Part shown: piece after piece, positions 1 through 64,000 of the stretch
How the letters are laid out: each line of letters begins with the position of its first letter
Position numbering within the stretch: the stretch's first letter is position 1
Origin: Fidelibacterota bacterium
GTDB taxonomy: Bacteria > Fidelibacterota > Marinisomatia > SCGC-AAA003-L08 > GCA-2689995
Length of the DNA stretch: 64,000 nucleotides
Assembly (NCBI GenBank): GCA_014381925.1
Contig: JACNKR010000025.1
Coordinates: 18,506-82,505 of the forward strand
Direction: 5' to 3'
Made by a program: the position numbers and the translations under genes
The notes under the pieces: generated by a model
Told to the model about the DNA's origin: nothing
Database searches by the model: none
What the model saw: only the letters and a program-made list of their open reading frames with translations

Positions 1-1
1 A

Positions 2-2095
2 ACAGCAAGTAAATTATTAATAGAATATAAAGATATCGATTCAATATTTGAAAATGCAGAATCCATAAAAAATAAAAGAGTATCTGCTGGGTTAATAAAT
101 GCCAGAGAATATTATAAAACTTCACTTAAATTGGTAACGATAGATACAAATGTACCAATCGATTCTAATATTAATAATTTAATACGAAGACCTGCAAATA
201 GCAAAAAGCTAATTAATTTAATTAGTCAATATGAATTATTTTCATTGCAAAAACAAGTTGATTTATTATTAATTGAAAAGAAAGAAAAGATAGTATCTAA
301 AAAAGTTAATAAAAATTATAAGTTAGTAAAATCAATTGATGAATTAATTTTACTATGTAAAGATATAAAAAATTCATCACTAATTGCTATTGACACAGAA
401 ACGACTTCTATAGATCCTCATTGTGCAGAATTGGTTGGAATATCAATATCTAAAAAGGAAAACACAGGGTTTTATATTCCAATAAAAGGATTAGAAACAA
501 AACAATTACTAGATATTGATTTAGTTATTGAAATATTAAATCCAATTTTAGCTAATAAATCGATTAGGAAATGTGGTCAAAATATTAAATATGATGTCAT
601 TGTTTTAAATAATGCTGGATTTGAACTAAATGGAATTTACTTTGATACTATGATCGGTGCTCATTTAATGAACACTGCAATACATGAATATAATCTTGAA
701 TTCTTAGCTCAACAATATTTGGGATATTCAATGATGCCAATATCAGAATTAATTGGAGAAGGAAAAAATCAAATAACTATGGATGAAGTTTCTATTGAGA
801 AAACCTCATTCTATGCATCTGAAGATGCAGATATAACATTTACATTATCAAAAAAGTTTGAAAGTATATTAAAAGAAGACGACGTTTTAGAATATTATAA
901 TAAAATTGATAATCCATTAATTCCTGTGTTAGTAGAAATGGAGCATGAAGGTGTATTTGTTGATTGTAAGTTTTTAAAAAAATTATCAAATGAATTAAAA
1001 CAAAAATTAGATAATAGTATTTCAGAAATTTATGATATGGCAGGACGAGAATTCAATATTAATTCACCTAAACAATTATCTGAAATTTTATTTGATGAGC
1101 TTGAGTTAAAAAAAGTTCGAAAACGAAGTACCGATGTTAGAGTTTTAGAAGTTTTAAAAAATTACCATCCTTTACCCGAGAAAATTTTAGAATATCGACA
1201 GTATAAAAAATTAAAATCAACTTATGTTGATGCATTACCTGAATATGTTAATGATAAAACAAATCGAATTCATACAAGTTGGAATCAGACAATTGCTGGA
1301 ACAGGGCGTTTATCTTCTACACAACCTAATTTTCAAAACATTCCGATAAGAACTGAATTAGGCAGAGAAGTTAGAAAAGCAATTAAACCTGAAAAAAAAG
1401 GGTGGAAACTATTATCAGCAGATTATTCTCAAATTGAGCTACGAATAATGGCTCATTTATCTGAAGAAAAGGTTTTAATTGACGCTTTTAATAATGGTGA
1501 TGATATTCATGCAAGAACAGCTTCGTTAGTTTTTAATACGAATGTTAATCACATTACTGAGGATCAACGAAGAACTGCAAAGGTTGTCAATTTTGGAATT
1601 ATGTATGGTGCTGGACCATTTCGAATGTCTCAAGAATTAGGTATTTCTATGCCAAAAGCACGGGATTTAATTGATAATTATTTTAATACATATCCAGGGA
1701 TTCGAAATTATATTGATTCTACTATTGCGAGTGCAAAAGAAAATGGATTTGTTTCTACCATTCATGGACGAAAGCGGAAAACACGATTCTTAAATTCAGG
1801 GAATAGACAGCAAGCTCAAGCAGAATCTAGAGCAATAATTAATATGCCAATACAAGGTTCTGCATCTGAATTAATCAAATTAGCAATGATAAATATTCAC
1901 TCAAAATTAAAATCTCAAAAGTTGAAATCTAAAATGATATTACAGGTTCATGATGAATTAATATTTGAATTACCTGAAAATGAATTAAATCAACTTCAAG
2001 AAATTGTGGTATTCGAAATGGAAAATGCTATGAAATTAAAGGTTCCATTAAAAGTAGATGTTGGAATTGGAAAACATTGGTATGATGCACATTAA
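2..2095 (+). CDS. polA: DNA polymerase I (5'-truncated by window edge)
   Basis: Frame is open from nt 2 (TASKLLIEYKDIDSIF, end of the 5'-3' exonuclease region). Exo I AIDTETT, motif A SADYSQIELR, motif B RRTAKVVNFGIMYG, motif C QVHDEL. Confidence 0.97.
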   Translation, partial: TASKLLIEYKDIDSIFENAESIKNKRVSAGLINAREYYKTSLKLVTIDTNVPIDSNINNLIRRPANSKKLINLISQYELFSLQKQVDLLLIEKKEKIVSKKVNKNYKLVKSIDELILLCKDIKNSSLIAIDTETTSIDPHCAELVGISISKKENTGFYIPIKGLETKQLLDIDLVIEILNPILANKSIRKCGQNIKYDVIVLNNAGFELNGIYFDTMIGAHLMNTAIHEYNLEFLAQQYLGYSMMPISELIGEGKNQITMDEVSIEKTSFYASEDADITFTLSKKFESILKEDDVLEYYNKIDNPLIPVLVEMEHEGVFVDCKFLKKLSNELKQKLDNSISEIYDMAGREFNINSPKQLSEILFDELELKKVRKRSTDVRVLEVLKNYHPLPEKILEYRQYKKLKSTYVDALPEYVNDKTNRIHTSWNQTIAGTGRLSSTQPNFQNIPIRTELGREVRKAIKPEKKGWKLLSADYSQIELRIMAHLSEEKVLIDAFNNGDDIHARTASLVFNTNVNHITEDQRRTAKVVNFGIMYGAGPFRMSQELGISMPKARDLIDNYFNTYPGIRNYIDSTIASAKENGFVSTIHGRKRKTRFLNSGNRQQAQAESRAIINMPIQGSASELIKLAMINIHSKLKSQKLKSKMILQVHDELIFELPENELNQLQEIVVFEMENAMKLKVPLKVDVGIGKHWYDAH

Positions 2096-2113
2096 TATTA
2101 AAAATAGGAATAA

Positions 2114-3040
2114 ATGGAAGCTTCAATAACATTGAAATCTATAGCAAAGAAATTTGCAGGTAAAACAGTATTAGCTGATTTATCATTTGGAGTAGAAAAA
2201 GGGACTCGGTTTGTAATTGTAGGAAAAAATGGTGCAGGTAAATCTACGTTATTAAAATTATTAGTTGGTTTAATTGAAACTGATGCCGGCTCTGCATATA
2301 TCCATGGTGTTAATATAAAAACTCGTGGAGAAGAAACTAGAGCCTTAACCGGTTATATGCCTCAAATAATTAATTTAGATTATGAGATTAATATTTATAA
2401 TAATATTGCTTTATATGCCCAATTACAAGGTATGGATTTAAAAAAAATAAAACCTAGAATTCATAGTTTGGCTGAAGATTTAGATTTTATTCAATATCTA
2501 AATAAATTCCCTGAAGAATTAAGTTATGGTCATTTAAGAATAGCATGTTTTATTCGAGCAATTGTTCATAATCCCGCGGTTATTTTATTAGATGAACCAA
2601 CAACAGGTTTAGATTTAAAAAGACGATTAAAAATTTGGGAAATATTAGAAAATTTAAAAGATAAAAAGACAATTATTTTCACAACGCAAAATTTACAAGA
2701 AGGCGAACGGTATGCTGACCGTATTGCTATTCTCTATAAAGGGAATATCAAAATGGATGGTACAATTGATAAATTAATAGAAACGACTCATGGTTTAAAT
2801 CGATATAAAATTACATTTAAAGATGACCCATCACCTAAATTAATTGAAAAAATAAAAGAAAACCCAAAAGTTGTTCGACCTAGTTTACGGGGGAAAGATT
2901 TTGAATTTTATTCAAGAGAAAAGCGCCACTTTTTTAATGTGTTAAGAATTGCATTAAATCAAGAAATTGAAGAATTTGATTCATCAGGCTGTACATTAAG
3001 TGATTTATTTTTAGGTTTAACTGAAGGCGGTTTAGAATAA
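2114..3040 (+). CDS. ABC transporter ATP-binding protein (ABC-2/exporter type)
   Basis: Walker A GKNGAGKST, Walker B ILLDEPT; atypical signature LSYGH. Confidence 0.88.
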   Translation: MEASITLKSIAKKFAGKTVLADLSFGVEKGTRFVIVGKNGAGKSTLLKLLVGLIETDAGSAYIHGVNIKTRGEETRALTGYMPQIINLDYEINIYNNIALYAQLQGMDLKKIKPRIHSLAEDLDFIQYLNKFPEELSYGHLRIACFIRAIVHNPAVILLDEPTTGLDLKRRLKIWEILENLKDKKTIIFTTQNLQEGERYADRIAILYKGNIKMDGTIDKLIETTHGLNRYKITFKDDPSPKLIEKIKENPKVVRPSLRGKDFEFYSREKRHFFNVLRIALNQEIEEFDSSGCTLSDLFLGLTEGGLE

Positions 3041-3786
3041 TGATAGGAATAATAATTAAAAGAGAGTGGTTGAGATTTAAACCATCTATTTTACCTGTAA
3101 TTTTATTTTCTATATTATTTACTTTGACAATTTATATTGTTATTGGTTTTCCATTTTATTCAGTACTTAATAAAATAAATGATTTAAAATTTATGTATTG
3201 GGTATCACCTGGAATATGGATTTTCATGTCATCATTAATGGCATATCTTATTTCTTTAGATGGTATAAATAGTTTATTAAATGAAAAACACCAAATTGAT
3301 GCTTTTTCTAATTCACCAATTTCAAATAAACAAATAATATTAGGACTTTTTTACTGGTCAATTATTTTAGGACTTTTTCAATGGATTATTAGTTTTCTAT
3401 TAACATCTTTATTAAATAATGATTTTATTACAACAGGCCAATTCATTAAAATTCTTATACAAACATTTCCAGCAATTATATTTTTTTCAGGCTTAGCAAT
3501 ATTATCTGGATTACTCGCAGAAAATAAATTTACTCAAATTACATTTTCTGGAATTTATTTTATTGTCTTAGCATTTGGTACGGGTTGTTTTATACCTGTA
3601 GAAAGATTCCCCGAAGAAATATTTTCAATTATTAAACTTATCCCTATTACAAATTTAGTTTTGGGTGCTCATTCACTAGCTATACAGAACTCAGGCAGCT
3701 TTACAGGTGGATTTTTTACACTTGTTTCTGCTATATTCTTTTTACTAATTTCATTTGGAGTTTCAAATAAAAGGTTTAGAAAATAA
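3040..3786 (+). CDS. ABC-2 type permease
   Basis: About six hydrophobic segments, FIPVERFP motif, coupled to the ATPase gene. Confidence 0.75.
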   Translation: MIGIIIKREWLRFKPSILPVILFSILFTLTIYIVIGFPFYSVLNKINDLKFMYWVSPGIWIFMSSLMAYLISLDGINSLLNEKHQIDAFSNSPISNKQIILGLFYWSIILGLFQWIISFLLTSLLNNDFITTGQFIKILIQTFPAIIFFSGLAILSGLLAENKFTQITFSGIYFIVLAFGTGCFIPVERFPEEIFSIIKLIPITNLVLGAHSLAIQNSGSFTGGFFTLVSAIFFLLISFGVSNKRFRK

Positions 3787-3787
3787 T

Positions 3788-4759
3788 ATGGAACGATATA
3801 TAATTGGAATTGATGGCGGAGCAACTGAAACAAATGGCGTATTATTAAATGATAGAGGTGATACTATATCAAAATCCAATCAAATCGGTACTAATCTTTC
3901 ATTAAACCCTTCTTCTGTGCCTCAAATAATTTCAGGGTTAATAAAAGAGTTATGCTTGCTTGGGAAGATTTCATTTGATGATATTTCTGCAATTGGATTA
4001 GGTTTGGCAGGTGCAAGTAATGAAGATGGTAGAGATCTATTATTTAAAGAATTAGACCGTGAAAATTTAACAAAGAAAACCATTATTTGTAGTGATGCAG
4101 AGTCTGCATTTAAAATTGTATGTCCAACAAATTATGGAATAATGCTATCAGTAGGTACAGGTGTAATTTGTTATGCGAGAGATCTTCAAGGAAAGTCATA
4201 TCGAACAGGTGGATTAGGTCATGATAGAGATAAAGGAAGCGGTTTTTGGATTGGTGAACAATTGTTATGGCAATTATCTTTAAATCAATCAGCTGAAATT
4301 ACAGATCATGAAACTATTGAATTAGCGAATATATTATCAAAAATTACAAAAGAACAAAATATTGATCATGGAATAAAAAATATAGTTAATTCTGATGATA
4401 AGGTTTCAAATACTGCCTCATTAGCAAAAGATATTTGTAAGCTAGCTGAAGCCGAAAATGATTTAGCTCTTGGAATAATTCTAGAAGCGACGAGAGAAAT
4501 AGCTGAATATGTAATTCAAATTAAAGACATAATGGATTATGATGAAGATGAATTGATTTTACATTGTAACGGAGGGCTATTAAAAAATAAATTTTTTAGA
4601 CAGCAAATAGCAAAAGCATTACAATTTGATTTTAAATCGATTACTTGGGCATTTTCAGATTTATCGGCATCTTACGGTTCAGCATTAATTGCTGCAGAAT
4701 TATATGAAATTCCTTTATTATTACAGGATATTGTATTAAAATCTAAATTAAATGTTTAA
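3788..4759 (+). CDS. BadF/BadG-family sugar kinase (GlcNAc/MurNAc kinase-like)
   Basis: IGIDGGAT, GLAG, SDA, SVGTG, GGLG-D-GSG-WIG motifs; ATG at 3788 preferred over the track start at 3755. Confidence 0.8.
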   Translation: MERYIIGIDGGATETNGVLLNDRGDTISKSNQIGTNLSLNPSSVPQIISGLIKELCLLGKISFDDISAIGLGLAGASNEDGRDLLFKELDRENLTKKTIICSDAESAFKIVCPTNYGIMLSVGTGVICYARDLQGKSYRTGGLGHDRDKGSGFWIGEQLLWQLSLNQSAEITDHETIELANILSKITKEQNIDHGIKNIVNSDDKVSNTASLAKDICKLAEAENDLALGIILEATREIAEYVIQIKDIMDYDEDELILHCNGGLLKNKFFRQQIAKALQFDFKSITWAFSDLSASYGSALIAAELYEIPLLLQDIVLKSKLNV

Positions 4760-5837
4760 TCCAATTGCAGAAATTGATCTTCAAAACCTTGCATTAAATA
4801 CAATGTATATAAAATCTATAATTGGTAATAAACATTTATTTCCTGTAGTAAAAGCAAATGCGTATGGACATGGAATAAATCATGTTGTTAAATTATTAAA
4901 TAAATTAGAAAGTGTTGATGGATTTTGTGTAGCGACTCCTTCAGAGGCCAAATCTATTTTACATTTAAATATTAAGAAACCTATTTTTATTTTAGGTAAG
5001 TTTGATTTTAATAATTTTGAATTTATTAATAATAAAAATATAGTTCCAACAATCCATAGTTTTGATGATTTAAAGAGATTGATATCTCAGGAAAACCAAG
5101 AGATCAGCCCAAAAGTACAAATTAAAATTGATACGGGTATGGGAAGAATGGGTTTTGAGCCAAATGATATTCCTTTATTAATTGATGAAATTCTTAAAAA
5201 TAAAGTAAATGTTATTGGTTTATGGTCTCATTTATCTAGTGCAGATGAACAAAACTCTGATTATACAAATTTTCAAATTGATAAGTTTAAATCAATTATT
5301 TCATTATTTTCAAATAAAAGAATAAATCCTAAATATATACATATTGCAAATTCTTCAGGAATTTTATATCATCCAAATTCTTATTTTAATACGGTTAGGC
5401 CTGGAATTTCTTTATATGGTATTTCACCCAATAATAAATTTAATTCAAATTTAAAGCCTGTAATGAAATTAAAAGTCCCATTAATAAAAATAAAATTAAT
5501 AAAAAAAGGTAATTCAATAGGATATAATCGATATTATAAAACTACATCATTTGAGAAAATAGGAACTTTTCAAGGTGGATATGCTGATGGGATTCCAACA
5601 ATATTAAATAATAACGGTAATTTAGATTTTAATGGATCATTATTACCAATAAGAGGGAAAATATCTATGGATATGGTTGCATGTAGTTTGTTTAACTTAG
5701 ATATAAAAGTTGGTGATTATGCAACTTTATGGGGAAGTGAGTCATTAATATTAGAAAATTTATCAAAAAAGTATAAAAAAATATCCTATGAATTTTTAGT
5801 CAATTTATCAGATAGAGTTGAAAGAGTTTATTTATGA
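4752..5837 (+). CDS. alr: alanine racemase
   Basis: PLP lysine motif VVKANAYGHG; KIDTGMGRMG, RPGISLYG, GYADG, ISMDM. Confidence 0.95.
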   Translation: MFNPIAEIDLQNLALNTMYIKSIIGNKHLFPVVKANAYGHGINHVVKLLNKLESVDGFCVATPSEAKSILHLNIKKPIFILGKFDFNNFEFINNKNIVPTIHSFDDLKRLISQENQEISPKVQIKIDTGMGRMGFEPNDIPLLIDEILKNKVNVIGLWSHLSSADEQNSDYTNFQIDKFKSIISLFSNKRINPKYIHIANSSGILYHPNSYFNTVRPGISLYGISPNNKFNSNLKPVMKLKVPLIKIKLIKKGNSIGYNRYYKTTSFEKIGTFQGGYADGIPTILNNNGNLDFNGSLLPIRGKISMDMVACSLFNLDIKVGDYATLWGSESLILENLSKKYKKISYEFLVNLSDRVERVYL

Positions 5838-8626
5838 AAAACAAAATATATTTTATAATTTTCATTTTCTCAATTGGATTTGGAATTGAACAGAATTTAA
5901 TTGATTCAATGACTTTACGTGAAAAAATTGCCCAAATGATAATGGTAAGAGTCAGAGGTGATTTTTATAATTCAAAAAGCTGGTATAAAAGTCAATTAAA
6001 AAAATGGATTAATGAGTATGGAATTGGAGGTGTCATTACGTTTGGAGGAAGTGTTCATGGGACCTATTACAATAACAAAATGTTTCAAAGTTGGACAACA
6101 AAAGTTCCCTTATTGATTTCTGCTGATTATGAACGAGGGACGGGGCAATGGCTTTCAGGTGGTACATTATTCCCATCAAATATGGCAATCACAGCATCTG
6201 ATAATTTGGTTAATGCTTATAACGCTGGTAGAGTTACAGCAACAGAAGCAACAGCTTTAGGTGTACATATAATTCTAGGCCCAGTAATGGATGTAAATAA
6301 TAATTCTCAAAATCCAATAATTAATTTTAGATCATACAGTGATGATGCGATTACTGTTTCTCAATTTGGAACACAATTTATAAAAGGAATTCAAGATGGT
6401 GGTCGTATTGCATGTGCAAAACATTATCCGGGACATGGAAATACAGCAACAGATAGTCATTCTTCATTACCAACAATTCATGGTTCTAGGAATGAATTAG
6501 AAAAAGTTGAATTATCTCCATTTAAAATAGCTGTCGATTCTGGAGTCGGTGCAATAATGACTGCACATATTTCAGTTCCGGGATTAGATTCGAATAAAAA
6601 CCCAGCTTCCCATTCTTGGAGAATCACGACGGGAATATTGAAAAATGAATGGGGTTTTTCTGGTTTAGTAATTACCGACGGAATGGAAATGGGTGGATTA
6701 ACACAATCTGCATGGGCTGGAGAATCTGCAATTTTAGCAATTGAAGCAGGTGCTGATATTTTATTACTTCCTGTTGATGTTGAAAAAACAATCAGTTCTA
6801 TAGAAATGGCAGTAAAAAAAGGTCGTATATCTATCCATCGAATAAATTTATCAGTTTCTAAAATATTAAAATCAAAAGAAAAGTTTGGGCTATTTAAAAC
6901 CATAATCCCAGAATGGACACAGGTTGAAGATTCTGTTGGCTTACCTCAAAATAAATCAATTTCTCAAATAATTGCAAATGAATCCATTACACTTGTGAAA
7001 GATAGCCAAGGATTAATACCATTAAAACCCGAAAAAATAAAAGAGCTAACTCATTTAATAATTTCAACAGATGATGGTATCAAATCAAAATTGAATACAT
7101 TTATTAAAGATGTGAACCGTACACATGGCAATGTGAATGAGATTTTAATTTCTCAAAAATTAAAGTCATCTCAAATTGAAGATATTATCAGCGATATAAA
7201 AAATAAACCAATGCCAATTTTAGTAAGTGCATTAGTTCGAATTAGAATGGATAAAGGTGAGGCAACAATTGATTCTACACATAATTTATTGTTAAAACGA
7301 ATGAATGAGGAAAAAATTCCATATATTTTATCAAGTTTTGGTAGCCCATATTTACCTGAATATAATCATATACCTACTTATTTATGTGCATATGGCTATG
7401 GTAGTATTAGTCTAAAAGCAATGGCAGATGCAATTTGGGGTAGGATTCCAATAGAAGGAGTTTTACCTGTAAATTTAAATAATAATTATAAAAAAGGTGG
7501 TGGAATAAAAAAAGACAGACGAAAATATGGTTTTGAGAAAAATACAGAGATTGATTTCAATGATGTATTTTCAATAATTGATAATTTTATTAATAAAAAA
7601 ATATTTCCAGGTGCACAGTTATTTGTATCTAAAAAAGGTGAGATTTTAATAAATCAAGGATTTGGTTTTCATACTTATGAAAATAAATCTCCACCTGTTA
7701 ATGTTCAATCAATTTATGATATTGCTTCACTTACAAAAATTTTATCTACAACTCCAATTGTAATGAAATTAGCTTCTCAGAAAAAAATTAATTTAGACCA
7801 TTCAGTAAATCAATATATTCCTGAATTTAATGGTTCATTAAAAAATAAAGTTACGCTTCGACATTTACTTACTCATTCAGCAGGGCTTGAACCATATATC
7901 GAATATTTTTTGGAGGAAAACATCAATTCTAAAGATGAAATTATACAAGATATAATAAAAAGAGATTTATTATTTGAACCAGGAACTCAAATGAAATATA
8001 GCGATTTAGGAATGATATTATTAGCCGAAATTATCAATATTGTACAGGATAAATCATTTGAAAATTTAGCAGAAAGATATATTTTTAATCCATTTAATAT
8101 GGATGATACTTCATTTAATCCTTCCAAAGAAATATTGGGACGAATCGTTCCAACAGAGATAGATAATCGATTTAGAAAACGATTAGTACATGGTGAAGTT
8201 CATGATGAAAATGCATTTATTTTAGGTGGGATCGCACCGCATGCAGGTATTTTTTCAACAGCAAAAGATATTGGTAATTTTTTTCAGATGTTACTCAATG
8301 GTGGTACTTGGTTGGGAAAAAGATATTTTAAACAGTCTATAATTAATCAATTTATAACGCGACAAGATTTACCTTTGGGTTCAGATAGAGCAATTGGATT
8401 TGATACTCCTTCCAAAAATGGAAAAAGTTCAGCAGGTGATTATTTTGGGGATAAATCGTTTGGTCATTTAGGGTTTACTGGTACTTCGGTTTGGGCTGAT
8501 TCCCAAAAAGAAATTATTATTGTATTATTAACAAACCGTGTTCACCCCACACGAGAGAAAAAAGGTATATACCAAGCGAGGCGAATGATTTATAATTCAA
8601 TTATGAATCAATTATTATTTAATTAA
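5834..8626 (+). CDS. GH3 beta-N-acetylhexosaminidase (NagZ-like) fused to a beta-lactamase-fold serine hydrolase (AmiE-like); secreted
   Basis: ADYERG, KHYPGHG-x5-DSH, TDGMEMG in the N-half; ASLTK (SxxK), LLTHSAG, YSD, GHLGFTGT in the C-half; signal peptide. Confidence 0.88.
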   Translation: MKNKIYFIIFIFSIGFGIEQNLIDSMTLREKIAQMIMVRVRGDFYNSKSWYKSQLKKWINEYGIGGVITFGGSVHGTYYNNKMFQSWTTKVPLLISADYERGTGQWLSGGTLFPSNMAITASDNLVNAYNAGRVTATEATALGVHIILGPVMDVNNNSQNPIINFRSYSDDAITVSQFGTQFIKGIQDGGRIACAKHYPGHGNTATDSHSSLPTIHGSRNELEKVELSPFKIAVDSGVGAIMTAHISVPGLDSNKNPASHSWRITTGILKNEWGFSGLVITDGMEMGGLTQSAWAGESAILAIEAGADILLLPVDVEKTISSIEMAVKKGRISIHRINLSVSKILKSKEKFGLFKTIIPEWTQVEDSVGLPQNKSISQIIANESITLVKDSQGLIPLKPEKIKELTHLIISTDDGIKSKLNTFIKDVNRTHGNVNEILISQKLKSSQIEDIISDIKNKPMPILVSALVRIRMDKGEATIDSTHNLLLKRMNEEKIPYILSSFGSPYLPEYNHIPTYLCAYGYGSISLKAMADAIWGRIPIEGVLPVNLNNNYKKGGGIKKDRRKYGFEKNTEIDFNDVFSIIDNFINKKIFPGAQLFVSKKGEILINQGFGFHTYENKSPPVNVQSIYDIASLTKILSTTPIVMKLASQKKINLDHSVNQYIPEFNGSLKNKVTLRHLLTHSAGLEPYIEYFLEENINSKDEIIQDIIKRDLLFEPGTQMKYSDLGMILLAEIINIVQDKSFENLAERYIFNPFNMDDTSFNPSKEILGRIVPTEIDNRFRKRLVHGEVHDENAFILGGIAPHAGIFSTAKDIGNFFQMLLNGGTWLGKRYFKQSIINQFITRQDLPLGSDRAIGFDTPSKNGKSSAGDYFGDKSFGHLGFTGTSVWADSQKEIIIVLLTNRVHPTREKKGIYQARRMIYNSIMNQLLFN

Positions 8627-9787
8627 CTCTCCAATACATTCAACATTTCTGCTTTTTGATGCAATTGTTTTTCCGTTTAGAATAAGAGTTGGTGCACTTT
8701 TAATTCCTGCTTTTCGTGCCTTTTGGTTTTCTTGATTTATATGGTTAAAAAAATCATTCTTTTTTATTCGACTTAATAATATTTTAGAGTCTAACCCAAT
8801 TATGTCTGCTATTTCTTTTAATTGATTTAATTTTAATCCTTTTCGGGGTGTTTGTCTTTTAAACTGTTCAGATAACATTTCTTCGAATAATCCATAGTCA
8901 TTTGCTATAAATAATGCTTGAATCTGTTGAAGAGAATAATTCCATAATGGATTAGGTTTTATCACAATAAAAATATCTTCTTTATATTCTTCGATAATAT
9001 TGTTCATCTCTTCATGCAGTTTTTTACAATGAGTACAATTTGGATCGAATAATTCAATTAATATGTTTTTTGAATTTGGATTTCCATATTTTATATCCAC
9101 ATCCGTAATTAAATGTTCTACATTTTTTACAAAGGGTTTATCTTTATTATACCCACATTCAATAGAATCAGACTTCGATTCACTTTTATCATTTATTTTT
9201 TTTGAAATTACTTTAGTTTTTATATCAAGATTATTAAAATAATAATAGTCTGTTCCTGCTATAATAAGCCCACCAAATAAAATATTTAAGAATATTGATC
9301 TTAACTTATTATTTGGTATTGTATGAGATATGTGAAATTTTGAAATAAATAATAATAGAAATAAAATAAAACTAATTAGGCCAGAAATCAGACAGAGTGC
9401 ACAATACTCATTTAATTCAAAATGCTGTAAGTAGGCGAGGTATGCTGAATAAACAAATCCAAATACGATTAAAAAATTCCGCCCTTTTATCATTAATTTT
9501 TTGGATTTAAACGAAAATAAAACAGGCAATAAACTTGCGAACATAAGTATGGAATAATGAAGAAATCCCCAGAAAATATTTGACATTCCTAAAATGGTTA
9601 ACCCTTCTTCAAGCACAGATTCACAATCAAAGGTATCTTCTACTTGGGCATTGGTTTCAAAACCAAAACAGCCTTGGTCAAATCCACGGTCATTCATTAT
9701 GTATAGGTGTACTGTTGTAAGCATACCAAAAACAGTGAGTAAAAAAATTAATTTATGAAACAGATTATCTCTGTTAGTTTTATCCAT
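8615..9787 (-). CDS. vitamin K epoxide reductase (VKOR) domain fused to a DsbA-like thioredoxin domain
   Basis: Two loop cysteines (QGCF, FDCESV), CALC in a TM helix; C-terminal DPNCTHC and SAPTLILNG. Confidence 0.85.
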   Translation of the reverse strand: MDKTNRDNLFHKLIFLLTVFGMLTTVHLYIMNDRGFDQGCFGFETNAQVEDTFDCESVLEEGLTILGMSNIFWGFLHYSILMFASLLPVLFSFKSKKLMIKGRNFLIVFGFVYSAYLAYLQHFELNEYCALCLISGLISFILFLLLFISKFHISHTIPNNKLRSIFLNILFGGLIIAGTDYYYFNNLDIKTKVISKKINDKSESKSDSIECGYNKDKPFVKNVEHLITDVDIKYGNPNSKNILIELFDPNCTHCKKLHEEMNNIIEEYKEDIFIVIKPNPLWNYSLQQIQALFIANDYGLFEEMLSEQFKRQTPRKGLKLNQLKEIADIIGLDSKILLSRIKKNDFFNHINQENQKARKAGIKSAPTLILNGKTIASKSRNVECIGELIK

Positions 9788-10025
9788 TATAAAAATTTGT
9801 CCTGAAAATTATTTATTTTAATAAAAATTTAATGTCATATTTTATTACTATTTACATGATGTATTTAGAATAATTATTTATGAGATTAAGAGTTTTTTTG
9901 AGGGTAGATTAAACAGTATTCAAAGGGGATTGGTTCTTTTTTATTTTATCGAGCTATGTGATAAATTGAAACATAACCATCATTCTCTACTGCTAGTATA
10001 TTATTTATTATCATTGGCTTTTTTT

Positions 10026-10928
10026 TTAATTGGTAAATAAATTTTTAAAAATATAATTAACAATATTTGGATTTTCTTTTAATCGTCTTATTGAATAATC
10101 ATACCAATTTGGCCCAAAAGGAATATATATTCGAGTTTTATAATTATTTGATAAATGTTTTTCTAACCACCCACCCATTGGAACACCATATAATGCCTGA
10201 AATTCAAATTGTTTTTTATCGATTTTATTTCTGTGTATAAGTTTATAAATATCTTCAATTAATGCTTGATCATGTGTTGCAATACCCACAAATCCTTTAA
10301 GATGAATAATTTTTTCAAATATTTTTAGATAATTAGTATTAATTTGATTTCGAGATTGGATTGCAATTCTTTCTGATTCTTTATAGATACCTTTGCATAA
10401 ACGAAGATTTAAATTATTAAATTTATTTAATAGATTAAGATCATCTATTGTTCGGTAAAGATAAGCTTGGACTACAGTCCCTAAATTTTTATTATTTTTC
10501 TGAAATTTTAATGTTGTATTTATGGTTTGGTTTGTAACCAGAGAAGATTCCATGTCAATTCTAAGGAAATTATTTGTATTTGATGCTGTATTTAATAATA
10601 TTGATAAATTTGATTCAAATTCTTCAATAGAGATATCTAAACCAATATGAGTGGGTTTTATAGAAATATTTGCATCAATATTATTTTTTTCAATTAAATT
10701 AAATAATTTAACATATTCTTGAGTGATATTCTTTGCTTCTTGAACTGTTTTCGTATGTTCACCTAAAATATCCAATGTAACAGAAAATCCTTTTTTATTT
10801 AATTTTTTTGCTGTTTCAATTGCATCAAGTTGAGATTCACCTGCAACATATCGACTTGCAAAAATTTTAATAAATGATTTAGGTAATTTTGTAATTAAAA
10901 ATAAAATAATTTGGTTTATAATCATCAT
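10026..10928 (-). CDS. putB: monofunctional proline dehydrogenase
   Basis: RYVAGE, LDILGE, SIKPT, RIDME, QAYLYRT, RLCKGIY, ATHD, FQALYG, YSIRRLKE. Confidence 0.9.
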   Translation of the reverse strand: MMIINQIILFLITKLPKSFIKIFASRYVAGESQLDAIETAKKLNKKGFSVTLDILGEHTKTVQEAKNITQEYVKLFNLIEKNNIDANISIKPTHIGLDISIEEFESNLSILLNTASNTNNFLRIDMESSLVTNQTINTTLKFQKNNKNLGTVVQAYLYRTIDDLNLLNKFNNLNLRLCKGIYKESERIAIQSRNQINTNYLKIFEKIIHLKGFVGIATHDQALIEDIYKLIHRNKIDKKQFEFQALYGVPMGGWLEKHLSNNYKTRIYIPFGPNWYDYSIRRLKENPNIVNYIFKNLFTN

Positions 10929-11138
10929 TTTTTACTTAATATTTTATATGTGAAATTTAATCTTTTCATCAATTATAAATCAAAATATGTTTTGTAAGGA
11001 AATTTATCTATCAAGAATTTTATATGATTTATTAAATATTTTTAATAAAAAATATAAATACAATATTAATTTAACATTGGTTGAAGCCTTTGAAAGCGTC
11101 TAAATTTTATATCTTTAATATAGGTATAATTGTTTAAA

Positions 11139-12647
11139 ATGATTAGAAAATTTTATATTCCATTTTTATTTTTGACTTCAATTTTTGCACAGGATGTGGA
11201 TTCTACAATGAGTTTATCTGGAGGTTTAGGCTCAATTACGATAGATGGTGAAATTTATAACCAAATTGCACTTCGACCTGTAATCCCAATTGGAAAACTT
11301 GGAATTGGTCTTGATTTTTATTTAAATATTAACTCAAGTGGTGATATTCATACTGCGGATTATGACTTTTCAGATTTTGAATCTGGAGCAAGAACGGTTT
11401 TAGATAAAATTAGATTTATAAAATATGGAAATACACAGGACCCCTTTTATTTTACATTTGGAAATTTAGAGAATGTTGTTTTAGGGAATGGTATTTTGGT
11501 GAATGGTTACACAAATGCACTTGAATACCCATCAAATAGAAAACTTGGATTAAATTTTGGTGCTGATTTTGGAACTCTTGGATTAGAATTTGTAGTTAGT
11601 GATTTTAAATATGAACCTGGCCTTGTAGGTGCAAGATTAAATTATAAAATTCTCCCAGGTTTAGATATGGGACTTTCAATTGCAACAGATGTAAACCAAT
11701 TTGCTGGTTTATCTAATAAAGATGGTGATGATTATCCTGATGTTTATGACCATTTTCCTGATGATTCAGATAAATGGGACGACGCACTAGAAGAACAGGG
11801 TGATTGGCAGGATATTTATGAACTTTATGTCAACTCTAATGACATATCCTTTAATGATTGGTTTAAGTCATTACCTCTTAATCATAATTCATATAATCCT
11901 GCAACAAGTGAATCAAATGATATTGTTGGATTTAGTTTTGATTTAAATTATAAATTAAATGAAAAATTAAAATTATATTCACAGGCAGGTACATTAATTT
12001 CAAATGAATTAGATTTGTTTGGAAGTAATGGGGGAATTAATTATTCACCAGGAGTAGGACTTGTACCGATTGGATTATCTTATCATTTAGGTCCTTTTCA
12101 ATTTTTAGCAGAATACCGTTATAATACAAGATATTTCTTATATAATTATTGGGATAGATCGTATGAAATTAATAGAGCAACCGTTTCATTTGCTAATATA
12201 AATGATGAAGAAGATGAAATAATAACAAAAGAAAATTCATTAATTAATTATGGAAAAATGAATGGAGTTTATTCTCAATTAACGGGAAATATTGCAAATC
12301 TATTATTTTTAACTACTTCATATACTTATATGGATGGTGAGGTAAAAAATAATGAAGATGTATTTGAAACACAAAATAATAATTCATTTACAACTATTCT
12401 ATCATTAAAAGAGAATTTAATTCCTCGATTAAAAAAGGCAGAAGCATTTTATCAACAAAAAAATGTACCAAATCCATTTGATTTTGAATTTACTGAAACA
12501 TCACTTTATGGGTTTGTTATTGGTTTTCAAGTCACACAAGATATGATAATTCAATATAAATCTACAACTTCATTTGTTATGTCTGAAAATGGTGTCGATT
12601 ATGAACCAATAAGTACAATTTTAGTTGAAACTCAATTTGCGTTTTAA
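11139..12647 (+). CDS. secreted, probably outer-membrane beta-barrel protein with an acidic Ca-binding-like insert
   Basis: Signal peptide, alternating beta-strand pattern, terminal Phe (ETQFAF), DGDDYPDVYDHFPDD insert. Track start is 11130. Confidence 0.5.
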   Translation: MIRKFYIPFLFLTSIFAQDVDSTMSLSGGLGSITIDGEIYNQIALRPVIPIGKLGIGLDFYLNINSSGDIHTADYDFSDFESGARTVLDKIRFIKYGNTQDPFYFTFGNLENVVLGNGILVNGYTNALEYPSNRKLGLNFGADFGTLGLEFVVSDFKYEPGLVGARLNYKILPGLDMGLSIATDVNQFAGLSNKDGDDYPDVYDHFPDDSDKWDDALEEQGDWQDIYELYVNSNDISFNDWFKSLPLNHNSYNPATSESNDIVGFSFDLNYKLNEKLKLYSQAGTLISNELDLFGSNGGINYSPGVGLVPIGLSYHLGPFQFLAEYRYNTRYFLYNYWDRSYEINRATVSFANINDEEDEIITKENSLINYGKMNGVYSQLTGNIANLLFLTTSYTYMDGEVKNNEDVFETQNNNSFTTILSLKENLIPRLKKAEAFYQQKNVPNPFDFEFTETSLYGFVIGFQVTQDMIIQYKSTTSFVMSENGVDYEPISTILVETQFAF

Positions 12648-12650
12648 AAT

Positions 12651-15236
12651 ATGATTTCATCTTCAAAAGTTAGGCAACAGTTTATTGATTTTTTTAAATC
12701 TAAAGAACATCATTTTGTTCGGAGCTCTCCTGTTTTCCCCATAGATGATCCTACATTATTATTTACAAATGCAGGAATGAATCAATTTAAACCCATATTC
12801 CTAGATCAAGAAAAGCCAAAATATAACAGAGTCGCAAATTCTCAAAAATGTATTAGAGCCAGTGGGAAGCATAATGACCTTGAAGAAGTTGGCGTTGATA
12901 ATTATCACCATACTTTTTTTGAAATGTTGGGTAATTGGTCATTTGGAAATTATTACAAAAATGAGTCAATAAAGTGGGCATGGGAATTATTAACAGAAGT
13001 GTGGAAACTTGATAAATCCAAATTGTGGGTTTCAATTTATAAAGATGATGATGAAACAGGTGAAATTTGGAAACAGATAACGGATGTAGATCCTAATCGA
13101 ATTTTAAAGTTTGATAAAAAAGAAAATTTTTGGGAAATGGGTGAGACAGGCCCATGTGGACCATGTACAGAAATTCATTATTATACAGGGAATGACCCCC
13201 AAAACCAAGATTCTAAAGGTGTAAATGTTTTACCAGAGTATCGTGAGATTTGGAATTTAGTTTTTATTCAATATAATAGGAAATTGGATCAATCTCTCGA
13301 AAATTTACCTGCAACTCATGTTGATACTGGAATGGGATTAGAACGAATTACGGCAATTATAAATGGCTATGAGTCTAATTATGATACTGATTTATTTCAA
13401 CCAATAATAAAAGCCGTTGAGAAAATTAGTGGAAAATCAATTCAATTTGAAGATGGTATTCCTCATCGGGTAATTGCAGATCATTTAAGAATGATAAGTT
13501 TTTCAATTGCAGATGGTATAATGCCTGGGAATGAAGGTCGTGGTTATGTTGTGAGACGAATCTTAAGAAGAGCATTAAAATTTGGACGGTCATTAGGTTT
13601 AAATAATCCATTTTTACATTTATTAGTTGATGGTTTAGTAGAGCAAATGAAAGATGCATTTCCTGAAATTTATGAAAAACAAAGCCATGTAAAAAAAGTA
13701 ATTTTAGCAGAAGAAAAATCATTTAATAGAACCTTGGATAAAGGATTAGAAATTTTTGAAAACATATGTAATACATTAGATGGTAATATAATATCAGGAG
13801 AAGATGCTTTTAAATTATATGATACGTATGGGTTTCCATTAGATTTAACTGAATTATTAGCTCGAGAGAAAGATCTATCTGTTGATATATCATTGTTTAA
13901 TAAATGTATGGAGCAACAAAGAACTCGAGCAAGAGAAGCTGGGAAATTTGGGGTAAAAGTAAATGAAAATCAGTGGGTTCAGATTGAAGGGTTAAATAAA
14001 AGTAATTTTATTGGTTATTCTGAAAATAGTTCAGTAAGTAGAATTATTAAATATAGAATTAATAAAAATGAATCTGAAATTGTATTGAACAATACTCCAT
14101 TTTATTCTGAATCTGGTGGACAAGTTGGTGATAAAGGCAAAATTTATAATAATGATTTCTCATTTAATGTTCTAAATACTCAAAAATTAGGTGATGATAT
14201 TATTCATTATGGGCGTTTCATTAATGGAAAACTCTTAGATGACTTTACGGTAACGGCAGAAATAGATCTAAGTTTAAGACAGTCGACTGAACATAATCAT
14301 ACAGCAACACATTTATTACATAAAGCACTTAAAACAAATTTAGGCGATCATGTTAATCAGGCTGGCTCATTAGTTTCACCTGAAAAATTGAGATTTGATT
14401 TGACACATTATGAACAAATTTCAAAAAATGATTTAATGATGATTGAAAAAGATGTTAATTCGATTATTTTACAAAATATAAAATTGAATATACTTGAAAC
14501 ATCATTTGATAGTGCAAGAAAAGATGGAGCCGAAGCACTTTTTGGTGAAAAATATGGTGATTTAGTTCGCGTAGTAGATGTACCTGGCTATTCAAAAGAA
14601 TTATGTGGTGGAACGCATGTTAGTAGAACTGGAGATATTGGTCTATTTAAAATAATATCAGAATCATCTCTTGCTTCAGGAATAAGAAGAATTGAAGCTG
14701 TTACTGGAAAAAATGCAATAGATAGAGTCGTTATTAATGAACAAATTTTAGATGAGATTTCATCTGTATTAAATACATCAAATGATAAGGTAATTATTCA
14801 TATTGGTGATTTGAAAAATAAAATTAAATTTTTGGAAAAAGAATTAAATCGAATAAATAAGAAAAACCAAGTAGAATTAATTTCTGATTTAATGAGGAAT
14901 GCGATTGAGATTAATGAAAATAAATTAATTTTTTCTATGGTGGAAAATATTTCAGATTTAAAAGAATTTGGGATTCAAGTTTTAGATAAATGTGTTAAAA
15001 AAACAGCAATTTTATTAGGGTTAAAATTGAATAATAAACCGCTTGTCTTTTGCGGTGTAACTCCTGATCTTATTGGTAAGATTCATGCAGGTAACATAGT
15101 TAGAGAGCTTGGATCAAGAATGGGCGGAGGCGGAGGTGGTAAACCTAATTTAGCAACAGCTGGAGGAAAAGATCTTAATTTATTAGATGATACATTGGAA
15201 TTTGGAAAAAATAAATTGATTGAATTATTAAAATGA
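12651..15236 (+). CDS. alaS: alanine--tRNA ligase
   Basis: LLFTNAGMNQFK, HHTFFEMLGN, DTGMGLER, editing HTATH and ELCGGTH, C-terminal GGGGG. Confidence 0.98.
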   Translation: MISSSKVRQQFIDFFKSKEHHFVRSSPVFPIDDPTLLFTNAGMNQFKPIFLDQEKPKYNRVANSQKCIRASGKHNDLEEVGVDNYHHTFFEMLGNWSFGNYYKNESIKWAWELLTEVWKLDKSKLWVSIYKDDDETGEIWKQITDVDPNRILKFDKKENFWEMGETGPCGPCTEIHYYTGNDPQNQDSKGVNVLPEYREIWNLVFIQYNRKLDQSLENLPATHVDTGMGLERITAIINGYESNYDTDLFQPIIKAVEKISGKSIQFEDGIPHRVIADHLRMISFSIADGIMPGNEGRGYVVRRILRRALKFGRSLGLNNPFLHLLVDGLVEQMKDAFPEIYEKQSHVKKVILAEEKSFNRTLDKGLEIFENICNTLDGNIISGEDAFKLYDTYGFPLDLTELLAREKDLSVDISLFNKCMEQQRTRAREAGKFGVKVNENQWVQIEGLNKSNFIGYSENSSVSRIIKYRINKNESEIVLNNTPFYSESGGQVGDKGKIYNNDFSFNVLNTQKLGDDIIHYGRFINGKLLDDFTVTAEIDLSLRQSTEHNHTATHLLHKALKTNLGDHVNQAGSLVSPEKLRFDLTHYEQISKNDLMMIEKDVNSIILQNIKLNILETSFDSARKDGAEALFGEKYGDLVRVVDVPGYSKELCGGTHVSRTGDIGLFKIISESSLASGIRRIEAVTGKNAIDRVVINEQILDEISSVLNTSNDKVIIHIGDLKNKIKFLEKELNRINKKNQVELISDLMRNAIEINENKLIFSMVENISDLKEFGIQVLDKCVKKTAILLGLKLNNKPLVFCGVTPDLIGKIHAGNIVRELGSRMGGGGGGKPNLATAGGKDLNLLDDTLEFGKNKLIELLK

Positions 15237-16693
15237 AATTAACAGAAACACCTATCATATTTACTCAATCCAAAAAAAATGTATGTGGATTTCAATTACC
15301 ATCTACATGTATTCCAGAATTAAATCCAGAATCAATTATAGATCAATCGATGTTAAGAAATAAACCTGCTCGATTACCTGAGATATCTGAACCTGAGGTC
15401 GTTAGGCATTTCACTAACCTTTCTGTAAAAAATCATCATGTAGATAAAGATTTTTATCCATTGGGTTCATGTACAATGAAATATAATCCAAAAATAAATG
15501 ATAAATTAGCAAGTCATTCAAAGATTATTTCTTTACACCCAGATGAAAAAGATTCAAATATACAAGGTGCATTAAAAATTATGTATGAGCTTGAAATTTT
15601 CTTATCAAAAATGACAGGTATGAATCGATTTACTCTTCAACCAACAGCAGGTTCACAAGGAGAATTTGTTGGTTTATTAATGATGCAAAAATACCATCGA
15701 AAGAAAGGAAATAATAAAAAATATATAATTATTCCTGAAACTGCTCATGGAACAAATCCAGCGAGTGTAGTCTTAGGTGGGTATAAAACTTTACAAGTTC
15801 AATCTAATGATAATGGACGTGTTGATATTGAACATTTAAAATCATTAATGTCAGACCAAATTGCAGGAATGATGTTAACCCAACCAAATACATTGGGATT
15901 ATTTGAAGATGAAATTGAAGAAATAACGAAAATAATACATCAATATGATGGATTAATGTATATGGATGGTGCAAACTTAAATGCATTAATAGGCCTTGTA
16001 AAGCCTGAAAAAATGGGGTTTGATATATTACATATAAATCTTCACAAAACATTCTCTACACCTCATGGAGGCGGTGGGCCAGGTGCAGGACCAATTGGTG
16101 TTGTAGAGAACTTAGTCGAGTTTTTACCTATTCCTATGATTAAAAAAGTTGATGATAGGTATTCTTGGGACTTTGATTATCCAAATTCAATTGGGCAGAT
16201 TCACACATTTTATGGAAATTATGGTATTCTTGTTAGGGCTTGGGCATATATTCGCACATTAGGCGAAGAGGGGGTAAAGCAGATGACTCGCCAAGCCATA
16301 ATAAATGCAAATTATTTAAAGAAAAAAATAGAAGATGTATATGAAGTTCCTTTTTCAGAAGGTACATTACATGAATTTGTTGCTTCTGGTAAAGCTCAGA
16401 AAAAACGAGGGATTAAAGTTTTAGATATTGCTAAAAGTTTATTAGACTATGGATATCATGCGCCAACTATTTATTTCCCAATTAATATTCCTGAGGCAAT
16501 GATGATTGAACCAACGGAATCTGAAACAAAAGAAACATTAGATGCTTTTGCACAGGCATTAATTGAAATCGATAAAAAAATTACTGAAAACCCCCAAGAA
16601 TTATTAGATGCGCCAATTACAACTCCTGTGAAAAGGTTGAATGAAACAAAAGCAAATAGAGAACTTAATTTAAAATTTGATTATGAAATTTAG
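15233..16693 (+). CDS. gcvPB: glycine dehydrogenase (decarboxylating) subunit 2
   Basis: YPLGSCTMKYNP, AHGTNPAS, LHKTFSTPHGGGGPG, MIEPTESE. Confidence 0.95.
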   Translation: MKLTETPIIFTQSKKNVCGFQLPSTCIPELNPESIIDQSMLRNKPARLPEISEPEVVRHFTNLSVKNHHVDKDFYPLGSCTMKYNPKINDKLASHSKIISLHPDEKDSNIQGALKIMYELEIFLSKMTGMNRFTLQPTAGSQGEFVGLLMMQKYHRKKGNNKKYIIIPETAHGTNPASVVLGGYKTLQVQSNDNGRVDIEHLKSLMSDQIAGMMLTQPNTLGLFEDEIEEITKIIHQYDGLMYMDGANLNALIGLVKPEKMGFDILHINLHKTFSTPHGGGGPGAGPIGVVENLVEFLPIPMIKKVDDRYSWDFDYPNSIGQIHTFYGNYGILVRAWAYIRTLGEEGVKQMTRQAIINANYLKKKIEDVYEVPFSEGTLHEFVASGKAQKKRGIKVLDIAKSLLDYGYHAPTIYFPINIPEAMMIEPTESETKETLDAFAQALIEIDKKITENPQELLDAPITTPVKRLNETKANRELNLKFDYEI

Positions 16694-17108
16694 AAAAGAG
16701 AATAATCTTTATTTTATTTCACTTGAACCAGGAGATATGATTAATTCTTCATTTGAAAAATTAGCTGAAATTGAAAAATTAAATTCTGGTTGGATTCAAG
16801 GAATTGGAGCTGTGACAAATCTTGAAATGGGATATTATGAACTTATTTCAAAATCTTATATTCGGAAAAATTTTAATGATGATTATGAATTAACCAGTTT
16901 GAGCGGAAATATTACAATTAAAGATGGTAAATTATTTTCACACACACATATTAATTTTAGTGATAGTAAATTTAATGTCTTTGGGGGTCATTTATTTGAA
17001 GGTGAAATTTCAGCTGCAGGCGAATTTATTATGACTGTTGGTGAAAATTTTATAAATAGAAAGTTTGATAATTTTACTGGTCTTGCTTTATGGTGTTTAG
17101 AAAAATGA
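16683..17108 (+). CDS. PPC domain (DUF296) protein
   Basis: GIGAV, ELTSLSGNI, HTH-INF, GGHL motifs. Confidence 0.85.
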   Translation: MKFRKENNLYFISLEPGDMINSSFEKLAEIEKLNSGWIQGIGAVTNLEMGYYELISKSYIRKNFNDDYELTSLSGNITIKDGKLFSHTHINFSDSKFNVFGGHLFEGEISAAGEFIMTVGENFINRKFDNFTGLALWCLEK

Positions 17109-17482
17109 GAAAAATAATTAAAACACAAAATGCTCCTTTAGCAATTGGAACATATTCACAAGGAGTGACATTTCAAAATTTGGTTTTTACTTCAGGACAA
17201 ATCTGTTTAAATCCTGAAACTGGAAAATTAAATAATGACACTTTTAAAAATGAAGTTCGACAAGTCTTGAATAATTTAAATGCTGTTTTACTTGAATCAG
17301 GGAGTGCATTAAGTCAAATTTTAAAGGTTACGGTATTTATTACTGATTTATCATTATTTTCAGAGTTAAATGAAGTTTTTTTAGAGTTTTTCCCTGAACA
17401 TCCACCGGCAAGATCAGCAGTTGAAGTTTCTGCTCTTCCAATGAATGTAAGAGTTGAAATTGAAGCAATTGGAATAATTTGA
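17105..17482 (+). CDS. ridA: RidA/YjgF enamine deaminase
   Basis: APLAIGTYSQG, SGQI, PARSAVEVSALP, VEIEAI; ATG overlaps the upstream TGA. Confidence 0.9.
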   Translation: MRKIIKTQNAPLAIGTYSQGVTFQNLVFTSGQICLNPETGKLNNDTFKNEVRQVLNNLNAVLLESGSALSQILKVTVFITDLSLFSELNEVFLEFFPEHPPARSAVEVSALPMNVRVEIEAIGII

Positions 17483-17820
17483 ATATTAGAAGTTTTATTT
17501 TAGTCATATTCATTTCAATTTTTTTTACACAAGAAACATTTATTGATTCTACTCAAATAAAAAATCCAACCTTATCTTGGAAACTTAGTTTAATTCCTGG
17601 ATTAGGTCAAATTTATAATGGTAATTTTTATAAATCATTTATTATTAATTCTGCTTTAGGGCTTTCAGTTGTAGAGATGAATCAAAATATCAAAAATATA
17701 CATAAAAGAAATACATGGGGGTGGTGGATTTTTGGAATTTATACACTTGGAATTTTAGATGCCTATGTAGATGCTCATTTAACTTCATTTCCAATATATA
17801 AAAAAAAGAAAAAAGAATAA
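17479..17820 (+). CDS. small membrane protein (DUF5683-like)
   Basis: SLIPGLGQIYNG and ILDAYVDAHL motifs. Confidence 0.6.
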   Translation: MNIRSFILVIFISIFFTQETFIDSTQIKNPTLSWKLSLIPGLGQIYNGNFYKSFIINSALGLSVVEMNQNIKNIHKRNTWGWWIFGIYTLGILDAYVDAHLTSFPIYKKKKKE

Positions 17821-19193
17821 TGTGTGGTATAATCGGTTTATATAATAACCCAGAAGCAGGTACTTTTGCTTATATGGGGCTTTATGCTCAACAACATCGT
17901 GGGCAGGAAGGTGCTGGAATAGTTACATGTGATGGCGATAAAATGTATAGTCATACAGGACAAGGACTTGTTTCTGATGTTTTTTCAGATTCTAAAATAT
18001 TTGATAATTTAAAAGGACATTATGCAATTGGTCATACACGATATTCAACAACTGGAGAAAATAATGCAACCAATGTAGGCCCATTATTATTTAATTTAGG
18101 TGACTCTTTTATTTCAATTGCTCATAATGGTAATTTAGTAAACTTAACTTCCATTCGAAAAAAACTTCAAAAAAATGGGGCAATTTTTCAAACCACTACT
18201 GACACTGAAATCATCATTCATTTACTCGCCCGAAGAACTGAGCCAACATTAACAAAACGGATTGCAGGAACACTAAAAGAAATTGAAGGTGCATTTTCAA
18301 TTATTATTATTTCTAAAGAAGGGCTACATATAGCGAGAGATACAAAAGGGATAAGACCCCTTTGTTTTGGGAAGCTAAATGATACAATTATTGTTGCATC
18401 TGAAACTTGTGCATTAGATTTATTAGGTGCACAATATATTAGAGATATCAATCCTGGAGAGTTATTAACTGTTAATAATTTTGGGGAAAGTTCAATACAA
18501 TTTGAAACTCCAGATAAAAATAAAAGCCATTGTATTTTTGAATATATATATTTTAGTAGGCCAGATTCCCAAGTCTTTGGAGAAAATGTAGATAAAATGA
18601 GGCGGAAATTTGGTAAAACACTCGCAGAAGAATCTACAATTGACTCCGCAGACATTGTAATATCAGTTCCAGATTCAAGTAATACATGTGCAATGGGTTA
18701 TGCAGCAACTTCAAATACAAAATATGAAATTGGGTTAATTAGAAATCATTATGTTGGCCGAACGTTTATTTTTCCAAATCAAAGGTTAAGAAGCCTAAAT
18801 GTTCGCTTAAAGTTTAATACAGTAAAAGGTGTATTAGATAACCGGGAAGTTGTATTAGTCGATGATTCAATTGTAAGAGGAACGACATTGAGGAAACTAT
18901 CTCAGTTATTAAAAGATGCGGGTGTTAAAAAAGTTCATGTTAGAATTAGTTCACCTCCCGTTCGGTATCCATGCCATTATGGGATGGATTTTCCTACAAA
19001 AGATGAATTGGCTGCAAATAAACACACTGTGAATGAATTAGCAGAAATAATAAAAGTTGATACATTAAATTATTTAACAATTGAAGGATTGCTAAAATCA
19101 GTTTCATTAAATAAAGATGATTATTGTACGGCTTGTTTTTCAGGTGAATACCCCATAGAAATAAAGGATAAAGTTGGTAAAGAAATTTTTTAG
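17820..19193 (+). CDS. purF: amidophosphoribosyltransferase
   Basis: N-terminal MCGI, QHRGQE, GHTRYST, VPDS, VDDSIVRGTT, Fe-S cysteines (PCHYG, CTACF). Confidence 0.97.
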   Translation: MCGIIGLYNNPEAGTFAYMGLYAQQHRGQEGAGIVTCDGDKMYSHTGQGLVSDVFSDSKIFDNLKGHYAIGHTRYSTTGENNATNVGPLLFNLGDSFISIAHNGNLVNLTSIRKKLQKNGAIFQTTTDTEIIIHLLARRTEPTLTKRIAGTLKEIEGAFSIIIISKEGLHIARDTKGIRPLCFGKLNDTIIVASETCALDLLGAQYIRDINPGELLTVNNFGESSIQFETPDKNKSHCIFEYIYFSRPDSQVFGENVDKMRRKFGKTLAEESTIDSADIVISVPDSSNTCAMGYAATSNTKYEIGLIRNHYVGRTFIFPNQRLRSLNVRLKFNTVKGVLDNREVVLVDDSIVRGTTLRKLSQLLKDAGVKKVHVRISSPPVRYPCHYGMDFPTKDELAANKHTVNELAEIIKVDTLNYLTIEGLLKSVSLNKDDYCTACFSGEYPIEIKDKVGKEIF

Positions 19194-20133
19194 AGATCAC
19201 CCTGTTCATAGAAAAATAGTTCCATTTTTGGATTATTTATTTTTACTCCGCCCAACATATTTTTTTGCAATTTGGATTGTCTTTTGTGCAGGAATGTTTT
19301 CAAGTCAATTTATACATGATAGCAACTTAATTTGGGGTGAGAAATTGAGTCTTAATTCTATTTTATTAATTATTGGGTTATCATCATTTACTTCAGCCTG
19401 TTTTATAAATTGGCAACTAAATTCTGAAACAAATTTTCCTTTACAAAAAAAGGTATTTTTAATTAATAAAAAAATTAATTCCAAGAATGCAATGATAGTT
19501 CAATATATTCTTTTTACTTTTGGTGCAATACTCATTGGAATTTCAGATTTCATTATGCTTCCCTTCCTTGTCTTAATACTTTATTTTTGCACATCAATTG
19601 TAAATAAAAATAAATTTAAACCTAATATCGTAAGTATTATAGCATTATCTATTTTAATTTATTTAATGGGTTACTTTCATAAACACTTTTTATTAAGCAC
19701 TCAGTTTGAATTTAAAAATATACAAATTATTTTTTCATATCTCTTTTTTGCAATTATTATTGCTATTTTAATTCAAAAAGATAGGGATTTCGATAGCGAT
19801 ACTAATTCAGTGTTGAATTATATTGTTTTAATATTCTTATGTATTTTAGCTGGAATAAATGGATTTTTATTAAATGATCCTATTTCATCGACAGCATCAA
19901 TTTCGATACTACCATTTTTAATTATGGTTTTAATTCGAAATAGTCATATTGATTTATTAAGAGCAATTCGATATTCATTATTAATTTTAGCTGTTTTTAT
20001 TTTTTCAACATATCCACAATTTATTTGGATTTCTATTTGTGTTTATATATTGAGTAAATATTATTATTGGCATCGCTTTGATTTTCATTATCCAAAATTA
20101 GTATTAGAAAATGATCGTAATAACACCAAATAA
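19174..20133 (+). CDS. UbiA-superfamily prenyltransferase-like membrane protein with degenerate Asp-rich motifs
   Basis: YLFLLRP N-terminal motif, about 9 TM segments; NWQLNSETN at the position of NDxxDxxxD. Confidence 0.55.
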   Translation: MVKKFFRDHPVHRKIVPFLDYLFLLRPTYFFAIWIVFCAGMFSSQFIHDSNLIWGEKLSLNSILLIIGLSSFTSACFINWQLNSETNFPLQKKVFLINKKINSKNAMIVQYILFTFGAILIGISDFIMLPFLVLILYFCTSIVNKNKFKPNIVSIIALSILIYLMGYFHKHFLLSTQFEFKNIQIIFSYLFFAIIIAILIQKDRDFDSDTNSVLNYIVLIFLCILAGINGFLLNDPISSTASISILPFLIMVLIRNSHIDLLRAIRYSLLILAVFIFSTYPQFIWISICVYILSKYYYWHRFDFHYPKLVLENDRNNTK

Positions 20134-20293
20134 ATGTGATTTTTGCGGAGCATGTGTTGCTGTTTGTCCTGTTGATTGTATCGATTTAAAAGAAGCGGAT
20201 ATTTCAATTAGACATGACGTCTGCATTGACTGTGATTTATGTGCTAATATATGCCCTATAGAAGTTTTGGAGCCAATTTATGATGAAAAGTAG
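20111..20293 (+). CDS. 2[4Fe-4S] ferredoxin
   Basis: CDFCGACVAVCP and CIDCDLCANICP. Confidence 0.93.
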   Translation: MIVITPNKCDFCGACVAVCPVDCIDLKEADISIRHDVCIDCDLCANICPIEVLEPIYDEK

Positions 20294-21461
20294 TTATGAT
20301 GTTGTAGTTGTTGGTGGTGGACCTTCTGGTTCAATGTCTGCAAAATTAGCTGCAGAAGGCGGTGTAAGTGTTTGTCTTTTAGAAAAAGATAGAGATATTG
20401 GGTATCCCGTTAGATGTGGTGAGGCAATTGGAGATTCAGGGTTAAGAAAATTTGTGGAACCTAAAGAATCTTGGTTTGCAGCTCATTTAAATAGCTTCAG
20501 CATGACTGCTCCCAATGGTACAAGTATTACTGCCGATTTTACATCAGATAAAGGTTATATTTTAAACCGAAGAGTTTTTGACTATGACTTAGCCCGACTC
20601 GCATCAGAAAAGGGTGCTGAAATTTTTACAAGAGCCTATGTATATGGATTAATTATTGAAGATGGATTTGTTAGGGGTGTAAAATTAGAATATTTAGGTG
20701 AGAAGAAAGAAATTCGTGCAAAAATTGTAATTGGTGCAGATGGTGTTGAATCACGAGTAGGGAGATGGGCAGGAATAAGAACTCAATTAAAAATGAAAGA
20801 TATGGAATCAGGATTCCAATATACACTTGCTAATGTAAATATTCCTCAAAATAGAATGGATTTTTTTGTGGGTAAAACATATGCACCAGGCGGTTATGTA
20901 TGGATATTTCCAAAGGGTGATGGAATAGCAAATGTTGGAATAGGTGTGAGCGGTACATATAGTAAAGAAAAATCTCCTCGAAAATTATTGGATAAATTTG
21001 TAAAAGAAAAATTTCCTGAAGCATCATTATTAACGACTGTATGTGGTGGAATTCCTTGTGATAAACCATTAAAGAAACCTGTTAAATCTGGATTAATATT
21101 AGTTGGAGATGCCGGTCATCAGGTGAATCCTGTTACTGGAGGAGGTATTTCTTCAGGAATGACTGGAGGATGGATTGCAGGACAAGTATCTGCTGATTTA
21201 ATTCGTAAAAACAAATTAGATGAAAAATCATTGACTGTTTATACAGAGTGGATTCATAAAGAATTTGGAAAAAACTATTCAAGAGTTTACAATATAAAAA
21301 ATGCAATTAGTCAATTTACAGATGAAGACTTAAATAATATTGCAGATAAAGTTAAAAAGCTACCCCGAGAGAAAAGAACATTGACACGAATTTTCTCTAC
21401 GGCACTTATAAAAAAACCATTACTTGTTATTGATGTAATAAAAGTATTTGCAGGAATTTAA
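20280..21461 (+). CDS. geranylgeranyl reductase family FAD oxidoreductase
   Basis: GGGPSG, PVRCGE, GADG, PGGYVWIFPKG, GGIP, VGDAGHQVNPVTGGGI. Confidence 0.88.
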   Translation: MMKSSYDVVVVGGGPSGSMSAKLAAEGGVSVCLLEKDRDIGYPVRCGEAIGDSGLRKFVEPKESWFAAHLNSFSMTAPNGTSITADFTSDKGYILNRRVFDYDLARLASEKGAEIFTRAYVYGLIIEDGFVRGVKLEYLGEKKEIRAKIVIGADGVESRVGRWAGIRTQLKMKDMESGFQYTLANVNIPQNRMDFFVGKTYAPGGYVWIFPKGDGIANVGIGVSGTYSKEKSPRKLLDKFVKEKFPEASLLTTVCGGIPCDKPLKKPVKSGLILVGDAGHQVNPVTGGGISSGMTGGWIAGQVSADLIRKNKLDEKSLTVYTEWIHKEFGKNYSRVYNIKNAISQFTDEDLNNIADKVKKLPREKRTLTRIFSTALIKKPLLVIDVIKVFAGI

Positions 21462-21462
21462 T

Positions 21463-24297
21463 ATGCAAATTGCAACTTTATTAAAGTCTATTAACCTGAA
21501 TGAATTTGTAGCTTTTGATTTAGAAACAACGGGGTTAAACGCTAATACAGACTCAATTATTGAAATCTCAGCATATCGATTTATTGACGGTCTTCCACAT
21601 TCTACTTTTACAACTTTAATTAATCCAAATAGAACAATTCCTGTTTTTATTACTGAATTAACAGGTATTAATAATTCAATGGTAAAAAAATCACCATTTA
21701 TTAAAGATGCACTTCCAGATCTACTTGAATTTTTTGGTAATTCACCAATTGTTGGACAAAATATTGGGTTTGATTTTGGTTTTTTAAATAATGCATTGGC
21801 GATAGAAAATAAACCTTTATATAAAAATAGTAGAATTTATGATACTTCTACATTGTCAAGATTTTGCTTATTTACAAACGATGATTTGTCTTTAAGTGGT
21901 ATATCTGATTTTTATGGATTGAATACAGACGGTGCACATCGGGCTGAAATGGATACTTTAAATACAGGTAAAGTATTTGTTGAACTGATTAAAGAAACTG
22001 CTTACAATACAATAGAACAACTAGAACAATGTGTAACAACTTTAAAAAATGAAAATTCATATAATTATTATTTATTTAAGAATCTTGTTGAGTTACAATT
22101 AAAATCAAATTCAGTTAATGGAATTGGGAAATCAGAATTAAATTCACAATTAAATTCTTCTTTTTTTAAATTTGAAAATAATGAAAGCGAAATTGATAAA
22201 TTAGACATTGGCTTAATTTTGGATGAAGGTGGGTTAATAGAAAAAAATTGGGATAAATTTGAATCTCGAAAAAATCAAGTTTCTTTTTCAGAAGATATTT
22301 TATCTTCATTTAATCAGCAACAAATATTATTAGGTGAGGCAGGGACAGGGTTAGGAAAATCATTTAGTTATTTAACAGCATCCTTAATTTATTCTCTTCA
22401 AAATAAAATACCTGTAATTATTTCTACTTATACAAAACATTTACAAGATCAACTTTTTAATAAGGATATTCCTAATTTTTCTAAATTAACAGGAATTCCA
22501 GTTACTGCAATTATTTTAAAGGGGCGTCATAATTATCTATGTAAAACTCGTTTAGAACAATTTGTAAAATATAGATTACCTAAGTTGAATAAAAAAGATA
22601 GGGAGTTATTTTTACCAATAATTTCATGGAGTAAAAATACATTATCTGGTGATATTGAAGAATGTCCTGCATTTCCTATAAGTAGGGCTTTAAATATATG
22701 GAATGCCATACGCAGTGAACCTGGGTTTTGTACAACATCGAGATGTAAAGATCACGATGGATGCTTTTATGGACCTATACGAAAAAAAACATCTCAAGTT
22801 AATTTAATTATTGTAAATCATGCATTATTTTGTATTGAATTAAATAGAGAAAATTCTATTTTACCTTCAGGTTTTGTTTATGTTATTGATGAGGGACATA
22901 ATTTTGTTAAATCTGCTCGTGACCAATTAACAATTAAATTAAATGCAGATTCTGCAAATGAAGTTATTTCATTTTATAAATTTGAAACGGATTTGTTTGG
23001 TAATACAATAATAAAAGCGGTGAGTCAACATGCTGGTGAATATACTGAACATGTAAATGAAATAGCAGATTATGCCATTAAATTAAAAAAATATATTGAT
23101 ACATTTTTTAGTGAATTTTCAAAGAAATCAAATTTAAATGGAGAATTATCAAATTTACAGTATGAGAAAAACTTTATATTAAATAATGCTACAAAAATTT
23201 ATGACAAATTAAATTATTCACCTGAAAATTGCTTAGATGAAATTTTATCATTTTCTAAATTAACTAAATCACTTGAGAACTCGCTTAAAAGTGTAAAAGA
23301 TTTTCCTCAAAGCTTAATAATTGAATTGTCCTCACAAAATAAATATTTAGAAGATTTGGCACAAACTTTTTTACGAATTTCTCATTTGTTAGATGAAGAT
23401 ATTGTTTGGTCTTCTTTTCGAAATAGATTTGGTCAAGTTCATTGTTCTATAAATTGTGCCCCAAAAGATGTTGGCATTTTTTTAAGAGATGCATTATTTG
23501 GTAGAGAGGCAGGAGGAGTAATTTGTTCTGCAACACTTGCATTAAATTCATCCTTTCAATTTACAAAAGATTCAATGGGGATTTCAGATTCACATATTGT
23601 TGAAAAATTAAATACAGTTGAATATAAATCTCCTTTCTTCTATGAAGACCAAGTTGAATTATGGGTATATGATTCTTTTGACAAGGTAAATAGTTTCTCT
23701 TTTATTCAAACAATTGGAAATCAAATAAATGAATTAGCTCAACTGCATAATAATCGTATATTAGTTCTCTGTACTTCATACGATCAAGTAAAAAAATTAC
23801 GAGATATTGTGAAACCATGTTATGATTATTTAGGTCGGAAAGTTTTCGCCCAAACTATTGGTCATAGCCGTAGAGCGATGATTAGAGGTTATACAAATAC
23901 ACCAAGTTCGATTTTAATAGGCACGATGAGTTTTTGGGAAGGGGTTGATTTTCCAGGAGAATTAGTTGAGATTTTGATGATATTTAAAATCCCATTTGAT
24001 AATCCAACAGATCCAATATTATTAACAGAAGTAGAAAATTATAAGAAAAAAGGAAAAAATCCATTTATGGATTTTCAAATCCCAACGGCTACGGTTAAAT
24101 TTAAACAAGGATTTGGCCGGTTAATAAGAAGTATTAATGATAATGGTATGTGTATATTGACTGATCCTCGCTTATTAAAAGCTCAGTATGGGAAATTTAT
24201 TTTAAATGCATTACCTTTAGCATATAAACCATATAAATCAATTTCAGAGATAAATAATTCAACTATTTTATTTCGAAAGGAAACTGTTAATGAATGA
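21463..24297 (+). CDS. dinG: DnaQ-like 3'-5' exonuclease fused to a DinG-family helicase
   Basis: FDLETTG, HRAEMD; EAGTGLGKS, KGRHNYLC, IDEGHN, FWEGVDFPG, QGFGRLIR. ATG at 21463 follows CAGGA. Confidence 0.88.
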   Translation: MQIATLLKSINLNEFVAFDLETTGLNANTDSIIEISAYRFIDGLPHSTFTTLINPNRTIPVFITELTGINNSMVKKSPFIKDALPDLLEFFGNSPIVGQNIGFDFGFLNNALAIENKPLYKNSRIYDTSTLSRFCLFTNDDLSLSGISDFYGLNTDGAHRAEMDTLNTGKVFVELIKETAYNTIEQLEQCVTTLKNENSYNYYLFKNLVELQLKSNSVNGIGKSELNSQLNSSFFKFENNESEIDKLDIGLILDEGGLIEKNWDKFESRKNQVSFSEDILSSFNQQQILLGEAGTGLGKSFSYLTASLIYSLQNKIPVIISTYTKHLQDQLFNKDIPNFSKLTGIPVTAIILKGRHNYLCKTRLEQFVKYRLPKLNKKDRELFLPIISWSKNTLSGDIEECPAFPISRALNIWNAIRSEPGFCTTSRCKDHDGCFYGPIRKKTSQVNLIIVNHALFCIELNRENSILPSGFVYVIDEGHNFVKSARDQLTIKLNADSANEVISFYKFETDLFGNTIIKAVSQHAGEYTEHVNEIADYAIKLKKYIDTFFSEFSKKSNLNGELSNLQYEKNFILNNATKIYDKLNYSPENCLDEILSFSKLTKSLENSLKSVKDFPQSLIIELSSQNKYLEDLAQTFLRISHLLDEDIVWSSFRNRFGQVHCSINCAPKDVGIFLRDALFGREAGGVICSATLALNSSFQFTKDSMGISDSHIVEKLNTVEYKSPFFYEDQVELWVYDSFDKVNSFSFIQTIGNQINELAQLHNNRILVLCTSYDQVKKLRDIVKPCYDYLGRKVFAQTIGHSRRAMIRGYTNTPSSILIGTMSFWEGVDFPGELVEILMIFKIPFDNPTDPILLTEVENYKKKGKNPFMDFQIPTATVKFKQGFGRLIRSINDNGMCILTDPRLLKAQYGKFILNALPLAYKPYKSISEINNSTILFRKETVNE

Positions 24298-25810
24298 ATT
24301 TATAATTGAAAATAAAAATTATAAAATATCTGATTTTGATTTTTTTCTTTCTAATAATCCAATGGTAGTACTTTCAAAAGAATCACAAAAGTTAATTAAT
24401 GATTCTAGAGAACGGTTGAACCATGCAGTTAAAAGTGGGCAAACTATTTATGGTGTGAATACAGGATTTGGAAAATTAAGCCAAGTTAAAATTTCAGATG
24501 ATAATATTTCAAAATTACAAGAAAATTTAATTTTATCACATGCTACAGGAATTGGTTCCCCAATTAATGACAATCTAGTAAAACTTATTATATTAACCAA
24601 AATTATAGGTCTTTCTAAAGGATATAGTGGGGTAAGAATAGAAATTGTAGAACGACTAATTGATTTATTAAATTTTGATTGCCTACCAATAATTCCATCC
24701 CAGGGATCAGTAGGGGCAAGTGGTGATTTAGCACCTTTAGCTCATATGACATTACCATTGTTAGGATTTTCCAATTTAAAATTTAATGGGGAGTTATCGC
24801 CTGCTAAAGATGTTTTGAATAAGTTAAAAATAAAAGTTATTCAGTTAAGTTATAAAGAAGGATTAGCATTAATTAATGGTACTCAATTTTCAACAGCACA
24901 TGGAATCTATGCTTCGATTCAAGCAAAAAAAATTATAAAAAATTGTGATATTATTGGAGCCTTATCCGTAGATGCACTTCTTGGTACTCATCGAGCATAT
25001 AAAAGTGATATTCATAAATTAAAACCACATTGTGGGCAATTAGATTCTGCAGAAAATTTATATAAACTTCTCCAAGATAGTGAAATAAGAAAATCACATG
25101 ATGGATGCGAGCGTGTACAAGATATGTATTGTTTGAGATGTATGCCTCATGTACATGGTGCAAGTAGAGAGAATTTAAATTATTTATTCAATGTTGTTGA
25201 AACAGAAGTAAATTCAGTGAGTGATAATCCGTTGATATTAGATGATGGGGAAGTTATTTCTGCTGGGCATTTTCATGCACAGTCAATTGGTCAGGCCATG
25301 GATTGTTCTGCAATTGCATTGACTACTTTGGGTGCAATAAGTGAACGCCGAATTTCGACACTTGTAAATGGAGATTTTGGTCTTCCAACATTTTTAGTTG
25401 ATAACCCGGGGCTAAATTCTGGATTTATGATTACACAAATTACTTCTGCTTCAATTGCATCTGAAAATAAAAGTTTATCAAGTCCATCAACCGTAGATAG
25501 TATTCCAACAGGTGCAGGTCAAGAGGATTTTGTAAGTATGGCTCCTTATGCAGGGCGAAAATTATTGAAAATTGTTGAAAATGTAGAACGCATACTGGGT
25601 ATTGAATTAATTACAGCACTTCAAGGAATGGATTATAGAGGTAATTTATTATCAAGTCCACCACTTGAAAATGTTCGTCAACAGGTACGAAAAATAATTC
25701 CAAAATTAACGACAGACCGATTTATGGAAGCCGATATTTTAAACGCTATAAAATTAGTTAATAATGGTAATTTAATTGGGTGGGTTGAAGACCGACTTAA
25801 ATTAAATTAA
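24290..25810 (+). CDS. hutH: histidine ammonia-lyase
   Basis: YGVNTGFG, MIO-forming GASGDLAPL, KEGLALINGT, QDMYCLRC, GQEDFVSM. Confidence 0.95.
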   Translation: MNEFIIENKNYKISDFDFFLSNNPMVVLSKESQKLINDSRERLNHAVKSGQTIYGVNTGFGKLSQVKISDDNISKLQENLILSHATGIGSPINDNLVKLIILTKIIGLSKGYSGVRIEIVERLIDLLNFDCLPIIPSQGSVGASGDLAPLAHMTLPLLGFSNLKFNGELSPAKDVLNKLKIKVIQLSYKEGLALINGTQFSTAHGIYASIQAKKIIKNCDIIGALSVDALLGTHRAYKSDIHKLKPHCGQLDSAENLYKLLQDSEIRKSHDGCERVQDMYCLRCMPHVHGASRENLNYLFNVVETEVNSVSDNPLILDDGEVISAGHFHAQSIGQAMDCSAIALTTLGAISERRISTLVNGDFGLPTFLVDNPGLNSGFMITQITSASIASENKSLSSPSTVDSIPTGAGQEDFVSMAPYAGRKLLKIVENVERILGIELITALQGMDYRGNLLSSPPLENVRQQVRKIIPKLTTDRFMEADILNAIKLVNNGNLIGWVEDRLKLN

Positions 25811-25824
25811 ACCGGTCTTACAAA

Positions 25825-26076
25825 TTATAAAGAGGCAACATGCCGCATTAATCTTGACTTTTGATTTGCAGCTTTATTTTTATGTATTATGCCTTTTCTT
25901 GCAGTTTTGTCTATTACTGAACATGAAGAAGATAATGCAGATTGTGCAGTTTCTTTATTTTCAGCATTAATTACATTTTTAATTGCGGACTTTAACACTG
26001 ATTTATAATGTTTATTCCGTTGATATCTTTTAAGGTTTTGTTTAACCCTTTTAAGTTCTGATCCTTTTGCACTCAT
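25825..26076 (-). CDS. rpsT: 30S ribosomal protein S20
   Basis: RN-x3-KS, IDK-x3-KGIIHKNKAANQKSRL. Confidence 0.93.
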   Translation of the reverse strand: MSAKGSELKRVKQNLKRYQRNKHYKSVLKSAIKNVINAENKETAQSALSSSCSVIDKTARKGIIHKNKAANQKSRLMRHVASL

Positions 26077-26275
26077 ATAATGCTATATTTCCTTTTAAAT
26101 TATAGACTAATAATTTATTAATTATATACGGTATAAATAAAATGAATTATTAGAATTAAATTATAAATTTTTAATATAGAAAATTTAATTATTTGTAAAT
26201 TATAGATTATAGAAAAACAATAAAGAATAAAAAAGATATTAAATATAATAATTAAAACTTTTAAGAAGGAGAATT

Positions 26276-27256
26276 TTGAATAAAAAAGAAAGTAATATAA
26301 CAATTTTTTTAATTATGATGGCTTCGTTAATTTTTTGTGTGCCAAATGAAAATGAACTAATTGGAAAAATAGTAAATTCTAATAATAATGAGATTATTTC
26401 AGTTGATAAGTTAATTGATATAATGAAATATACAGATGTGATTTATCTTGGAGAAAAACACGATAATATTGATCATCATAAACATCAAATTGAAATTATT
26501 AAATTATTAATTTCTGAAGGTAAAAAACCTGTTATTGGGTTTGAATTTTTTTATCAACACCAAACAAGTGATTTAATGAAATATATTAATGGTATAAAAT
26601 CCCCGTTTCAACATGGAGAAGAAAACCCAGAAAAAGATGAAGAAAAATTGAGAGAAAAACTGGGGTGTAAACACAAAACGGATGAAGATTGGAATTTCTA
26701 TTTCGATTTAGTAAATTTAGCAAAAGAAAATAAATTGACTGTTTTTGGTGCAGACTTACCCAAGGGAATCGTTTCACGAATTTCTCGTGAAGGACTTAAT
26801 ACGTTAACACCTGTGGAATTAAACCAATTATCATTTACCAATTATATTGACACAAATTATCAAAAATTAATGGTAAAAAAGTTTAAAGATAGTCACTGTG
26901 GTTGGGTGCCAAAAGATAATTTTGAAAAATTATATCATACATGGGTTGCGCGAAATGATGCAATGGCTAAAGCAATAACCATGACGGCTAAAAATAATAA
27001 TAATCCTGTAATTTTAATTGTAGGGGGGGGGCATGTAGAACATAATATGGGCATTTTTGAAAGAGTAAATTATTTAAATCCAAATTTAAACCAATTGAAT
27101 TTAGGGTTTAAAGAAATTTCAATTGAAGAATCTGAATTAAAGGATTATTATAACTCAACGATAATAAATGATCAAAAATATCTACCATTACATGAATATT
27201 TTTGGTTTACGGATAGAAAAGACGATAAAGATCCGTGTGAAGGATTTAAATTTTAA
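26276..27256 (+). CDS. ChaN/EreA (Tiki-superfamily) periplasmic protein
   Basis: DVIYLGEKHDN-x2-HH-x2-Q, HCG, RNDAMA, GGGHV; TTG start after AAGGAG. Confidence 0.75.
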   Translation: MNKKESNITIFLIMMASLIFCVPNENELIGKIVNSNNNEIISVDKLIDIMKYTDVIYLGEKHDNIDHHKHQIEIIKLLISEGKKPVIGFEFFYQHQTSDLMKYINGIKSPFQHGEENPEKDEEKLREKLGCKHKTDEDWNFYFDLVNLAKENKLTVFGADLPKGIVSRISREGLNTLTPVELNQLSFTNYIDTNYQKLMVKKFKDSHCGWVPKDNFEKLYHTWVARNDAMAKAITMTAKNNNNPVILIVGGGHVEHNMGIFERVNYLNPNLNQLNLGFKEISIEESELKDYYNSTIINDQKYLPLHEYFWFTDRKDDKDPCEGFKF

Positions 27257-27274
27257 TATGAAACTTATAAAATT

Positions 27275-28408
27275 TTGAAGGGGATTATTTTTATTTTATT
27301 TATTTCATTAATATTCGCTACAGAACCAATATTTGGTGAACGACAAAATTGGGGAATACTTGAAAATGATGAAATTAACGAGGCATCAGGTTTAATTGCG
27401 AGTAGAAAAAATGAGAATGTATTTTGGACTCATAATGATTCAGGAGGCGAGAGTTGTATTTTTGCATTAAATCAGAATGGGGAGCATTTAGGTAAATTTT
27501 ATCTACCCAATATTACAGCACGAGACTGGGAAGATATTTCAATTTCTCCAAATATAAATGGAACTGATTTTTTTATTTATATTGGAGATATCGGAGATAA
27601 TAATAGCCAATATAATGTTAAATATATCTATCGGTTTTTAGAGCCAGATATTTTATCAGATCAAATCCCAATAACTGAAAATGTTACAAATATAGAAACG
27701 ATTTCTTATGAATATCCAAATGGAAATAGAGATTCTGAAACACTTATGGTTGATCCATATACATTGGATATTTATACTATTTCCAAAAGAGAAAATGAGA
27801 CTTTTATTTATGTTTTACCATATCCACAACAAACTGAATCATTAACTACTGCAATATTATTAGGTGATTTCGATATGTACCCTAACCAAAACCAGGTTGA
27901 TAATCAATTAACTTGGATTACGGCTGGAGATATTTCTATGGATGGAAGAGAAATATTATTGAAATCCTATCAGCATATTTTTCATTATGCATGGGGTGAA
28001 TGGGAAAGTATAATTGATGCATTACATTCTCCAACTGAAGTTGAATATATATTGGAGCCACAAGGGGAAGCTATTGCCTGGCATTCTGATGGGTTCGGAT
28101 ATTTTACAACGAGTGAGGAGCCCTTTGGAATCCCAGCGAAGTTATATTTTTACCCTCGAATTGTAGGTTGCATGGATGATACTGCAATAAATTATAATCC
28201 CTATGCTTTTGATGATGATGGTAGTTGTGAAGATGAATTTTATTTAGGAGATATTAATCAAGATACATTGATTAATGTGGTAGATATTGTACTATTAGTT
28301 AGTTTAATATTGAATGATGGATCTGATATTTTTGCAGATATGAATGAAGATAGTTCAATAGATGTCTTAGATGTGGTACTATTAGTAAATTTTATATTAG
28401 GAGAATGA
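27275..28408 (+). CDS. secreted beta-propeller-like protein with a C-terminal dockerin
   Basis: EASGL, WTHNDSG, DWEDI, GDIGDN, QGEAI repeats; GCMDDTAINYNP motif; GDINQD/DMNEDS dockerin pair. Confidence 0.65.
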   Translation: MKGIIFILFISLIFATEPIFGERQNWGILENDEINEASGLIASRKNENVFWTHNDSGGESCIFALNQNGEHLGKFYLPNITARDWEDISISPNINGTDFFIYIGDIGDNNSQYNVKYIYRFLEPDILSDQIPITENVTNIETISYEYPNGNRDSETLMVDPYTLDIYTISKRENETFIYVLPYPQQTESLTTAILLGDFDMYPNQNQVDNQLTWITAGDISMDGREILLKSYQHIFHYAWGEWESIIDALHSPTEVEYILEPQGEAIAWHSDGFGYFTTSEEPFGIPAKLYFYPRIVGCMDDTAINYNPYAFDDDGSCEDEFYLGDINQDTLINVVDIVLLVSLILNDGSDIFADMNEDSSIDVLDVVLLVNFILGE

Positions 28409-28409
28409 T

Positions 28410-29459
28410 ATGAAAAATATATTGATTTTTATTATTTTAATATGTTTTACGATTGCACAGGATTTAAATGATTTAAATTTTGGTTCAAATGAAACCTTTG
28501 AAGTGATAACTTGGAATATTGAATGGTTTCCAAAAAATGACCAAACAACAGTAGATTATGTAGCCGAAATTATTCAAGCTCTTGATGTAGATTTAATTGC
28601 AATTCAAGAAGTTGATGATACCGATATGTTTGACCAATTGCTAAATGGACTTCCAAATTATGCAGGGTATTACGAATCCAATTGGTTTGCAGGGTTGGCA
28701 TATATTTATAATACAAATACAATTGAAATTAATGATATTTATGAAATTTATATTTCTTCTGAATATTGGAATGCATTTCCTCGCTCACCAATGGTTATGG
28801 ATTTGAACTTCAATGGAGAAAATATCTTTGTAATCAATAACCATTATAAATGTTGTGGAGATGGTATATTAGAGTTAGGAAATGATGGTGATGAAGAATT
28901 TAGAAGATACACTGCAAATAATTTGCTAAAAGAATATATTGATAATTATTTAGCACTTGAAAATGTTATTTTATTGGGAGATTTAAACGATGTATTAACA
29001 GATGAAATTTCAAATAATGTTTTTCAGATGTTTTTAGAAGATAATGAAAATTATATTTTTGCTGATTTAGAAATTGCCGAAGGAAATAGCTCGGGTTGGT
29101 CATATCCAGGATGGCCATCTCATCTTGACCATATTTTAATTTCAAATGAACTTTTTGATAATTTTAATTACGGTAATTCAGATATTCAAACTATTAAAAT
29201 AGATGAATATTTAGATGGCGGATTTAATGAATATGATCAACATGTTTCTGACCATCGACCTGTTGGGTTAAAGTTACAATTTGTTGCGACAATATTAGGC
29301 GATTTAAATAATGATGATATAATTAATATTCTTGATTTAGTCGCTGTTGTTAATTTAGTATTATTGGGTGAATATGATGAAATTGGTGATATGAATAGTA
29401 ATAATAGTTTAAATGTAATTGATATTGTTATATTGGTGAATTTGATTTTAGGAGAATAG
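28410..29459 (+). CDS. secreted endonuclease/exonuclease/phosphatase-family protein with dockerin
   Basis: TWNIE, QEV, NHYKCC, GDLND, LDHILI, SDHRPV; dockerin GDLNND/GDMNSN. Confidence 0.8.
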   Translation: MKNILIFIILICFTIAQDLNDLNFGSNETFEVITWNIEWFPKNDQTTVDYVAEIIQALDVDLIAIQEVDDTDMFDQLLNGLPNYAGYYESNWFAGLAYIYNTNTIEINDIYEIYISSEYWNAFPRSPMVMDLNFNGENIFVINNHYKCCGDGILELGNDGDEEFRRYTANNLLKEYIDNYLALENVILLGDLNDVLTDEISNNVFQMFLEDNENYIFADLEIAEGNSSGWSYPGWPSHLDHILISNELFDNFNYGNSDIQTIKIDEYLDGGFNEYDQHVSDHRPVGLKLQFVATILGDLNNDDIINILDLVAVVNLVLLGEYDEIGDMNSNNSLNVIDIVILVNLILGE

Positions 29460-29464
29460 TTAAA

Positions 29465-30736
29465 TTGACACAAAATGGTTCAGATAAACAAGTAATCCCA
29501 GGATTTAGATCTCTTCCCAAAACAGGTGTGATTTATATTATGAGTGAAGCATCAAAAGTAGGCTTTAATCGAAACCACCCTGATTGGATTAATTTAGGAC
29601 AGGGAGCACCTGAAACAACAGCTTTACCAAATAGTCCTGAAAGAATAAATAAAATAGAAATTCATACGGACACCTTTGAATATTCACCTGTTGATGGTAT
29701 AATTGAATTAAGAAATAAAATTGCTGAATTCTATAATAAAGTGTTTAGAAATGATAAACGCTCAAAATATACTTATGAGAATGTTGCAATTTCAGGGGGT
29801 GGCCGTTCAGGATTAACACGGTTGGCGGCCTCATTGGGAAATATAAATATGGGATATTTTATTCCTGATTATACAGCCTACGAAGAATTATTGAGTATAT
29901 TTAAAGCATTTACACCTATTCCAATATTATTAAGCCCAGAAAATGGTTATAAAATTTCTGTTGAAGATTTAAAAAAAGAAATTACAGGTAGAGGATTAGG
30001 TGCAATGCTCATGAGTAATCCATGTAATCCGACGGGGCAATTAATTTTTGGAAAAGAATTAAACGAACGCGTAAATATTGCACGAAAATATAATTGCACT
30101 ATGATATTTGATGAATTTTATTCACATTATAATTATAATCAAGCCAAAGATGGTAGATTAAATATTATTTCAAGTGCCGAATTTGTTGAAGATGTTAATC
30201 AAGACCCAATAATTATTGTAGATGGATTAACAAAAAATTGGCGATACCCAGGATGGAGAATTAGTTGGACATTGGGACCCAAAGAAGTAATAAATAGAGT
30301 TGCAAGTGCAGGATCATTTTTAGATGGAGGAGCAAGTAATCCATTTCAACATCATTCAGTACCATTGTTAGAAATTGATTATGTCAAACAAGAATCTTCA
30401 TCACTTCAAATGTGTTTTAAAGAAAAACGAGATTATACAATTGATCGATTAAAAAAAATGGGAATAATTGTTGAGCATTCACCAATGGGTTCTTTTTATG
30501 TGTGGGCAAATTTATCACAATTACCAAACCCTTTAAATGATGGAATGGAATTATTCAAAGCTGGACTTAAAGAAAAAATTATTACAGTTCCTGGGACATT
30601 TTTTGATGTAAACCCAGGGAAAAGAAGAGCATTTGCACGATATAATAATTATTCACGAATTAGTTTTGGAGTGGAAATGTCAAAGCTAAAAGATGGATTA
30701 AATAAACTAGAAAACTTAATTTTATCTAAATCATAG
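29465..30736 (+). CDS. PLP-dependent aminotransferase class I/II
   Basis: LGQGAPE, SNPCNPTG, DEFY, GLTKNWRYPGWR. Confidence 0.88.
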   Translation: MTQNGSDKQVIPGFRSLPKTGVIYIMSEASKVGFNRNHPDWINLGQGAPETTALPNSPERINKIEIHTDTFEYSPVDGIIELRNKIAEFYNKVFRNDKRSKYTYENVAISGGGRSGLTRLAASLGNINMGYFIPDYTAYEELLSIFKAFTPIPILLSPENGYKISVEDLKKEITGRGLGAMLMSNPCNPTGQLIFGKELNERVNIARKYNCTMIFDEFYSHYNYNQAKDGRLNIISSAEFVEDVNQDPIIIVDGLTKNWRYPGWRISWTLGPKEVINRVASAGSFLDGGASNPFQHHSVPLLEIDYVKQESSSLQMCFKEKRDYTIDRLKKMGIIVEHSPMGSFYVWANLSQLPNPLNDGMELFKAGLKEKIITVPGTFFDVNPGKRRAFARYNNYSRISFGVEMSKLKDGLNKLENLILSKS

Positions 30737-30741
30737 TTTAA

Positions 30742-31101
30742 ATGAAATTTGAAATCGTTAAATCGTATGTATTATCTAAACCAAATTGTATAGAAACATA
30801 TCCATTTGGTGATTCACCTTTAGTTGCAACAATTGGTGGTAAAATGTTTGCGTTAATTTCTATCGATTTAAAACCTTGTAGAGTTTCTTTGAAATGCAAA
30901 CCTGAAGATGCTATTATCCAAAGGGGAATGTATAGTGAAATTAAACCAGGTTACCATTTAAATAAAGATCATTGGAATACGATTATATTGTCAAATTTAA
31001 TTCCTGCTAATTTGGTATTTCAATTAATAGATGAATCCTATAAATTAGTTTTTAATAAATTGACAATAAAAATAAAAAAAGAAATTGGAATTACAATATA
31101 A
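30742..31101 (+). CDS. MmcQ/YjbR family protein
   Basis: YPFG, GKMFA, LKC, PGYHLNKDHWNT, LIDESY. Confidence 0.9.
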   Translation: MKFEIVKSYVLSKPNCIETYPFGDSPLVATIGGKMFALISIDLKPCRVSLKCKPEDAIIQRGMYSEIKPGYHLNKDHWNTIILSNLIPANLVFQLIDESYKLVFNKLTIKIKKEIGITI

Positions 31102-32687
31102 TGAAGTTTTGGGTTTTAATTATGTTCATGATTTTTGGAAATTCTCAAGAGATTGAAGTGGGTTTAGGCAATTCTAGATCTGTTCCAAAATATGGTTTTA
31201 ATGGAAATACTGTGCGTGGACCATCTTGGATTAATGGAGAATTTACTGATTCTGTGGCGACAATGAAACCTGATATCCTTAGATATCCTTCAGGTGCTTC
31301 ATATTGGGATTGGGCTTCGGGCTGGTTTATTGATGAGCCAATAATTAATGATACTCTTTCTGTTGATACATTACCAAATAATTGGATAAATCTACCTCAA
31401 ATTGATATTCGTCCTATTCATTTTCAAAATGCATTAAATGTTACTGGAGCAGAGGGTATTTTTATTATGAATATGATTACTACGGATGTTAGAACCTCAA
31501 TGGAATCTGTTTCTAATGCAATGCAAGATGGTATGCAATTTAGAAATTTAGAATTAGGTAGTGAAATAAATCATACAAATGAATTTTATATTGCGAAATA
31601 CCCTACAGCTGGTGATTATGCCCGTGATTGTCAAATATATATTGATTCATTAGAGACCATTTTGCCAAATGCAAAAATTACGCTCACTGCAGGAAATAGG
31701 GGAGATTCAGAAAGAGGTGCACATTGGAATGATAGTTTATATGCAAATATTGAATCGGATTCATTTGATGCTTTAACTTGGCATGTATATTTATATATGA
31801 AAGATAGCCATGCTGAGTATTCTGACCGTCAATTTATTAGCTATCCATATTTTGATATTCCTCGAATAGAAGGATGGAGAGGATTTCAGGATACAACTAC
31901 ACAAATTCAAAATCATGAAATTTGGGTAACTGAATATAATTTATTTGATAAATCAGAAGACAATATTTATAGAAATACGTGGTTACATTCCTTGTTTTTA
32001 TCTGCTATGACCGACAATATTATGAATAACAATTTAGTAACTATGCTTCTTGCCCATAATGTTGGAGGCCCAACAGGGTTTGATGCGATTAATAATAGTG
32101 AAGATGAACATTTTCAAAAAAGGGCAACGGCATTTTCAGCGATGTTATATGATTGGATGGCAAAAGATATGACTGAAAATATAAAATTCGAATTCCCTGA
32201 ATCCTTATCAGATACAATTATGTTTGTAACAAATGGCGGAGTTGAAAAGTTTATTAATTGTCCTCGGTTATTTGGTTGGAAATTTAATAATAATAATGAC
32301 GAATCTGGAATTATTACAAATGTTTCTGATACTACTCTTATTATTTCAGTGGAAAATGCATTTAATAGTGACTTATTATGGACTCATTGGACTGCTGATA
32401 CATTAAGGAAAGAAATTGATGGGTATGATTCTATAAACAGGTCCTATGAAACAGGGTTAAATCAAATTTCCATTCCACCATTTTCAATGAATACATGTAC
32501 TTCTGTTATTATGGGAAATGTAAATAATGATGAGATATTAAATATTTTAGATATAATTATGATTGTTGAATATGTGATAGGGAATTCCATACCATCTGAT
32601 GTTCAGCTAGCAATAAGTGATTTAAATATGGATGGTGAAGTAAATATTTCTGATATAATTTCAATTGTAAATATTATTTTAGAATAA
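31101..32687 (+). CDS. secreted clan GH-A-like glycoside hydrolase with dockerin
   Basis: ILRYPSG, ELGSE (putative acid/base), WVTEYN (putative nucleophile); dockerin GNVNND/SDLNMD. Confidence 0.6.
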   Translation: MKFWVLIMFMIFGNSQEIEVGLGNSRSVPKYGFNGNTVRGPSWINGEFTDSVATMKPDILRYPSGASYWDWASGWFIDEPIINDTLSVDTLPNNWINLPQIDIRPIHFQNALNVTGAEGIFIMNMITTDVRTSMESVSNAMQDGMQFRNLELGSEINHTNEFYIAKYPTAGDYARDCQIYIDSLETILPNAKITLTAGNRGDSERGAHWNDSLYANIESDSFDALTWHVYLYMKDSHAEYSDRQFISYPYFDIPRIEGWRGFQDTTTQIQNHEIWVTEYNLFDKSEDNIYRNTWLHSLFLSAMTDNIMNNNLVTMLLAHNVGGPTGFDAINNSEDEHFQKRATAFSAMLYDWMAKDMTENIKFEFPESLSDTIMFVTNGGVEKFINCPRLFGWKFNNNNDESGIITNVSDTTLIISVENAFNSDLLWTHWTADTLRKEIDGYDSINRSYETGLNQISIPPFSMNTCTSVIMGNVNNDEILNILDIIMIVEYVIGNSIPSDVQLAISDLNMDGEVNISDIISIVNIILE

Positions 32688-32689
32688 TT

Positions 32690-42049: not shown

Positions 42050-42525
42050 AAAATTTCTAGCCACCTTTTATATGCATTAGTGTTTTTAGTTTGTAATAAC
42101 CTTTTTTTGATAGTTTGGCACAATTTATTTACATTTATATCATTTAGCTCATTCCTTAAACCTGATGGAGCACCATTGATACGATACGGAGAGATTCTCA
42201 GCTTTCGAATAATTTGTGAATATTCTAAATATTCATCTGTCCCCTTTTTATTTTCCATGTTTTGATTTCTAAATTTATTATTCCGAATTCGTAATTTTGC
42301 TTTTATTAAGTCCGTAACCGTATGCGATAATTGACTTGTAATATAATAAATTAAATCACAATTAGAGATTTTTTCAATATTACAATTTCTTTCAAATCCT
42401 GTATTATGAATAAGCATTGCACCGTGCTCATGAATGACATTTTCAAATTGTTCATAACTAATTTAGTCTGTTCCTCCAACTACACCTATCTTAATTCCCG
42501 TTAAATCTGTTTTTGCTTTGTTCAT
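42046..42525 (-). pseudogene. DUF2325-like Rossmann-fold protein with an in-frame TAA
   Basis: ATG at 42525 overlaps the McrC-like TGA; MNKAKTDLTGIKIGVVGGTD*ISYEQ...CDLIYYITSQLSH; TAA at 42463-42465. Confidence 0.6.
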
Positions 42526-44177
42526 TTGAGAATACCTTCTATTTCGAAAAGATTGGTTAAAAATGTGTTTAATACTTTATCAACATTGTATTCACCTTTT
42601 CCGGTATCACCATATTCTGGTCTTAATGGGAGCCAGCCTGAAGTCATTCTATAATCGCCATCAAAATGACACTGTTTTTCATAGTAATTGATTTTAGAAG
42701 TGAATTTACTCCCTTCGTATAATCCTGGGTATAATAACCAAAAATGATTTACTAAATTAATTTTAGTTCCCTCCGTAGTGACAACACCAACAGAATTATA
42801 ACTTTTTTTTATACATTTTATCATTTCAGCCACCATTTTACTTTCTGGCATATATTTAGCATCAAATATAAATATCTTTTTTATTTCTTCATTTATTTTA
42901 AAATAAATAGACAAATCTGGGGTTTTTGGCGCATCACTATCACTATTAATCAATCCGACTTTTCCATTCTCGGCACGTGGAATTTTTCTACCCATAATAA
43001 TATCAAAACTGTAGTTATGAATTTTTCCATGCATTTCAGGTTTATTTGGATTTTCTAAATATTCAATGTTAATAATATTTCTCTCTAATGAATTATAAAA
43101 TTTTATAAATAACCAGTATTCATATAATTCAGAAATTTTAGTTAAATTCCTGTCACCAATTTCTAAAACATTGGGAATTGCAAAAGAATAATCAAAATCT
43201 TTAATATTCTTTCTTATTGAGAAATAATTTTTATTATTTGATTCAATCCAAGTTGGTGGAGGGATTATTTTATTATTTTTTAGATAGTCTGGTAACTTAA
43301 AAAACTTCAAAAATAGATTGTGAATACCTTTTAAATTTTTCCTTGAAAATGCTAATTTGTCTCTTGCCTCTTTTGCATATTCTTTTTTCCCTTTTAGTTT
43401 TAAAAGCTCATCAACTTTATCAATCAATTCATCAACTTTATCAATCAAAAACGAAATGCAATGAGAAATGTTTTTCAGAGATTTTATTTCGGGTTTTATA
43501 TTGACAGATGGAACAAGTAAGGTATTTTGAATTTGAGTTTTGTAGCTATATACATTATACCCTTTTTTATAAATAGTTTTTAATATTGTAATGTTTATTT
43601 TGCTCTTTTTATTAAAGGGTTTAAAAACCATATTTGATTTAATGAAAGGTTTTCCAATGATTGATTGAATATGATATATAAACCTATCTATTAATTTTTT
43701 AAAAATAATTATTTGGTGGTCAAGTTGATTGGTCCTATTCAGTATCTGTAATAAAAAATCATGTTTTACTAATCCAATGTTTATAATATTTGGAAACAAT
43801 GTATAAATATCTTTCACCATTTGTTGGAAATGATTATTTAATATTTTAGTTGGTAAAATATAGATCTTTAAAGCAAACTTCCTTATCGTATTCTTATAAA
43901 AGACAAATTCAGTATTGCCGCTATATTCTCCATCGAAAAGTTGTCTCGTTGAATTCTCCTTCATAGGTAATGAAATCCTATTTTTTTTAGATTTATTTTC
44001 TCCTTGTCCCACCTCCCAACCGGGTGTTGATTCTTCTAAATCAAACCGAAAATAGTTTGATTGATAAAAATCGTGATCACATGAAAAACTTTGTTGATTG
44101 TTATTATCAATTTTAAATTCGATTAGCTCTTCTTTTTCTTCTCCTATTTTTTTTTTAATATATAATAAAATTTTCAT
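42522..44177 (-). CDS. McrC-like nuclease (DUF2357-type N-domain plus PD-(D/E)xK)
   Basis: LPTKI-x5-QQMVKDI, LYEYWLFIK, TPDLSI...IFDAKY, WLLYPG; directly downstream of the McrB-like gene. Confidence 0.75.
   Translation of the reverse strand: MKILLYIKKKIGEEKEELIEFKIDNNNQQSFSCDHDFYQSNYFRFDLEESTPGWEVGQGENKSKKNRISLPMKENSTRQLFDGEYSGNTEFVFYKNTIRKFALKIYILPTKILNNHFQQMVKDIYTLFPNIINIGLVKHDFLLQILNRTNQLDHQIIIFKKLIDRFIYHIQSIIGKPFIKSNMVFKPFNKKSKINITILKTIYKKGYNVYSYKTQIQNTLLVPSVNIKPEIKSLKNISHCISFLIDKVDELIDKVDELLKLKGKKEYAKEARDKLAFSRKNLKGIHNLFLKFFKLPDYLKNNKIIPPPTWIESNNKNYFSIRKNIKDFDYSFAIPNVLEIGDRNLTKISELYEYWLFIKFYNSLERNIINIEYLENPNKPEMHGKIHNYSFDIIMGRKIPRAENGKVGLINSDSDAPKTPDLSIYFKINEEIKKIFIFDAKYMPESKMVAEMIKCIKKSYNSVGVVTTEGTKINLVNHFWLLYPGLYEGSKFTSKINYYEKQCHFDGDYRMTSGWLPLRPEYGDTGKGEYNVDKVLNTFLTNLFEIEGILK
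43408..43448. repeat. 21-nt tandem duplication encoding a repeated heptad (LIDKVDE x2)
   Basis: TCATCAACTTTATCAATCAA at 43408-43427 and 43429-43448. Confidence 0.85.
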
Positions 44178-44187
44178 TAATTATTTA

Positions 44188-47100
44188 CTATCCAAAGAAA
44201 TCGAAATCTTCCATATCAAAGCCATTTTGATAAATCTGTTCAGCTTTGATAAATGAATTTCTATACAATAATTCATCATCTTCAGATCTATTTTTCATTA
44301 TACCATTTTCATCAAATGTTACCTGATTCGTTTCTTCCAGCGAACTCAATTTTTTCATAATTGTTTGCAACCTCAATTTCATCCCATCACCAAATCCTCT
44401 CAACTTTGGCAATATCCGTTGTAATATTTGAATATCTAATGCATCATTTTCATTCATCCAGTCATTTTCAGTAGCAAGTTGTACATATTTTTCAATTCCC
44501 AAAATTGTGCGTGGGCTGATAAAGAATTTTTTGCCTTTGCCTTTGTCTTTGTCTACGTCTTGAGAAAATGCTTTAACAATAGTTTTTAACTCTCCCAACC
44601 CTTCTTTTGGATTTGTTCCATCAAGAGTGGGTATTATCAATGCTTTATTATTTTTTACAGCATCATATTTCAATTCAGCACCTCTAAAATAATCACCACT
44701 ATTCCCATTCAATTCAATCAAATTAGCTCTGTCCAAAAACCGTGGGCTAAATCGCTCTACCGTTTCATCTATATTAGCCGTTCCAAAAAAGTGAGTATTC
44801 GGACGTAATTGAAGCGGATTAGGTAAAATATCTTTAAACTTAATTCCACTCAATTTATCCATATATTCCACTTTCCCAAGTTCCGAACCTGAAATTGCAG
44901 TCATAATAGTGGACATATAATATTCCGGCGTGGAAAGATTTATTTCATCTAATAATGGAGCAAAAAATAGGTTATCATTTTTATTTTTAACGGCCTCATT
45001 TGCTGCAATCAGCAAGGGTAATAAATCATTATTAGCAAATTGATAGCGATAGTTTGCAAAATTATAAAATCCAAATAATTCTGATTGGTCAAACCAATTG
45101 CGTTGCACAGATATATTACATAATCTATTTTGTTGTCCAATAGCGTGCATAAACGACTTTATTAAACTGGTTTTTCCAAATCCGGGTGGGCCAGTTAAAA
45201 TAGTCATACTTCCTGTTTGAATACAGAGCAGAAGGTTTTTTATTGTTTCAGCATCAGTTTCATAACCAATATTTTTCATTCGTTCTATAATTTCATCAAC
45301 TAATTCATCGCCTTTAAGATCTTCAGACGTATTTGAATTAAGATATTTATTGCAAACAATTCCTCTCTTTCCATCTTCGCCATACAAATATTTTTTAACT
45401 TCATCCCGATTGCCGTCGGTTGATGATTTACTTGAACCTCCGTCTCCATTCTTTCCCGGCTCACCTTTCTCACCTTTATCACCTTTAGGTCCTTGTGCTC
45501 CAGTATCGCCTTTATCACCCTGAATACCTTGATCTCCTTTGGGTCCAGTGGTTCCATCATCTCCTTTATCACCAGTATCTCCTTTTTCGCCCTTTATTGT
45601 TTCACCAAAATCTTTGTGTCCATTTAAATCTTTCCAACCTTTACTATGCCATTCTGGTTCTTCTTCATCATCTGGATTTTTCTTTGATTGTTTTTTGGTA
45701 ACTACTTTTGCCTCTTTCGATGGTGGTTTTATTTCTCCATCCTCTGGTTTCCCTTGTTTGATACCTTTTTTAGTTTTGCCATTAGGTTTATCTGCTTCAG
45801 CATAAATTGGTTCTTCAATATACTCAGCGTCAATTAAACCATTTGGGTCATATACACCCACAGTTGTTTTACTCATTCCAAAGTCAATGCCAAGGTAGAT
45901 TTCGTTGGGATCTTTTATATTTCCTTCCGATTCATCTTCAGAATTGTTGGTATTAACTTTTTGTATTGGTGGTATATCAAGGGAATTATTTTTTATCAAA
46001 TTTTTAATTTCAGTATGATTATCCATTACTTCGAAGCCTAGTTGAAATGCGATTGTATTGCCGATGGAAATACAATCAGTTATTTTAAAATCGAATTCAG
46101 GATTAGCAATGTTGTTTAGTAAATCTGAATAAATAGGAATTTCCGTACAAAAATTTTCAGATAATTGATTAAGTTTTACTTCTTTATTATTTGCATAAAT
46201 ATACACTTTAACACCATTAGTTAAATCTTCATTTGTAACATCTAATGTTGAATCTGGGATAAGATTATTCTCATTAATAAGATTTATAGTAATTCTATAA
46301 TTTCCCGCATCGTTGTTTTTATGTTTTAGTTTAAATATTTTTTCACCAATAAGCAAAAATGCATACACGCGAGTATCATAATATATACCTTGTATTTTCG
46401 CGTTTGCTTTTTCTTCTTCGGTTCTTCCAAATTTATTTTTAAATTCATTCTTTAAATATTGTGCAAGCCCTAACCCACCTAATTTTCTGTTTTTGTTATG
46501 ATTTTTTAATGTAGATGAAAGTATTTCACTATCAGAGTACCATTTTTTTAATGTGTTTTTAACTTGATCTTTCAGCCATATATTTTCGTAAAAACCACCA
46601 GTTATAAGTATTCTTGTAACTGGATTATTTTCATACTCAACATCATATTCCTCTTTGAGTTTCTTCAAGGTGTCAGACAACTCTTTATAAAATTTGTCAA
46701 ATATTTTTTTAAAGTTTTCTTCCTTTAATGGAACAGTAATTTTTTTATAAGAAAAATCTTTATAATCATCATTTTCTATTATATTTTTTTCAATTTTATC
46801 AAGTAATTTCCAATCAAATTCATCCTTTTCATCCCTGTTTTTAAAAGATCCAATTTTTCCATTATTTTTTAAATCCTCTCGGATTTTGGTATAATAATGA
46901 CTTGCACCCAATTCTATTGAGTTTACTTTTAAAGATGTTGTTTTTTGATCAGTTACTCTAATGAAAGTTGAATCAAGAGTTAATGCTCCAAAGTCAAGCA
47001 CCCAAAGTAAATCACCTTTTACTCTATCTATATTTGCATTTGGCTCATTAATAAATTGATAATAAATAGAATCAGCTTCACCTTTTATGTAATTACGAAC

Positions 47101-47646
47101 TAAATCCTCTCCAAATAACGAAAACCGATCGTTTCTCGTATTAATAGCCTTTTTAACTGCGTTCCTAATATTATCTTGAAAATTCTTATTATATTTTTTC
47201 TCTTCATCTGTTGCATTTATACCGTATTTATAATCAGGTTTTGAATAAATAATTTTTACATTTGTTTGTTTATATTGCTTATTACCTAATGCACTATTTA
47301 GAGTATCACCAATTTCTTCAAATAATTTTTCAAAATATTTTTCAGTAATAAATGGTGCAGCAAAAACATCTCCATTATCATCAATATCTACGCCTGAGTA
47401 TAGTCTAATATCTCTATTTTTATTAATTAGTTGTTTACCATCATATGTTAATTGACCTTTAAAATATCTATAAATTTGATGCGTCGAGTCTAATTGTGAT
47501 GTACTATTTAATAATGAAAACCTGTAACTATCCCTATCAATCTGATCACGAGGGGCTTTTGATAATTCACCCCTTATTATAGAATCCTTTATATTTTTTA
47601 ATTTCAACAACCCTAATTTATTTTCAAATTGGTTATTCTGATTCAT
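44188..47646 (-). CDS. Hsp70/actin-like ATPase + collagen-like linker + McrB-like AAA+ GTPase fusion (1152 aa)
   Basis: LDFGALTLDS, ITGGF, LGLAQY and later GIDFGMSKT (Hsp70-like); 17 Gly-X-Y triplets; GPPGFGKT, LLDEINLS, GTANIDET, FSPRFLDRAN (McrB-type). Confidence 0.8.
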   Translation of the reverse strand: MNQNNQFENKLGLLKLKNIKDSIIRGELSKAPRDQIDRDSYRFSLLNSTSQLDSTHQIYRYFKGQLTYDGKQLINKNRDIRLYSGVDIDDNGDVFAAPFITEKYFEKLFEEIGDTLNSALGNKQYKQTNVKIIYSKPDYKYGINATDEEKKYNKNFQDNIRNAVKKAINTRNDRFSLFGEDLVRNYIKGEADSIYYQFINEPNANIDRVKGDLLWVLDFGALTLDSTFIRVTDQKTTSLKVNSIELGASHYYTKIREDLKNNGKIGSFKNRDEKDEFDWKLLDKIEKNIIENDDYKDFSYKKITVPLKEENFKKIFDKFYKELSDTLKKLKEEYDVEYENNPVTRILITGGFYENIWLKDQVKNTLKKWYSDSEILSSTLKNHNKNRKLGGLGLAQYLKNEFKNKFGRTEEEKANAKIQGIYYDTRVYAFLLIGEKIFKLKHKNNDAGNYRITINLINENNLIPDSTLDVTNEDLTNGVKVYIYANNKEVKLNQLSENFCTEIPIYSDLLNNIANPEFDFKITDCISIGNTIAFQLGFEVMDNHTEIKNLIKNNSLDIPPIQKVNTNNSEDESEGNIKDPNEIYLGIDFGMSKTTVGVYDPNGLIDAEYIEEPIYAEADKPNGKTKKGIKQGKPEDGEIKPPSKEAKVVTKKQSKKNPDDEEEPEWHSKGWKDLNGHKDFGETIKGEKGDTGDKGDDGTTGPKGDQGIQGDKGDTGAQGPKGDKGEKGEPGKNGDGGSSKSSTDGNRDEVKKYLYGEDGKRGIVCNKYLNSNTSEDLKGDELVDEIIERMKNIGYETDAETIKNLLLCIQTGSMTILTGPPGFGKTSLIKSFMHAIGQQNRLCNISVQRNWFDQSELFGFYNFANYRYQFANNDLLPLLIAANEAVKNKNDNLFFAPLLDEINLSTPEYYMSTIMTAISGSELGKVEYMDKLSGIKFKDILPNPLQLRPNTHFFGTANIDETVERFSPRFLDRANLIELNGNSGDYFRGAELKYDAVKNNKALIIPTLDGTNPKEGLGELKTIVKAFSQDVDKDKGKGKKFFISPRTILGIEKYVQLATENDWMNENDALDIQILQRILPKLRGFGDGMKLRLQTIMKKLSSLEETNQVTFDENGIMKNRSEDDELLYRNSFIKAEQIYQNGFDMEDFDFFG
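45439..45591 (-). repeat. collagen-like (Gly-X-Y)17 coding repeat
   Basis: GEK GDT GDK GDD GTT GPK GDQ GIQ GDK GDT GAQ GPK GDK GEK GEP GKN GDG. Confidence 0.95.
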
Positions 47647-48153
47647 TTTAAATTTTGTCTTTCATAATTTCTAAGTCTTTCAATTTCTCTTTTTTGATAA
47701 CTTGGTTCTTTCTTCTCGCTTATATAAACATCAAATTTTCCGCCACCAATGTTTCTATAATAGATACGCCCATCTTTATTTCCACCTGTATTGAAATGAA
47801 AATCATAAAATCTTTAAGTAGTTTTGACATGTGTAGTATTAAGTTTCTTTATTATACCTGTATTTAATATCATCAAGTTTTTAAATATATCCTTTGTGTT
47901 TAAAATCAATTCTTGGTCAAAAATATTATCAAATGAACCCCAAATAAAATTTAGATTTGAAAATATCTCCTTAAATATTTTTTTATATTTATTATGTAGC
48001 TTTGATATGTTTTTCAAATTTTCACTTTTCATTTTTATAATTTTATCATTAAGATGTTTATTTTCACTTTGACACGTTCTTAATTTTTTAAATCGTTCTT
48101 TTTCTTGTATTATTATTTTTTGTTCTAATTAATTTTTTTTCTAATTTTGACAT
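47643..48153 (-). pseudogene. coiled-coil plus RelE/ParE-like protein; apparent 1-nt insertion and one in-frame TAA
   Basis: ATG 48153 follows the upstream stop; final TGA overlaps the McrB-like ATG; 511 nt = 170 codons + 1. VKTT*RFYDFHFNTGGNKDGRIYYR...VYISEKK...QKREIERL; TAA at 47814-47816. Confidence 0.6.
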
Positions 48154-48155
48154 TA

Positions 48156-48566
48156 TTATATCCCAAACATTTGGTCAGAACAATTTTCACATAAATCATG
48201 TGCTTCATTTGAATAGGTTACAGGCGACCTACCACACCAATCACATTTTTCGTAGCTTTCAGACTCTATCCCTTCATTTAGCCACTTTTCAGCTTCAATT
48301 TCTGGAATTGTACTATCAACAATTTTATCGAAAATATCAAAATCTTTTTTTGTAAATGTATCTTTGTATTTATTAGAAATATGACCATTATCTGCTAACC
48401 AATTATTAATGTTATTTAAAAATTCTATAGAGTTCTTATTTTCATTATTTTTGATTAATTTATTTAATACTTCTTCTAATTTTTCAGGTGAAAGATTTGC
48501 ACTTTTCAATAACATTCGTGCACTGATTTTTCTATATTCATTTTCTTGGTTACTTACTTTTTTCAT
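48156..48566 (-). CDS. hypothetical protein with a C-terminal Cys4 zinc ribbon
   Basis: CDWC-x14-CENC; ATG 48566 overlaps the upstream TGA. Confidence 0.6.
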   Translation of the reverse strand: MKKVSNQENEYRKISARMLLKSANLSPEKLEEVLNKLIKNNENKNSIEFLNNINNWLADNGHISNKYKDTFTKKDFDIFDKIVDSTIPEIEAEKWLNEGIESESYEKCDWCGRSPVTYSNEAHDLCENCSDQMFGI

Positions 48567-49081
48567 TTTATATTCCCTTTCGTTAAATGCCAACCATCAC
48601 CATTAGGGCATTTATAAATTTTAAGTTTGATTTTTTGTTCTTTTAAAATAATAGTTTTTCTTATTTGTGCACCTTTTTTAGTAAAATATAATTCTTTAGG
48701 TTTTTTATTCCCATCTGTACAAGTAGTACAAATAATACTTGGAGTATGTCTATTTTTGGGTGATAAATGCCATTTTTTACATGTATTACATTTATAGGGT
48801 GTTAACTCTGAATCATGATCTAGTTTTAAATATTGACTATGTTCTTTCGCATTATATTTTGTATTGTATTCAGATAAAAATTCACCATAATTACTTTTAC
48901 ATGTATTACTCTTTATAATTTGTGTTTTACTTGGTGACAAATGATAGTTTTCACACTTATTGCATCTATATGGTGATAATTCCAAATTATATTTATTATT
49001 AGTATAAATAGCGGCTTCATGAGCTTCATTTTCATTTTTATAAATTGATAATGGGTTTCCTCTTTTACCAATACACTGCAA
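48563..49081 (-). CDS. protein with three tandem zinc-finger-like repeats
   Basis: Three C-x~10-Y...L-x2-Y-x-C-x2-C-x3-HL(S/T) units; the third ends CPNGDGWHLT. Confidence 0.65.
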   Translation of the reverse strand: MQCIGKRGNPLSIYKNENEAHEAAIYTNNKYNLELSPYRCNKCENYHLSPSKTQIIKSNTCKSNYGEFLSEYNTKYNAKEHSQYLKLDHDSELTPYKCNTCKKWHLSPKNRHTPSIICTTCTDGNKKPKELYFTKKGAQIRKTIILKEQKIKLKIYKCPNGDGWHLTKGNIK

Positions 49082-49089
49082 TATTATTT

Positions 49090-49305
49090 TTACCCCCCAC
49101 CCACAAAATCATCATCGTCTTCATTTAAGAATTCACTGATATCATCTTGTGCTCTTATTGGATCACCTGCATTTGTATATACAATATGATTATCTTCATA
49201 TTCATTATGACTATTATTTTCAATTGCTGAGCAAGTTTGATTTAATACATGATTGTTATATTTTTCTTTTGAAGAAAAAAGTGTGTTACACTTTGTACAT
49301 TCCAT
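49090..49305 (-). CDS. small C2HC zinc-finger-like protein with an acidic tail
   Basis: CTKCNTLFSSKEKYNNHVLNQTC; EDDDDF tail; AAGGA RBS. Confidence 0.6.
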   Translation of the reverse strand: MECTKCNTLFSSKEKYNNHVLNQTCSAIENNSHNEYEDNHIVYTNAGDPIRAQDDISEFLNEDDDDFVGGG

Positions 49306-49428
49306 TTAATTATCCTTTTTATTAAATTTGTTTATTAATTTTTTATACAATAAAAAAGCAAATATGCTAAATATGATGCCAAACATAAATCCATATATAA
49401 AAATTTCATACAGGTCAAAGAATAACAA
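49306..49428 (-). CDS. 40-aa single-TM peptide (not in ORF track)
   Basis: TTG directly after the upstream TAA, AAGGA 10 nt upstream; MLFFDLYEIFIYGFMFGIIFSIFAFLLYKKLINKFNKKDN; its TAA abuts the next ATG. Confidence 0.5.
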   Translation of the reverse strand: MLFFDLYEIFIYGFMFGIIFSIFAFLLYKKLINKFNKKDN

Positions 49429-49767
49429 TTATACATTATCCTTATTTTTTATTTCCTTAATTAATAAATGTGCGGATTCTAATAATCTACCTGGTAATTG
49501 GATTACGGTAACTAAAACATTACTTGAAAATAAAAAAACATATCCATTAAATAAGCTAAATCTAGTAATTCCGCCTCCTGTGAATTTATTTCGATGTCTT
49601 AATTCATCGATATGTTTTCTAATTTTTCCTTTTACTAATGAATGATGAATCCCTTCATTCCATGCTTTTTCAGCTGTTTTTTGATGATTTTTACAAATTC
49701 GCTGCTTAATCCTTTTTTTTGCGTGTCTTGAAACTATAATCTCATCTATTGGATTTAAATATGGCAA
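49429..49767 (-). CDS. phage-type basic protein, BECR/DUF4258-like fold suspected
   Basis: IVSRHAKKRIKQR N-terminal motif and YVFLF-x3-VLVTVI C-terminal strands. Confidence 0.45.
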   Translation of the reverse strand: MPYLNPIDEIIVSRHAKKRIKQRICKNHQKTAEKAWNEGIHHSLVKGKIRKHIDELRHRNKFTGGGITRFSLFNGYVFLFSSNVLVTVIQLPGRLLESAHLLIKEIKNKDNV

Positions 49768-49774
49768 ATTATTT

Positions 49775-50583
49775 TTAACCTTTTTTCTTTAAATCAACAA
49801 TCTCGACCATTGCATTTGCTCCAAAAATAGCTTGATGTCCTTCCATAGTTGTTGAAAAAGGGAGATCTGAATATGGTTTAATTGCATCTGCAGTTGGATT
49901 CATATCAACTAATAAATGATAGGCAATTCCTGCACAAGTACCAGCTACAAACCCAGTTGTTAATTCTTTGTTTTTCAATTTTAGTTTATCCCAAAATGGG
50001 TCATGATTCTTGGGGAGATTTTTATGCACAATATTAACTAGCCCCACTAACGAAAATGCGACAGTTTCAATTATTAATGCAGGAAGAAGGGAGTGGGTGA
50101 ATATGGACCGATGCCTTCCAATCCCAACTTTTAAATCAGTATCAGGTATTCCACCATCGCCATCAAATCCACCACTACCAATTAAAAAACCAATAAATAT
50201 AACAAATAATTTTGGTGCATATTCTTTTGGGTTTGAAAATAAATTTGATATAATTATTTTTAAGAAATTGAAACTTGATTCAGATAATTTAACTATATTT
50301 CCTCTTGCTGAATTCCCCTGTTAATAATGTGTGTTTTTAATTTATTTTGCTGAATTGCTTTTATAGTATTGGATGTTTCTGAAGCAGTAAATTTTATAAA
50401 ACCCTCAATTGCCTTTAATAAACCTTTTGCTCTCCGTCCAGCTAATTTTAGAAATAAGATTCCAGATTCTTTACCCCATGATTTTAATTCTTCAGACGAT
50501 GTTTTATTAATTGCTCGTCTTATTTCTTCATATAGATTATCAATTCGAGTTTTTTTTATTTTAATAACTAATTCATTTTCCAT
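49775..50583 (-). pseudogene. YdjM-like membrane metal-dependent hydrolase, frameshifted
   Basis: Downstream frame is open from 50320 without a start (GDGGIPDTD, HRSIFTHS, YHLLVD) and overlaps the end of track ORF 50293-50583; 809 nt = 270 codons - 1. Confidence 0.65.
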
Positions 50584-50593
50584 TTATTTTCCA

Positions 50594-50929
50594 TTAAATT
50601 TCTTTTAATATAGATTTAATAATAATATATTTTTGCTCACAAAATTCATGGACACCACATTGATTAATCCATTCTTTATATTTTCGTCTTTCAATATCAT
50701 CATCCTGACGAAGTAAAATGAGTTCTCTATTTTTGAAAATAAATCCAATTTTAAGTACTTTAAGAATTTCAATCATTAAATATTTTGAACGAGTTTGCAT
50801 ATTACGATTAAAGAATTTTGATATTGTTGATTTATGTCTTTTTACAAGGTCTGCTAACTCTTTACGGCAAATTCCCTGTTCAAGCATTTTCTCCTCTATG
50901 ACAGTAATTATATCTTGGTCTTTATTCAT
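50594..50929 (-). CDS. XRE/Cro-family HTH regulator
   Basis: QGICRKELADLVKRHKSTISKFFN. Confidence 0.75.
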   Translation of the reverse strand: MNKDQDIITVIEEKMLEQGICRKELADLVKRHKSTISKFFNRNMQTRSKYLMIEILKVLKIGFIFKNRELILLRQDDDIERRKYKEWINQCGVHEFCEQKYIIIKSILKEI

Positions 50930-50966
50930 TTTATTCCTATCTATAAATTAAAGCAAATTTTGTAAA

Positions 50967-51000
50967 TTTCAAGTTGAAAAATAGTTGAAATAAGTTGTAG
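50967..51000. promoter_or_regulatory. candidate XRE operator: perfect dyad plus phased direct repeats
   Basis: TTTCAA-G-TTGAAA (50967-50979); AGTTGAAA at 50972 and 50983, AGTTGTAG at 50993; about 40 nt upstream of the XRE ATG. Confidence 0.4.
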
Positions 51001-51206
51001 CTATTTATTAGTTTAAAATAATTAATTTCCATAATTTAAATATAATAAACGATTATGTCATATTATTATAAAGTAGAAAAATAATTTTTAAATTATTGTT
51101 ATTAGGGTGATTAATTGTAGGGGATTAAAATGTATAACAATTATTTAGAGAATTTTTTAAATTATCATAGGTGATTGTTTAAAATAAATATATAGATTTT
51201 TTTTAC

Positions 51207-51464
51207 TTACAATTCTAATTTTTCTTGATTTACGAGTTCTCTAATTGCAGGTTTTAAAAATACATTAGAAAGATCAATTTTAGAAAAAACTTGAGAGAAA
51301 CGTTTAATTTTTTGCTCAATCGGTTTATTTTTATTAAGAACGATATATTTATTTTCTTCAACAACACATGAATCACCTGAAAATGTACCTCGACCATGTA
51401 TCACTTTATATCCTAATTTTTCAGATAATATTTCAAATTCTTCAATAATTTTATTTTTCTTCAT
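51207..51464 (-). CDS. conserved hypothetical protein
   Basis: KLGYKVIHGRGTFSGDSC...IVLNKN; ATGA overlap with manC. Confidence 0.6.
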   Translation of the reverse strand: MKKNKIIEEFEILSEKLGYKVIHGRGTFSGDSCVVEENKYIVLNKNKPIEQKIKRFSQVFSKIDLSNVFLKPAIRELVNQEKLEL

Positions 51465-52531
51465 AAAAATTCATTCATTTCAGAAGCAGTTAATTGATTT
51501 ACAATTTCTTTCACTTTTTCGGCATAATTCATAGGCATAATTAATGTTGCATCATCGGTATTTACCACAGCAATATTATCAATTCCAATAACGGCTGTTA
51601 ACCTATCCTGGCTATAAATAATTGAGTTTTTTGATTCAACAGAAAGAACATTACCTTGAAGTATCATTCCATTTTTATCCTTTGATAATACATCATAAAC
51701 CGATTTCCATGTGCCCATATCATTCCAACTAAAATCAGCTTTTAAAGTAAATACATTTTTTGCTTTTTCCATAATACCATAATCTATACTTTCAGGTTGA
51801 ATAATTTCCCATTCTCTATCTAAAATTATATCATATTTCCCAGACTCAAATGAGTCAAATATTACATCAAGAGATTCATGTAACTCGGGCATATATGTTT
51901 TCATTTCTAATAGTATTATTTCCGCTTTCCAAATAAACATACCTGAATTCCATAAAAACTCACCACTTTCTAAAAACCGTTCTGCACTCTTTAATGGTGG
52001 CTTTTCTGCAAAAGTTTTTACTTTATAAATATTTGAATTATCTGTGTGTGAATTACCAAATTGAATATACCCATATCCCGTTGCAGGATAAGTTGGATTT
52101 ATTCCCATAGTGATTAAAGCAGAATGTTTTTGAGCAAAATGGATTCCTTCGGTAACAATTTCACAGAATTTATCATTTTCAACAATTAAATGGTCAGCAG
52201 GGTAAATACACATGACTGCATTTTTATTTCTTTGATAAACATGTATGGCTGCTAATCCAATCGCTGGAGCTGTATTTCTTCCACTTGGTTCAATAATAAA
52301 ATTATTATTGGGTATTTCTGGTAATTCAATTTTCATTTTATTACATAAGTTTTCGGAAGCTACTATTAGAATTTGAGATGGTGTAGTGAGTTTTTTTAAT
52401 CGATTAACCGTCAGGCGAATCATCGACTCATTACCAAATATTTTTAATAATTGTTTGGGATTATCTTTTCGACTTCTTGGCCAAAATCGAGAACCAAACC
52501 CACCTGCTAATATTACATGATAGTCATTCAT
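51461..52531 (-). CDS. manC: mannose-1-phosphate guanylyltransferase
   Basis: LAGGFGSRFWPRSR-x3-PKQ, EPSGRNTAPA, PADH, TGYGYI, FAEKP, WNSGMF, SIDYGIME, WNDMG. Confidence 0.93.
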   Translation of the reverse strand: MNDYHVILAGGFGSRFWPRSRKDNPKQLLKIFGNESMIRLTVNRLKKLTTPSQILIVASENLCNKMKIELPEIPNNNFIIEPSGRNTAPAIGLAAIHVYQRNKNAVMCIYPADHLIVENDKFCEIVTEGIHFAQKHSALITMGINPTYPATGYGYIQFGNSHTDNSNIYKVKTFAEKPPLKSAERFLESGEFLWNSGMFIWKAEIILLEMKTYMPELHESLDVIFDSFESGKYDIILDREWEIIQPESIDYGIMEKAKNVFTLKADFSWNDMGTWKSVYDVLSKDKNGMILQGNVLSVESKNSIIYSQDRLTAVIGIDNIAVVNTDDATLIMPMNYAEKVKEIVNQLTASEMNEFL

Positions 52532-52535
52532 TATA

Positions 52536-54095
52536 TTAAAACCTTATATTTATACCTTCAATTTCCCATCTGCCTCGAATATCAATTTTTTCAGGGTAGA
52601 TTGTAAATTTACCAGCTCTTTTATATGGACTAATTGTTCCAGAAAAATAAATTGAATCATTAATTTCATTTAAAATTTCAAATGCTCTAAGATTATATGC
52701 ACCTGGAATTAATTCTAAAAATTGAAATTCACTATTTACAACCTTTGTGTAATTTACAGTTTTTTCCTGTATGTTTATTGCTTCAATCATTACATTGTTT
52801 GTGAAATTGATAATTTTACCTGATAATTGTCCATAATTAATATTAGTTTTATTAATGTCTTCAATAGGTCTTATAATTGAAAAAGTAGTTAGCGAATCAG
52901 GGAAATGATTATTATCCTTATCCATAATGATATTTTTAGGTAGAAAAATATGTTCAATATAATCTGGCAGAATTGATGTTTCAATTGAAAATGGATTTAC
53001 TACATTTAAATGAATTTCTATTTGGTTAGAATCAGAATTAAGGTAGAAAGCACTAGAATTTATTTTAGATATATAATTAATTGAAATAGGTTCATTAAAT
53101 TCTATTACATATTTATTATTTTGAATACTGTGATTTTCTACTTTCGGTGCAATTGTATCAATTAATGTTTGATTTGAAATGAAAAATGGGGGAGTATAAT
53201 ATTGAGTTAATCTATTACTCCGTTGGCTAATGATTTTTAATGAGTCTTTTACATAATTGGAAATAATTAAATTTTTTGGGTAAGAAATTTTATCGATTAA
53301 TGAAAAGTAAAAAAGTTCTTCATTACCGTTTGAATAAATTAATTTACCATATTGATTACCTAATAATTGTGCTGATTGAATCTTTAATTTTGGTAGTGGA
53401 TTATCAATATATATTGTTGTTTTTATTGAATCAATATCATTTTTAATTTCTAAATAATCATTTGGTAGCAACCCATAATTTGAAAATTTAATTTCTTCAG
53501 AAATATTAATTATTTCATTTGATGAGGCAAAAATAAAATATTTATTTAAATTTAGAAAATTAAAGATAAATTCACCATGTTGATTTGATTGAGTTTTTAA
53601 TATAGGAACTAAAGTGTCTTGAGGTGGATATTCAAATAAGCCAATATCAAAAATTTGATTCAGGTCAGTATTTATTAATTTACCCGAAATTACACCTTTA
53701 CCAAGGGCTGATGATGTCGAAAAAATAATATTTATTGGTGAAGCCATTATATTATCTTGAAAGTCTCTTATATTTCTATTAATAATAATTCGTGTTGGAA
53801 GATGTTTATTCCATTCATTTTTAGGAATAATAAATAAATTATTTTTTCGTATTATCGTTTTGAATTCGGTTTCAGGTATAATTTGAATAGAGGCATGAAT
53901 TGAGTTTGGATCAATCGGTTCAGAAAAAGTAATTTGTATTTGTTTATTTGAGGGTATATTAATTGAACCTGTATGTGGTAACGAAGTGATTAATGACGGT
54001 CCTTGTTTATCTTCAGGCCCTCCGGTTGCTGGTCCGATAGCAGCACAACTTAAAAGAAAAAGCATTAATCCTATAAAATAAATAAAAAATTTCAC
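52536..54095 (-). CDS. Ig-like domain lipoprotein
   Basis: Lipobox LLSC, CAAIGPATGGPED, ITFSEPID, IEFNEPI. Confidence 0.7.
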   Translation of the reverse strand: MKFFIYFIGLMLFLLSCAAIGPATGGPEDKQGPSLITSLPHTGSINIPSNKQIQITFSEPIDPNSIHASIQIIPETEFKTIIRKNNLFIIPKNEWNKHLPTRIIINRNIRDFQDNIMASPINIIFSTSSALGKGVISGKLINTDLNQIFDIGLFEYPPQDTLVPILKTQSNQHGEFIFNFLNLNKYFIFASSNEIINISEEIKFSNYGLLPNDYLEIKNDIDSIKTTIYIDNPLPKLKIQSAQLLGNQYGKLIYSNGNEELFYFSLIDKISYPKNLIISNYVKDSLKIISQRSNRLTQYYTPPFFISNQTLIDTIAPKVENHSIQNNKYVIEFNEPISINYISKINSSAFYLNSDSNQIEIHLNVVNPFSIETSILPDYIEHIFLPKNIIMDKDNNHFPDSLTTFSIIRPIEDINKTNINYGQLSGKIINFTNNVMIEAINIQEKTVNYTKVVNSEFQFLELIPGAYNLRAFEILNEINDSIYFSGTISPYKRAGKFTIYPEKIDIRGRWEIEGINIRF

Positions 54096-54126
54096 ATTAA
54101 TGCTTCTAAAAAAAGATTATCTATTA

Positions 54127-57100
54127 TTAATAAGAATAAGTAGAAATAGAATTAATTTTCATATTTTTGCTAAATTCAATTTTTATTTGACCATTGAATG
54201 GAATATTGAATGGTGAATATGCATTTATTGAGTTATTATTAATAATAAATATCCAGTTTTCAGGTAGGTTATGATTTGAAATATGAATATTTTGATCTAT
54301 TAAAATTTCAAATCGATGTATTGAATCTGCACTAAATTGGATTATGTTCGATTCATAATTCGGAGAAATATTAATTGAAACAGCATTTTCAGTAGGACAA
54401 ACTAAACCATTTTGAATATAATAAACTAAACAGCTTAAATCGGAAACATTTACATTGTCATCAAAATTCATATCACTTGCCCATATTTCATAGTCTGATG
54501 GGTTTGATATTGAGTTGTTATTAATATTTTGATCACATACATCAAATTGACTACATGCAATTGATTGAGCCATGGAAATATCTAAAATATCAATTAGTGT
54601 TGAATCACTTAATGGGTCATTAAGATTATTTTCTCCATTTAAAAATATATCTTGATAAGTTACATTCCCAAGTAATCCATAAGAAGTCATTTCAATATCA
54701 GATAATATTGATTCATTTCCATGAATATCATATGCACCAATTTGGTATTGTAATAATTCCCCAAAGTTAAATCCGCCAATTTCAGTATAATTATTATCAA
54801 TATATGAATGCGTTGATGGATTAACTACATTATAATTATTTCTGTAAATCGAGTAATGGCTAAAGTCGTTTTCAAAAACTGGATTCCAATTTAATAATAT
54901 ATTATCATTACCAAGTTCTAATGAAAGCCCTGTAGGTGTAGAGGGAGCAATATTATCTATAGAGTAACCATATTCAGGAAAATTACTAAATGCAGATGAG
55001 TCAATATAACCTCTATAATAAACTTTAAAATCATGATAGTTTGGATTATTTGGTACAGAATCTTCTAAAGTTGGTGAAATGAAAAAGTAACTTTGTTCAC
55101 CTGTTCCAGGGAATGAACCTACATGAGTCCAACTACTTTCTTGAAATTTTCGATATACTTGATATAATGAATCAACAGTACCATTATCCGAATATGATCG
55201 CTGAACTGTTAATTTTACATACCCACCTTGATCTCCTGGCATATCATCAATTCTTCTAATTACTGGCAGCTCACCAATTTGTGGATTAGTTTGATCACAT
55301 GAAATATTTGAATTTTGTGCAATTGTTGTTGTTAATTCCCCTTGTTTAGCTTCAATGAAATAACAATGGTCTTCTAAATAATCAAGCCCAACATCATTGA
55401 ATTGTGTATTCGTTGTTATAACTAATGGTGTAAAACATTCTCCAAGCCAATATCCTGAATTTGCAATACAGGTTTCTTCAGAATTATAAATTATATTATC
55501 TCGATAAATGGTATATTCAACTTCAAATGGCTCCATACAATCACCCCAAACCCCATCATTTATTTCTGAATAAAATTCACCATCACTACAAGATAAATAA
55601 CTAATTGGAACATTTGTACAATCAGGTATATCATTATTAGGGTTTTCATCACAGTAATTTTCATAATTATCCCAATCACAAATTCCATTACCACAGGAAT
55701 AACAATCTAAATTACAATTTTGCCAACTTTCATTTTCATATTCATGAGGAGCACCATCGGTATAACCACATTCTAAAATATTATCTACAAGTTCACAATA
55801 ACTTTCGTCTTGACATATTTCATCGCCACAAAATTGAGGTGGGATACAATCTCCAATAAATCCGACTCCAAGAAAATATTCAGTTAATCCTGTTCCACAA
55901 GCAGTTGGGTAACCATCATTACCTGACATAGAATCATCACCTGGTTCTTCAAATGGTTCTTGACAAATTCCATCTCCACAGGATATAATTGAAGAAAGGC
56001 CAAAACCAACTTGCCAAACGGAAGTATTAAAGCGTGTAGTTAAATTTTCATAATTTTCAGTGAAAACGACCAGGGTGTCACTTTCTGTTTGTATAGTCAA
56101 TGTATGAGTTACAAAAAGTTCTTTTCCCGCTAATGCAACTGGATCATAAGTTGCATCCATTCTAAATAATGTTGTTCCAGCTTGAAGAATTTCTTGGTTG
56201 ATAAAGTCACCTGAAAAAGATTGCAAATTCGCACTCCCATCCATTTGGGTATATGCTGAAAAATCAAAATCTTCATCATCTAAAATCCCTCCAGCAGGTT
56301 GCCCAAATTGAACACAAGTATTTCCACTACAATCAGTTGTATTTGTTGCTAAGTCATTTATATTTGGAAAATCTTGAAAAACACTTAGAGTATCATATAT
56401 ATCTAAAATATCCAAATTAAATCGAGCACTATATACATCAGAATCAGCTTGTAAATTAATATAAAAACTGACAGTTCCTTGACCATCATCTACAATTTGA
56501 TCTATTGAGAGTTTTGAATTTAATGTGGTTTCATTTCTTGAATAATTTGAATTACTAGGGTTATCACTCACCGTTTGATTTCCATCACCCCAATCGCAGT
56601 CATAAATATAGGGGTCACATAAATTAACAGGGTCCCAGCTAAGTCCAATTTGTAAATTTGTTGCCTGAGCTAATAAGTTTGTAGGTCCTTCAAAATAAGG
56701 GAAGCATGCAGAATTATTTCCTCCACAAATTCCACATTGGTCAATTCCACTTCCTGCACCTAAATAACTTAAACATTCTTGCCCCATTTCATTAAATCCT
56801 AAACCATTATCACAGCTTGAAAGTGATTCGGGGTCAGTAGGGGAACACGTATTATAACAATCCTGAGAACCATTAAATGAGTTTAATGTATTTCCTCCTG
56901 TACATACACCACAGTCATCTTTTTCGGCTTCACCACTACAAGTTCCACTACAATCAATTATATAGCCAGAAGAAGTCGGCCCTTCAGTCCAGCAAGTATC
57001 CTCACCATTACCACATTGACAAATTCCGGGGTAATATGGATCTTCAACATAATTACATTCGTTTGGTCCATTACACACTCCACAAAAATCAAATGAATTT

Positions 57101-58047
57101 GATAAACAATATGAACTATCATCTTCATCTGTACATTCTGTGACAAAGTTAGATATTGGCTGGCAAGAAGAAATTAATATTTCAGGATTACCATACCCAT
57201 CACCATCTAAATCTTGACACCAATTTTGTTCAACGCAATTTGTAGTAGAGCAAGCAATATTTGAAATTTCATTTACATTAGAATTATTTTCTGTTGCGAC
57301 TACTTCAAAACAATATGTTGTTATCGGAATAAGATTTTGAATAATTGAATTATTTGATGAAGTTTGTGCAATTAATTGAGGATTATTTTCAAAATAAATT
57401 GAATATGTAATATCTAATTCGCATTCTTGAGGGCAAATACTATAATTTTCATTAATGGTGCACACACCATCTCCACATACATCTGGAGCGATCCCAGTGC
57501 CAACTTCCCAGATTACATTTTTCCATTTATATGACAGGTGTTCAATATTATTATCAATAAAATTTGATTCAGAATAATTGATGAAAAATTGAGATTCATC
57601 GCCATGGTCAGGGTCATAATTACCTGTTAATTGGAAAAGTATTCCAAAATTTGTAGGAATATTTTGTCCTGTATTATTACCACTAATTGTAAAGTCACCA
57701 AGATTTCCTTCTTCATGTGTAATAATAAACCCAATATTATCTAAGGAATTACTTGTTAATTCAACTTCCGAAATATAAATATCTGATTCTAACGATAAAT
57801 TAAAGGATGAAATGGTTGCATCATTGTCAAGATAAAATTCCATCTCAATAGTCCCATTTCCATTATCTTCAATACTTGAAATATAAATAATATTACTAAA
57901 ATATGAGTCCGCGGGGTCCCAAATATTCCAATTTAGCTGAATACTACTATGGTCAATTGTTTCTGTTTCTAAATTTACAGGCGTGTCCTGAGCAATTAGG
58001 AATTTTGAAATTCCGATTAAAATTATAATATATTTAATAATTTTCAT
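54127..58047 (-). CDS. giant secreted Cys-rich multidomain protein (FnIII-like, cohesin-like, dockerin-like)
   Basis: Signal peptide from ATG 58047; CGDG-x-C and D-x-CG-x-C repeats, DLDGDGYG motif, DMPGDQGG...GYSIDNIAP module, SDMNFDDNVNVSD. Confidence 0.65.
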   Translation of the reverse strand: MKIIKYIIILIGISKFLIAQDTPVNLETETIDHSSIQLNWNIWDPADSYFSNIIYISSIEDNGNGTIEMEFYLDNDATISSFNLSLESDIYISEVELTSNSLDNIGFIITHEEGNLGDFTISGNNTGQNIPTNFGILFQLTGNYDPDHGDESQFFINYSESNFIDNNIEHLSYKWKNVIWEVGTGIAPDVCGDGVCTINENYSICPQECELDITYSIYFENNPQLIAQTSSNNSIIQNLIPITTYCFEVVATENNSNVNEISNIACSTTNCVEQNWCQDLDGDGYGNPEILISSCQPISNFVTECTDEDDSSYCLSNSFDFCGVCNGPNECNYVEDPYYPGICQCGNGEDTCWTEGPTSSGYIIDCSGTCSGEAEKDDCGVCTGGNTLNSFNGSQDCYNTCSPTDPESLSSCDNGLGFNEMGQECLSYLGAGSGIDQCGICGGNNSACFPYFEGPTNLLAQATNLQIGLSWDPVNLCDPYIYDCDWGDGNQTVSDNPSNSNYSRNETTLNSKLSIDQIVDDGQGTVSFYINLQADSDVYSARFNLDILDIYDTLSVFQDFPNINDLATNTTDCSGNTCVQFGQPAGGILDDEDFDFSAYTQMDGSANLQSFSGDFINQEILQAGTTLFRMDATYDPVALAGKELFVTHTLTIQTESDTLVVFTENYENLTTRFNTSVWQVGFGLSSIISCGDGICQEPFEEPGDDSMSGNDGYPTACGTGLTEYFLGVGFIGDCIPPQFCGDEICQDESYCELVDNILECGYTDGAPHEYENESWQNCNLDCYSCGNGICDWDNYENYCDENPNNDIPDCTNVPISYLSCSDGEFYSEINDGVWGDCMEPFEVEYTIYRDNIIYNSEETCIANSGYWLGECFTPLVITTNTQFNDVGLDYLEDHCYFIEAKQGELTTTIAQNSNISCDQTNPQIGELPVIRRIDDMPGDQGGYVKLTVQRSYSDNGTVDSLYQVYRKFQESSWTHVGSFPGTGEQSYFFISPTLEDSVPNNPNYHDFKVYYRGYIDSSAFSNFPEYGYSIDNIAPSTPTGLSLELGNDNILLNWNPVFENDFSHYSIYRNNYNVVNPSTHSYIDNNYTEIGGFNFGELLQYQIGAYDIHGNESILSDIEMTSYGLLGNVTYQDIFLNGENNLNDPLSDSTLIDILDISMAQSIACSQFDVCDQNINNNSISNPSDYEIWASDMNFDDNVNVSDLSCLVYYIQNGLVCPTENAVSINISPNYESNIIQFSADSIHRFEILIDQNIHISNHNLPENWIFIINNNSINAYSPFNIPFNGQIKIEFSKNMKINSISTYSY

Positions 58048-58303
58048 TATATTAATTATCCAATTTGTTAAACAAAGTATTCGTGTACCTATCAAAAGAG
58101 GCAACTTACCAAGATAAATAATTTAAAAAGAAATGAATCAAAAAAATTGAATTAATTAAGTATTTAAAACATTATTATTTATTTGTTGGTTTCATAACAA
58201 TTTGTTTTTTTTGAAGAAACATTTTATTATAATTTTATCTTATTGAATATTATTAATGGTAGATAATATGTTTAAATTTTTTATAAATAAATAAATGTAA
58301 GTT

Positions 58304-58849
58304 ATGAATTTTAAAAATCACTTTCTTATTTCTATGCCTCATTTAGTTGATTCTTTTTTTAATAAAAGTATAATTTTTATTTGTGAACATAATGATGAAG
58401 GAGCAATGGGGGTAATAATAAATAAAAAATTGTCAAAAAAGAAAAAATCTTTAATATTAAACGAAACAGGATTAGATAAATTAAAACCAAATCCTGGAAT
58501 ATATTTTGGTGGTCCTGTTCAAATGAATAGAGGTTTAATTTTACATAGTTGTGATTATATGAATGGTGATTCTCAAATTGTGACGAAAAATATATCAATT
58601 ACTTCAAATGAAGAAATAATAAAAGATTTATCAAACGGAAAAGGTCCTGATAAATATAGATTAACATTTGGATATGCAGGTTGGGATAATAACCAATTAG
58701 AAAGGGAATTCGAAAATGGGGATTGGCTTTTATTACCTGCAAATATTGGGTTTATATTTGATACAGATGATAATAAAAAATGGAACGAAGCCACAAGTTC
58801 ATTTGGAATTGATATTTTAAATATTACAGGTAACACGGGAATTTCTTAA
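58304..58849 (+). CDS. YqgE/AlgH family protein
   Basis: FLISMP, ICEHNDEGAMGVIINK, GGPV, GYAGW-x3-QLERE. Confidence 0.92.
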   Translation: MNFKNHFLISMPHLVDSFFNKSIIFICEHNDEGAMGVIINKKLSKKKKSLILNETGLDKLKPNPGIYFGGPVQMNRGLILHSCDYMNGDSQIVTKNISITSNEEIIKDLSNGKGPDKYRLTFGYAGWDNNQLEREFENGDWLLLPANIGFIFDTDDNKKWNEATSSFGIDILNITGNTGIS

Positions 58850-58855
58850 CATAAA

Positions 58856-60214
58856 ATGAATTTAAGTATTTTTGATTTATTTAAAATTGGGGTAGGACCG
58901 TCAAGTTCACATACGATGGGTCCAATGACAGCAAGCTATAATTTTATGGATTATTGCAATGAGAATGAATTAGTAGAACAAAATAATAACATACAAGTGA
59001 AATTACATGGCTCATTAGCTTGGACAGGAAAAGGCCATGGAACGGTTAGGGCAATTATTTTAGGTCTATCTGGGTTTACTCCTCAATCAATTTCACATAA
59101 TGATATGGATAACATAAATAATCAAGTTCATAAAAAAAATTCTGTTGAGTTTAATAATAATAAAATTAATTTTAATCCAATTTCAGATATCATTTTTGAA
59201 TATGATAAATTATTTGATTTTCACTCAAATGCGATAGAATTTTCAATTTTTTCAGATAAAAAATTAATTTTAAGTAAGGTTTATTATTCAATTGGTGGAG
59301 GATTTGTTATAGCCGATGATGAGTTAAGTAATAATAGTTCTATTGATTATATTGTTAATTATGAATTTAAATCAGGTAAAGATTTATTATCTATTTCTGA
59401 AAATGAAAAAATATCTATTCCAGAACTAATATATGAAAATGAAAATTCAATTTCGCCCAATTTAAATATTTCAAAAGAGTTATTGAGAATTTGGGAAACG
59501 ATGGATGAGTGTATTATAAGAGGAATAAATTCAAATACAAATTTACCCGGTAAATTAAAAGTAACTCGAAGAGCACCCCAATTATATAAATTATTATTAA
59601 AAGAAGAAAAAAATAATCCTTTAAATATCATGGATTGGGTTAATGTGTGGGCGATTGCAGTTAATGAAGAAAATGCTCGAGGTGGAAAAATTGTAACTGC
59701 ACCAACTAATGGTGCCGCTGGTATTATTCCTGCAGTTATAAAATATTATACTAAATTTATTAATAGAAATAATCAATTGGGAATTGAAAACTTTTTATTA
59801 ACTGCTGGTGCAATAGGATTATTATACAAATCAAATGCATCTATTTCGGGTGCAGAGGTTGGATGCCAAGGAGAAGTAGGGGTGGCATGCTCAATGGCTG
59901 CAGCTGGATTAGTTTCAGCGATGGGTGGTTCAAGCCGTCAAATAGAAAATGCCGCAGAAATTGGAATGGAGCATAATTTAGGTTTAACTTGTGACCCTAT
60001 TGGTGGATTAGTTCAAATTCCTTGTATTGAAAGAAATGCGATGGGGGCAGTAAAAGCAATTAATGCGGCAAGAATGGCATTAAAAGGAACAGGAGAGCAT
60101 TTAGTTTCGTTGGATCAAGTAATTAAAACAATGTTTGAAACTGGAAAAGATATGCAATCAAAATACAAAGAAACCTCACTTGGAGGACTTGCTGTTAATG
60201 TTGTTGAATGCTAA
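58856..60214 (+). CDS. sdaA: L-serine ammonia-lyase (Fe-S, single chain)
   Basis: FKIGVGPSSSHTMGP, YSIGGG, VTAPTNGAAG, GCQGEVG, LTCDP, PCIERN. Confidence 0.95.
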   Translation: MNLSIFDLFKIGVGPSSSHTMGPMTASYNFMDYCNENELVEQNNNIQVKLHGSLAWTGKGHGTVRAIILGLSGFTPQSISHNDMDNINNQVHKKNSVEFNNNKINFNPISDIIFEYDKLFDFHSNAIEFSIFSDKKLILSKVYYSIGGGFVIADDELSNNSSIDYIVNYEFKSGKDLLSISENEKISIPELIYENENSISPNLNISKELLRIWETMDECIIRGINSNTNLPGKLKVTRRAPQLYKLLLKEEKNNPLNIMDWVNVWAIAVNEENARGGKIVTAPTNGAAGIIPAVIKYYTKFINRNNQLGIENFLLTAGAIGLLYKSNASISGAEVGCQGEVGVACSMAAAGLVSAMGGSSRQIENAAEIGMEHNLGLTCDPIGGLVQIPCIERNAMGAVKAINAARMALKGTGEHLVSLDQVIKTMFETGKDMQSKYKETSLGGLAVNVVEC

Positions 60215-60892
60215 TTAAATTAGACCTTGTTCAACAAATGAAGTGTGGTGATTTCCTGCAATTATAATATGATCATGAACAGTTACATCGATTGATTTAC
60301 ATGCATCAATTAATTTTTTTGTAATTTTCTGATCTTCTTTTGATGGATTTGGATTTCCAGAAGGGTGATTATGTACCAAAATTATTGACGCCGCATCTTT
60401 TTGTAAAATACCTTTAATAACTTCCCTTGAATAAACAGCACTTGAAGTTAATGAGCCTTCAAATAATTGCTCGATTTCTAAAATTTGATTTCTACCATTT
60501 AAATAAATTATAAGAAATGCTTCTCTATTTCTATCTCTTAAATTATATGTTAAATATTGAATAACATCATTTGATGAGCGAATAAAATTCTCTTCAATTA
60601 CATTTTCTTTTAAATACCTATCAGCTACAGCGTGAACAAATTTTAATCCAAAAATATTGGATGGACCAATTCCTTGAATATTAAGTAAATCAGCATTTGA
60701 TGCACTTAAAACCCCTTTTAAGGATTTAAATTGTTTAATTAATCGTTTAGCAGTATTCTTTTGATCTCTTCGATTATCAGAAAGCTTTAGTAATAATTCT
60801 ATTACTTCATAATCAAGAAACCCTTTTAGACCATTTTGAACAAATCGTTTTCGCATGTTTGCATAATGACCTGTTGTTGATTGGATTGACAT
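60215..60892 (-). CDS. radC: RadC/JAB domain protein
   Basis: GH-x3-RKRF, HhH IQGIG, JAB HNHPSG-x3-PS-x-ED, HDHIII. Confidence 0.9.
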   Translation of the reverse strand: MSIQSTTGHYANMRKRFVQNGLKGFLDYEVIELLLKLSDNRRDQKNTAKRLIKQFKSLKGVLSASNADLLNIQGIGPSNIFGLKFVHAVADRYLKENVIEENFIRSSNDVIQYLTYNLRDRNREAFLIIYLNGRNQILEIEQLFEGSLTSSAVYSREVIKGILQKDAASIILVHNHPSGNPNPSKEDQKITKKLIDACKSIDVTVHDHIIIAGNHHTSFVEQGLI

Positions 60893-60905
60893 TGTGAGAC
60901 CTCAT

Positions 60906-62837
60906 TTATTTTTTCCAAATTAATTGTTTTTTATGTGTTTTATGTACCCCTTTATCAGCATTATTTCCATTTCTTAAAATAAAATAACCATAATTTTTAA
61001 AGAACTTTAATTTATTTAATACAGGAATAATTTGTTTTTCAGAATCTGAATAGATTATTAAATTTGTAAGATTCTTTTGTGAATGGATTGCGTATGTGAG
61101 ACAGTGGTTTTTTAAATAAAATTTACGACCATTCAATATTATGTCTGTTTCTGTTGATAAATATTTAAATTCATTTGGCAAGTCACCAATAATAATAGAG
61201 GGTAAATTTGAGTTTAATTCATCAAATTTTGTGAATATAATATTTTGATTTTGAAAAACATCCAAAATTAATTTATGGATATGGGTTTGATTTGAGATTT
61301 GATCTGAAATTGAGACTTGCAAAATTGAATAATTAAAGATATCTTTAATTTTAGTATCAATTTCTGTTTCATTCAATGTACGGAAAATTTGATACGATGG
61401 ATCAATTTCTATTTTAATTAAACTTGAATCTATTTTATTTGCAAGAGTGGTTTTAAATGACTTTGTATATAAAGTGCTATCTAAATTAGTTTTATTGTTA
61501 AAATAATAGGAGACTGGCAATAACATAGGTAATACTTTGTTTGGTTGTAATAATGAGATTATTTGTTCTGATTCTACAATTTCAATAGTTGGAATTTCAA
61601 ATTGAAAAGAAGATCTCTCCGTTAAATAAAAATCCATATCATTAAATAATTCATCAAAAAGAAAAGTAAAATATTTTGTTTTATCCACTTTATTGAAAGC
61701 AAATTTTTCAATAGATAATTGCAGTTTATTTATTAAATTTTCATTCCCAAGTTGTTTTTCTAATGTGAATAAGAGAAATAAATAGTTTTGAATTTCATTT
61801 TTATCTATTTCAGTTTGTAAGGTATCATTAAAGATATTTGAAGTTATTGATTTAGAATTTGAATTAAGAATCTCTTTTCTAAATAATTGGGCAGAAATTG
61901 GGTTTTTATATAATGCTGGTAGATAATCTAATAAATAAATTTGAATTGCTTCAACCCAGTTTAGGTTAGATAAATCTGTTGGAAATAAATAATATCTATA
62001 ATATTGATTTAATATTTTATTGGGTAATTTGTTTAGTTCAGCCTTTAATTTCAATGGATTAATAAAAATAATTGAGTTTGATTCAAATTCATACTCGCTG
62101 AGTATAATATCAAATTTAGGAAATGGGAATGGGCCTAATAAATTTTCAATTGTCTGAAATGCTGTAAAAAAATTATTTATAATTTCATCTTTTTCTTGAT
62201 TAGCTAAATTTTTAGAATATAGTGTAAGTAATAACTTATTTAATTGTGGTGTCTCCTGGTAATCTTTTAAAAAAAATAAATTTAATTGAGTAATTTTTTT
62301 TGGTGATAAAATTTTATAGCTATTTTGTTTATTTTTTATTTTCATAACATTACCGTCACTAATTAATTTCCAATCAGATGGTATTTGTAAATGAAATTCA
62401 AATTGAGATGTAAATTCATTCCCTGTTGGATAAAAATATTCACTTGCTTTCAATTGTACAAGTTGATTGGGTATTATTTCATAAAAAATTTCCGATTGAC
62501 TTGAATAATATTCAATATAGATTAAGGCTTCTTTGGGTTCCCAGAAATTTCGATGTATTTTATACTGAGTTTGTGAAGGACCTGAAACTAATTTAGTGAA
62601 TTTCCGTATTTTATCATTTATTAATATTGCCGTAATTGTTAATTCAGATGAAAGATTAAATGTCCAATGAGGGTTTGCTTTACATTCAATTTTATCTATA
62701 AATGTTGCTTCATTATTATCAATATTTAATCGAGCACCTAAATAATGTTTTGAAATAACTCCAGCAGGAAGGGTGGAAAATATTATAAATAGAAATAATA
62801 AAAATTTATTTATTCGATGAGAGATATCTATAAACAT
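60906..62837 (-). CDS. M1 aminopeptidase-like protein lacking HEXXH
   Basis: LGPFPFPKFDII, NWVEAI, IDPSYQIFRTL; NKILNQYY at the expected HEXXH position. Confidence 0.5.
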   Translation of the reverse strand: MFIDISHRINKFLLFLFIIFSTLPAGVISKHYLGARLNIDNNEATFIDKIECKANPHWTFNLSSELTITAILINDKIRKFTKLVSGPSQTQYKIHRNFWEPKEALIYIEYYSSQSEIFYEIIPNQLVQLKASEYFYPTGNEFTSQFEFHLQIPSDWKLISDGNVMKIKNKQNSYKILSPKKITQLNLFFLKDYQETPQLNKLLLTLYSKNLANQEKDEIINNFFTAFQTIENLLGPFPFPKFDIILSEYEFESNSIIFINPLKLKAELNKLPNKILNQYYRYYLFPTDLSNLNWVEAIQIYLLDYLPALYKNPISAQLFRKEILNSNSKSITSNIFNDTLQTEIDKNEIQNYLFLLFTLEKQLGNENLINKLQLSIEKFAFNKVDKTKYFTFLFDELFNDMDFYLTERSSFQFEIPTIEIVESEQIISLLQPNKVLPMLLPVSYYFNNKTNLDSTLYTKSFKTTLANKIDSSLIKIEIDPSYQIFRTLNETEIDTKIKDIFNYSILQVSISDQISNQTHIHKLILDVFQNQNIIFTKFDELNSNLPSIIIGDLPNEFKYLSTETDIILNGRKFYLKNHCLTYAIHSQKNLTNLIIYSDSEKQIIPVLNKLKFFKNYGYFILRNGNNADKGVHKTHKKQLIWKK

Positions 62838-64000
62838 TATAGTGTAAGCTTAAAATTATCAATAATCATTCCGGGGCATTTTACTCCTCCCAATGAACGA
62901 GCATTATAAGTTGATACATCTGGGATTATTTGTGTTTTTTTTGAAATATGTAATAAGTTGTTTCCAAAGAAATTATAAAAACTATCATCAAACCTCATTT
63001 GTTCAATTGGTGATTTTATTTCTCCATTTTCAACCCAAAATGATGCGTATCGAGTCATACCTGTTATTCTACCATTGGGTTGGTCACTCCAATTTAAATA
63101 ATGGAGGTTGGATAAATAAATCCCAGTACCAATTTTTTTTAGAATATCATTTTCATTCATATCCCCAGGAGCAATTATGGGAGTTCTAAGTCCTTCATTT
63201 ATTTCTGCTTTATTGCTTTCCAAATTATATTCTATTGCTGTACGAGATGAAATAAGTGTATTTATTAGTTTTCCTGATGAAATAATATTTAATTTATCTG
63301 GAGAAAGTTCACCATAATTATTGAACCGAGCGTTCAATCCTAAATTAAAATCTTCAATTAAATTAAATTGAGGGTTTAGGGATATATTTTCATTTCTCAT
63401 TTTACAAAATGAGCTCGCTCCTTGTCTAATTGCACTTTCACTAATGCCCCCCCAACTAAACATATTTATTAAATCTGAAATTCCAGCAGGAGCAATATAG
63501 GTTCTATATTTTCCAGGTTTTAGCCTTATATTTTTCTTTTCCAAAGAATTTAATTTTAGAATTGCATTTTCAATATATTGATTATAATCTTTTTGATTCC
63601 AATAATTTCCTGCATAAGTCTCTTTTACCATTTTTTCATCTTTGGTAATAAGTGAAAAATCGAAAGAATAATTTTCAGTTTCAAACCAATGAAAAACCCC
63701 TTTGCAATTTGCAAATCCTTTAAATATTATTCCTGATGCCCAAATTCCAGAGGAATCTACTTTTGAAAGTGGAGGAAGGATTGAGTCTAAAATATCATCG
63801 TCATTTATGAGGTTACCTTTTATTGTTTTTTTACTTGATTCACCTTCTTTTGGTAACACAATAAATGGATCATTGGGTAATTCATTTATATATGTTCTCA
63901 TTTTATTTAATTCTGATTCTATTTTAATTAAATTTGAATTATTATTTGATGTTAATGTAAAACCATGAACTGTTTTTTTCTGACCAATAATTAATTCAAT
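62837..64000 (-). CDS. TldD/PmbA-family protein (5'-truncated by window edge)
   Basis: Frame is open to nt 64000; PGKYRTYIAP, YLSNLHYLNWSD, TGMTR, MRFDD. Confidence 0.8.
   Translation of the reverse strand: MELIIGQKKTVHGFTLTSNNNSNLIKIESELNKMRTYINELPNDPFIVLPKEGESSKKTIKGNLINDDDILDSILPPLSKVDSSGIWASGIIFKGFANCKGVFHWFETENYSFDFSLITKDEKMVKETYAGNYWNQKDYNQYIENAILKLNSLEKKNIRLKPGKYRTYIAPAGISDLINMFSWGGISESAIRQGASSFCKMRNENISLNPQFNLIEDFNLGLNARFNNYGELSPDKLNIISSGKLINTLISSRTAIEYNLESNKAEINEGLRTPIIAPGDMNENDILKKIGTGIYLSNLHYLNWSDQPNGRITGMTRYASFWVENGEIKSPIEQMRFDDSFYNFFGNNLLHISKKTQIIPDVSTYNARSLGGVKCPGMIIDNFKLTL

Follow-up and report, generated by a model that had tools for sequence, protein, structure and literature searches.

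A ferredoxin–geranylgeranyl reductase pair adjoins a predicted UbiA-family pseudoenzyme in a marine Marinisomatota genome

Introduction

Three overlapping genes in the genome of a marine Marinimicrobia (SAR406; Marinisomatota) raise the question of whether a bacterium of this phylum carries a compact archaeal-type module for isoprenoid ether lipids. The first-pass annotation of the window (the whole stretch of 64,000 nucleotides analyzed here) had proposed such a module, comprising a UbiA-like prenyltransferase, a ferredoxin, and a geranylgeranyl reductase (GGR); it offered the reduction of quinone side chains, as by MenJ, as the alternative, and held that the proposal would fall if the genome had no GGGP synthase (GGGPS) and the reductase grouped with MenJ or FixC. 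Here we consider which of these genes encode functional enzymes, what the reductase may act on, and why the UbiA-like gene is retained.

Results and Discussion

Marinisomatota: Locus and Gene Calls

The three genes, read as open reading frames on the forward strand (Table 1), encode a polytopic membrane protein (319 aa), a ferredoxin (60 aa), and a GGR (393 aa). The UbiA-like and ferredoxin genes overlap by 23 nt and the ferredoxin and GGR genes by 14 nt. Overlaps continue on both sides of the trio, by 20 nt with purF upstream and by 14 nt with dinG downstream. These reading frames, together with PGGYVWIFPKG at residues 203–213 of the reductase, bear out the earlier description of the cluster. 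The TTG start of the UbiA-like gene is supported by a methionine at the aligned position in homologues and by a 319-aa protein of 97% identity called in other assemblies.

Table 1. Features of the purF–dinG region, in window positions.
Feature	Start	End	Strand	Evidence
purF (amidophosphoribosyltransferase)	17820	19193	+	TIGR01134, 490 bits, above cut-off; context only
UbiA-family membrane protein, 319 aa, both Asp-rich motifs lost (predicted pseudoenzyme)	19174	20133	+	PF01040 homologues, AF2, Foldseek, dN/dS
Remnant of first Asp-rich motif (W80/S84/F88 vs N/D/D)	19411	19437	+	Alignments A1 and A2; motif columns of related loci
Shortened loop 6–7 with non-conserved DRDFDSD	19774	19803	+	About 11 residues deleted vs active relatives (PDxxGD, then TFP..FG)
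Family-specific C-terminal motif SKYYYWHRF..HYP	20053	20094	+	Invariant in A1; in active and dead members
2x[4Fe-4S] ferredoxin, 60 aa	20111	20293	+	Two CxxCxxCxxxCP; Fer4, Fer4_7, Fer4_10
Archaeal-type geranylgeranyl reductase (FAD), by sequence	20280	21461	+	TIGR02032, PF22578, PDB 3OZ2
PGGYVWIFPKG, GGR catalytic-cavity motif	20886	20918	+	Read directly; aligns to T. acidophilum GGR motif
DnaQ-exonuclease/DinG helicase	21448	24297	+	NF005981, 554 bits; context only

Marinisomatota: Geranylgeranyl Reductase and Ferredoxin

The reductase exceeds the cut-off of the GGR family model TIGR02032 (240.5 vs 158.8 bits), matches the catalytic domain GGR_cat (PF22578) at 1.4e-26, and has the GxGxxG FAD fold, a cysteine near the flavin, and the YxWxFP and LxGD motifs of the family. 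Its closest solved relative is the digeranylgeranylglycerophospholipid (DGGGPL) reductase of Thermoplasma acidophilum (PDB 3OZ2; E 2e-68 over residues 5–361), with which it shares the motifs PVRCGE, RxxFD, PxGYxWxFPKGxGxANVGIG (which includes YxWxFP), and LVGDA. The equivalog models of archaeal DGGGPL reductases are the closest of those compared, all of them scoring below cut-off (NF041160, 246 of 780 bits; NF041080, 185 of 580; NF041385, 83 of 700), which would make the protein a member of the family rather than an equivalog, and no orthologue of the T. acidophilum enzyme by NCBI's criterion. For MenJ (NF045655) the score is 59.5 bits, the cut-off being 700, and for FixC it is 29 bits; the scores and the match to 3OZ2 thus place the reductase among the archaeal DGGGPL reductases rather than with MenJ or FixC, and we class it from its sequence as archaeal-type. 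A profile search of the genome returned a single GGR-family match above cut-off.

The ferredoxin carries two CxxCxxCxxxCP motifs (Cys 9, 12, 15, 19 and Cys 38, 41, 44, 48) in the 55–60 residues or so typical of bacterial-type 2x[4Fe-4S] ferredoxins, and matches Fer4, Fer4_7, and Fer4_10 above the Pfam cut-offs; it immediately precedes the GGR at 63 of the 83 unique related loci. The small ferredoxin would pass low-potential electrons to the FAD of the archaeal-type GGR, which would use them to hydrogenate the double bonds of geranylgeranyl chains, and the pair probably saturates isoprenoid lipids. Isobe and colleagues reportedly described, in 2014, a Methanosarcina acetivorans GGR with a ferredoxin encoded in the same locus. 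That GGR needs the same-locus ferredoxin as its reducer in vivo (PMC10821996), and the arrangement in the window, a small ferredoxin next to an archaeal-type FAD-dependent GGR, matches this precedent, as the first-pass annotation had suggested. Unlike in M. acetivorans, the host here is a bacterium, and the pair sits within a purF…dinG housekeeping array and is preceded by a UbiA-family gene.

Marinisomatota: Ether-Lipid Genes and the Substrate of the Reductase

A GGGPS, whose presence the module proposal required, is encoded on another contig (C2), above the cut-offs of NF003198 (276 vs 247 bits) and TIGR01769 (187 vs 161.6 bits) and with 139 bits to PF01884. A DGGGPS-like UbiA protein with intact NDxxDxxxD and DxxGD motifs is encoded, unlinked, on contig C35; it reaches only about 130 bits against the DGGGPS equivalog models (cut-offs 269–296). 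The genome also encodes two polyprenyl synthases, one of them of long-chain type. No PF01864 match (CDP-archaeol synthase, CarS) was found in the genome, nor a G1P dehydrogenase (EgsA/AraM), the Fe-ADH_2 matches being only a generic Fe-alcohol dehydrogenase and AroB; because the genome is 94.9% complete, these absences are not proven.

The same complement, including the lack of CarS and G1P dehydrogenase, has been described for Ca. Cloacimonetes, which have GGGPS, a DGGGPS-like UbiA, a Euryarchaeota-like GGR, and polyprenyl synthases (Villanueva et al., 2021, PMC7852524); in that group GGGPS and DGGGPS are co-localized, whereas here neither is linked to the other or to the GGR. Marinimicrobia have already been listed with GGGPS and DGGGPS orthologues (PMC7852524; survey of Coleman et al., 2019, PMC6431249), and the occurrence of archaeal ether-lipid genes in FCB bacteria, on which the module proposal drew, is published. 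Neither paper mentions a UbiA–ferredoxin–GGR array or an inactive UbiA.

The GGR would most likely act on the isoprenoid glycerol-ether lipids that the unlinked GGGPS and DGGGPS-like UbiA produce, although we put the chance that its substrate is an archaeal-type ether lipid at about even. Of 201 genomes sampled from the phylum, 137 have a GGR, 147 a GGGPS, and 156 the C35-type UbiA. The pattern in family f10 favors such a substrate: GGR occurs in 8 genomes, within genera that have GGGPS and the C35-type UbiA (11 genomes each), and in two further genera of that family (g18 and g27) none of the three was found. GGR and the C35-type UbiA occur without a GGGPS match in genus g48, and no GGR accompanies GGGPS and the C35-type UbiA in families f5, f8, f12, and f25. 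GGR therefore tracks GGGPS imperfectly in the sample, which counts against an ether-lipid substrate.

The alternative, in which the enzyme would reduce an isoprene unit in the side chain of menaquinone and have no part in ether lipids, draws on menaquinone synthesis in this genome, which has a MenA (NF004751, 312 bits, above cut-off) adjoining MenC, and on the long-chain-type polyprenyl synthase; the single GGR-family gene could serve menaquinone as well, and promiscuity has been reported for GGRs (PMC10821996). We consider this role unlikely, given that the MenJ score falls far below those for the Thermoplasmatales DGGGPL reductase model (246 bits) and TIGR02032 (240 bits), and that the occurrence of GGR is decoupled from that of MenA in the phylum sample: none of the 33 genomes of family f24 has MenA, whereas 26 of them have GGR, and families f5 and f25 and genus g27 have MenA without GGR.

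Marinisomatota: Fold and Lost Catalytic Motifs of the UbiA-Like Protein

The UbiA-like protein has no Pfam or NCBIfam match, and PF01040 and the NCBIfam UbiA models are silent even at E 10; the label given to it in the first-pass annotation lacks direct profile support, the PF01040 gathering score not being reached, and stands through transitive homology to PF01040-bearing relatives (E 2e-54 to 8e-33) and through the multi-helix fold. The AF2 model (pLDDT 91.4, pTM 0.91) retains the nine-helix UbiA bundle. Its top Foldseek matches are M. jannaschii DGGGPS (7BPU/6M31), AfUbiA (4TQ3), ApUbiA (4OD4), and UBIAD1, with TM 0.53–0.64 for 7BPU/6M31, 4TQ3, and 4OD4; almost all of the top 16 are UbiA-family proteins (probability 1.00, TM 0.47–0.64), and ESM Atlas groups the protein with UbiA clusters at 0.91. 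The fold is that of DGGGPS (6M31/7BPU), AfUbiA (4TQ3), and chlorophyll synthase (9SAU), but the UbiA-like protein, unlike these enzymes, lacks both Asp-rich motifs and has shortened cap loops.

In the first motif (NxxxDxxxD, loop 2–3), W80, S84, and F88 replace N, D, and D in both alignments, a loss shared with a same-genus genome and metagenomic orthologues. The second (DxxxD, loop 6–7) is missing through deletion of the PDxxGD..TFP..FG segment, about 11 residues relative to active relatives, and the YNxxPFxWK loop is shorter by 6 residues; the transmembrane bundle is kept while the polar cap loops are lost. The DRDFDSD stretch in loop 6–7 could in principle bind metal.

Since the N/D/D of the first motif, the YNxxPFxWK loop, and PDxxGD are lost, the protein presumably cannot bind a Mg2+-prenyl diphosphate. 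It is predicted to be catalytically dead and, on that prediction, cannot be a DGGGP synthase. The idea that it is a divergent but working DGGGP synthase feeding the adjacent reductase could point to the UbiA fold with M. jannaschii DGGGPS as the best structural match, to active relatives that weakly resemble DGGGPS models (40–53 bits) and whose profile matches DGGGPS 6M31 at 4e-17, and to the presence of DRDFDSD. However, orthologues of 75, 64, and 51% identity do not conserve that stretch, the protein matches none of the DGGGP synthase equivalogs NF009521, NF009522, and NF009512, and the C35 protein is a better candidate with its motifs intact. With the motif losses, these points make a working synthase very improbable, and the idea is already largely refuted at the level of sequence. 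Of the proposed module, the archaeal-type GGR, the ferredoxin, and a GGGPS in the genome hold up; the three window genes, as read here, form no self-contained ether-lipid module.

An intact ferredoxin–GGR pair adjoining a catalytically dead UbiA is, in our judgment, highly probable. The fuller account, in which the pair saturates ether lipids, the UbiA-like protein is a pseudoenzyme, and the synthases are encoded elsewhere, is the one we favor with moderate confidence.

Marinisomatota: Evolution of the Array

The UbiA-like gene derives from a subfamily of active prenyltransferases that is specific to Marinisomatota (apparently largely confined to this phylum), whose active members have both Asp-rich motifs and match UbiA-superfamily enzymes at E 2e-18 to 5e-16. 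The subfamily is marked by its own N-terminal helix and the C-terminal SKYYYWHRF..HYP tail, and no curated equivalog model fits it. The order purF > UbiA-family > ferredoxin > GGR > dinG is conserved across Marinisomatota, where the array is ancient: purF lies upstream of the UbiA-family gene at almost every related locus, and dinG follows GGR, or comes directly after the UbiA-like gene where the ferredoxin–GGR pair has been deleted.

Among the 83 unique loci, 38 combine an active UbiA with ferredoxin–GGR, 25 have a degenerate UbiA with the pair (the state of the window), and 14 retain only a degenerate UbiA; an active UbiA without the pair was demonstrated at none of them (4 loci undetermined). 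A regular-expression check of the dead or active scoring was discordant in 1 of 97 loci. Catalytic loss has recurred about 4–9 separate times, and the partner reductase was lost only after the UbiA was already dead. A series of three steps, from active UbiA with ferredoxin and GGR, through dead UbiA with both (the window being this intermediate), to dead UbiA alone, is a tentative reading to which we give slightly less than even odds.

Marinisomatota: Retention of the Presumably Inactive UbiA

The dN/dS of the UbiA-like gene against a same-genus genome is 0.19, compared with 0.06–0.08 for purF, ferredoxin, and GGR. Across 99 family representatives, with identities down to about 20%, the motifs at both its N and C termini are near-invariant, and Y297, R301, and P307 (near-)invariant. 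The gene is under purifying selection: a conserved relic, yet catalytically dead. The protein would be a pseudoenzyme with a retained non-catalytic role in the membrane, possibly the binding of prenyl lipids or scaffolding.

That the frame is instead a functionless, decaying relic, open only by chance or by operon constraint (for example, translational coupling of purF to the genes that follow it), seems highly unlikely. The dN/dS about three times that of the neighbors, the deletions in the motif regions, and further shortened forms (266–282 aa) in some lineages are as decay would produce; against this, many independent lineages have the frame open, at dN/dS 0.19–0.32, the terminal motifs are held as described, the AF2 model is confident, and the 83 unique loci are free of frameshifts and stops, save a few flagged stops among genome-search matches. 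A role devoted to the soluble ferredoxin–GGR pair, as its membrane anchor or as a subunit that presents the substrate, is easier to envisage by analogy: LIL3 anchors plant GGR and UBIAD1 binds HMG-CoA reductase. The overlapping, translationally coupled gene starts, the degenerate UbiA directly before the pair in 25 unique loci, the retention of the transmembrane bundle with loss of the polar cap loops, and a UBIAD1–HMGCR complex among the Foldseek matches all fit such a role. We nevertheless doubt it, because in the 14 unique loci with purF > UbiA-like > dinG the pair is cleanly deleted and the dead UbiA intact (dN/dS 0.20–0.32), and genus g27 has a shortened UbiA-like gene where neither GGR, GGGPS, nor the C35-type UbiA was found. 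A simple GGR anchor is thus insufficient, and the persistence of the dead UbiA without its partners implies a retained function independent of the reductase.

It is conceivable, at a little under an even chance, that the subfamily has a second, non-catalytic membrane function, vested in the N-terminal helix, the C-terminal third, and the SKYYYWHRF..HYP tail, which keeps the pseudoenzyme after the loss of catalysis and even of ferredoxin–GGR. Recurrent pseudoenzyme formation in a UbiA subfamily appears to be undescribed in the literature searched.

Implications

The dark ocean harbors Marinisomatota (SAR406) in abundance; they rank among the deep ocean's most abundant groups of bacteria and have essentially no cultured members. 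Should their single archaeal-type GGR and its dedicated ferredoxin saturate ether-linked isoprenoids, they would add to the bacterial sources of "archaeal" lipid biomarkers and would provide a further natural test of the mixed-membrane idea that was put forward for Cloacimonetes. For annotation, the gene beside the reductase must not be labeled or modeled as a DGGGP synthase, a competent candidate being encoded elsewhere in the genome. The repeated loss of catalysis under purifying selection offers a testable system for the non-catalytic jobs of the UbiA fold and, if the pseudoenzyme reading is correct, a natural case in which that fold has taken on a new role, as a scaffold or sensor that binds prenyl lipids.

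Gene Organization of the Locus

The UbiA-like, ferredoxin, and geranylgeranyl reductase (GGR) genes lie within an unbroken run of co-directional genes in an AT-rich window (GC approximately 28%), in the order alaS, gcvPB, a PCC-domain gene, a RidA-family gene, DUF5683, purF, UbiA-like, ferredoxin, GGR, a DnaQ/DinG helicase gene (dinG), and one more ORF. The three ORFs overlap by 23 and 14 nt, and their outer ends overlap purF and dinG; together with the ORF coordinates and the PGGYVWIFPKG stretch read in the reductase, this bears out the three overlapping genes described in the first-pass annotation. A promoter and terminator scan of positions 12000-26500 gave counts not above those of shuffled sequence, and no transcription-unit boundary is therefore claimed. 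Most related loci, like this one, have the small DUF5683 gene ahead of purF, and thus the synteny block spans at least DUF5683 to the ORF after dinG.

Coordinates of the genes of the array, of the GGGP synthase (GGGPS) gene, and of genes noted at related loci
Feature	Location	Strand	Size or remark
Co-directional run, alaS to the ORF after dinG	window 12651-25810	+	
gcvPB	window 15233-16693	+	2.5 kb upstream of the UbiA-like gene
DUF5683	window 17479-17820	+	
UbiA-like	window 19174-20133	+	319 aa
Ferredoxin	window 20111-20293	+	60 aa
GGR	window 20280-21461	+	393 aa
GGGPS, same genome	contig C2:7374-8048 (locus L001:1483-2229)	-	
GGR-like gene, genome G047 (family f8)	L064:3982-5301		440 aa
MenA-like gene, family f26	G016:C23:189325-190167		
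MenA-like gene, family f26	G157:C1:108067-108909		
MenA-like gene, family f26	G053:C9:68460-69302		

Reductase, Ferredoxin, and Unlinked Candidate Ether-Lipid Genes

The genome has a single GGR-family gene, this reductase, which matches GGR_cat (PF22578) and scores 240.5 bits against the GGR family model TIGR02032 (cut-off 158.8). Its affiliation, based on HMM scores and PDB comparison, is archaeal: it scores 246 bits against the Thermoplasmatales DGGGPL reductase model, versus 132 bits for BchP/ChlP, 59.5 bits for MenJ, and 29 bits for FixC, and it matches PDB 3OZ2 (T. acidophilum DGGGPL reductase) over residues 5-361 at E 2e-68 and the S. acidocaldarius GGR at E 3e-31. In alignment, the reductase shares with 3OZ2 the PVRCGE motif and its Cys, RxxFD, the cavity motif YxWxFP..GxG, and LVGDA. 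Only Marinimicrobia were found among the best 120 matches of a homologue search with the reductase. The adjacent ferredoxin carries two CxxCxxCxxxCP motifs with Fer4 matches; the locus encodes an archaeal-type GGR that is intact and a 2x[4Fe-4S] ferredoxin dedicated to it. The M. acetivorans GGR is reported to require the ferredoxin from its own locus (PMC10821996; Isobe 2014, cited in PMC7852524), and the two systems are alike in gene arrangement, the ferredoxin gene adjoining the GGR gene in both. The pair described here is a bacterial addition to this known arrangement. The ferredoxin would reduce the FAD of GGR, which would in turn saturate the geranylgeranyl chains on ether lipids that come from the unlinked synthases.

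A search for GGGPS, proposed in the first-pass annotation, recovered the gene above two curated cut-offs, on contig C2, where it immediately follows gcvPA and precedes xerD. The partner gene gcvPB lies in the window array, and each half of the glycine dehydrogenase is thus linked to one isoprenoid-lipid gene. Three canonical UbiA enzymes are encoded in the genome: heme O synthase, MenA (adjoining MenC), and a 277-aa DGGGPS-like protein, encoded on contig C35, in which both NDxxDxxxD and DxxGD are intact. There are two polyprenyl synthases, one of them short-chain-like. Neither CarS nor G1P dehydrogenase was found in the 94.9% complete assembly (2.48 Mb, 81 contigs); for the latter, Fe-ADH_2 matched only AroB and a generic alcohol dehydrogenase. 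This complement (GGGPS, DGGGPS-like protein, polyprenyl synthases, and GGR, with no CarS or G1P dehydrogenase found) matches that reported for Cloacimonetes by Villanueva et al. (PMC7852524). Coleman et al. (PMC6431249) had earlier counted Marinimicrobia among the FCB phyla that have orthologues of GGGPS and DGGGPS and no G1P dehydrogenase. Archaeal-type lipid potential in FCB bacteria, including Marinimicrobia, is already published. The GGGPS and DGGGPS-like genes are unlinked to the array.

Ancestry and Constraint of the UbiA-Like Protein

The UbiA-like protein has no Pfam or NCBIfam match, even at E 10, and its label therefore needed a separate test. Close orthologues share 97 to 51% identity with it, and PF01040-bearing proteins among its homologues share 29-37%; a search without a word index gave 186 representatives of 50%-identity clusters. 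In alignment, the PF01040-bearing relatives retain the UbiA signature NQxxDxxxD, the YNxxPFxWK loop, and PDxxGD followed by TFP..FG. In the window protein, and likewise in its close orthologues, W, S, and F replace N, D, and D of motif 1, the middle loop is shorter by six residues, and approximately eleven residues of the PDxxGD region are missing. In the window protein the shortened loop still contains a DRDFDSD stretch, which orthologues of 75, 64, and 51% identity do not conserve. An AlphaFold2 model built with 99 family sequences (pLDDT 91.4, pTM 0.91) has as its best structural matches the M. jannaschii DGGGP synthase, the A. fulgidus and A. pernix UbiA homologues, and UBIAD1 (TM 0.53-0.64), and in the ESM Atlas the protein groups with UbiA clusters. 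Its fold and ancestry are those of UbiA; the machinery for binding Mg2+ and prenyl diphosphate is gone, and the loss of these motifs rules out a canonical DGGGP synthase.

The gene is nevertheless not a pseudogene, being under constraint though catalytically degenerate. Relative to a same-genus genome its dN/dS is 0.19 (0.08 for the ferredoxin, 0.07 for GGR, and 0.06 for purF), and every orthologue examined has an unbroken reading frame. Active and degenerate members alike keep the N-terminal helix, the C-terminal third, and the SKYYYWHRF..HYP tail, and D20, P27, W34, G40, G166, P247, P281, Y297, R301, and P307 are invariant or nearly so among 99 family representatives. The degenerate form may retain some non-catalytic role.

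Recurrent Loss of UbiA Catalysis Across the Phylum

Across 201 sampled genomes of the phylum the UbiA-like family is widespread, and the order DUF5683, purF, UbiA-family, ferredoxin, GGR, dinG recurs both in loci from this sample and in another 49 species-level loci. The loci search, made from a family alignment, rests on the SKYYYWHR pattern and so samples that clade only; nearly all named records among its loci are Ca. Neomarinimicrobiota, and named homologues and contigs in general are labeled Candidatus Marinimicrobia, Neomarinimicrobiota, or "FCB group bacterium". After removal of duplicates, 83 unique loci remained. All five key motif residues are present together with ferredoxin-GGR in 38, and a degenerate UbiA is followed by ferredoxin-GGR, the state of the window, in 25; in 14 a degenerate UbiA leads directly into dinG, with ferredoxin-GGR cleanly deleted. 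The state of the other six is undecided, mostly because the locus is ended by a contig edge (in one, from genome G039, GGR is on a different contig). An active UbiA without ferredoxin-GGR was demonstrated in none (0/83).

The 99 full-length family representatives comprise 50 active and 49 degenerate proteins. On a FastTree phylogeny with the motif columns left out, the degenerate state requires nine changes by parsimony, at least four of them forced by well-supported branches. An alignment artefact as the source of the degenerate calls is ruled out by a regular-expression check, which was discordant for 1/97 loci. The purF-to-dinG array is ancient, and its UbiA member died repeatedly. In some lineages, shortened UbiA-like forms of 266-282 aa without the motif-1 region precede ferredoxin-GGR (L053-L055, L062, and L065, from genomes G186, G063, G170, G012, and G175; profile positions approximately 80-130 missing); in several of these genomes the match contains one in-frame TGA.

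The locus states read as a one-way series, from active UbiA with ferredoxin and GGR, through degenerate UbiA with both, to degenerate UbiA alone. The degenerate protein could be envisaged purely as an anchor for GGR; this is insufficient, since copies at loci without ferredoxin-GGR remain constrained (dN/dS 0.20-0.32), and whatever preserves the protein is independent of the reductase. The ancestral active UbiA may have used or made something tied to the reductase, given that the active form is never seen without ferredoxin-GGR. A profile built from the active members lies at roughly the same distance from AfUbiA, DGGGPS, and chlorophyll synthase.

At L064, a single GGR-like gene (26% identity to the window GGR) occupies the ferredoxin-GGR position before dinG, with no ferredoxin; at L089, a GGR-like gene (25% identity) lies between purF and an active UbiA. 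In genomes of family f26, a weakly scoring MenA-like gene (110-150 bits, TIGR00751) follows the array at a distance of approximately 5 kb, on the same contig. L118 (NHHP01000005.1), titled "Candidatus Pelagibacter sp. TMED166", carries a Marinimicrobia-type array of purF, degenerate UbiA, and dinG; at the C terminus, its UbiA-like sequence matches exactly the one on L117, a MAG contig from an uncultured bacterium, and this points to mis-binning.

Distribution of the Lipid Genes and Implications

Matches to GGGPS were scored in 147/201 genomes of the phylum sample, to the DGGGPS-like UbiA of the C35 type in 156/201, to GGR in 137/201, and to MenA in 111/201; because related genomes are not independent, these are treated as patterns rather than statistics. 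GGGPS and the C35-type UbiA co-vary by family and genus (both 0/13 in family f7, 0/5 in genus g18, 0/3 in genus g27, and 11/20 in family f10). GGR was not found in the sampled g18 and g27 genomes, which also lack those two genes, and in f10 it occurs in genera that also have both (8 genomes, versus 11 with each of the others). The distributions of GGR and MenA are decoupled: in family f24, 26/33 genomes have GGR and 0/33 have MenA, and MenA is present without GGR in f5, f25, and g27. The fit of the GGR distribution to an ether-lipid role is not perfect, with GGR and the C35-type UbiA but no GGGPS match in genus g48, and GGGPS and the C35-type UbiA without GGR in f5, f8, f12, and f25.

The archaeal-type isoprenoid lipid module suggested by the first-pass annotation thus holds in part: the genome has an archaeal-type GGR with a ferredoxin beside it, as well as GGGPS and a DGGGPS-like protein, but the module is incomplete on its own and the UbiA within it is dead. 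No description of the UbiA-ferredoxin-GGR array, or of a UbiA pseudoenzyme in these bacteria, was found among the open-access papers and preprints searched. The interest of the locus lies in the recurrent UbiA pseudoenzyme rather than in the lipid hypothesis.

Follow-up and report, generated by a model that had tools for sequence, protein, structure and literature searches.

A pair of adjoining genes in the analysed window (64,000 nucleotides of contig JACNKR010000025.1 from a Fidelibacterota bacterium) probably represents a two-gene defence module of McrBC-like (type IV restriction-like) kind, situated on an island that is phage-derived or mobile in a low-GC uncultured bacterium, with gene B encoding a sensor-spacer-motor protein and gene C a McrC-like nuclease (Table 1). 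The parts of gene B are arranged in the order Hsp70-like region, variable region, conserved segment, charged and collagen-like linker, and McrB-like NxD GTPase. An earlier note on this DNA had reported an intact 1152-aa frame followed 10 nt later by an intact 551-aa frame, and both are read directly from the sequence; gene C lies directly downstream on the same strand, and the junction, with exactly 10 nt between the gene B stop and the gene C start, reads TAG, TAAATAATTA, ATG. All motifs named at that time were found again, namely GPPGFGKT, LLDEINLS, GTANIDET, GIDFG with D588, and FDAKY with D439 and K441. The 5.1-kb sequence of both genes is 100% identical across independently assembled contigs from two sequencing runs, and therefore the fusion is not an assembly chimera; the identical gene B protein is present on 8 contigs.

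Table 1. Location of the two genes, the parts of gene B, and the upstream gene in the window
Feature	Residues	Position	Strand	Remarks
Gene B (1152-aa fusion)		44188..47646	(-)	ORF without internal stop
Putative Hsp70/actin-like (ASKHA) nucleotide-binding domain	1-415	46402..47646	(-)	support limited to 197-415 (DNA 46402-47058)
Hypervariable region	416-575	45922..46401	(-)	18-27% identity to L004 relative
Conserved segment NEIYLGIDFGMSKTTVGVYDPNGLI...AEADKPNGKTKKGIKQGKPEDGE	576-650	45697..45921	(-)	~93-100% DNA identity to L004 where alignable
Collagen-like segment	686-739	45430..45591	(-)	18 uninterrupted G-X-Y triplets; Pfam PF01391
McrB-like AAA+ GTPase, NxD type	~790-1152	44191..45279	(-)	profile vs PDB, tblastn, alignment, tree
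Gene C (551-aa McrC-like partner)		42522..44177	(-)	intact ORF
Possible accessory gene		48156..48593	(-)	upstream of gene B; 145-aa protein, C-terminal C-x2-C-x16-C-x2-C zinc ribbon

Judging from its sequence, the C-terminal 360 aa of gene B are an McrB-like AAA+ GTPase of NxD type. Walker A (GPPGFGKT, 819-826) and Walker B (LLDEIN, 898-903, within LLDEINLS, 898-905) are followed by the shortened NxD signature GTANIDET (955-962) and then by FLDRANLIEL (970-979). In the alignment GTANIDET coincides with NMDE, NIDE, and NQDE of CnuB and the plasmid homologues, which also have family-specific GTPase motifs in common with gene B, and stands opposite NTAD of E. coli McrB. In profile comparison with the PDB the E. 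coli McrB chain 6hz4 was matched at E 1.5e-5 over 168 aa, together with 6ut6, 6ut3, and T. gammatolerans McrB; McrB chains were the best matches covering the AAA+ core and the longest single-domain ones, and no MoxR/RavA chain appeared at E<1. Midasin was rejected as the nearest PDB relative, since its lower overall E-value arises only from adding six weak partial AAA repeats. A MoxR- or dynein-type grouping, which the earlier note had named among the results that would refute its reading, was checked, and both the PDB profile matches and the neighbours of the relatives side with McrB: the next protein has a DUF2357 and/or PDDEXK_7 match or annotation in 7 of the 9 GTPase relatives with checked neighbourhood; the Klebsiella and A. 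baumannii partner proteins gave no Pfam match. Search of plasmids by tblastn resulted in 289-324 records (best E 1e-27), and in a small tree containing no published Hsp70-McrB member the GTPase is sister to coiled-coil NxD proteins of gammaproteobacterial plasmids (99/100 NJ bootstraps), its identity to the Klebsiella, Acinetobacter, and Citrobacter relatives being about 30%. A Lon protease, the sole result of a genome scan with the GTPase domain as query, was a false positive, and the AlphaFold2 model of this domain from a 5-sequence alignment was unusable (pLDDT 38).

The gene C product is apparently McrC-like, with a PD-(D/E)xK endonuclease at residues ~292-486 that is apparently active. 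The catalytic residues E353, D421, and D439-A-K441 are all present, and the motifs correspond to SLLYQKF, TDITI, and VDAKY of E. coli McrC. Comparison by hhalign with single McrC sequences was not significant, and significance was gained with a profile of 8 McrC-like partners alone (probability 92%, E 5e-7, gene C residues 292-486); Pfam PDDEXK_7 reached E 1.1e-3 and 19.5 bits, under its 22.1-bit cut-off, and tblastn of gene C against plasmids and phages gave no match. The partner had been called a DUF2357/PD-(D/E)xK nuclease, and the second half of this name is supported by hhalign and the motifs, while for DUF2357 Pfam gave no match at E≤1. The N-terminal ~290 aa are located where DUF2357 would be, and residues 79-132 are collinear with the start of this domain in the partners (hhalign P 0.076).

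Sequence comparison also supports an Hsp70-like (ASKHA) lobe in the N-terminal region of gene B. Against lobe II of the Hsp70 nucleotide-binding domain (DnaK/HscA 167-388), hhalign places residues 197-415 in register, with a score of 30 and P 0.003. None of 150 column-shuffled controls gave as high a score (mean 13.4, sd 2.2, max 21.3), and the control templates scored lower, FtsA at 16.4, MreB at 14.6, and the reversed template at 14.9. The alignment is collinear across five Hsp70 motifs, and the lobe carries FINEPNAN (198-205), LDFGALTLDS (217-226), ELGASHYY (245-252), ILITGGF (346-352), and NRKLGGLGLAQY (386-397). Weak matches of the N-terminal region were obtained with Pfam MreB-like_C (E 0.022) and NCBIfam MamK (E 0.024), and no HSP70 family match was found in gene B by HMMER. 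Residues 1-196 (lobe I) and 416-582 gave no significant match; in lobe I, the phosphate-1 loop would correspond, in degenerate form, to LGLLKLKN (11-18). The Hsp70-like motifs of the earlier note thus hold for residues ~197-415, by hhalign and shuffles, and are without statistical support in the remaining N-terminal residues. Exhaustive phmmer search with residues 1-640 against 1.84 billion representatives gave 0 matches, a weak negative result since the own protein and the known L004 relative described below were missed too. Word-index searches with the full protein and the N-terminal 640 aa yielded almost nothing and have little weight, the N-terminal query having missed its own protein (Lys/Asn-rich composition); N-terminal motif scans of metagenome and viral collections, including back-translated patterns, found nothing, and the single-sequence AlphaFold2 model of the N-terminal 640 aa was unusable (pLDDT 31).

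The only close relative is located on a metagenome contig, designated L004, with the two genes in the same order. Its motor and nuclease are about 70-85% identical (GTPase 83%), and the N-terminal half is strongly diverged (sensor 36%). The dN/dS values against this relative are 0.20 for the GTPase and 0.35 for gene C; the motor and nuclease are under purifying selection, and the sensor diverges from them in modular fashion. For residues 416-575 dN/dS is 0.72 with saturated dS; this region is a candidate for target recognition, and an SBD-like beta domain may begin within it (FQLGFEVMDN, 534-543). The next segment, residues 576-650, resembles either the Hsp70 phosphate-1 hairpin or SBD-beta strands (DxNGxL...A.DK..GK): its hhalign comparison with DnaK P1/P2 gave P 0.007-0.013, and residues 517-638 are collinear with DnaK 386-507 in the SBD register with a score of 13.9, reached by 10 of 150 shuffles. 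Residue D588 in GIDFG, named in the earlier note, may lie in an SBD-like beta segment instead of the phosphate-1 loop; for residues 583-600 the SBD-beta reading is preferred over a phosphate-1 loop of a circularly permuted domain because no circular permutation is needed, neither being significant. As a special element residues 576-650 were rejected, since their DNA identity is not clearly above the 81-97% of adjoining GTPase windows, and they are therefore treated as the start of the conserved module.

The collagen linker proposed previously is real: its 18 uninterrupted triplets match Pfam Collagen at E 5.6e-8 (32.9 bits vs 27.2-bit cut-off) and PDB collagen chains at E 2.7e-8, and are the only stretch of at least 8 G-X-Y triplets in any frame of the window. 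The triplets are Asp- and Lys-rich and Pro-poor, with charged linker on both sides (residues 651-685 and 740-789). Foreign origin of this DNA was ruled out by native codon usage and GC3 (0.185 vs 0.20 in the rest of gene B), the raised GC being due to amino-acid composition. In L004, the sole close relative, a Lys/Glu-rich linker stands where the collagen would be; the collagen therefore is not conserved within this architecture and may be no more than a flexible linker. The idea that collagen replaces a coiled coil agrees with its position, since the nearest GTPase relatives in the sample have a long coiled coil at the same place, and is weakened by this lack of conservation. Within the linker (651-789) neither a long helical heptad stretch, by inspection, nor a coiled-coil-type Pfam family was found. 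A literature search on collagen-like segments in McrBC systems found nothing.

Around the pair, the zinc-ribbon gene upstream of gene B has a counterpart in L004, which stops 16 nt short of the fusion gene and is 61% identical over the 33-aa zinc-ribbon part. Small upstream ORFs match phage PHROGs at E 1e-12 and 3e-10, one of them being HTH repressor-like. Scans for promoters, terminators, and direct repeats as operon signals or island boundaries were uninformative in this AT-rich DNA.

For the assembly, trigger, substrate, and defence function of the B-C pair we infer the following course. The orphan N-terminal region, with the Hsp70-like ATPase lobe in its second half and then the hypervariable part, would be the sensor; the charged linker with 18 collagen-like triplets would be the spacer, and the NxD-clade McrB-like AAA+ GTPase the motor, while gene C would provide a McrC-like adaptor and the apparently active endonuclease. 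If the pair works like E. coli McrBC, the GTPase would form a nucleotide-dependent hexamer whose hydrolysis is stimulated when the gene C product binds. The timing or the target of the complex would be set by the N-terminal region; that the Hsp70 module senses phage protein or RNA, as the earlier note imagined, is conjecture. The substrate of the nuclease would be nucleic acid, with DNA the most likely given the intact gene C catalytic residues, and the collagen-like segment, if it forms a triple helix, would bundle the sensor arms in threes. A bolder and rather improbable version is that an intracellular collagen triple helix bundles the Hsp70-like arms of the hexameric ring into two trimers, the job of coiled coils in CoCoNuT, and that the sensor is an exchangeable cassette joined at residues ~576-650. 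If true, this would be a new way to build a defence NTPase, with a collagen stalk, an orphan Hsp70-derived sensor, and swappable specificity.

An unlikely reading of the same data is an ordinary DNA-targeting McrBC variant, where the N-terminal 650 aa are a DNA or modification reader only superficially similar to Hsp70 and the Gly-rich part is a disordered spacer forming no triple helix. The gene C catalytic residues, intact as in DNA-cutting McrC, the modest significance of the Hsp70 signal and its restriction to about one third of the N-terminal region, the HMMER result, and the collagen-free L004 relative agree with it; however, the lobe II alignment is collinear over five motifs and above all 150 shuffles, Hsp70-McrB fusions are a documented class, and no known McrB DNA-reader domain (EVE, DUF3578, or similar) was detected. 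Quite improbable is also a CoCoNuT-type RNA-directed or abortive-infection system, whose Hsp70-like unit would have aberrant or viral RNA, or ribosomes, as ligands and which would act on RNA or kill the cell instead of restricting DNA. It would accord with the sister position of the GTPase to coiled-coil NxD plasmid proteins and with the RNA binding proposed for degenerate Hsp70 units of NxD systems (Bell et al., PMC11090510), but the long coiled coil is absent, the McrC nuclease is not inactivated as in type II/III CoCoNuTs (Bell et al., PMC11090510), and no HEPN or other RNase, cold-shock, YTH, or SmpB-like domain or UPF1-like helicase was found by Pfam, PADLOC, and PHROGs in B, C, or their neighbours, the neighbouring helicase being UvrD-type with a DEDDh insert.

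It is very improbable that the pair is in decay or has lost its function, as a remnant on a degraded mobile element, even though the adjoining helicase-exonuclease gene is split in two ORFs (a single one in relatives), the island consists of small phage-like ORFs, and the family is extremely rare. No stop interrupts either ORF along 5.1 kb of AT-rich DNA, in which stops arise readily; B and C are identical in independent samples, the diverged L004 relative is likewise open once a scaffold gap is allowed for, and the dN/dS of 0.20-0.35 for motor and nuclease argues against decay. The defence module with an Hsp70-like sensor is the preferred reading.

NxD-type McrBC systems are abundant in genomes, and to our knowledge none of them, including the Hsp70-like ones, has been characterised experimentally. 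The locus is a compact, tractable test case for NxD systems with Hsp70-like parts, because it has two genes, an apparently active nuclease, and no CoCoNuT-style accessory RNases or helicases, and L004 offers a natural comparison, its pair combining the same motor and nuclease with another sensor and a linker free of collagen. For a cytoplasmic AAA+ protein to contain a collagen-like segment would be unusual, and the segment allows a direct look at whether it matters that the arms of a hexameric ring are trimerised. What limits the value of the locus is that the general architecture is published, the collagen is lineage-specific, and the functional statements are all inferred.

Among known systems, E. 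coli McrBC (EcoKMcrBC, PDB 6HZ4 / 6UT6) is similar in the order of genes B and C, the AAA+ GTPase core, and the McrC-type motifs (helix LY(E/Q), D...DAK), and differs in GTPase identity of just 13%, NTAD instead of NxD, a DUF3578-type 5mC reader that is missing here, and a partner 200 aa shorter. The PADLOC candidate PDC-M26, on which no literature was found, resembles the pair in that PDC-M26A matches the GTPase core at E 3e-21, the same level as for the plasmid clade; on the other hand, the match is confined to profile positions ~302-423 of 724, gene C is matched by none of the PDC-M26 partner models, and the model fits a Synechocystis FtsB-like (CoCoPALM-type) protein and P0002 far better (E 1e-42 to 1e-44). 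Uninterrupted charged, proline-poor G-X-Y repeats are shared with collagen-like proteins (Scl1/Scl2, BclA, Lcl, phage tail fibres), which, however, occur in secreted or surface-bound form and carry a trimerisation domain besides tens of triplets, whereas gene B has 18 internal triplets in a presumably cytoplasmic NTPase. The NCBIfam Lcl/SclA/SclB models match the segment at E ~6e-9 with scores far below the family cut-offs, and its membership in these families was rejected.

CoCoNuT and CoCoNuT-like systems (CnuB-CnuC) and the Klebsiella, Acinetobacter, and Citrobacter plasmid pairs have the motifs W-x4-DLLG, DE-x-NL-x2-E-x-Y, and LDRA, an extended spacer just N-terminal to the GTPase, and a McrC partner larger than canonical in common with the locus. 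Unlike CoCoNuT-like systems, it has a collagen-like or charged linker instead of a long coiled coil and a McrC nuclease that looks active, and it lacks a second nuclease in tandem (HEPN and similar), CSD, CnuH helicase, and CARF regulator. The sister plasmid proteins carry a coiled coil (TPR_MLP1_2 match; alignment) together with a globular domain, which ruled out Hsp70-like N-termini in that clade.

Fusions of Hsp70-like NBD/SBD units to NxD McrB GTPases have already been described as the deepest-branching NxD group (Bell et al. 2024, eLife 13:RP94800, PMC11090510). The McrBC-type pair of the earlier note is borne out in its NxD-type GTPase and PD-(D/E)xK partner, while the architecture, whose novelty the note left to searches, is already catalogued. 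Gene B differs from the published group in the G-X-Y segment between sensor and GTPase (the word "collagen" is nowhere in PMC11090510), in N-terminal 640 aa with no relative detectable by phmmer, a weak negative, and in a GTPase that groups with coiled-coil plasmid proteins in the small tree without published members. It agrees with the group in an adjoining McrC homologue and probably in an Hsp70-like unit N-terminal to the NxD GTPase, supported here in lobe II, which, compared by description (PMC11090510), would have a degenerate phosphate loop 1 ("Walker A-like") with a better conserved loop 2. Since Bell et al. 2024 describe Hsp70-NxD McrB fusions, the locus is classed as a variant of this known type, in which apparently only the collagen spacer and the orphan sensor are new.

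Genes B and C, encoding a fusion of an Hsp70-like region, a collagen-like linker and a McrB-like GTPase and its McrC-like partner, respectively, form a real, intact, selectively maintained McrBC-like NxD module in a window of 27-30% GC. Both open reading frames described in the earlier note were recovered on the minus strand, the gap between them being exactly 10 nt, and all the motifs it had quoted were located in the two genes. The 5.1 kb of the pair were 100% identical between contigs from two sequencing runs, assembled independently, so the fusion, including its collagen segment, is no assembly artefact; the gene B protein is recorded on 8 contigs.

Coordinates of the features in the window
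Feature	Position	Strand	Description
Cysteine-rich putative membrane protein and ArsR/SmtB-type HTH regulator	33963-34604	plus	Putative membrane protein: 103 aa
Flagellin-like gene	37783-39162	plus	459 aa
Stretch containing the pair	~39.5-51.2 kb		~11.6 kb
UvrD-type helicase	39548-42064	minus	Two ORFs, 415 + 420 aa
Helicase ORF junction	near 40810-40817		Different frames
Gene C	42522-44177	minus	551-aa ORF
Repeat in gene C	43408-43448		Perfect 20-nt repeat, 21-nt spacing
Gene B	44188-47646	minus	1152-aa ORF
Small ORFs upstream of gene B	48156-50929	minus	String on one strand
Zinc-ribbon protein	48156-48593	minus	C-terminal C-x2-C-x16-C-x2-C

Pfam gave weak AAA matches to the C-terminal domain of gene B (AAA_5, 19.9 bits, under cut-off), the PADLOC candidate PDC-M26A matched residues 782-912 (E 3e-21), and the few database relatives were McrB-like: P0002 and P0003 (GTVNIDES) and P0005 (EVE + AAA_5). 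When a profile of 5 sequences was compared with solved structures, the longest single-domain matches spanning the AAA+ core were E. coli McrB (6hz4; E 1.5e-5, 168 residues aligned) and T. gammatolerans McrB, while midasin reached a lower overall E-value than the McrB chains solely through the sum of six weak repeats, and no MoxR-type chains were seen among the matches. The 13-sequence alignment showed that the shortened N-x-D signature (GTANIDET in gene B) and the motifs W-x4-(D/E)L(L/F)G(Y/F), DE-x-NL-x2-E-x-Y, and (F/V)LDRA are common to gene B, its close relative on metagenome contig L004, and all plasmid and CnuB (CoCoNuT GTPase) sequences, whereas E. coli McrB has NTAD and other flanks. 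A neighbour-joining tree, for which E. coli McrB served as root, placed the window and L004 GTPases as sister to a Klebsiella/Acinetobacter/Citrobacter plasmid clade (99/100 bootstraps). McrB structures, NxD alignment and tree agree with the earlier reading of the AAA domain as McrB-like, and by sequence it is classed in the NxD clade and not as MoxR- or dynein-like.

About 300 plasmid records related to the GTPase were found by tblastn (best E 1e-27), and a protein with DUF2357 and/or PDDEXK_7, by match or annotation, came next after the GTPase gene in 7 of the 9 relatives inspected. The plasmid clade, represented by the Klebsiella plasmid NZ_CP107354.1 (L011) and loci L012, L018, and L019, consists of McrB-like NxD proteins, 840-890 aa in length, in which a globular N-terminal domain leads through a long coiled coil to the GTPase. 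Their partners are of 570-900 aa, with DUF2357 in Citrobacter and A. indicus and no Pfam match in Klebsiella and A. baumannii. These proteins are frequent on clinical Klebsiella (about 160 records), Citrobacter, and Acinetobacter plasmids, where RefSeq labels them just "AAA family ATPase" or "hypothetical"; one member adjoins a cytosine methyltransferase, Vsr, and MvaI/BcnI endonuclease, and another precedes a UvrD helicase.

The partner, gene C, had been described as a DUF2357/PD-(D/E)xK nuclease, of which the nuclease half stood. PDDEXK_7 was sub-threshold by HMMER (E 1.1e-3), and BLAST, tblastn, and single-sequence hhalign found no relatives, while residues 292-486 matched a profile built from the McrC-like partners of eight NxD GTPases with 92% probability (E 5e-7). 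The catalytic pattern is intact and agrees with that of E. coli McrC (SELYEYW, PD421LSI, and FD439AK441; SLLYQKF, TDITI, and VDAKY in E. coli McrC), and the nuclease half is considered established. For the DUF2357 half HMMER found no match, and the N-terminal 290 residues were collinear with the DUF2357 start of the partners without significance (P 0.076). The short repeat within gene C doubles seven residues (IDKVDEL IDKVDEL, residues 245-258), which are present in one copy in the L004 homologue.

Actin-fold hints for the N-terminal region of gene B were weak at the HMMER level (MreB-like_C, E 0.022; MamK, E 0.024). Profile-profile comparison of the window and L004 proteins with E. coli DnaK and HscA aligned residues 197-415 with DnaK 167-388, with five motifs in register: FINEP with IINEP of DnaK, LDFGALTLD with YDLGGGTFD, ELGASHYY with HLGGEDFD, ILITGGF with ILVGGQT, and the C-terminal glycine-rich connector NRKLGGLGLAQY with the DnaK connector past the adenosine motif. 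The score was 30.0, above all 150 column shuffles (mean 13.4, sd 2.2, max 21.3) and the reversed template (14.9), FtsA (16.4), and MreB (14.6) controls, and the evidence for an Hsp70-like lobe II here is judged good, though not conclusive. The Hsp70-like motifs proposed earlier have statistical support in this part; for residues 1-196 no match was found. There, LGLLKLKN at the N-terminus would represent the phosphate-1 loop in degenerate form, consistent with the Hsp70 units fused to NxD McrB, in which Walker A-like motifs are degenerate and Walker B-like motifs conserved (PMC11090510).

The earlier note had placed the phosphate-1 loop at D588, within IYLGIDFGMSKT, a stretch whose alignment to the P1 and P2 loops is about equally weak. 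Over their full length, residues 517-638 can be aligned with the substrate-binding beta domain of DnaK, pairing LIKNN..IP with LIAKNTTIP and DPNGLI...AEADKPNGK with DADGIL..AKDKNSGK, with a score of 13.9 reached by 10 of 150 shuffles. The alignments being weak either way, the substrate-binding reading of IYLGIDFGMSKT is preferred because it needs no circular permutation.

The collagen linker was confirmed as 18 uninterrupted G-X-Y triplets (residues 686-739), with Pfam Collagen over cut-off and PDB collagens at E about 1e-8; it is rich in Asp/Lys and poor in proline, as are bacterial and phage collagen-like proteins. Recent import of this DNA was ruled out, since third-position GC (0.185) is on a par with the rest of the gene (0.20). 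The segment is lineage-specific.

Contig L004 (ENA, 4.8 kb) keeps the order zinc-ribbon ORF, fusion gene, and McrC-like gene. Its fusion gene is seemingly split owing to a 10-N scaffold gap, and insertion of the 47 nt that the window has at this point gives a continuous frame and a protein of about 1074 aa.

Divergence between the window and L004 proteins, by residues of the window protein
Region	Identity	dN/dS	dS	Remark
Residues 1-400	30-55%	0.58	1.06	
Residues 400-550	18-27%	0.72	1.25	
Residues 576-650	~100%			
Linker 650-790				Unalignable; L004 linker Lys/Glu-rich, no G-X-Y
GTPase	66-98%	0.20	0.48	
McrC	71% overall	0.35	0.54	

The motor and nuclease are under purifying selection, while the sensor half and linker have another history, much deeper or faster, which is what one would expect if they were an exchangeable module for specificity.

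The pair lies between a mannose-1-phosphate guanylyltransferase-like gene and the flagellin-like gene, whose product carries flagellin N- and C-terminal domains (Pfam) and a long central insert. The small upstream ORFs include a 172-aa protein in which zinc-knuckle-like C-x2-C...H motifs recur (phrog_15216, E 1.4e-12), a 112-aa protein (phrog_16724, E 2.9e-10), and a 111-aa HTH repressor-like protein, which together point to an island that is phage-derived or mobile; no att-like flanking repeats or tRNA genes were found around it. The zinc-ribbon gene keeps its synteny with the fusion gene in the window and in L004 (74-355), where it stops 16 nt ahead of it; therefore its product could be a third component or regulator. 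Downstream follow a 123-aa orphan ORF and the SF1 helicase of UvrD type, into which a 3'-5' exonuclease domain of the DEDDh (RNase_T) kind is inserted and whose best PADLOC matches were RTasHel and GajB-like models. Its Chryseobacterium and Prevotella relatives are single ORFs of 859-899 aa, and the gene in the window is either naturally divided or a pseudogene with a frameshift. No evidence linking it to the pair was found; in a relative from a Citrobacter plasmid, McrC is likewise followed by a UvrD-type helicase, which shares generic motifs alone with that of the window. Elsewhere in the window, the gene for the cysteine-rich protein (ending ...GKCCCCSCCTPDSNCCNKSK) immediately precedes that of an ArsR/SmtB-type HTH regulator, which starts with MGSCCGKS and ends with CC, and the two may work together in metal sensing.

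By analogy with E. coli McrBC we infer that gene B would form a nucleotide-driven hexamer stimulated by gene C, with DNA cleavage gated by the sensor region and possible trimeric bundling through the collagen segment.

McrBC systems were surveyed, the NxD branch defined and RNA binding proposed for its Hsp70 units by Bell et al. 2024 (PMC11090510). The novelty claimed earlier for the architecture was too strong, because its general form, an Hsp70-like unit with NxD McrB, is already catalogued there. That paper nowhere uses the word "collagen", no relevant literature describing such a segment in such a protein was found, and neither was a description of gene B's particular N-terminal region, which has no sequence-detectable relative in a search that also missed that of L004. 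The locus falls outside the CoCoNuT (coiled-coil nuclease tandem) systems, having no long coiled coil (inspection and Pfam), no second nuclease, and no RNA-binding domains. The module is of a known but experimentally uncharacterised kind, likened to the Hsp70-fused McrB group by published description rather than by sequences, and combines an Hsp70-like sensor region with a lineage-specific collagen-like spacer.

Follow-up and report, generated by a model that had tools for sequence, protein, structure and literature searches.

Architecture of the locus

In the gene described here, the 'first hairpin' of Hsp70 is located about 580 residues too late. Does this hairpin complete an Hsp70-type ATP site, or is it something else? 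The gene lies within the window, the 64,000-nucleotide stretch of Fidelibacterota DNA that was analysed, and encodes in order an N-terminal Hsp70-like module, the displaced hairpin, a linker, a collagen-like repeat and a McrB-type GTPase (Table 1). The exact protein is present on eight metagenome contigs. A sequence-only reading of 45847..47646, which corresponds exactly to aa 1-600, had listed a series of Hsp70 motifs and proposed a circular permutation; the residue map of the ORF places each motif at the residue given. The collagen-like repeat and the McrB GTPase lie in 550 further residues of the ORF that this reading missed.

Table 1 Features of the McrB-type gene and its surroundings (positions in the window)
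Feature	Residues	Position	Strand	Basis
Strain-specific defence island, 12,036 bp		39167..51202	.	blastn against L014
McrC-like partner gene	551 aa	42522..44177	-	PD-(D/E)xK motif (..TPDLSI..IFDAKYM..)
Whole ORF	1152 aa	44188..47646	-	ORF list, residue map
N-terminal segment	1-99	47350..47646	-	invariant columns between the two alleles
Hsp70/ASKHA-like NBD body	100-408	46423..47349	-	hhalign, Foldseek, sub-threshold family matches
SKPDY	135-139			
GEADS	189-193			
LDFGALTLD	217-225			
ELGA	245-248			
ITGG	348-351			
GLAQ	393-396			
Beta-rich region, position of Hsp70 substrate-binding domain	420-575	45922..46389	-	model strands
Conserved island NEIYLGIDFGMSKTTVGVYDPNGLIDAEYIEEPIYAEADKPNGKTKKGIKQGKPEDGE	581-638	45733..45906	-	identity to P0045, pN/pS, DnaK alignment
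Phosphate-1-like hairpin YLGIDFGMSKTTVGVYD	584-600	45847-45897	-	
K/E/P-rich low-complexity linker, charged	639-683	45598..45732	-	sequence
Collagen-type repeat	684-738	45433..45597	-	Pfam Collagen
McrB-family AAA+ GTPase domain	780-1152	44188..45309	-	McrB matches, Walker A, NxD
Walker A GPPGFGKT	819-826	45169-45192	-	
'NxD' signature N958-I-D960-E	958-960	44767-44775	-	

Searches of about 15 billion proteins found no sequence relative other than an allele, P0045, giving two alleles in total. The GTPase domain has 42 listed matches, several of them named 'McrB family protein' in their source (E down to 5e-22), and matches PADLOC PDC-M26A (3e-21); AAA_5 aligned over aa 816-973 below its threshold (19.9 bits vs a cut-off of 22), and 324 plasmid records matched by tblastn. 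On this basis it is a GTPase of the McrB family and, by the position of the motif in G-T-A-N958-I-D960-E, of the NxD clade; the pattern GT.N.D[ED] is common to 9 of the 42 listed homologues (e.g. P0002, P0004, P0013, P0017 and P0033).

The partner gene begins 10 nt downstream of the McrB ORF. McrC homologues combine a DUF2357 N-domain with a PD-(D/E)xK nuclease. Here the PD..DxK motif is intact and Pfam PDDEXK_7 matches below its cut-off (E 0.0011), with an hhalign P of 0.07 against the EcoK McrC nuclease helix and no DUF2357 match. A 68% identical orthologue stands next after the P0045 gene, and database searches gave no further homologues beyond it.

Both genes belong to an island that also holds about ten small genes and a split UvrD/DEDDh helicase-exonuclease. 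On a related-strain contig (L014, 93% nucleotide identity) blastn joins window position 39166 to 51203, and L015-L017 show this empty site as well. Contigs of sister strains (L018-L020) carry a different, CoCoNuT-like NxD-McrBC set in this site, which is flanked by the flagellin and ManC genes. The locus is a strain-variable defence hotspot. The two systems share an NxD GTPase (29% identical over 178 aa) and an associated SF1 helicase, and leading genes of 111 and 112 aa recur, as compared by size and position only. The L018-L020 McrB, unlike the present one, begins with a coiled-coil and a transmembrane segment rather than an Hsp70-like module and has no late hairpin, and its set includes a DUF2357-positive partner, a PLD nuclease and a STAND/TPR protein.

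Compared with EcoKMcrBC of E. coli, the system has in common an AAA+ GTPase with Walker A, a downstream putative nuclease partner and a variable N-terminal target-recognition module. E. coli McrB differs in carrying NTAD (NxxD) and a small DNA-binding N-domain, and its alignment is limited to the Walker A region (33% over 36 aa, E 0.001). Fusions of an Hsp70-like NBD and substrate-binding domain (SBD) to an NxD McrB have been described as a class, forming the deepest branch of the NxD clade and related to the CnuD/CnuCD units of Type III CoCoNuTs (Bell et al. 2024, eLife; PMC11090510). The gene shares with that class the N-terminal Hsp70-like module, the McrB AAA+ GTPase with N-x-D(E), an adjacent candidate McrC-type partner and a defence-island setting, a likeness of architecture. 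Given the McrB matches, Walker A, NxD(E), the McrC-like partner, the 12-kb hotspot island and the published class, the locus very probably encodes a defence system of McrBC type (Type IV restriction-like) from the 'NxD' GTPase clade, with this gene as its McrB subunit.

The Hsp70-like body

The NBD body presents alpha1, beta4 (SKPDY), GEADS/NEP, phosphate-2 (LDFGALTLD), ELGA, the adenosine motif ITGG and then GLGLAQ (aa 391-396), colinear with DnaK in the residue map. By hhalign, residues 150-368 fall on DnaK 121-359 with the phosphate-2 and adenosine motifs in register (P about 1e-3; probability against Hsp70 19-39%). Between alleles of 32-39% identity, D218, T223 and D225 of phosphate-2, E190 or E201, K63 and G350-G351 are invariant. 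AlphaFold2 reached a pLDDT of 31 from one sequence and from two, with TM-scores of 0.2-0.3. When the low-confidence two-sequence model was compared by Foldseek with 350,000 chains, all 50 matches listed were Hsp70-family NBDs (BiP, DnaK, Ssz1, Hsp110 and Hsc70) or, in two rows, MreB3, with a best E of 5.5e-4 and probabilities of 0.69-1.00; the best were the NBDs of BiP, DnaK and Ssz1. As an internal control, the single-sequence model of the same residues gave random matches only. A sub-threshold Pfam MreB-like_C match starts at aa 216 and a faint NCBIfam MamK match covers aa 321-408; Pfam HSP70 (PF00012) matched neither the native nor the de-permuted order. Sequence comparison and model together give moderate support to an Hsp70-like NBD, and so to this part of the sequence-only reading. 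Phosphate-2, 'connect' and adenosine motifs agree in order and identity with those of Hsp70 proteins (DnaK, BiP, HscA/HscC and YegD) and other ASKHA members (MreB and BcrAD/BadFG). The module departs from the Hsp70 chaperones in the place of phosphate-1, which is not at the N-terminus, in lacking a helical lid and any recognisable SBD sequence, and in its fusion to a restriction motor.

The N-terminal 600 residues give no significant Pfam, NCBIfam or PDB sequence match, and this, like the low pLDDT of both models and the low hhalign probability, would fit a fold other than ASKHA/Hsp70, with the motif order and the late 'GIDFG' arising by coincidence in a lysine- and asparagine-rich orphan sequence. 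We consider this improbable: from 350,000 chains Foldseek picks a single superfamily, and its negative control is clean, the six motifs keep their order and do not vary between the distant alleles, the independent faint matches all lie in ASKHA families and in register, and the same type of fusion has already been published (PMC11090510).

The region following the body had been labelled SBD-like. It is poorly conserved (7-31% identity between alleles) and has some strands in the low-confidence model. The label was not confirmed by hhalign against the Hsp70 SBD (P = 0.5); a hint in its favour comes from Foldseek alone, whose alignments to NBD+SBD constructs run to 397-457 columns. Further on, the charged linker is unalignable with P0045, and the collagen-type repeat, absent from P0045, consists of 17 uninterrupted G-X-Y triplets (aa 686-736) that match Pfam Collagen (E 5.6e-8; 32.9 bits, cut-off 27.2) and also PDB collagen chains.

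The N-terminus lacks a canonical phosphate-1 motif

The earlier claim that phosphate-1 is missing from the N-terminus was borne out: the canonical pattern h-h-G-h-D-h-G-T/S-T/S is not found in aa 1-130, and neither allele has a canonical D-x-G-x-S/T there. The single D-x-G in this range, D90-N-G92, is not conserved in P0045. Comparison with P0045 corroborates the start codon, since just 4-10 residues come before the conserved 'LGLLK'; the gene upstream of it in L013 stops 15 nt ahead of the start; there is therefore no missing upstream exon.

What, then, do the first 99 residues represent? Their conserved motifs are 'LGLLK...SII.G.L.K' (aa 11-30) and 'YRYFK' (aa 59-63), and within aa 1-100 conservation is highest at the very N-terminus (52% in the opening 30-codon window vs 12-32% in later ones). 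The segment is either a degenerate beta1-beta2 hairpin or an equivalent of Hsp70 subdomain IB. Compared alone with the Hsp70 N-terminus it gave no significant match (P = 0.76). The conserved 'LGLLKL-x4-6-SIIxGxL' occupies the exact place of strands beta1-beta2, and 'LGLLKL-turn-SIIRGEL' (aa 11-28) resembles that hairpin in position, spacing and glycine. In the published class the N-terminal motif is present, Walker-A-like and called 'degenerate', which is explained as a loss of ATPase activity; permutation is never mentioned (PMC11090510). The motif seen here could be of that kind, in which case the NBD would be complete and the late hairpin something else.

Such a normal topology is a serious possibility, which we rate a little below permutation or complementation. 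It would have a complete but catalytically degenerate NBD in aa 1-410, with 'LGLLKL...SIIRGEL' as a dead beta1-beta2, so that the module has little or no affinity for nucleotide and serves as a scaffold or as an RNA- or peptide-binding sensor. The late hairpin would be the retained beginning of a second, truncated Hsp70-like copy with a new role, perhaps as a tethered pseudo-substrate or extra strand for the beta-rich domain, or in the docking of McrC or the GTPase ring. The strong conservation and Hsp70-like spacing of the extreme N-terminus favour this, as do the DnaK-like interval of about 120 aa that separates aa 11 from SKPDY of beta4 (about 135 aa in DnaK) and the degenerate motifs published for the class (PMC11090510). 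It leaves unexplained, however, why the remnant should keep an intact D-x-G-x-S-x-T-T under purifying selection between diverged flanks, and why the phosphate-2, adenosine, Glu and Lys positions of the body are invariant. In our own reading, the N-terminal motifs map to Hsp70 'RLIGDAAK' or 'FDAKRLIG', and the invariant G26 and K30, with their spacing of 4, fit the IB pattern 'h-h-G-x-x-A-K' better than the core of beta2. The two-sequence AlphaFold model, at low confidence, has no strands in aa 1-39.

A conserved island carries the late hairpin

The phosphate-1-like hairpin and a third strand are contained in an island of 58 residues that has 100% amino acid identity to P0045 and 171 of 174 nucleotides identical (98.3%). 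Its edges are sharp and both flanks are unalignable with P0045. All three differences are synonymous (pN 0, pS 0.085, Fisher p 0.0076), and by this codon comparison the island is under purifying selection. By hhalign the late segment falls on the genuine phosphate-1 hairpin of DnaK, residues 5-21 (P = 0.005), and the two-sequence AlphaFold model (pLDDT 31) predicts a three-strand meander (582-589/594-600/603-610). Of two patterns drawn up after the motif was seen, one of 15 residues for phosphate-1, which DnaK fits too, occurred in none of 20,000 composition-preserving shuffles of the protein, and the other, its 7-residue core, in 0.09%; translated in all six frames (128,000 aa), the whole window contains each of them a single time. 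The motif itself, IDFGMSKT, departs from the Hsp70 signature [IV]-D-L-G-T-[ST]-x-[SC].

When the hairpin was placed ahead of the body, semi-global hhalign aligned the de-permuted construct end to end with the Hsp70 NBD (score 26.4, P 5e-5), whereas the native order scored 1.0 with no end-to-end alignment and 20 shuffled-hairpin controls scored at most 5.4; this gain mainly reflects the good score of the late hairpin and does not imply that beta1-beta3 are absent from aa 1-99. Joined to the aa 100-420 core, the hairpin also brought out BcrAD_BadFG, matched from the first position of the profile (E 0.012; none in controls), an effect not reproduced with the P0045 body. None of these sequence statistics is strong (P 1e-3 to 5e-5), and knowledge of the motif went into the design of both constructs and patterns. 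An element absent at one end of the module is found at the other, matching the family consensus, as in a circular permutation. The proposal of a permuted domain draws partial support from the Hsp70-like body, the absence of N-terminal phosphate-1, the fit of the late hairpin to DnaK 5-21 and the de-permuted alignment; among the points against it is the N-terminal LGLLKL hairpin candidate.

The conservation of the island has a second side. Its pS is six-fold lower than that of the McrB core (0.085 vs 0.495), and between these two alleles such near-identity at synonymous sites shows recent exchange. The conservation is therefore weaker evidence than its appearance suggests, and the two alleles are not independent witnesses of the hairpin. 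The island might chiefly be a joint, conserved at the level of DNA and population, through which sensor modules are reassorted with linker and motor modules by homologous recombination, its resemblance to the Hsp70 N-terminus being historical. The VENN region of CdiA and the conserved spacers of HsdS are analogues. The three differences in 174 nt, the sharp bounds with unalignable sequence on both sides and the six-fold drop in synonymous divergence would all suit a joint, as would the setting in a strain-variable hotspot. Patches of high synonymous identity between the alleles in the GTPase part indicate mosaic recombination, and one assembly is interrupted by a 10-N gap within the island, as expected if co-occurring variants share sequence. 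Yet the restriction of the differences to synonymous sites (p 0.008) points to constraint on the protein, the 64-kb window holds no second copy or silent cassette of the island, no RNA structure signal was found for it, and reassortment was not observed in the two alleles. A joint as the chief explanation seems to us unlikely; it is also compatible with a hairpin that completes the ATP site, not exclusive of it.

A model for the displaced hairpin

We put the probability that the late hairpin completes the NBD and its ATP site, by permutation or complementation, at roughly 0.45. The usual DNA-reader domain is replaced by an Hsp70-like NBD and a beta-rich domain, an architecture given for the deepest NxD branch in Bell et al. 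2024. Phosphate-1 (strands beta1-beta3, with the catalytic Asp and the phosphate-binding loop) lies behind the beta-rich domain, at aa 582-610, most likely as a result of tandem duplication of the Hsp70-like module and truncation at both ends. This is the classical route to circular permutation. The hairpin would most likely pack on strands beta4/beta5 of subdomain IA, reaching them in cis by way of the flexible tether at aa 558-583; packing in trans in the McrB hexamer would be the less probable route. Invariance of the other catalytic positions fits a working ATP site that needs a phosphate-1 loop, and the module may be competent as an ATPase. The module would sense a target, perhaps a phage protein or peptide, or RNA, and cleavage would then be carried out by the AAA+ GTPase ring and the McrC-like PD-(D/E)xK nuclease. 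RNA has been argued to be the target of the Hsp70-like McrB-class systems (PMC11090510).

A bolder and less likely version is a natural split or circularly permuted Hsp70-type ATPase whose hairpin lies on the motor-proximal side of a conserved recombination joint, with the site formed only when body and hairpin dock. Divergent sensor bodies (32% identical) could then be swapped ahead of one constant hairpin, and docking, whether within one chain or from one protomer of the McrB hexamer to another, would tie the sensing of a target to activation of the nuclease. The dependence of ATP binding on assembly, raised as a possibility by the sequence-only reading, is purely speculative.

Implications for the family

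The Hsp70-like McrB fusion is a published class, and a displaced hairpin is not mentioned for it. The present protein resembles the class in its conserved phosphate-2 ('Walker-B-like') and non-canonical N-terminal phosphate-1, and differs in having a canonical phosphate-1 hairpin after the beta-rich domain, a collagen-like linker, a McrC-like partner with an intact PD..DxK motif and a single detectable sequence relative, one allele. Should the hairpin not complete the site, the protein would represent a new, very rare sequence family in the described Type IV restriction-like class. A literature search turned up no ATPase of the Hsp70/actin fold that is circularly permuted in nature. With a completed site, the present protein would to our knowledge be the first, and a concrete example of how a defence system could let nucleotide binding depend on the docking of domains or on oligomerisation. 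Experiments on the still uncharacterised Hsp70-McrB and CoCoNuT-type systems would then have a point of entry, and the families with degenerate N-terminal motifs in Bell et al. 2024 deserve re-inspection for displaced hairpins.

An NxD McrBC system in a variable defence island

A sequence-only reading had described window 45847-47646 as an apparently circularly permuted Hsp70-like domain; these coordinates cover the first 600 codons of a much longer ORF encoding 1152 amino acids. Past aa 600 the protein continues with a K/E/P-rich linker and a collagen-type repeat of 17 uninterrupted G-X-Y triplets, which Pfam Collagen recognises above threshold at 32.9 bits. An AAA+ domain carrying the Walker A sequence GPPGFGKT starts near aa 780. 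Proteins bearing the name McrB match this domain with E as low as 5e-22, and PADLOC PDC-M26A matches it at 3e-21. Its McrB signature is G-T-A-N-I-D-E, the shortened NxD form that is also present in 9 of the 42 homologues listed, whereas E. coli McrB carries NTAD. The neighbouring 551-aa gene has a PD...DAK motif, a sub-threshold PDDEXK_7 match and, by hhalign, weak similarity to the E. coli McrC nuclease helix, which together suggest a McrC-like partner. The system pairs an NxD McrB GTPase and a McrC-like nuclease within a variable defence island, and an Hsp70-like module takes the place of the DNA reader. Among plasmids, the best relative of the GTPase is an 840-aa Klebsiella protein whose N-terminus is a coiled coil and not Hsp70-like. 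In the relative P0045, described below, a K/E-rich linker stands where the window protein has the collagen-type repeat. If that repeat trimerises, it would be an unusual linker for a hexameric motor. An internal start at M591, comparable to McrB-S of E. coli, was rejected because the sequence before M591 contains no Shine-Dalgarno sequence.

In sister strains (contigs L014-L017, about 93% nucleotide identity) the flagellin stop codon at window 39166 is joined directly to window 51203, which defines the intervening DNA as a strain-specific island. The host DNA has a GC content of 27% and encodes flagellin; Rfam detected no RNA genes. No convincing att-like repeats lie at the island ends, and no clear target-site duplication or integrase was seen. 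The same site in other strains (contigs L018-L020) holds a different NxD-McrBC set, comprising a 315-aa TM/coiled-coil protein, a 612-aa coiled-coil McrB with GTINEDD (NxD), a 473-aa DUF2357 protein, an SF1 helicase, a PLD nuclease, a 751-aa protein and a 1113-aa STAND/TPR protein. This set looks CoCoNuT-like, and its leading genes of 111 and 112 aa match window genes in size and position. The locus is a defence-island hotspot.

The two ORFs of the split helicase together cover positions 9-361 and 385-669 of the PADLOC RTasHel profile, with a DEDDh exonuclease domain inserted in the second. The split is identical on two other contigs (L001 and L002) and so cannot be put down to faulty sequencing in a single assembly. 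The Cys-pair (zinc-ribbon-like) proteins encoded upstream of the system include sequences such as '..CDWCGRSPV..CENC..' and repeated 'Y.CN.C..WHLS' units, and the first of these genes is also found upstream of the relative's gene (L013 74-355). The HTH-like protein at the island edge matches PADLOC PDC-M64C (4e-5). Just outside the island, a 1325-aa protein with faint fn3/DUF4998 matches adjoins a Big_5 protein and ManC; its ORF as listed (TTG start) is absent from the protein collection, in which its neighbours are present.

Features of the locus and of related contigs
Feature	Position	Strand	Remarks
Strain-specific island	window 39167-51202		12,036 bp, between flagellin stop codon and 85-aa/ManC gene pair
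Split UvrD/GajB/RTasHel-like SF1 helicase	window 39548-42064	-	ORFs of 415 aa and 420 aa, 6 nt apart
Orphan gene	window 42046-42417	-	123 aa, between McrC-like gene and helicase
McrC-like gene	10 nt downstream of McrB ORF		551 aa, PD...DAK nuclease motif
NxD McrB ORF	window 44188-47646	-	1152 aa
Collagen-type G-X-Y repeat	window 45433-45597	-	between Hsp70-like module and McrB GTPase
Conserved island within the ORF	window 45733-45906; L013 2066-2239	- (window)	174 nt, 171/174 identical (98.3%)
Cys-pair protein genes	window 48156-49305	-	three small genes upstream of the system
HTH-like protein gene	window 50594-50929	-	111 aa, at island edge
1325-aa protein gene	window 54127-58104	-	just outside island
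Alternative NxD-McrBC set	L018 11381-21377; L019/L020 13171-21560		same hotspot

The N-terminal module resembles an Hsp70 nucleotide-binding domain

The motifs on which the sequence-only reading was based are exactly placed, at SKPDY 135, GEADS 189, LDFGALTLD 217, ELGA 245, ITGG 348, GLAQ 393 and YLGIDFGMSKTTVGVYD 584-600. Searches for homologues of aa 1-680 and 1-620 returned the protein itself or nothing, both with a word index of 5.8 billion clustered proteins and with exhaustive phmmer against 1.84 billion representative proteins. Back-translated peptides and degenerate DNA patterns for both motifs found no related loci in genome, metagenome and viral collections; one match in a Hyphomicrobiales MAG was out of frame and was discarded as chance. 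Among PDB sequences the N-terminal module had no match and the two-allele profile had no ASKHA match, and Pfam HSP70 matched neither the native order, nor two de-permuted constructs, nor the relative. The sub-threshold Pfam and NCBIfam matches all belonged to ASKHA families and were in register: MreB-like_C (starting at the phosphate-2 motif), BcrAD_BadFG and MamK.

The one relative was first seen as a gapped contig (L003), and the cluster to which its GTPase part belongs then led to the complete 1074-aa protein, P0045 on contig L013. Over its N-terminal 580 residues P0045 shares 32-39% identity with the window protein, and all of the motifs are invariant. When the two-allele alignment was compared with four E. 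coli Hsp70s by hhalign, aa 150-368 were matched to DnaK 121-359 at a P of about 1e-3, and the phosphate-2 and adenosine motifs fell in register. AlphaFold2 models reached a pLDDT of 31, both from the single sequence and with P0045 as the second row. Foldseek with the two-sequence model (pLDDT 31) returned Hsp70-family NBDs (BiP, DnaK, Ssz1, Hsp110, Hsc70) or MreB3 in 50 of the 50 rows listed, with a best E of 5.5e-4, listed probabilities of 0.69-1.00 and TM of 0.2-0.3. The single-sequence model of the same residues found unrelated chains only (E 0.2 or worse), indicating that the Hsp70 signal comes from predicted local structure and not from composition. We put the probability that the N-terminal module is an Hsp70-like NBD at about 0.85. 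The label 'SBD-like' proposed for aa 420-575 found almost no support, and no similarity of this region to the Hsp70 SBD was found.

A phosphate-1-like hairpin lies in a conserved island

Canonical phosphate-1 is indeed absent from the N-terminus (aa 1-130), and the late motif at aa 584-600 aligns by hhalign on DnaK residues 5-21 (P = 0.005). A 15-residue pattern that also matches DnaK was absent from all 20,000 shuffled versions of the protein, and its 7-residue core turned up in 0.09% of them; both patterns were defined post hoc. Translating the entire window in six frames yields a single instance of each. Chance is an unlikely source of the late motif.

The hairpin sits within aa 581-638, a 58-residue island with no amino-acid difference in P0045, while the flanking sequence is unalignable on both sides, giving the island sharp edges. 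All three nucleotide differences are synonymous (pS 0.085, pN 0, Fisher p = 0.0076), which argues that the protein sequence of the island is under purifying selection and is not a decaying relic. The island pS is far below that of the highly conserved McrB core (0.495), so exchange or homogenisation has affected the island far more recently than the remainder of the gene, which keeps the two alleles from counting as independent support for the late motif. The GTPase part, too, has stretches where synonymous identity is high, and these point to mosaic recombination. Contig L003 is broken by a 10-N gap inside the island, and the island suggests a recombination joint for module shuffling. The island has no second copy or silent cassette elsewhere in the window, and no RNA structure, promoter or terminator signal was found that accounts for its nucleotide identity.

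Permuted or complete nucleotide-binding domain

The body of the module is invariant between alleles at phosphate-2 D218, T223 and D225, at a Glu (E190 or E201), at K63 and at G350-G351. The N-terminus has no Asp or Gly-Thr loop; the late segment carries D-F-G-M-S-K-T-T. Three consecutive strands are predicted there (582-589, 594-600 and 603-610; AlphaFold2 model, pLDDT 31), and they correspond to the beta1-beta2-beta3 meander. Semi-global hhalign against the Hsp70 NBD scored 1.0 for the native order and 26.4 (P 5e-5) for the late segment followed by aa 9-408, with 20 shuffled-late-segment controls scoring 5.4 or less. Joining the hairpin to aa 100-420 likewise gave a BcrAD_BadFG match from profile position 1 (E 0.012) that was seen in none of the controls. 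We read the invariant 'SII.G.L.K' and 'YRYFK' as possible counterparts of the Hsp70 subdomain-IB motifs 'RLIGDAAK' and 'FDAKRLIG', a fit by which the protein would start just after beta3.

The construct tests mostly indicate that the late hairpin is a good phosphate-1, and do not imply that beta1-beta3 is absent from aa 1-99; the N-terminal 130 aa alone gave no signal either way against the Hsp70 N-terminus (P 0.76). The main alternative, only somewhat less likely than completion of the ATP site by the hairpin, is that the NBD is complete but catalytically dead and that the hairpin is kept for another role, such as a pseudo-substrate, docking element or recombination joint. The segment 'LGLLKL-turn-SIIRGEL' (aa 11-28) matches Hsp70 beta1-beta2 in position, length and glycine, is the best-conserved stretch within the first 100 residues and fits the published 'degenerate Walker-A-like motif' (PMC11090510). 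The permutation interpretation is partly supported: the displaced hairpin and the de-permuted alignment speak for it, but the conserved N-terminal LGLLKL motif counts against it, as does the failure to reproduce the BcrAD_BadFG effect with the relative's body.

Relation to the published class and proposed mechanism

Exactly this architecture, an Hsp70-like module fused to an NxD McrB, has already been described (Bell et al. 2024, PMC11090510), with Walker B-like motifs usually conserved and Walker A-like motifs present but degenerate. The string 'permut' is absent from that paper; accordingly, the class is known and the displaced phosphate-1 is not described there. What distinguishes the window protein is its displaced, selected phosphate-1 hairpin, its collagen-like linker and a sequence family with two known alleles only.

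The hairpin probably arose when the Hsp70-like module was duplicated and then truncated at both ends. Tentatively, aa 582-610 may dock into subdomain IA and complete the ATP site. The 25-residue low-complexity tether (aa 558-583) would give the hairpin enough reach to dock in cis; a trans arrangement within the hexamer would be possible but is unsupported. The PD..DxK motif is intact in the McrC-like partner, making DNA cleavage plausible. In such a system the Hsp70-like module would sense a phage-derived ligand and the GTPase-nuclease complex would carry out cleavage.
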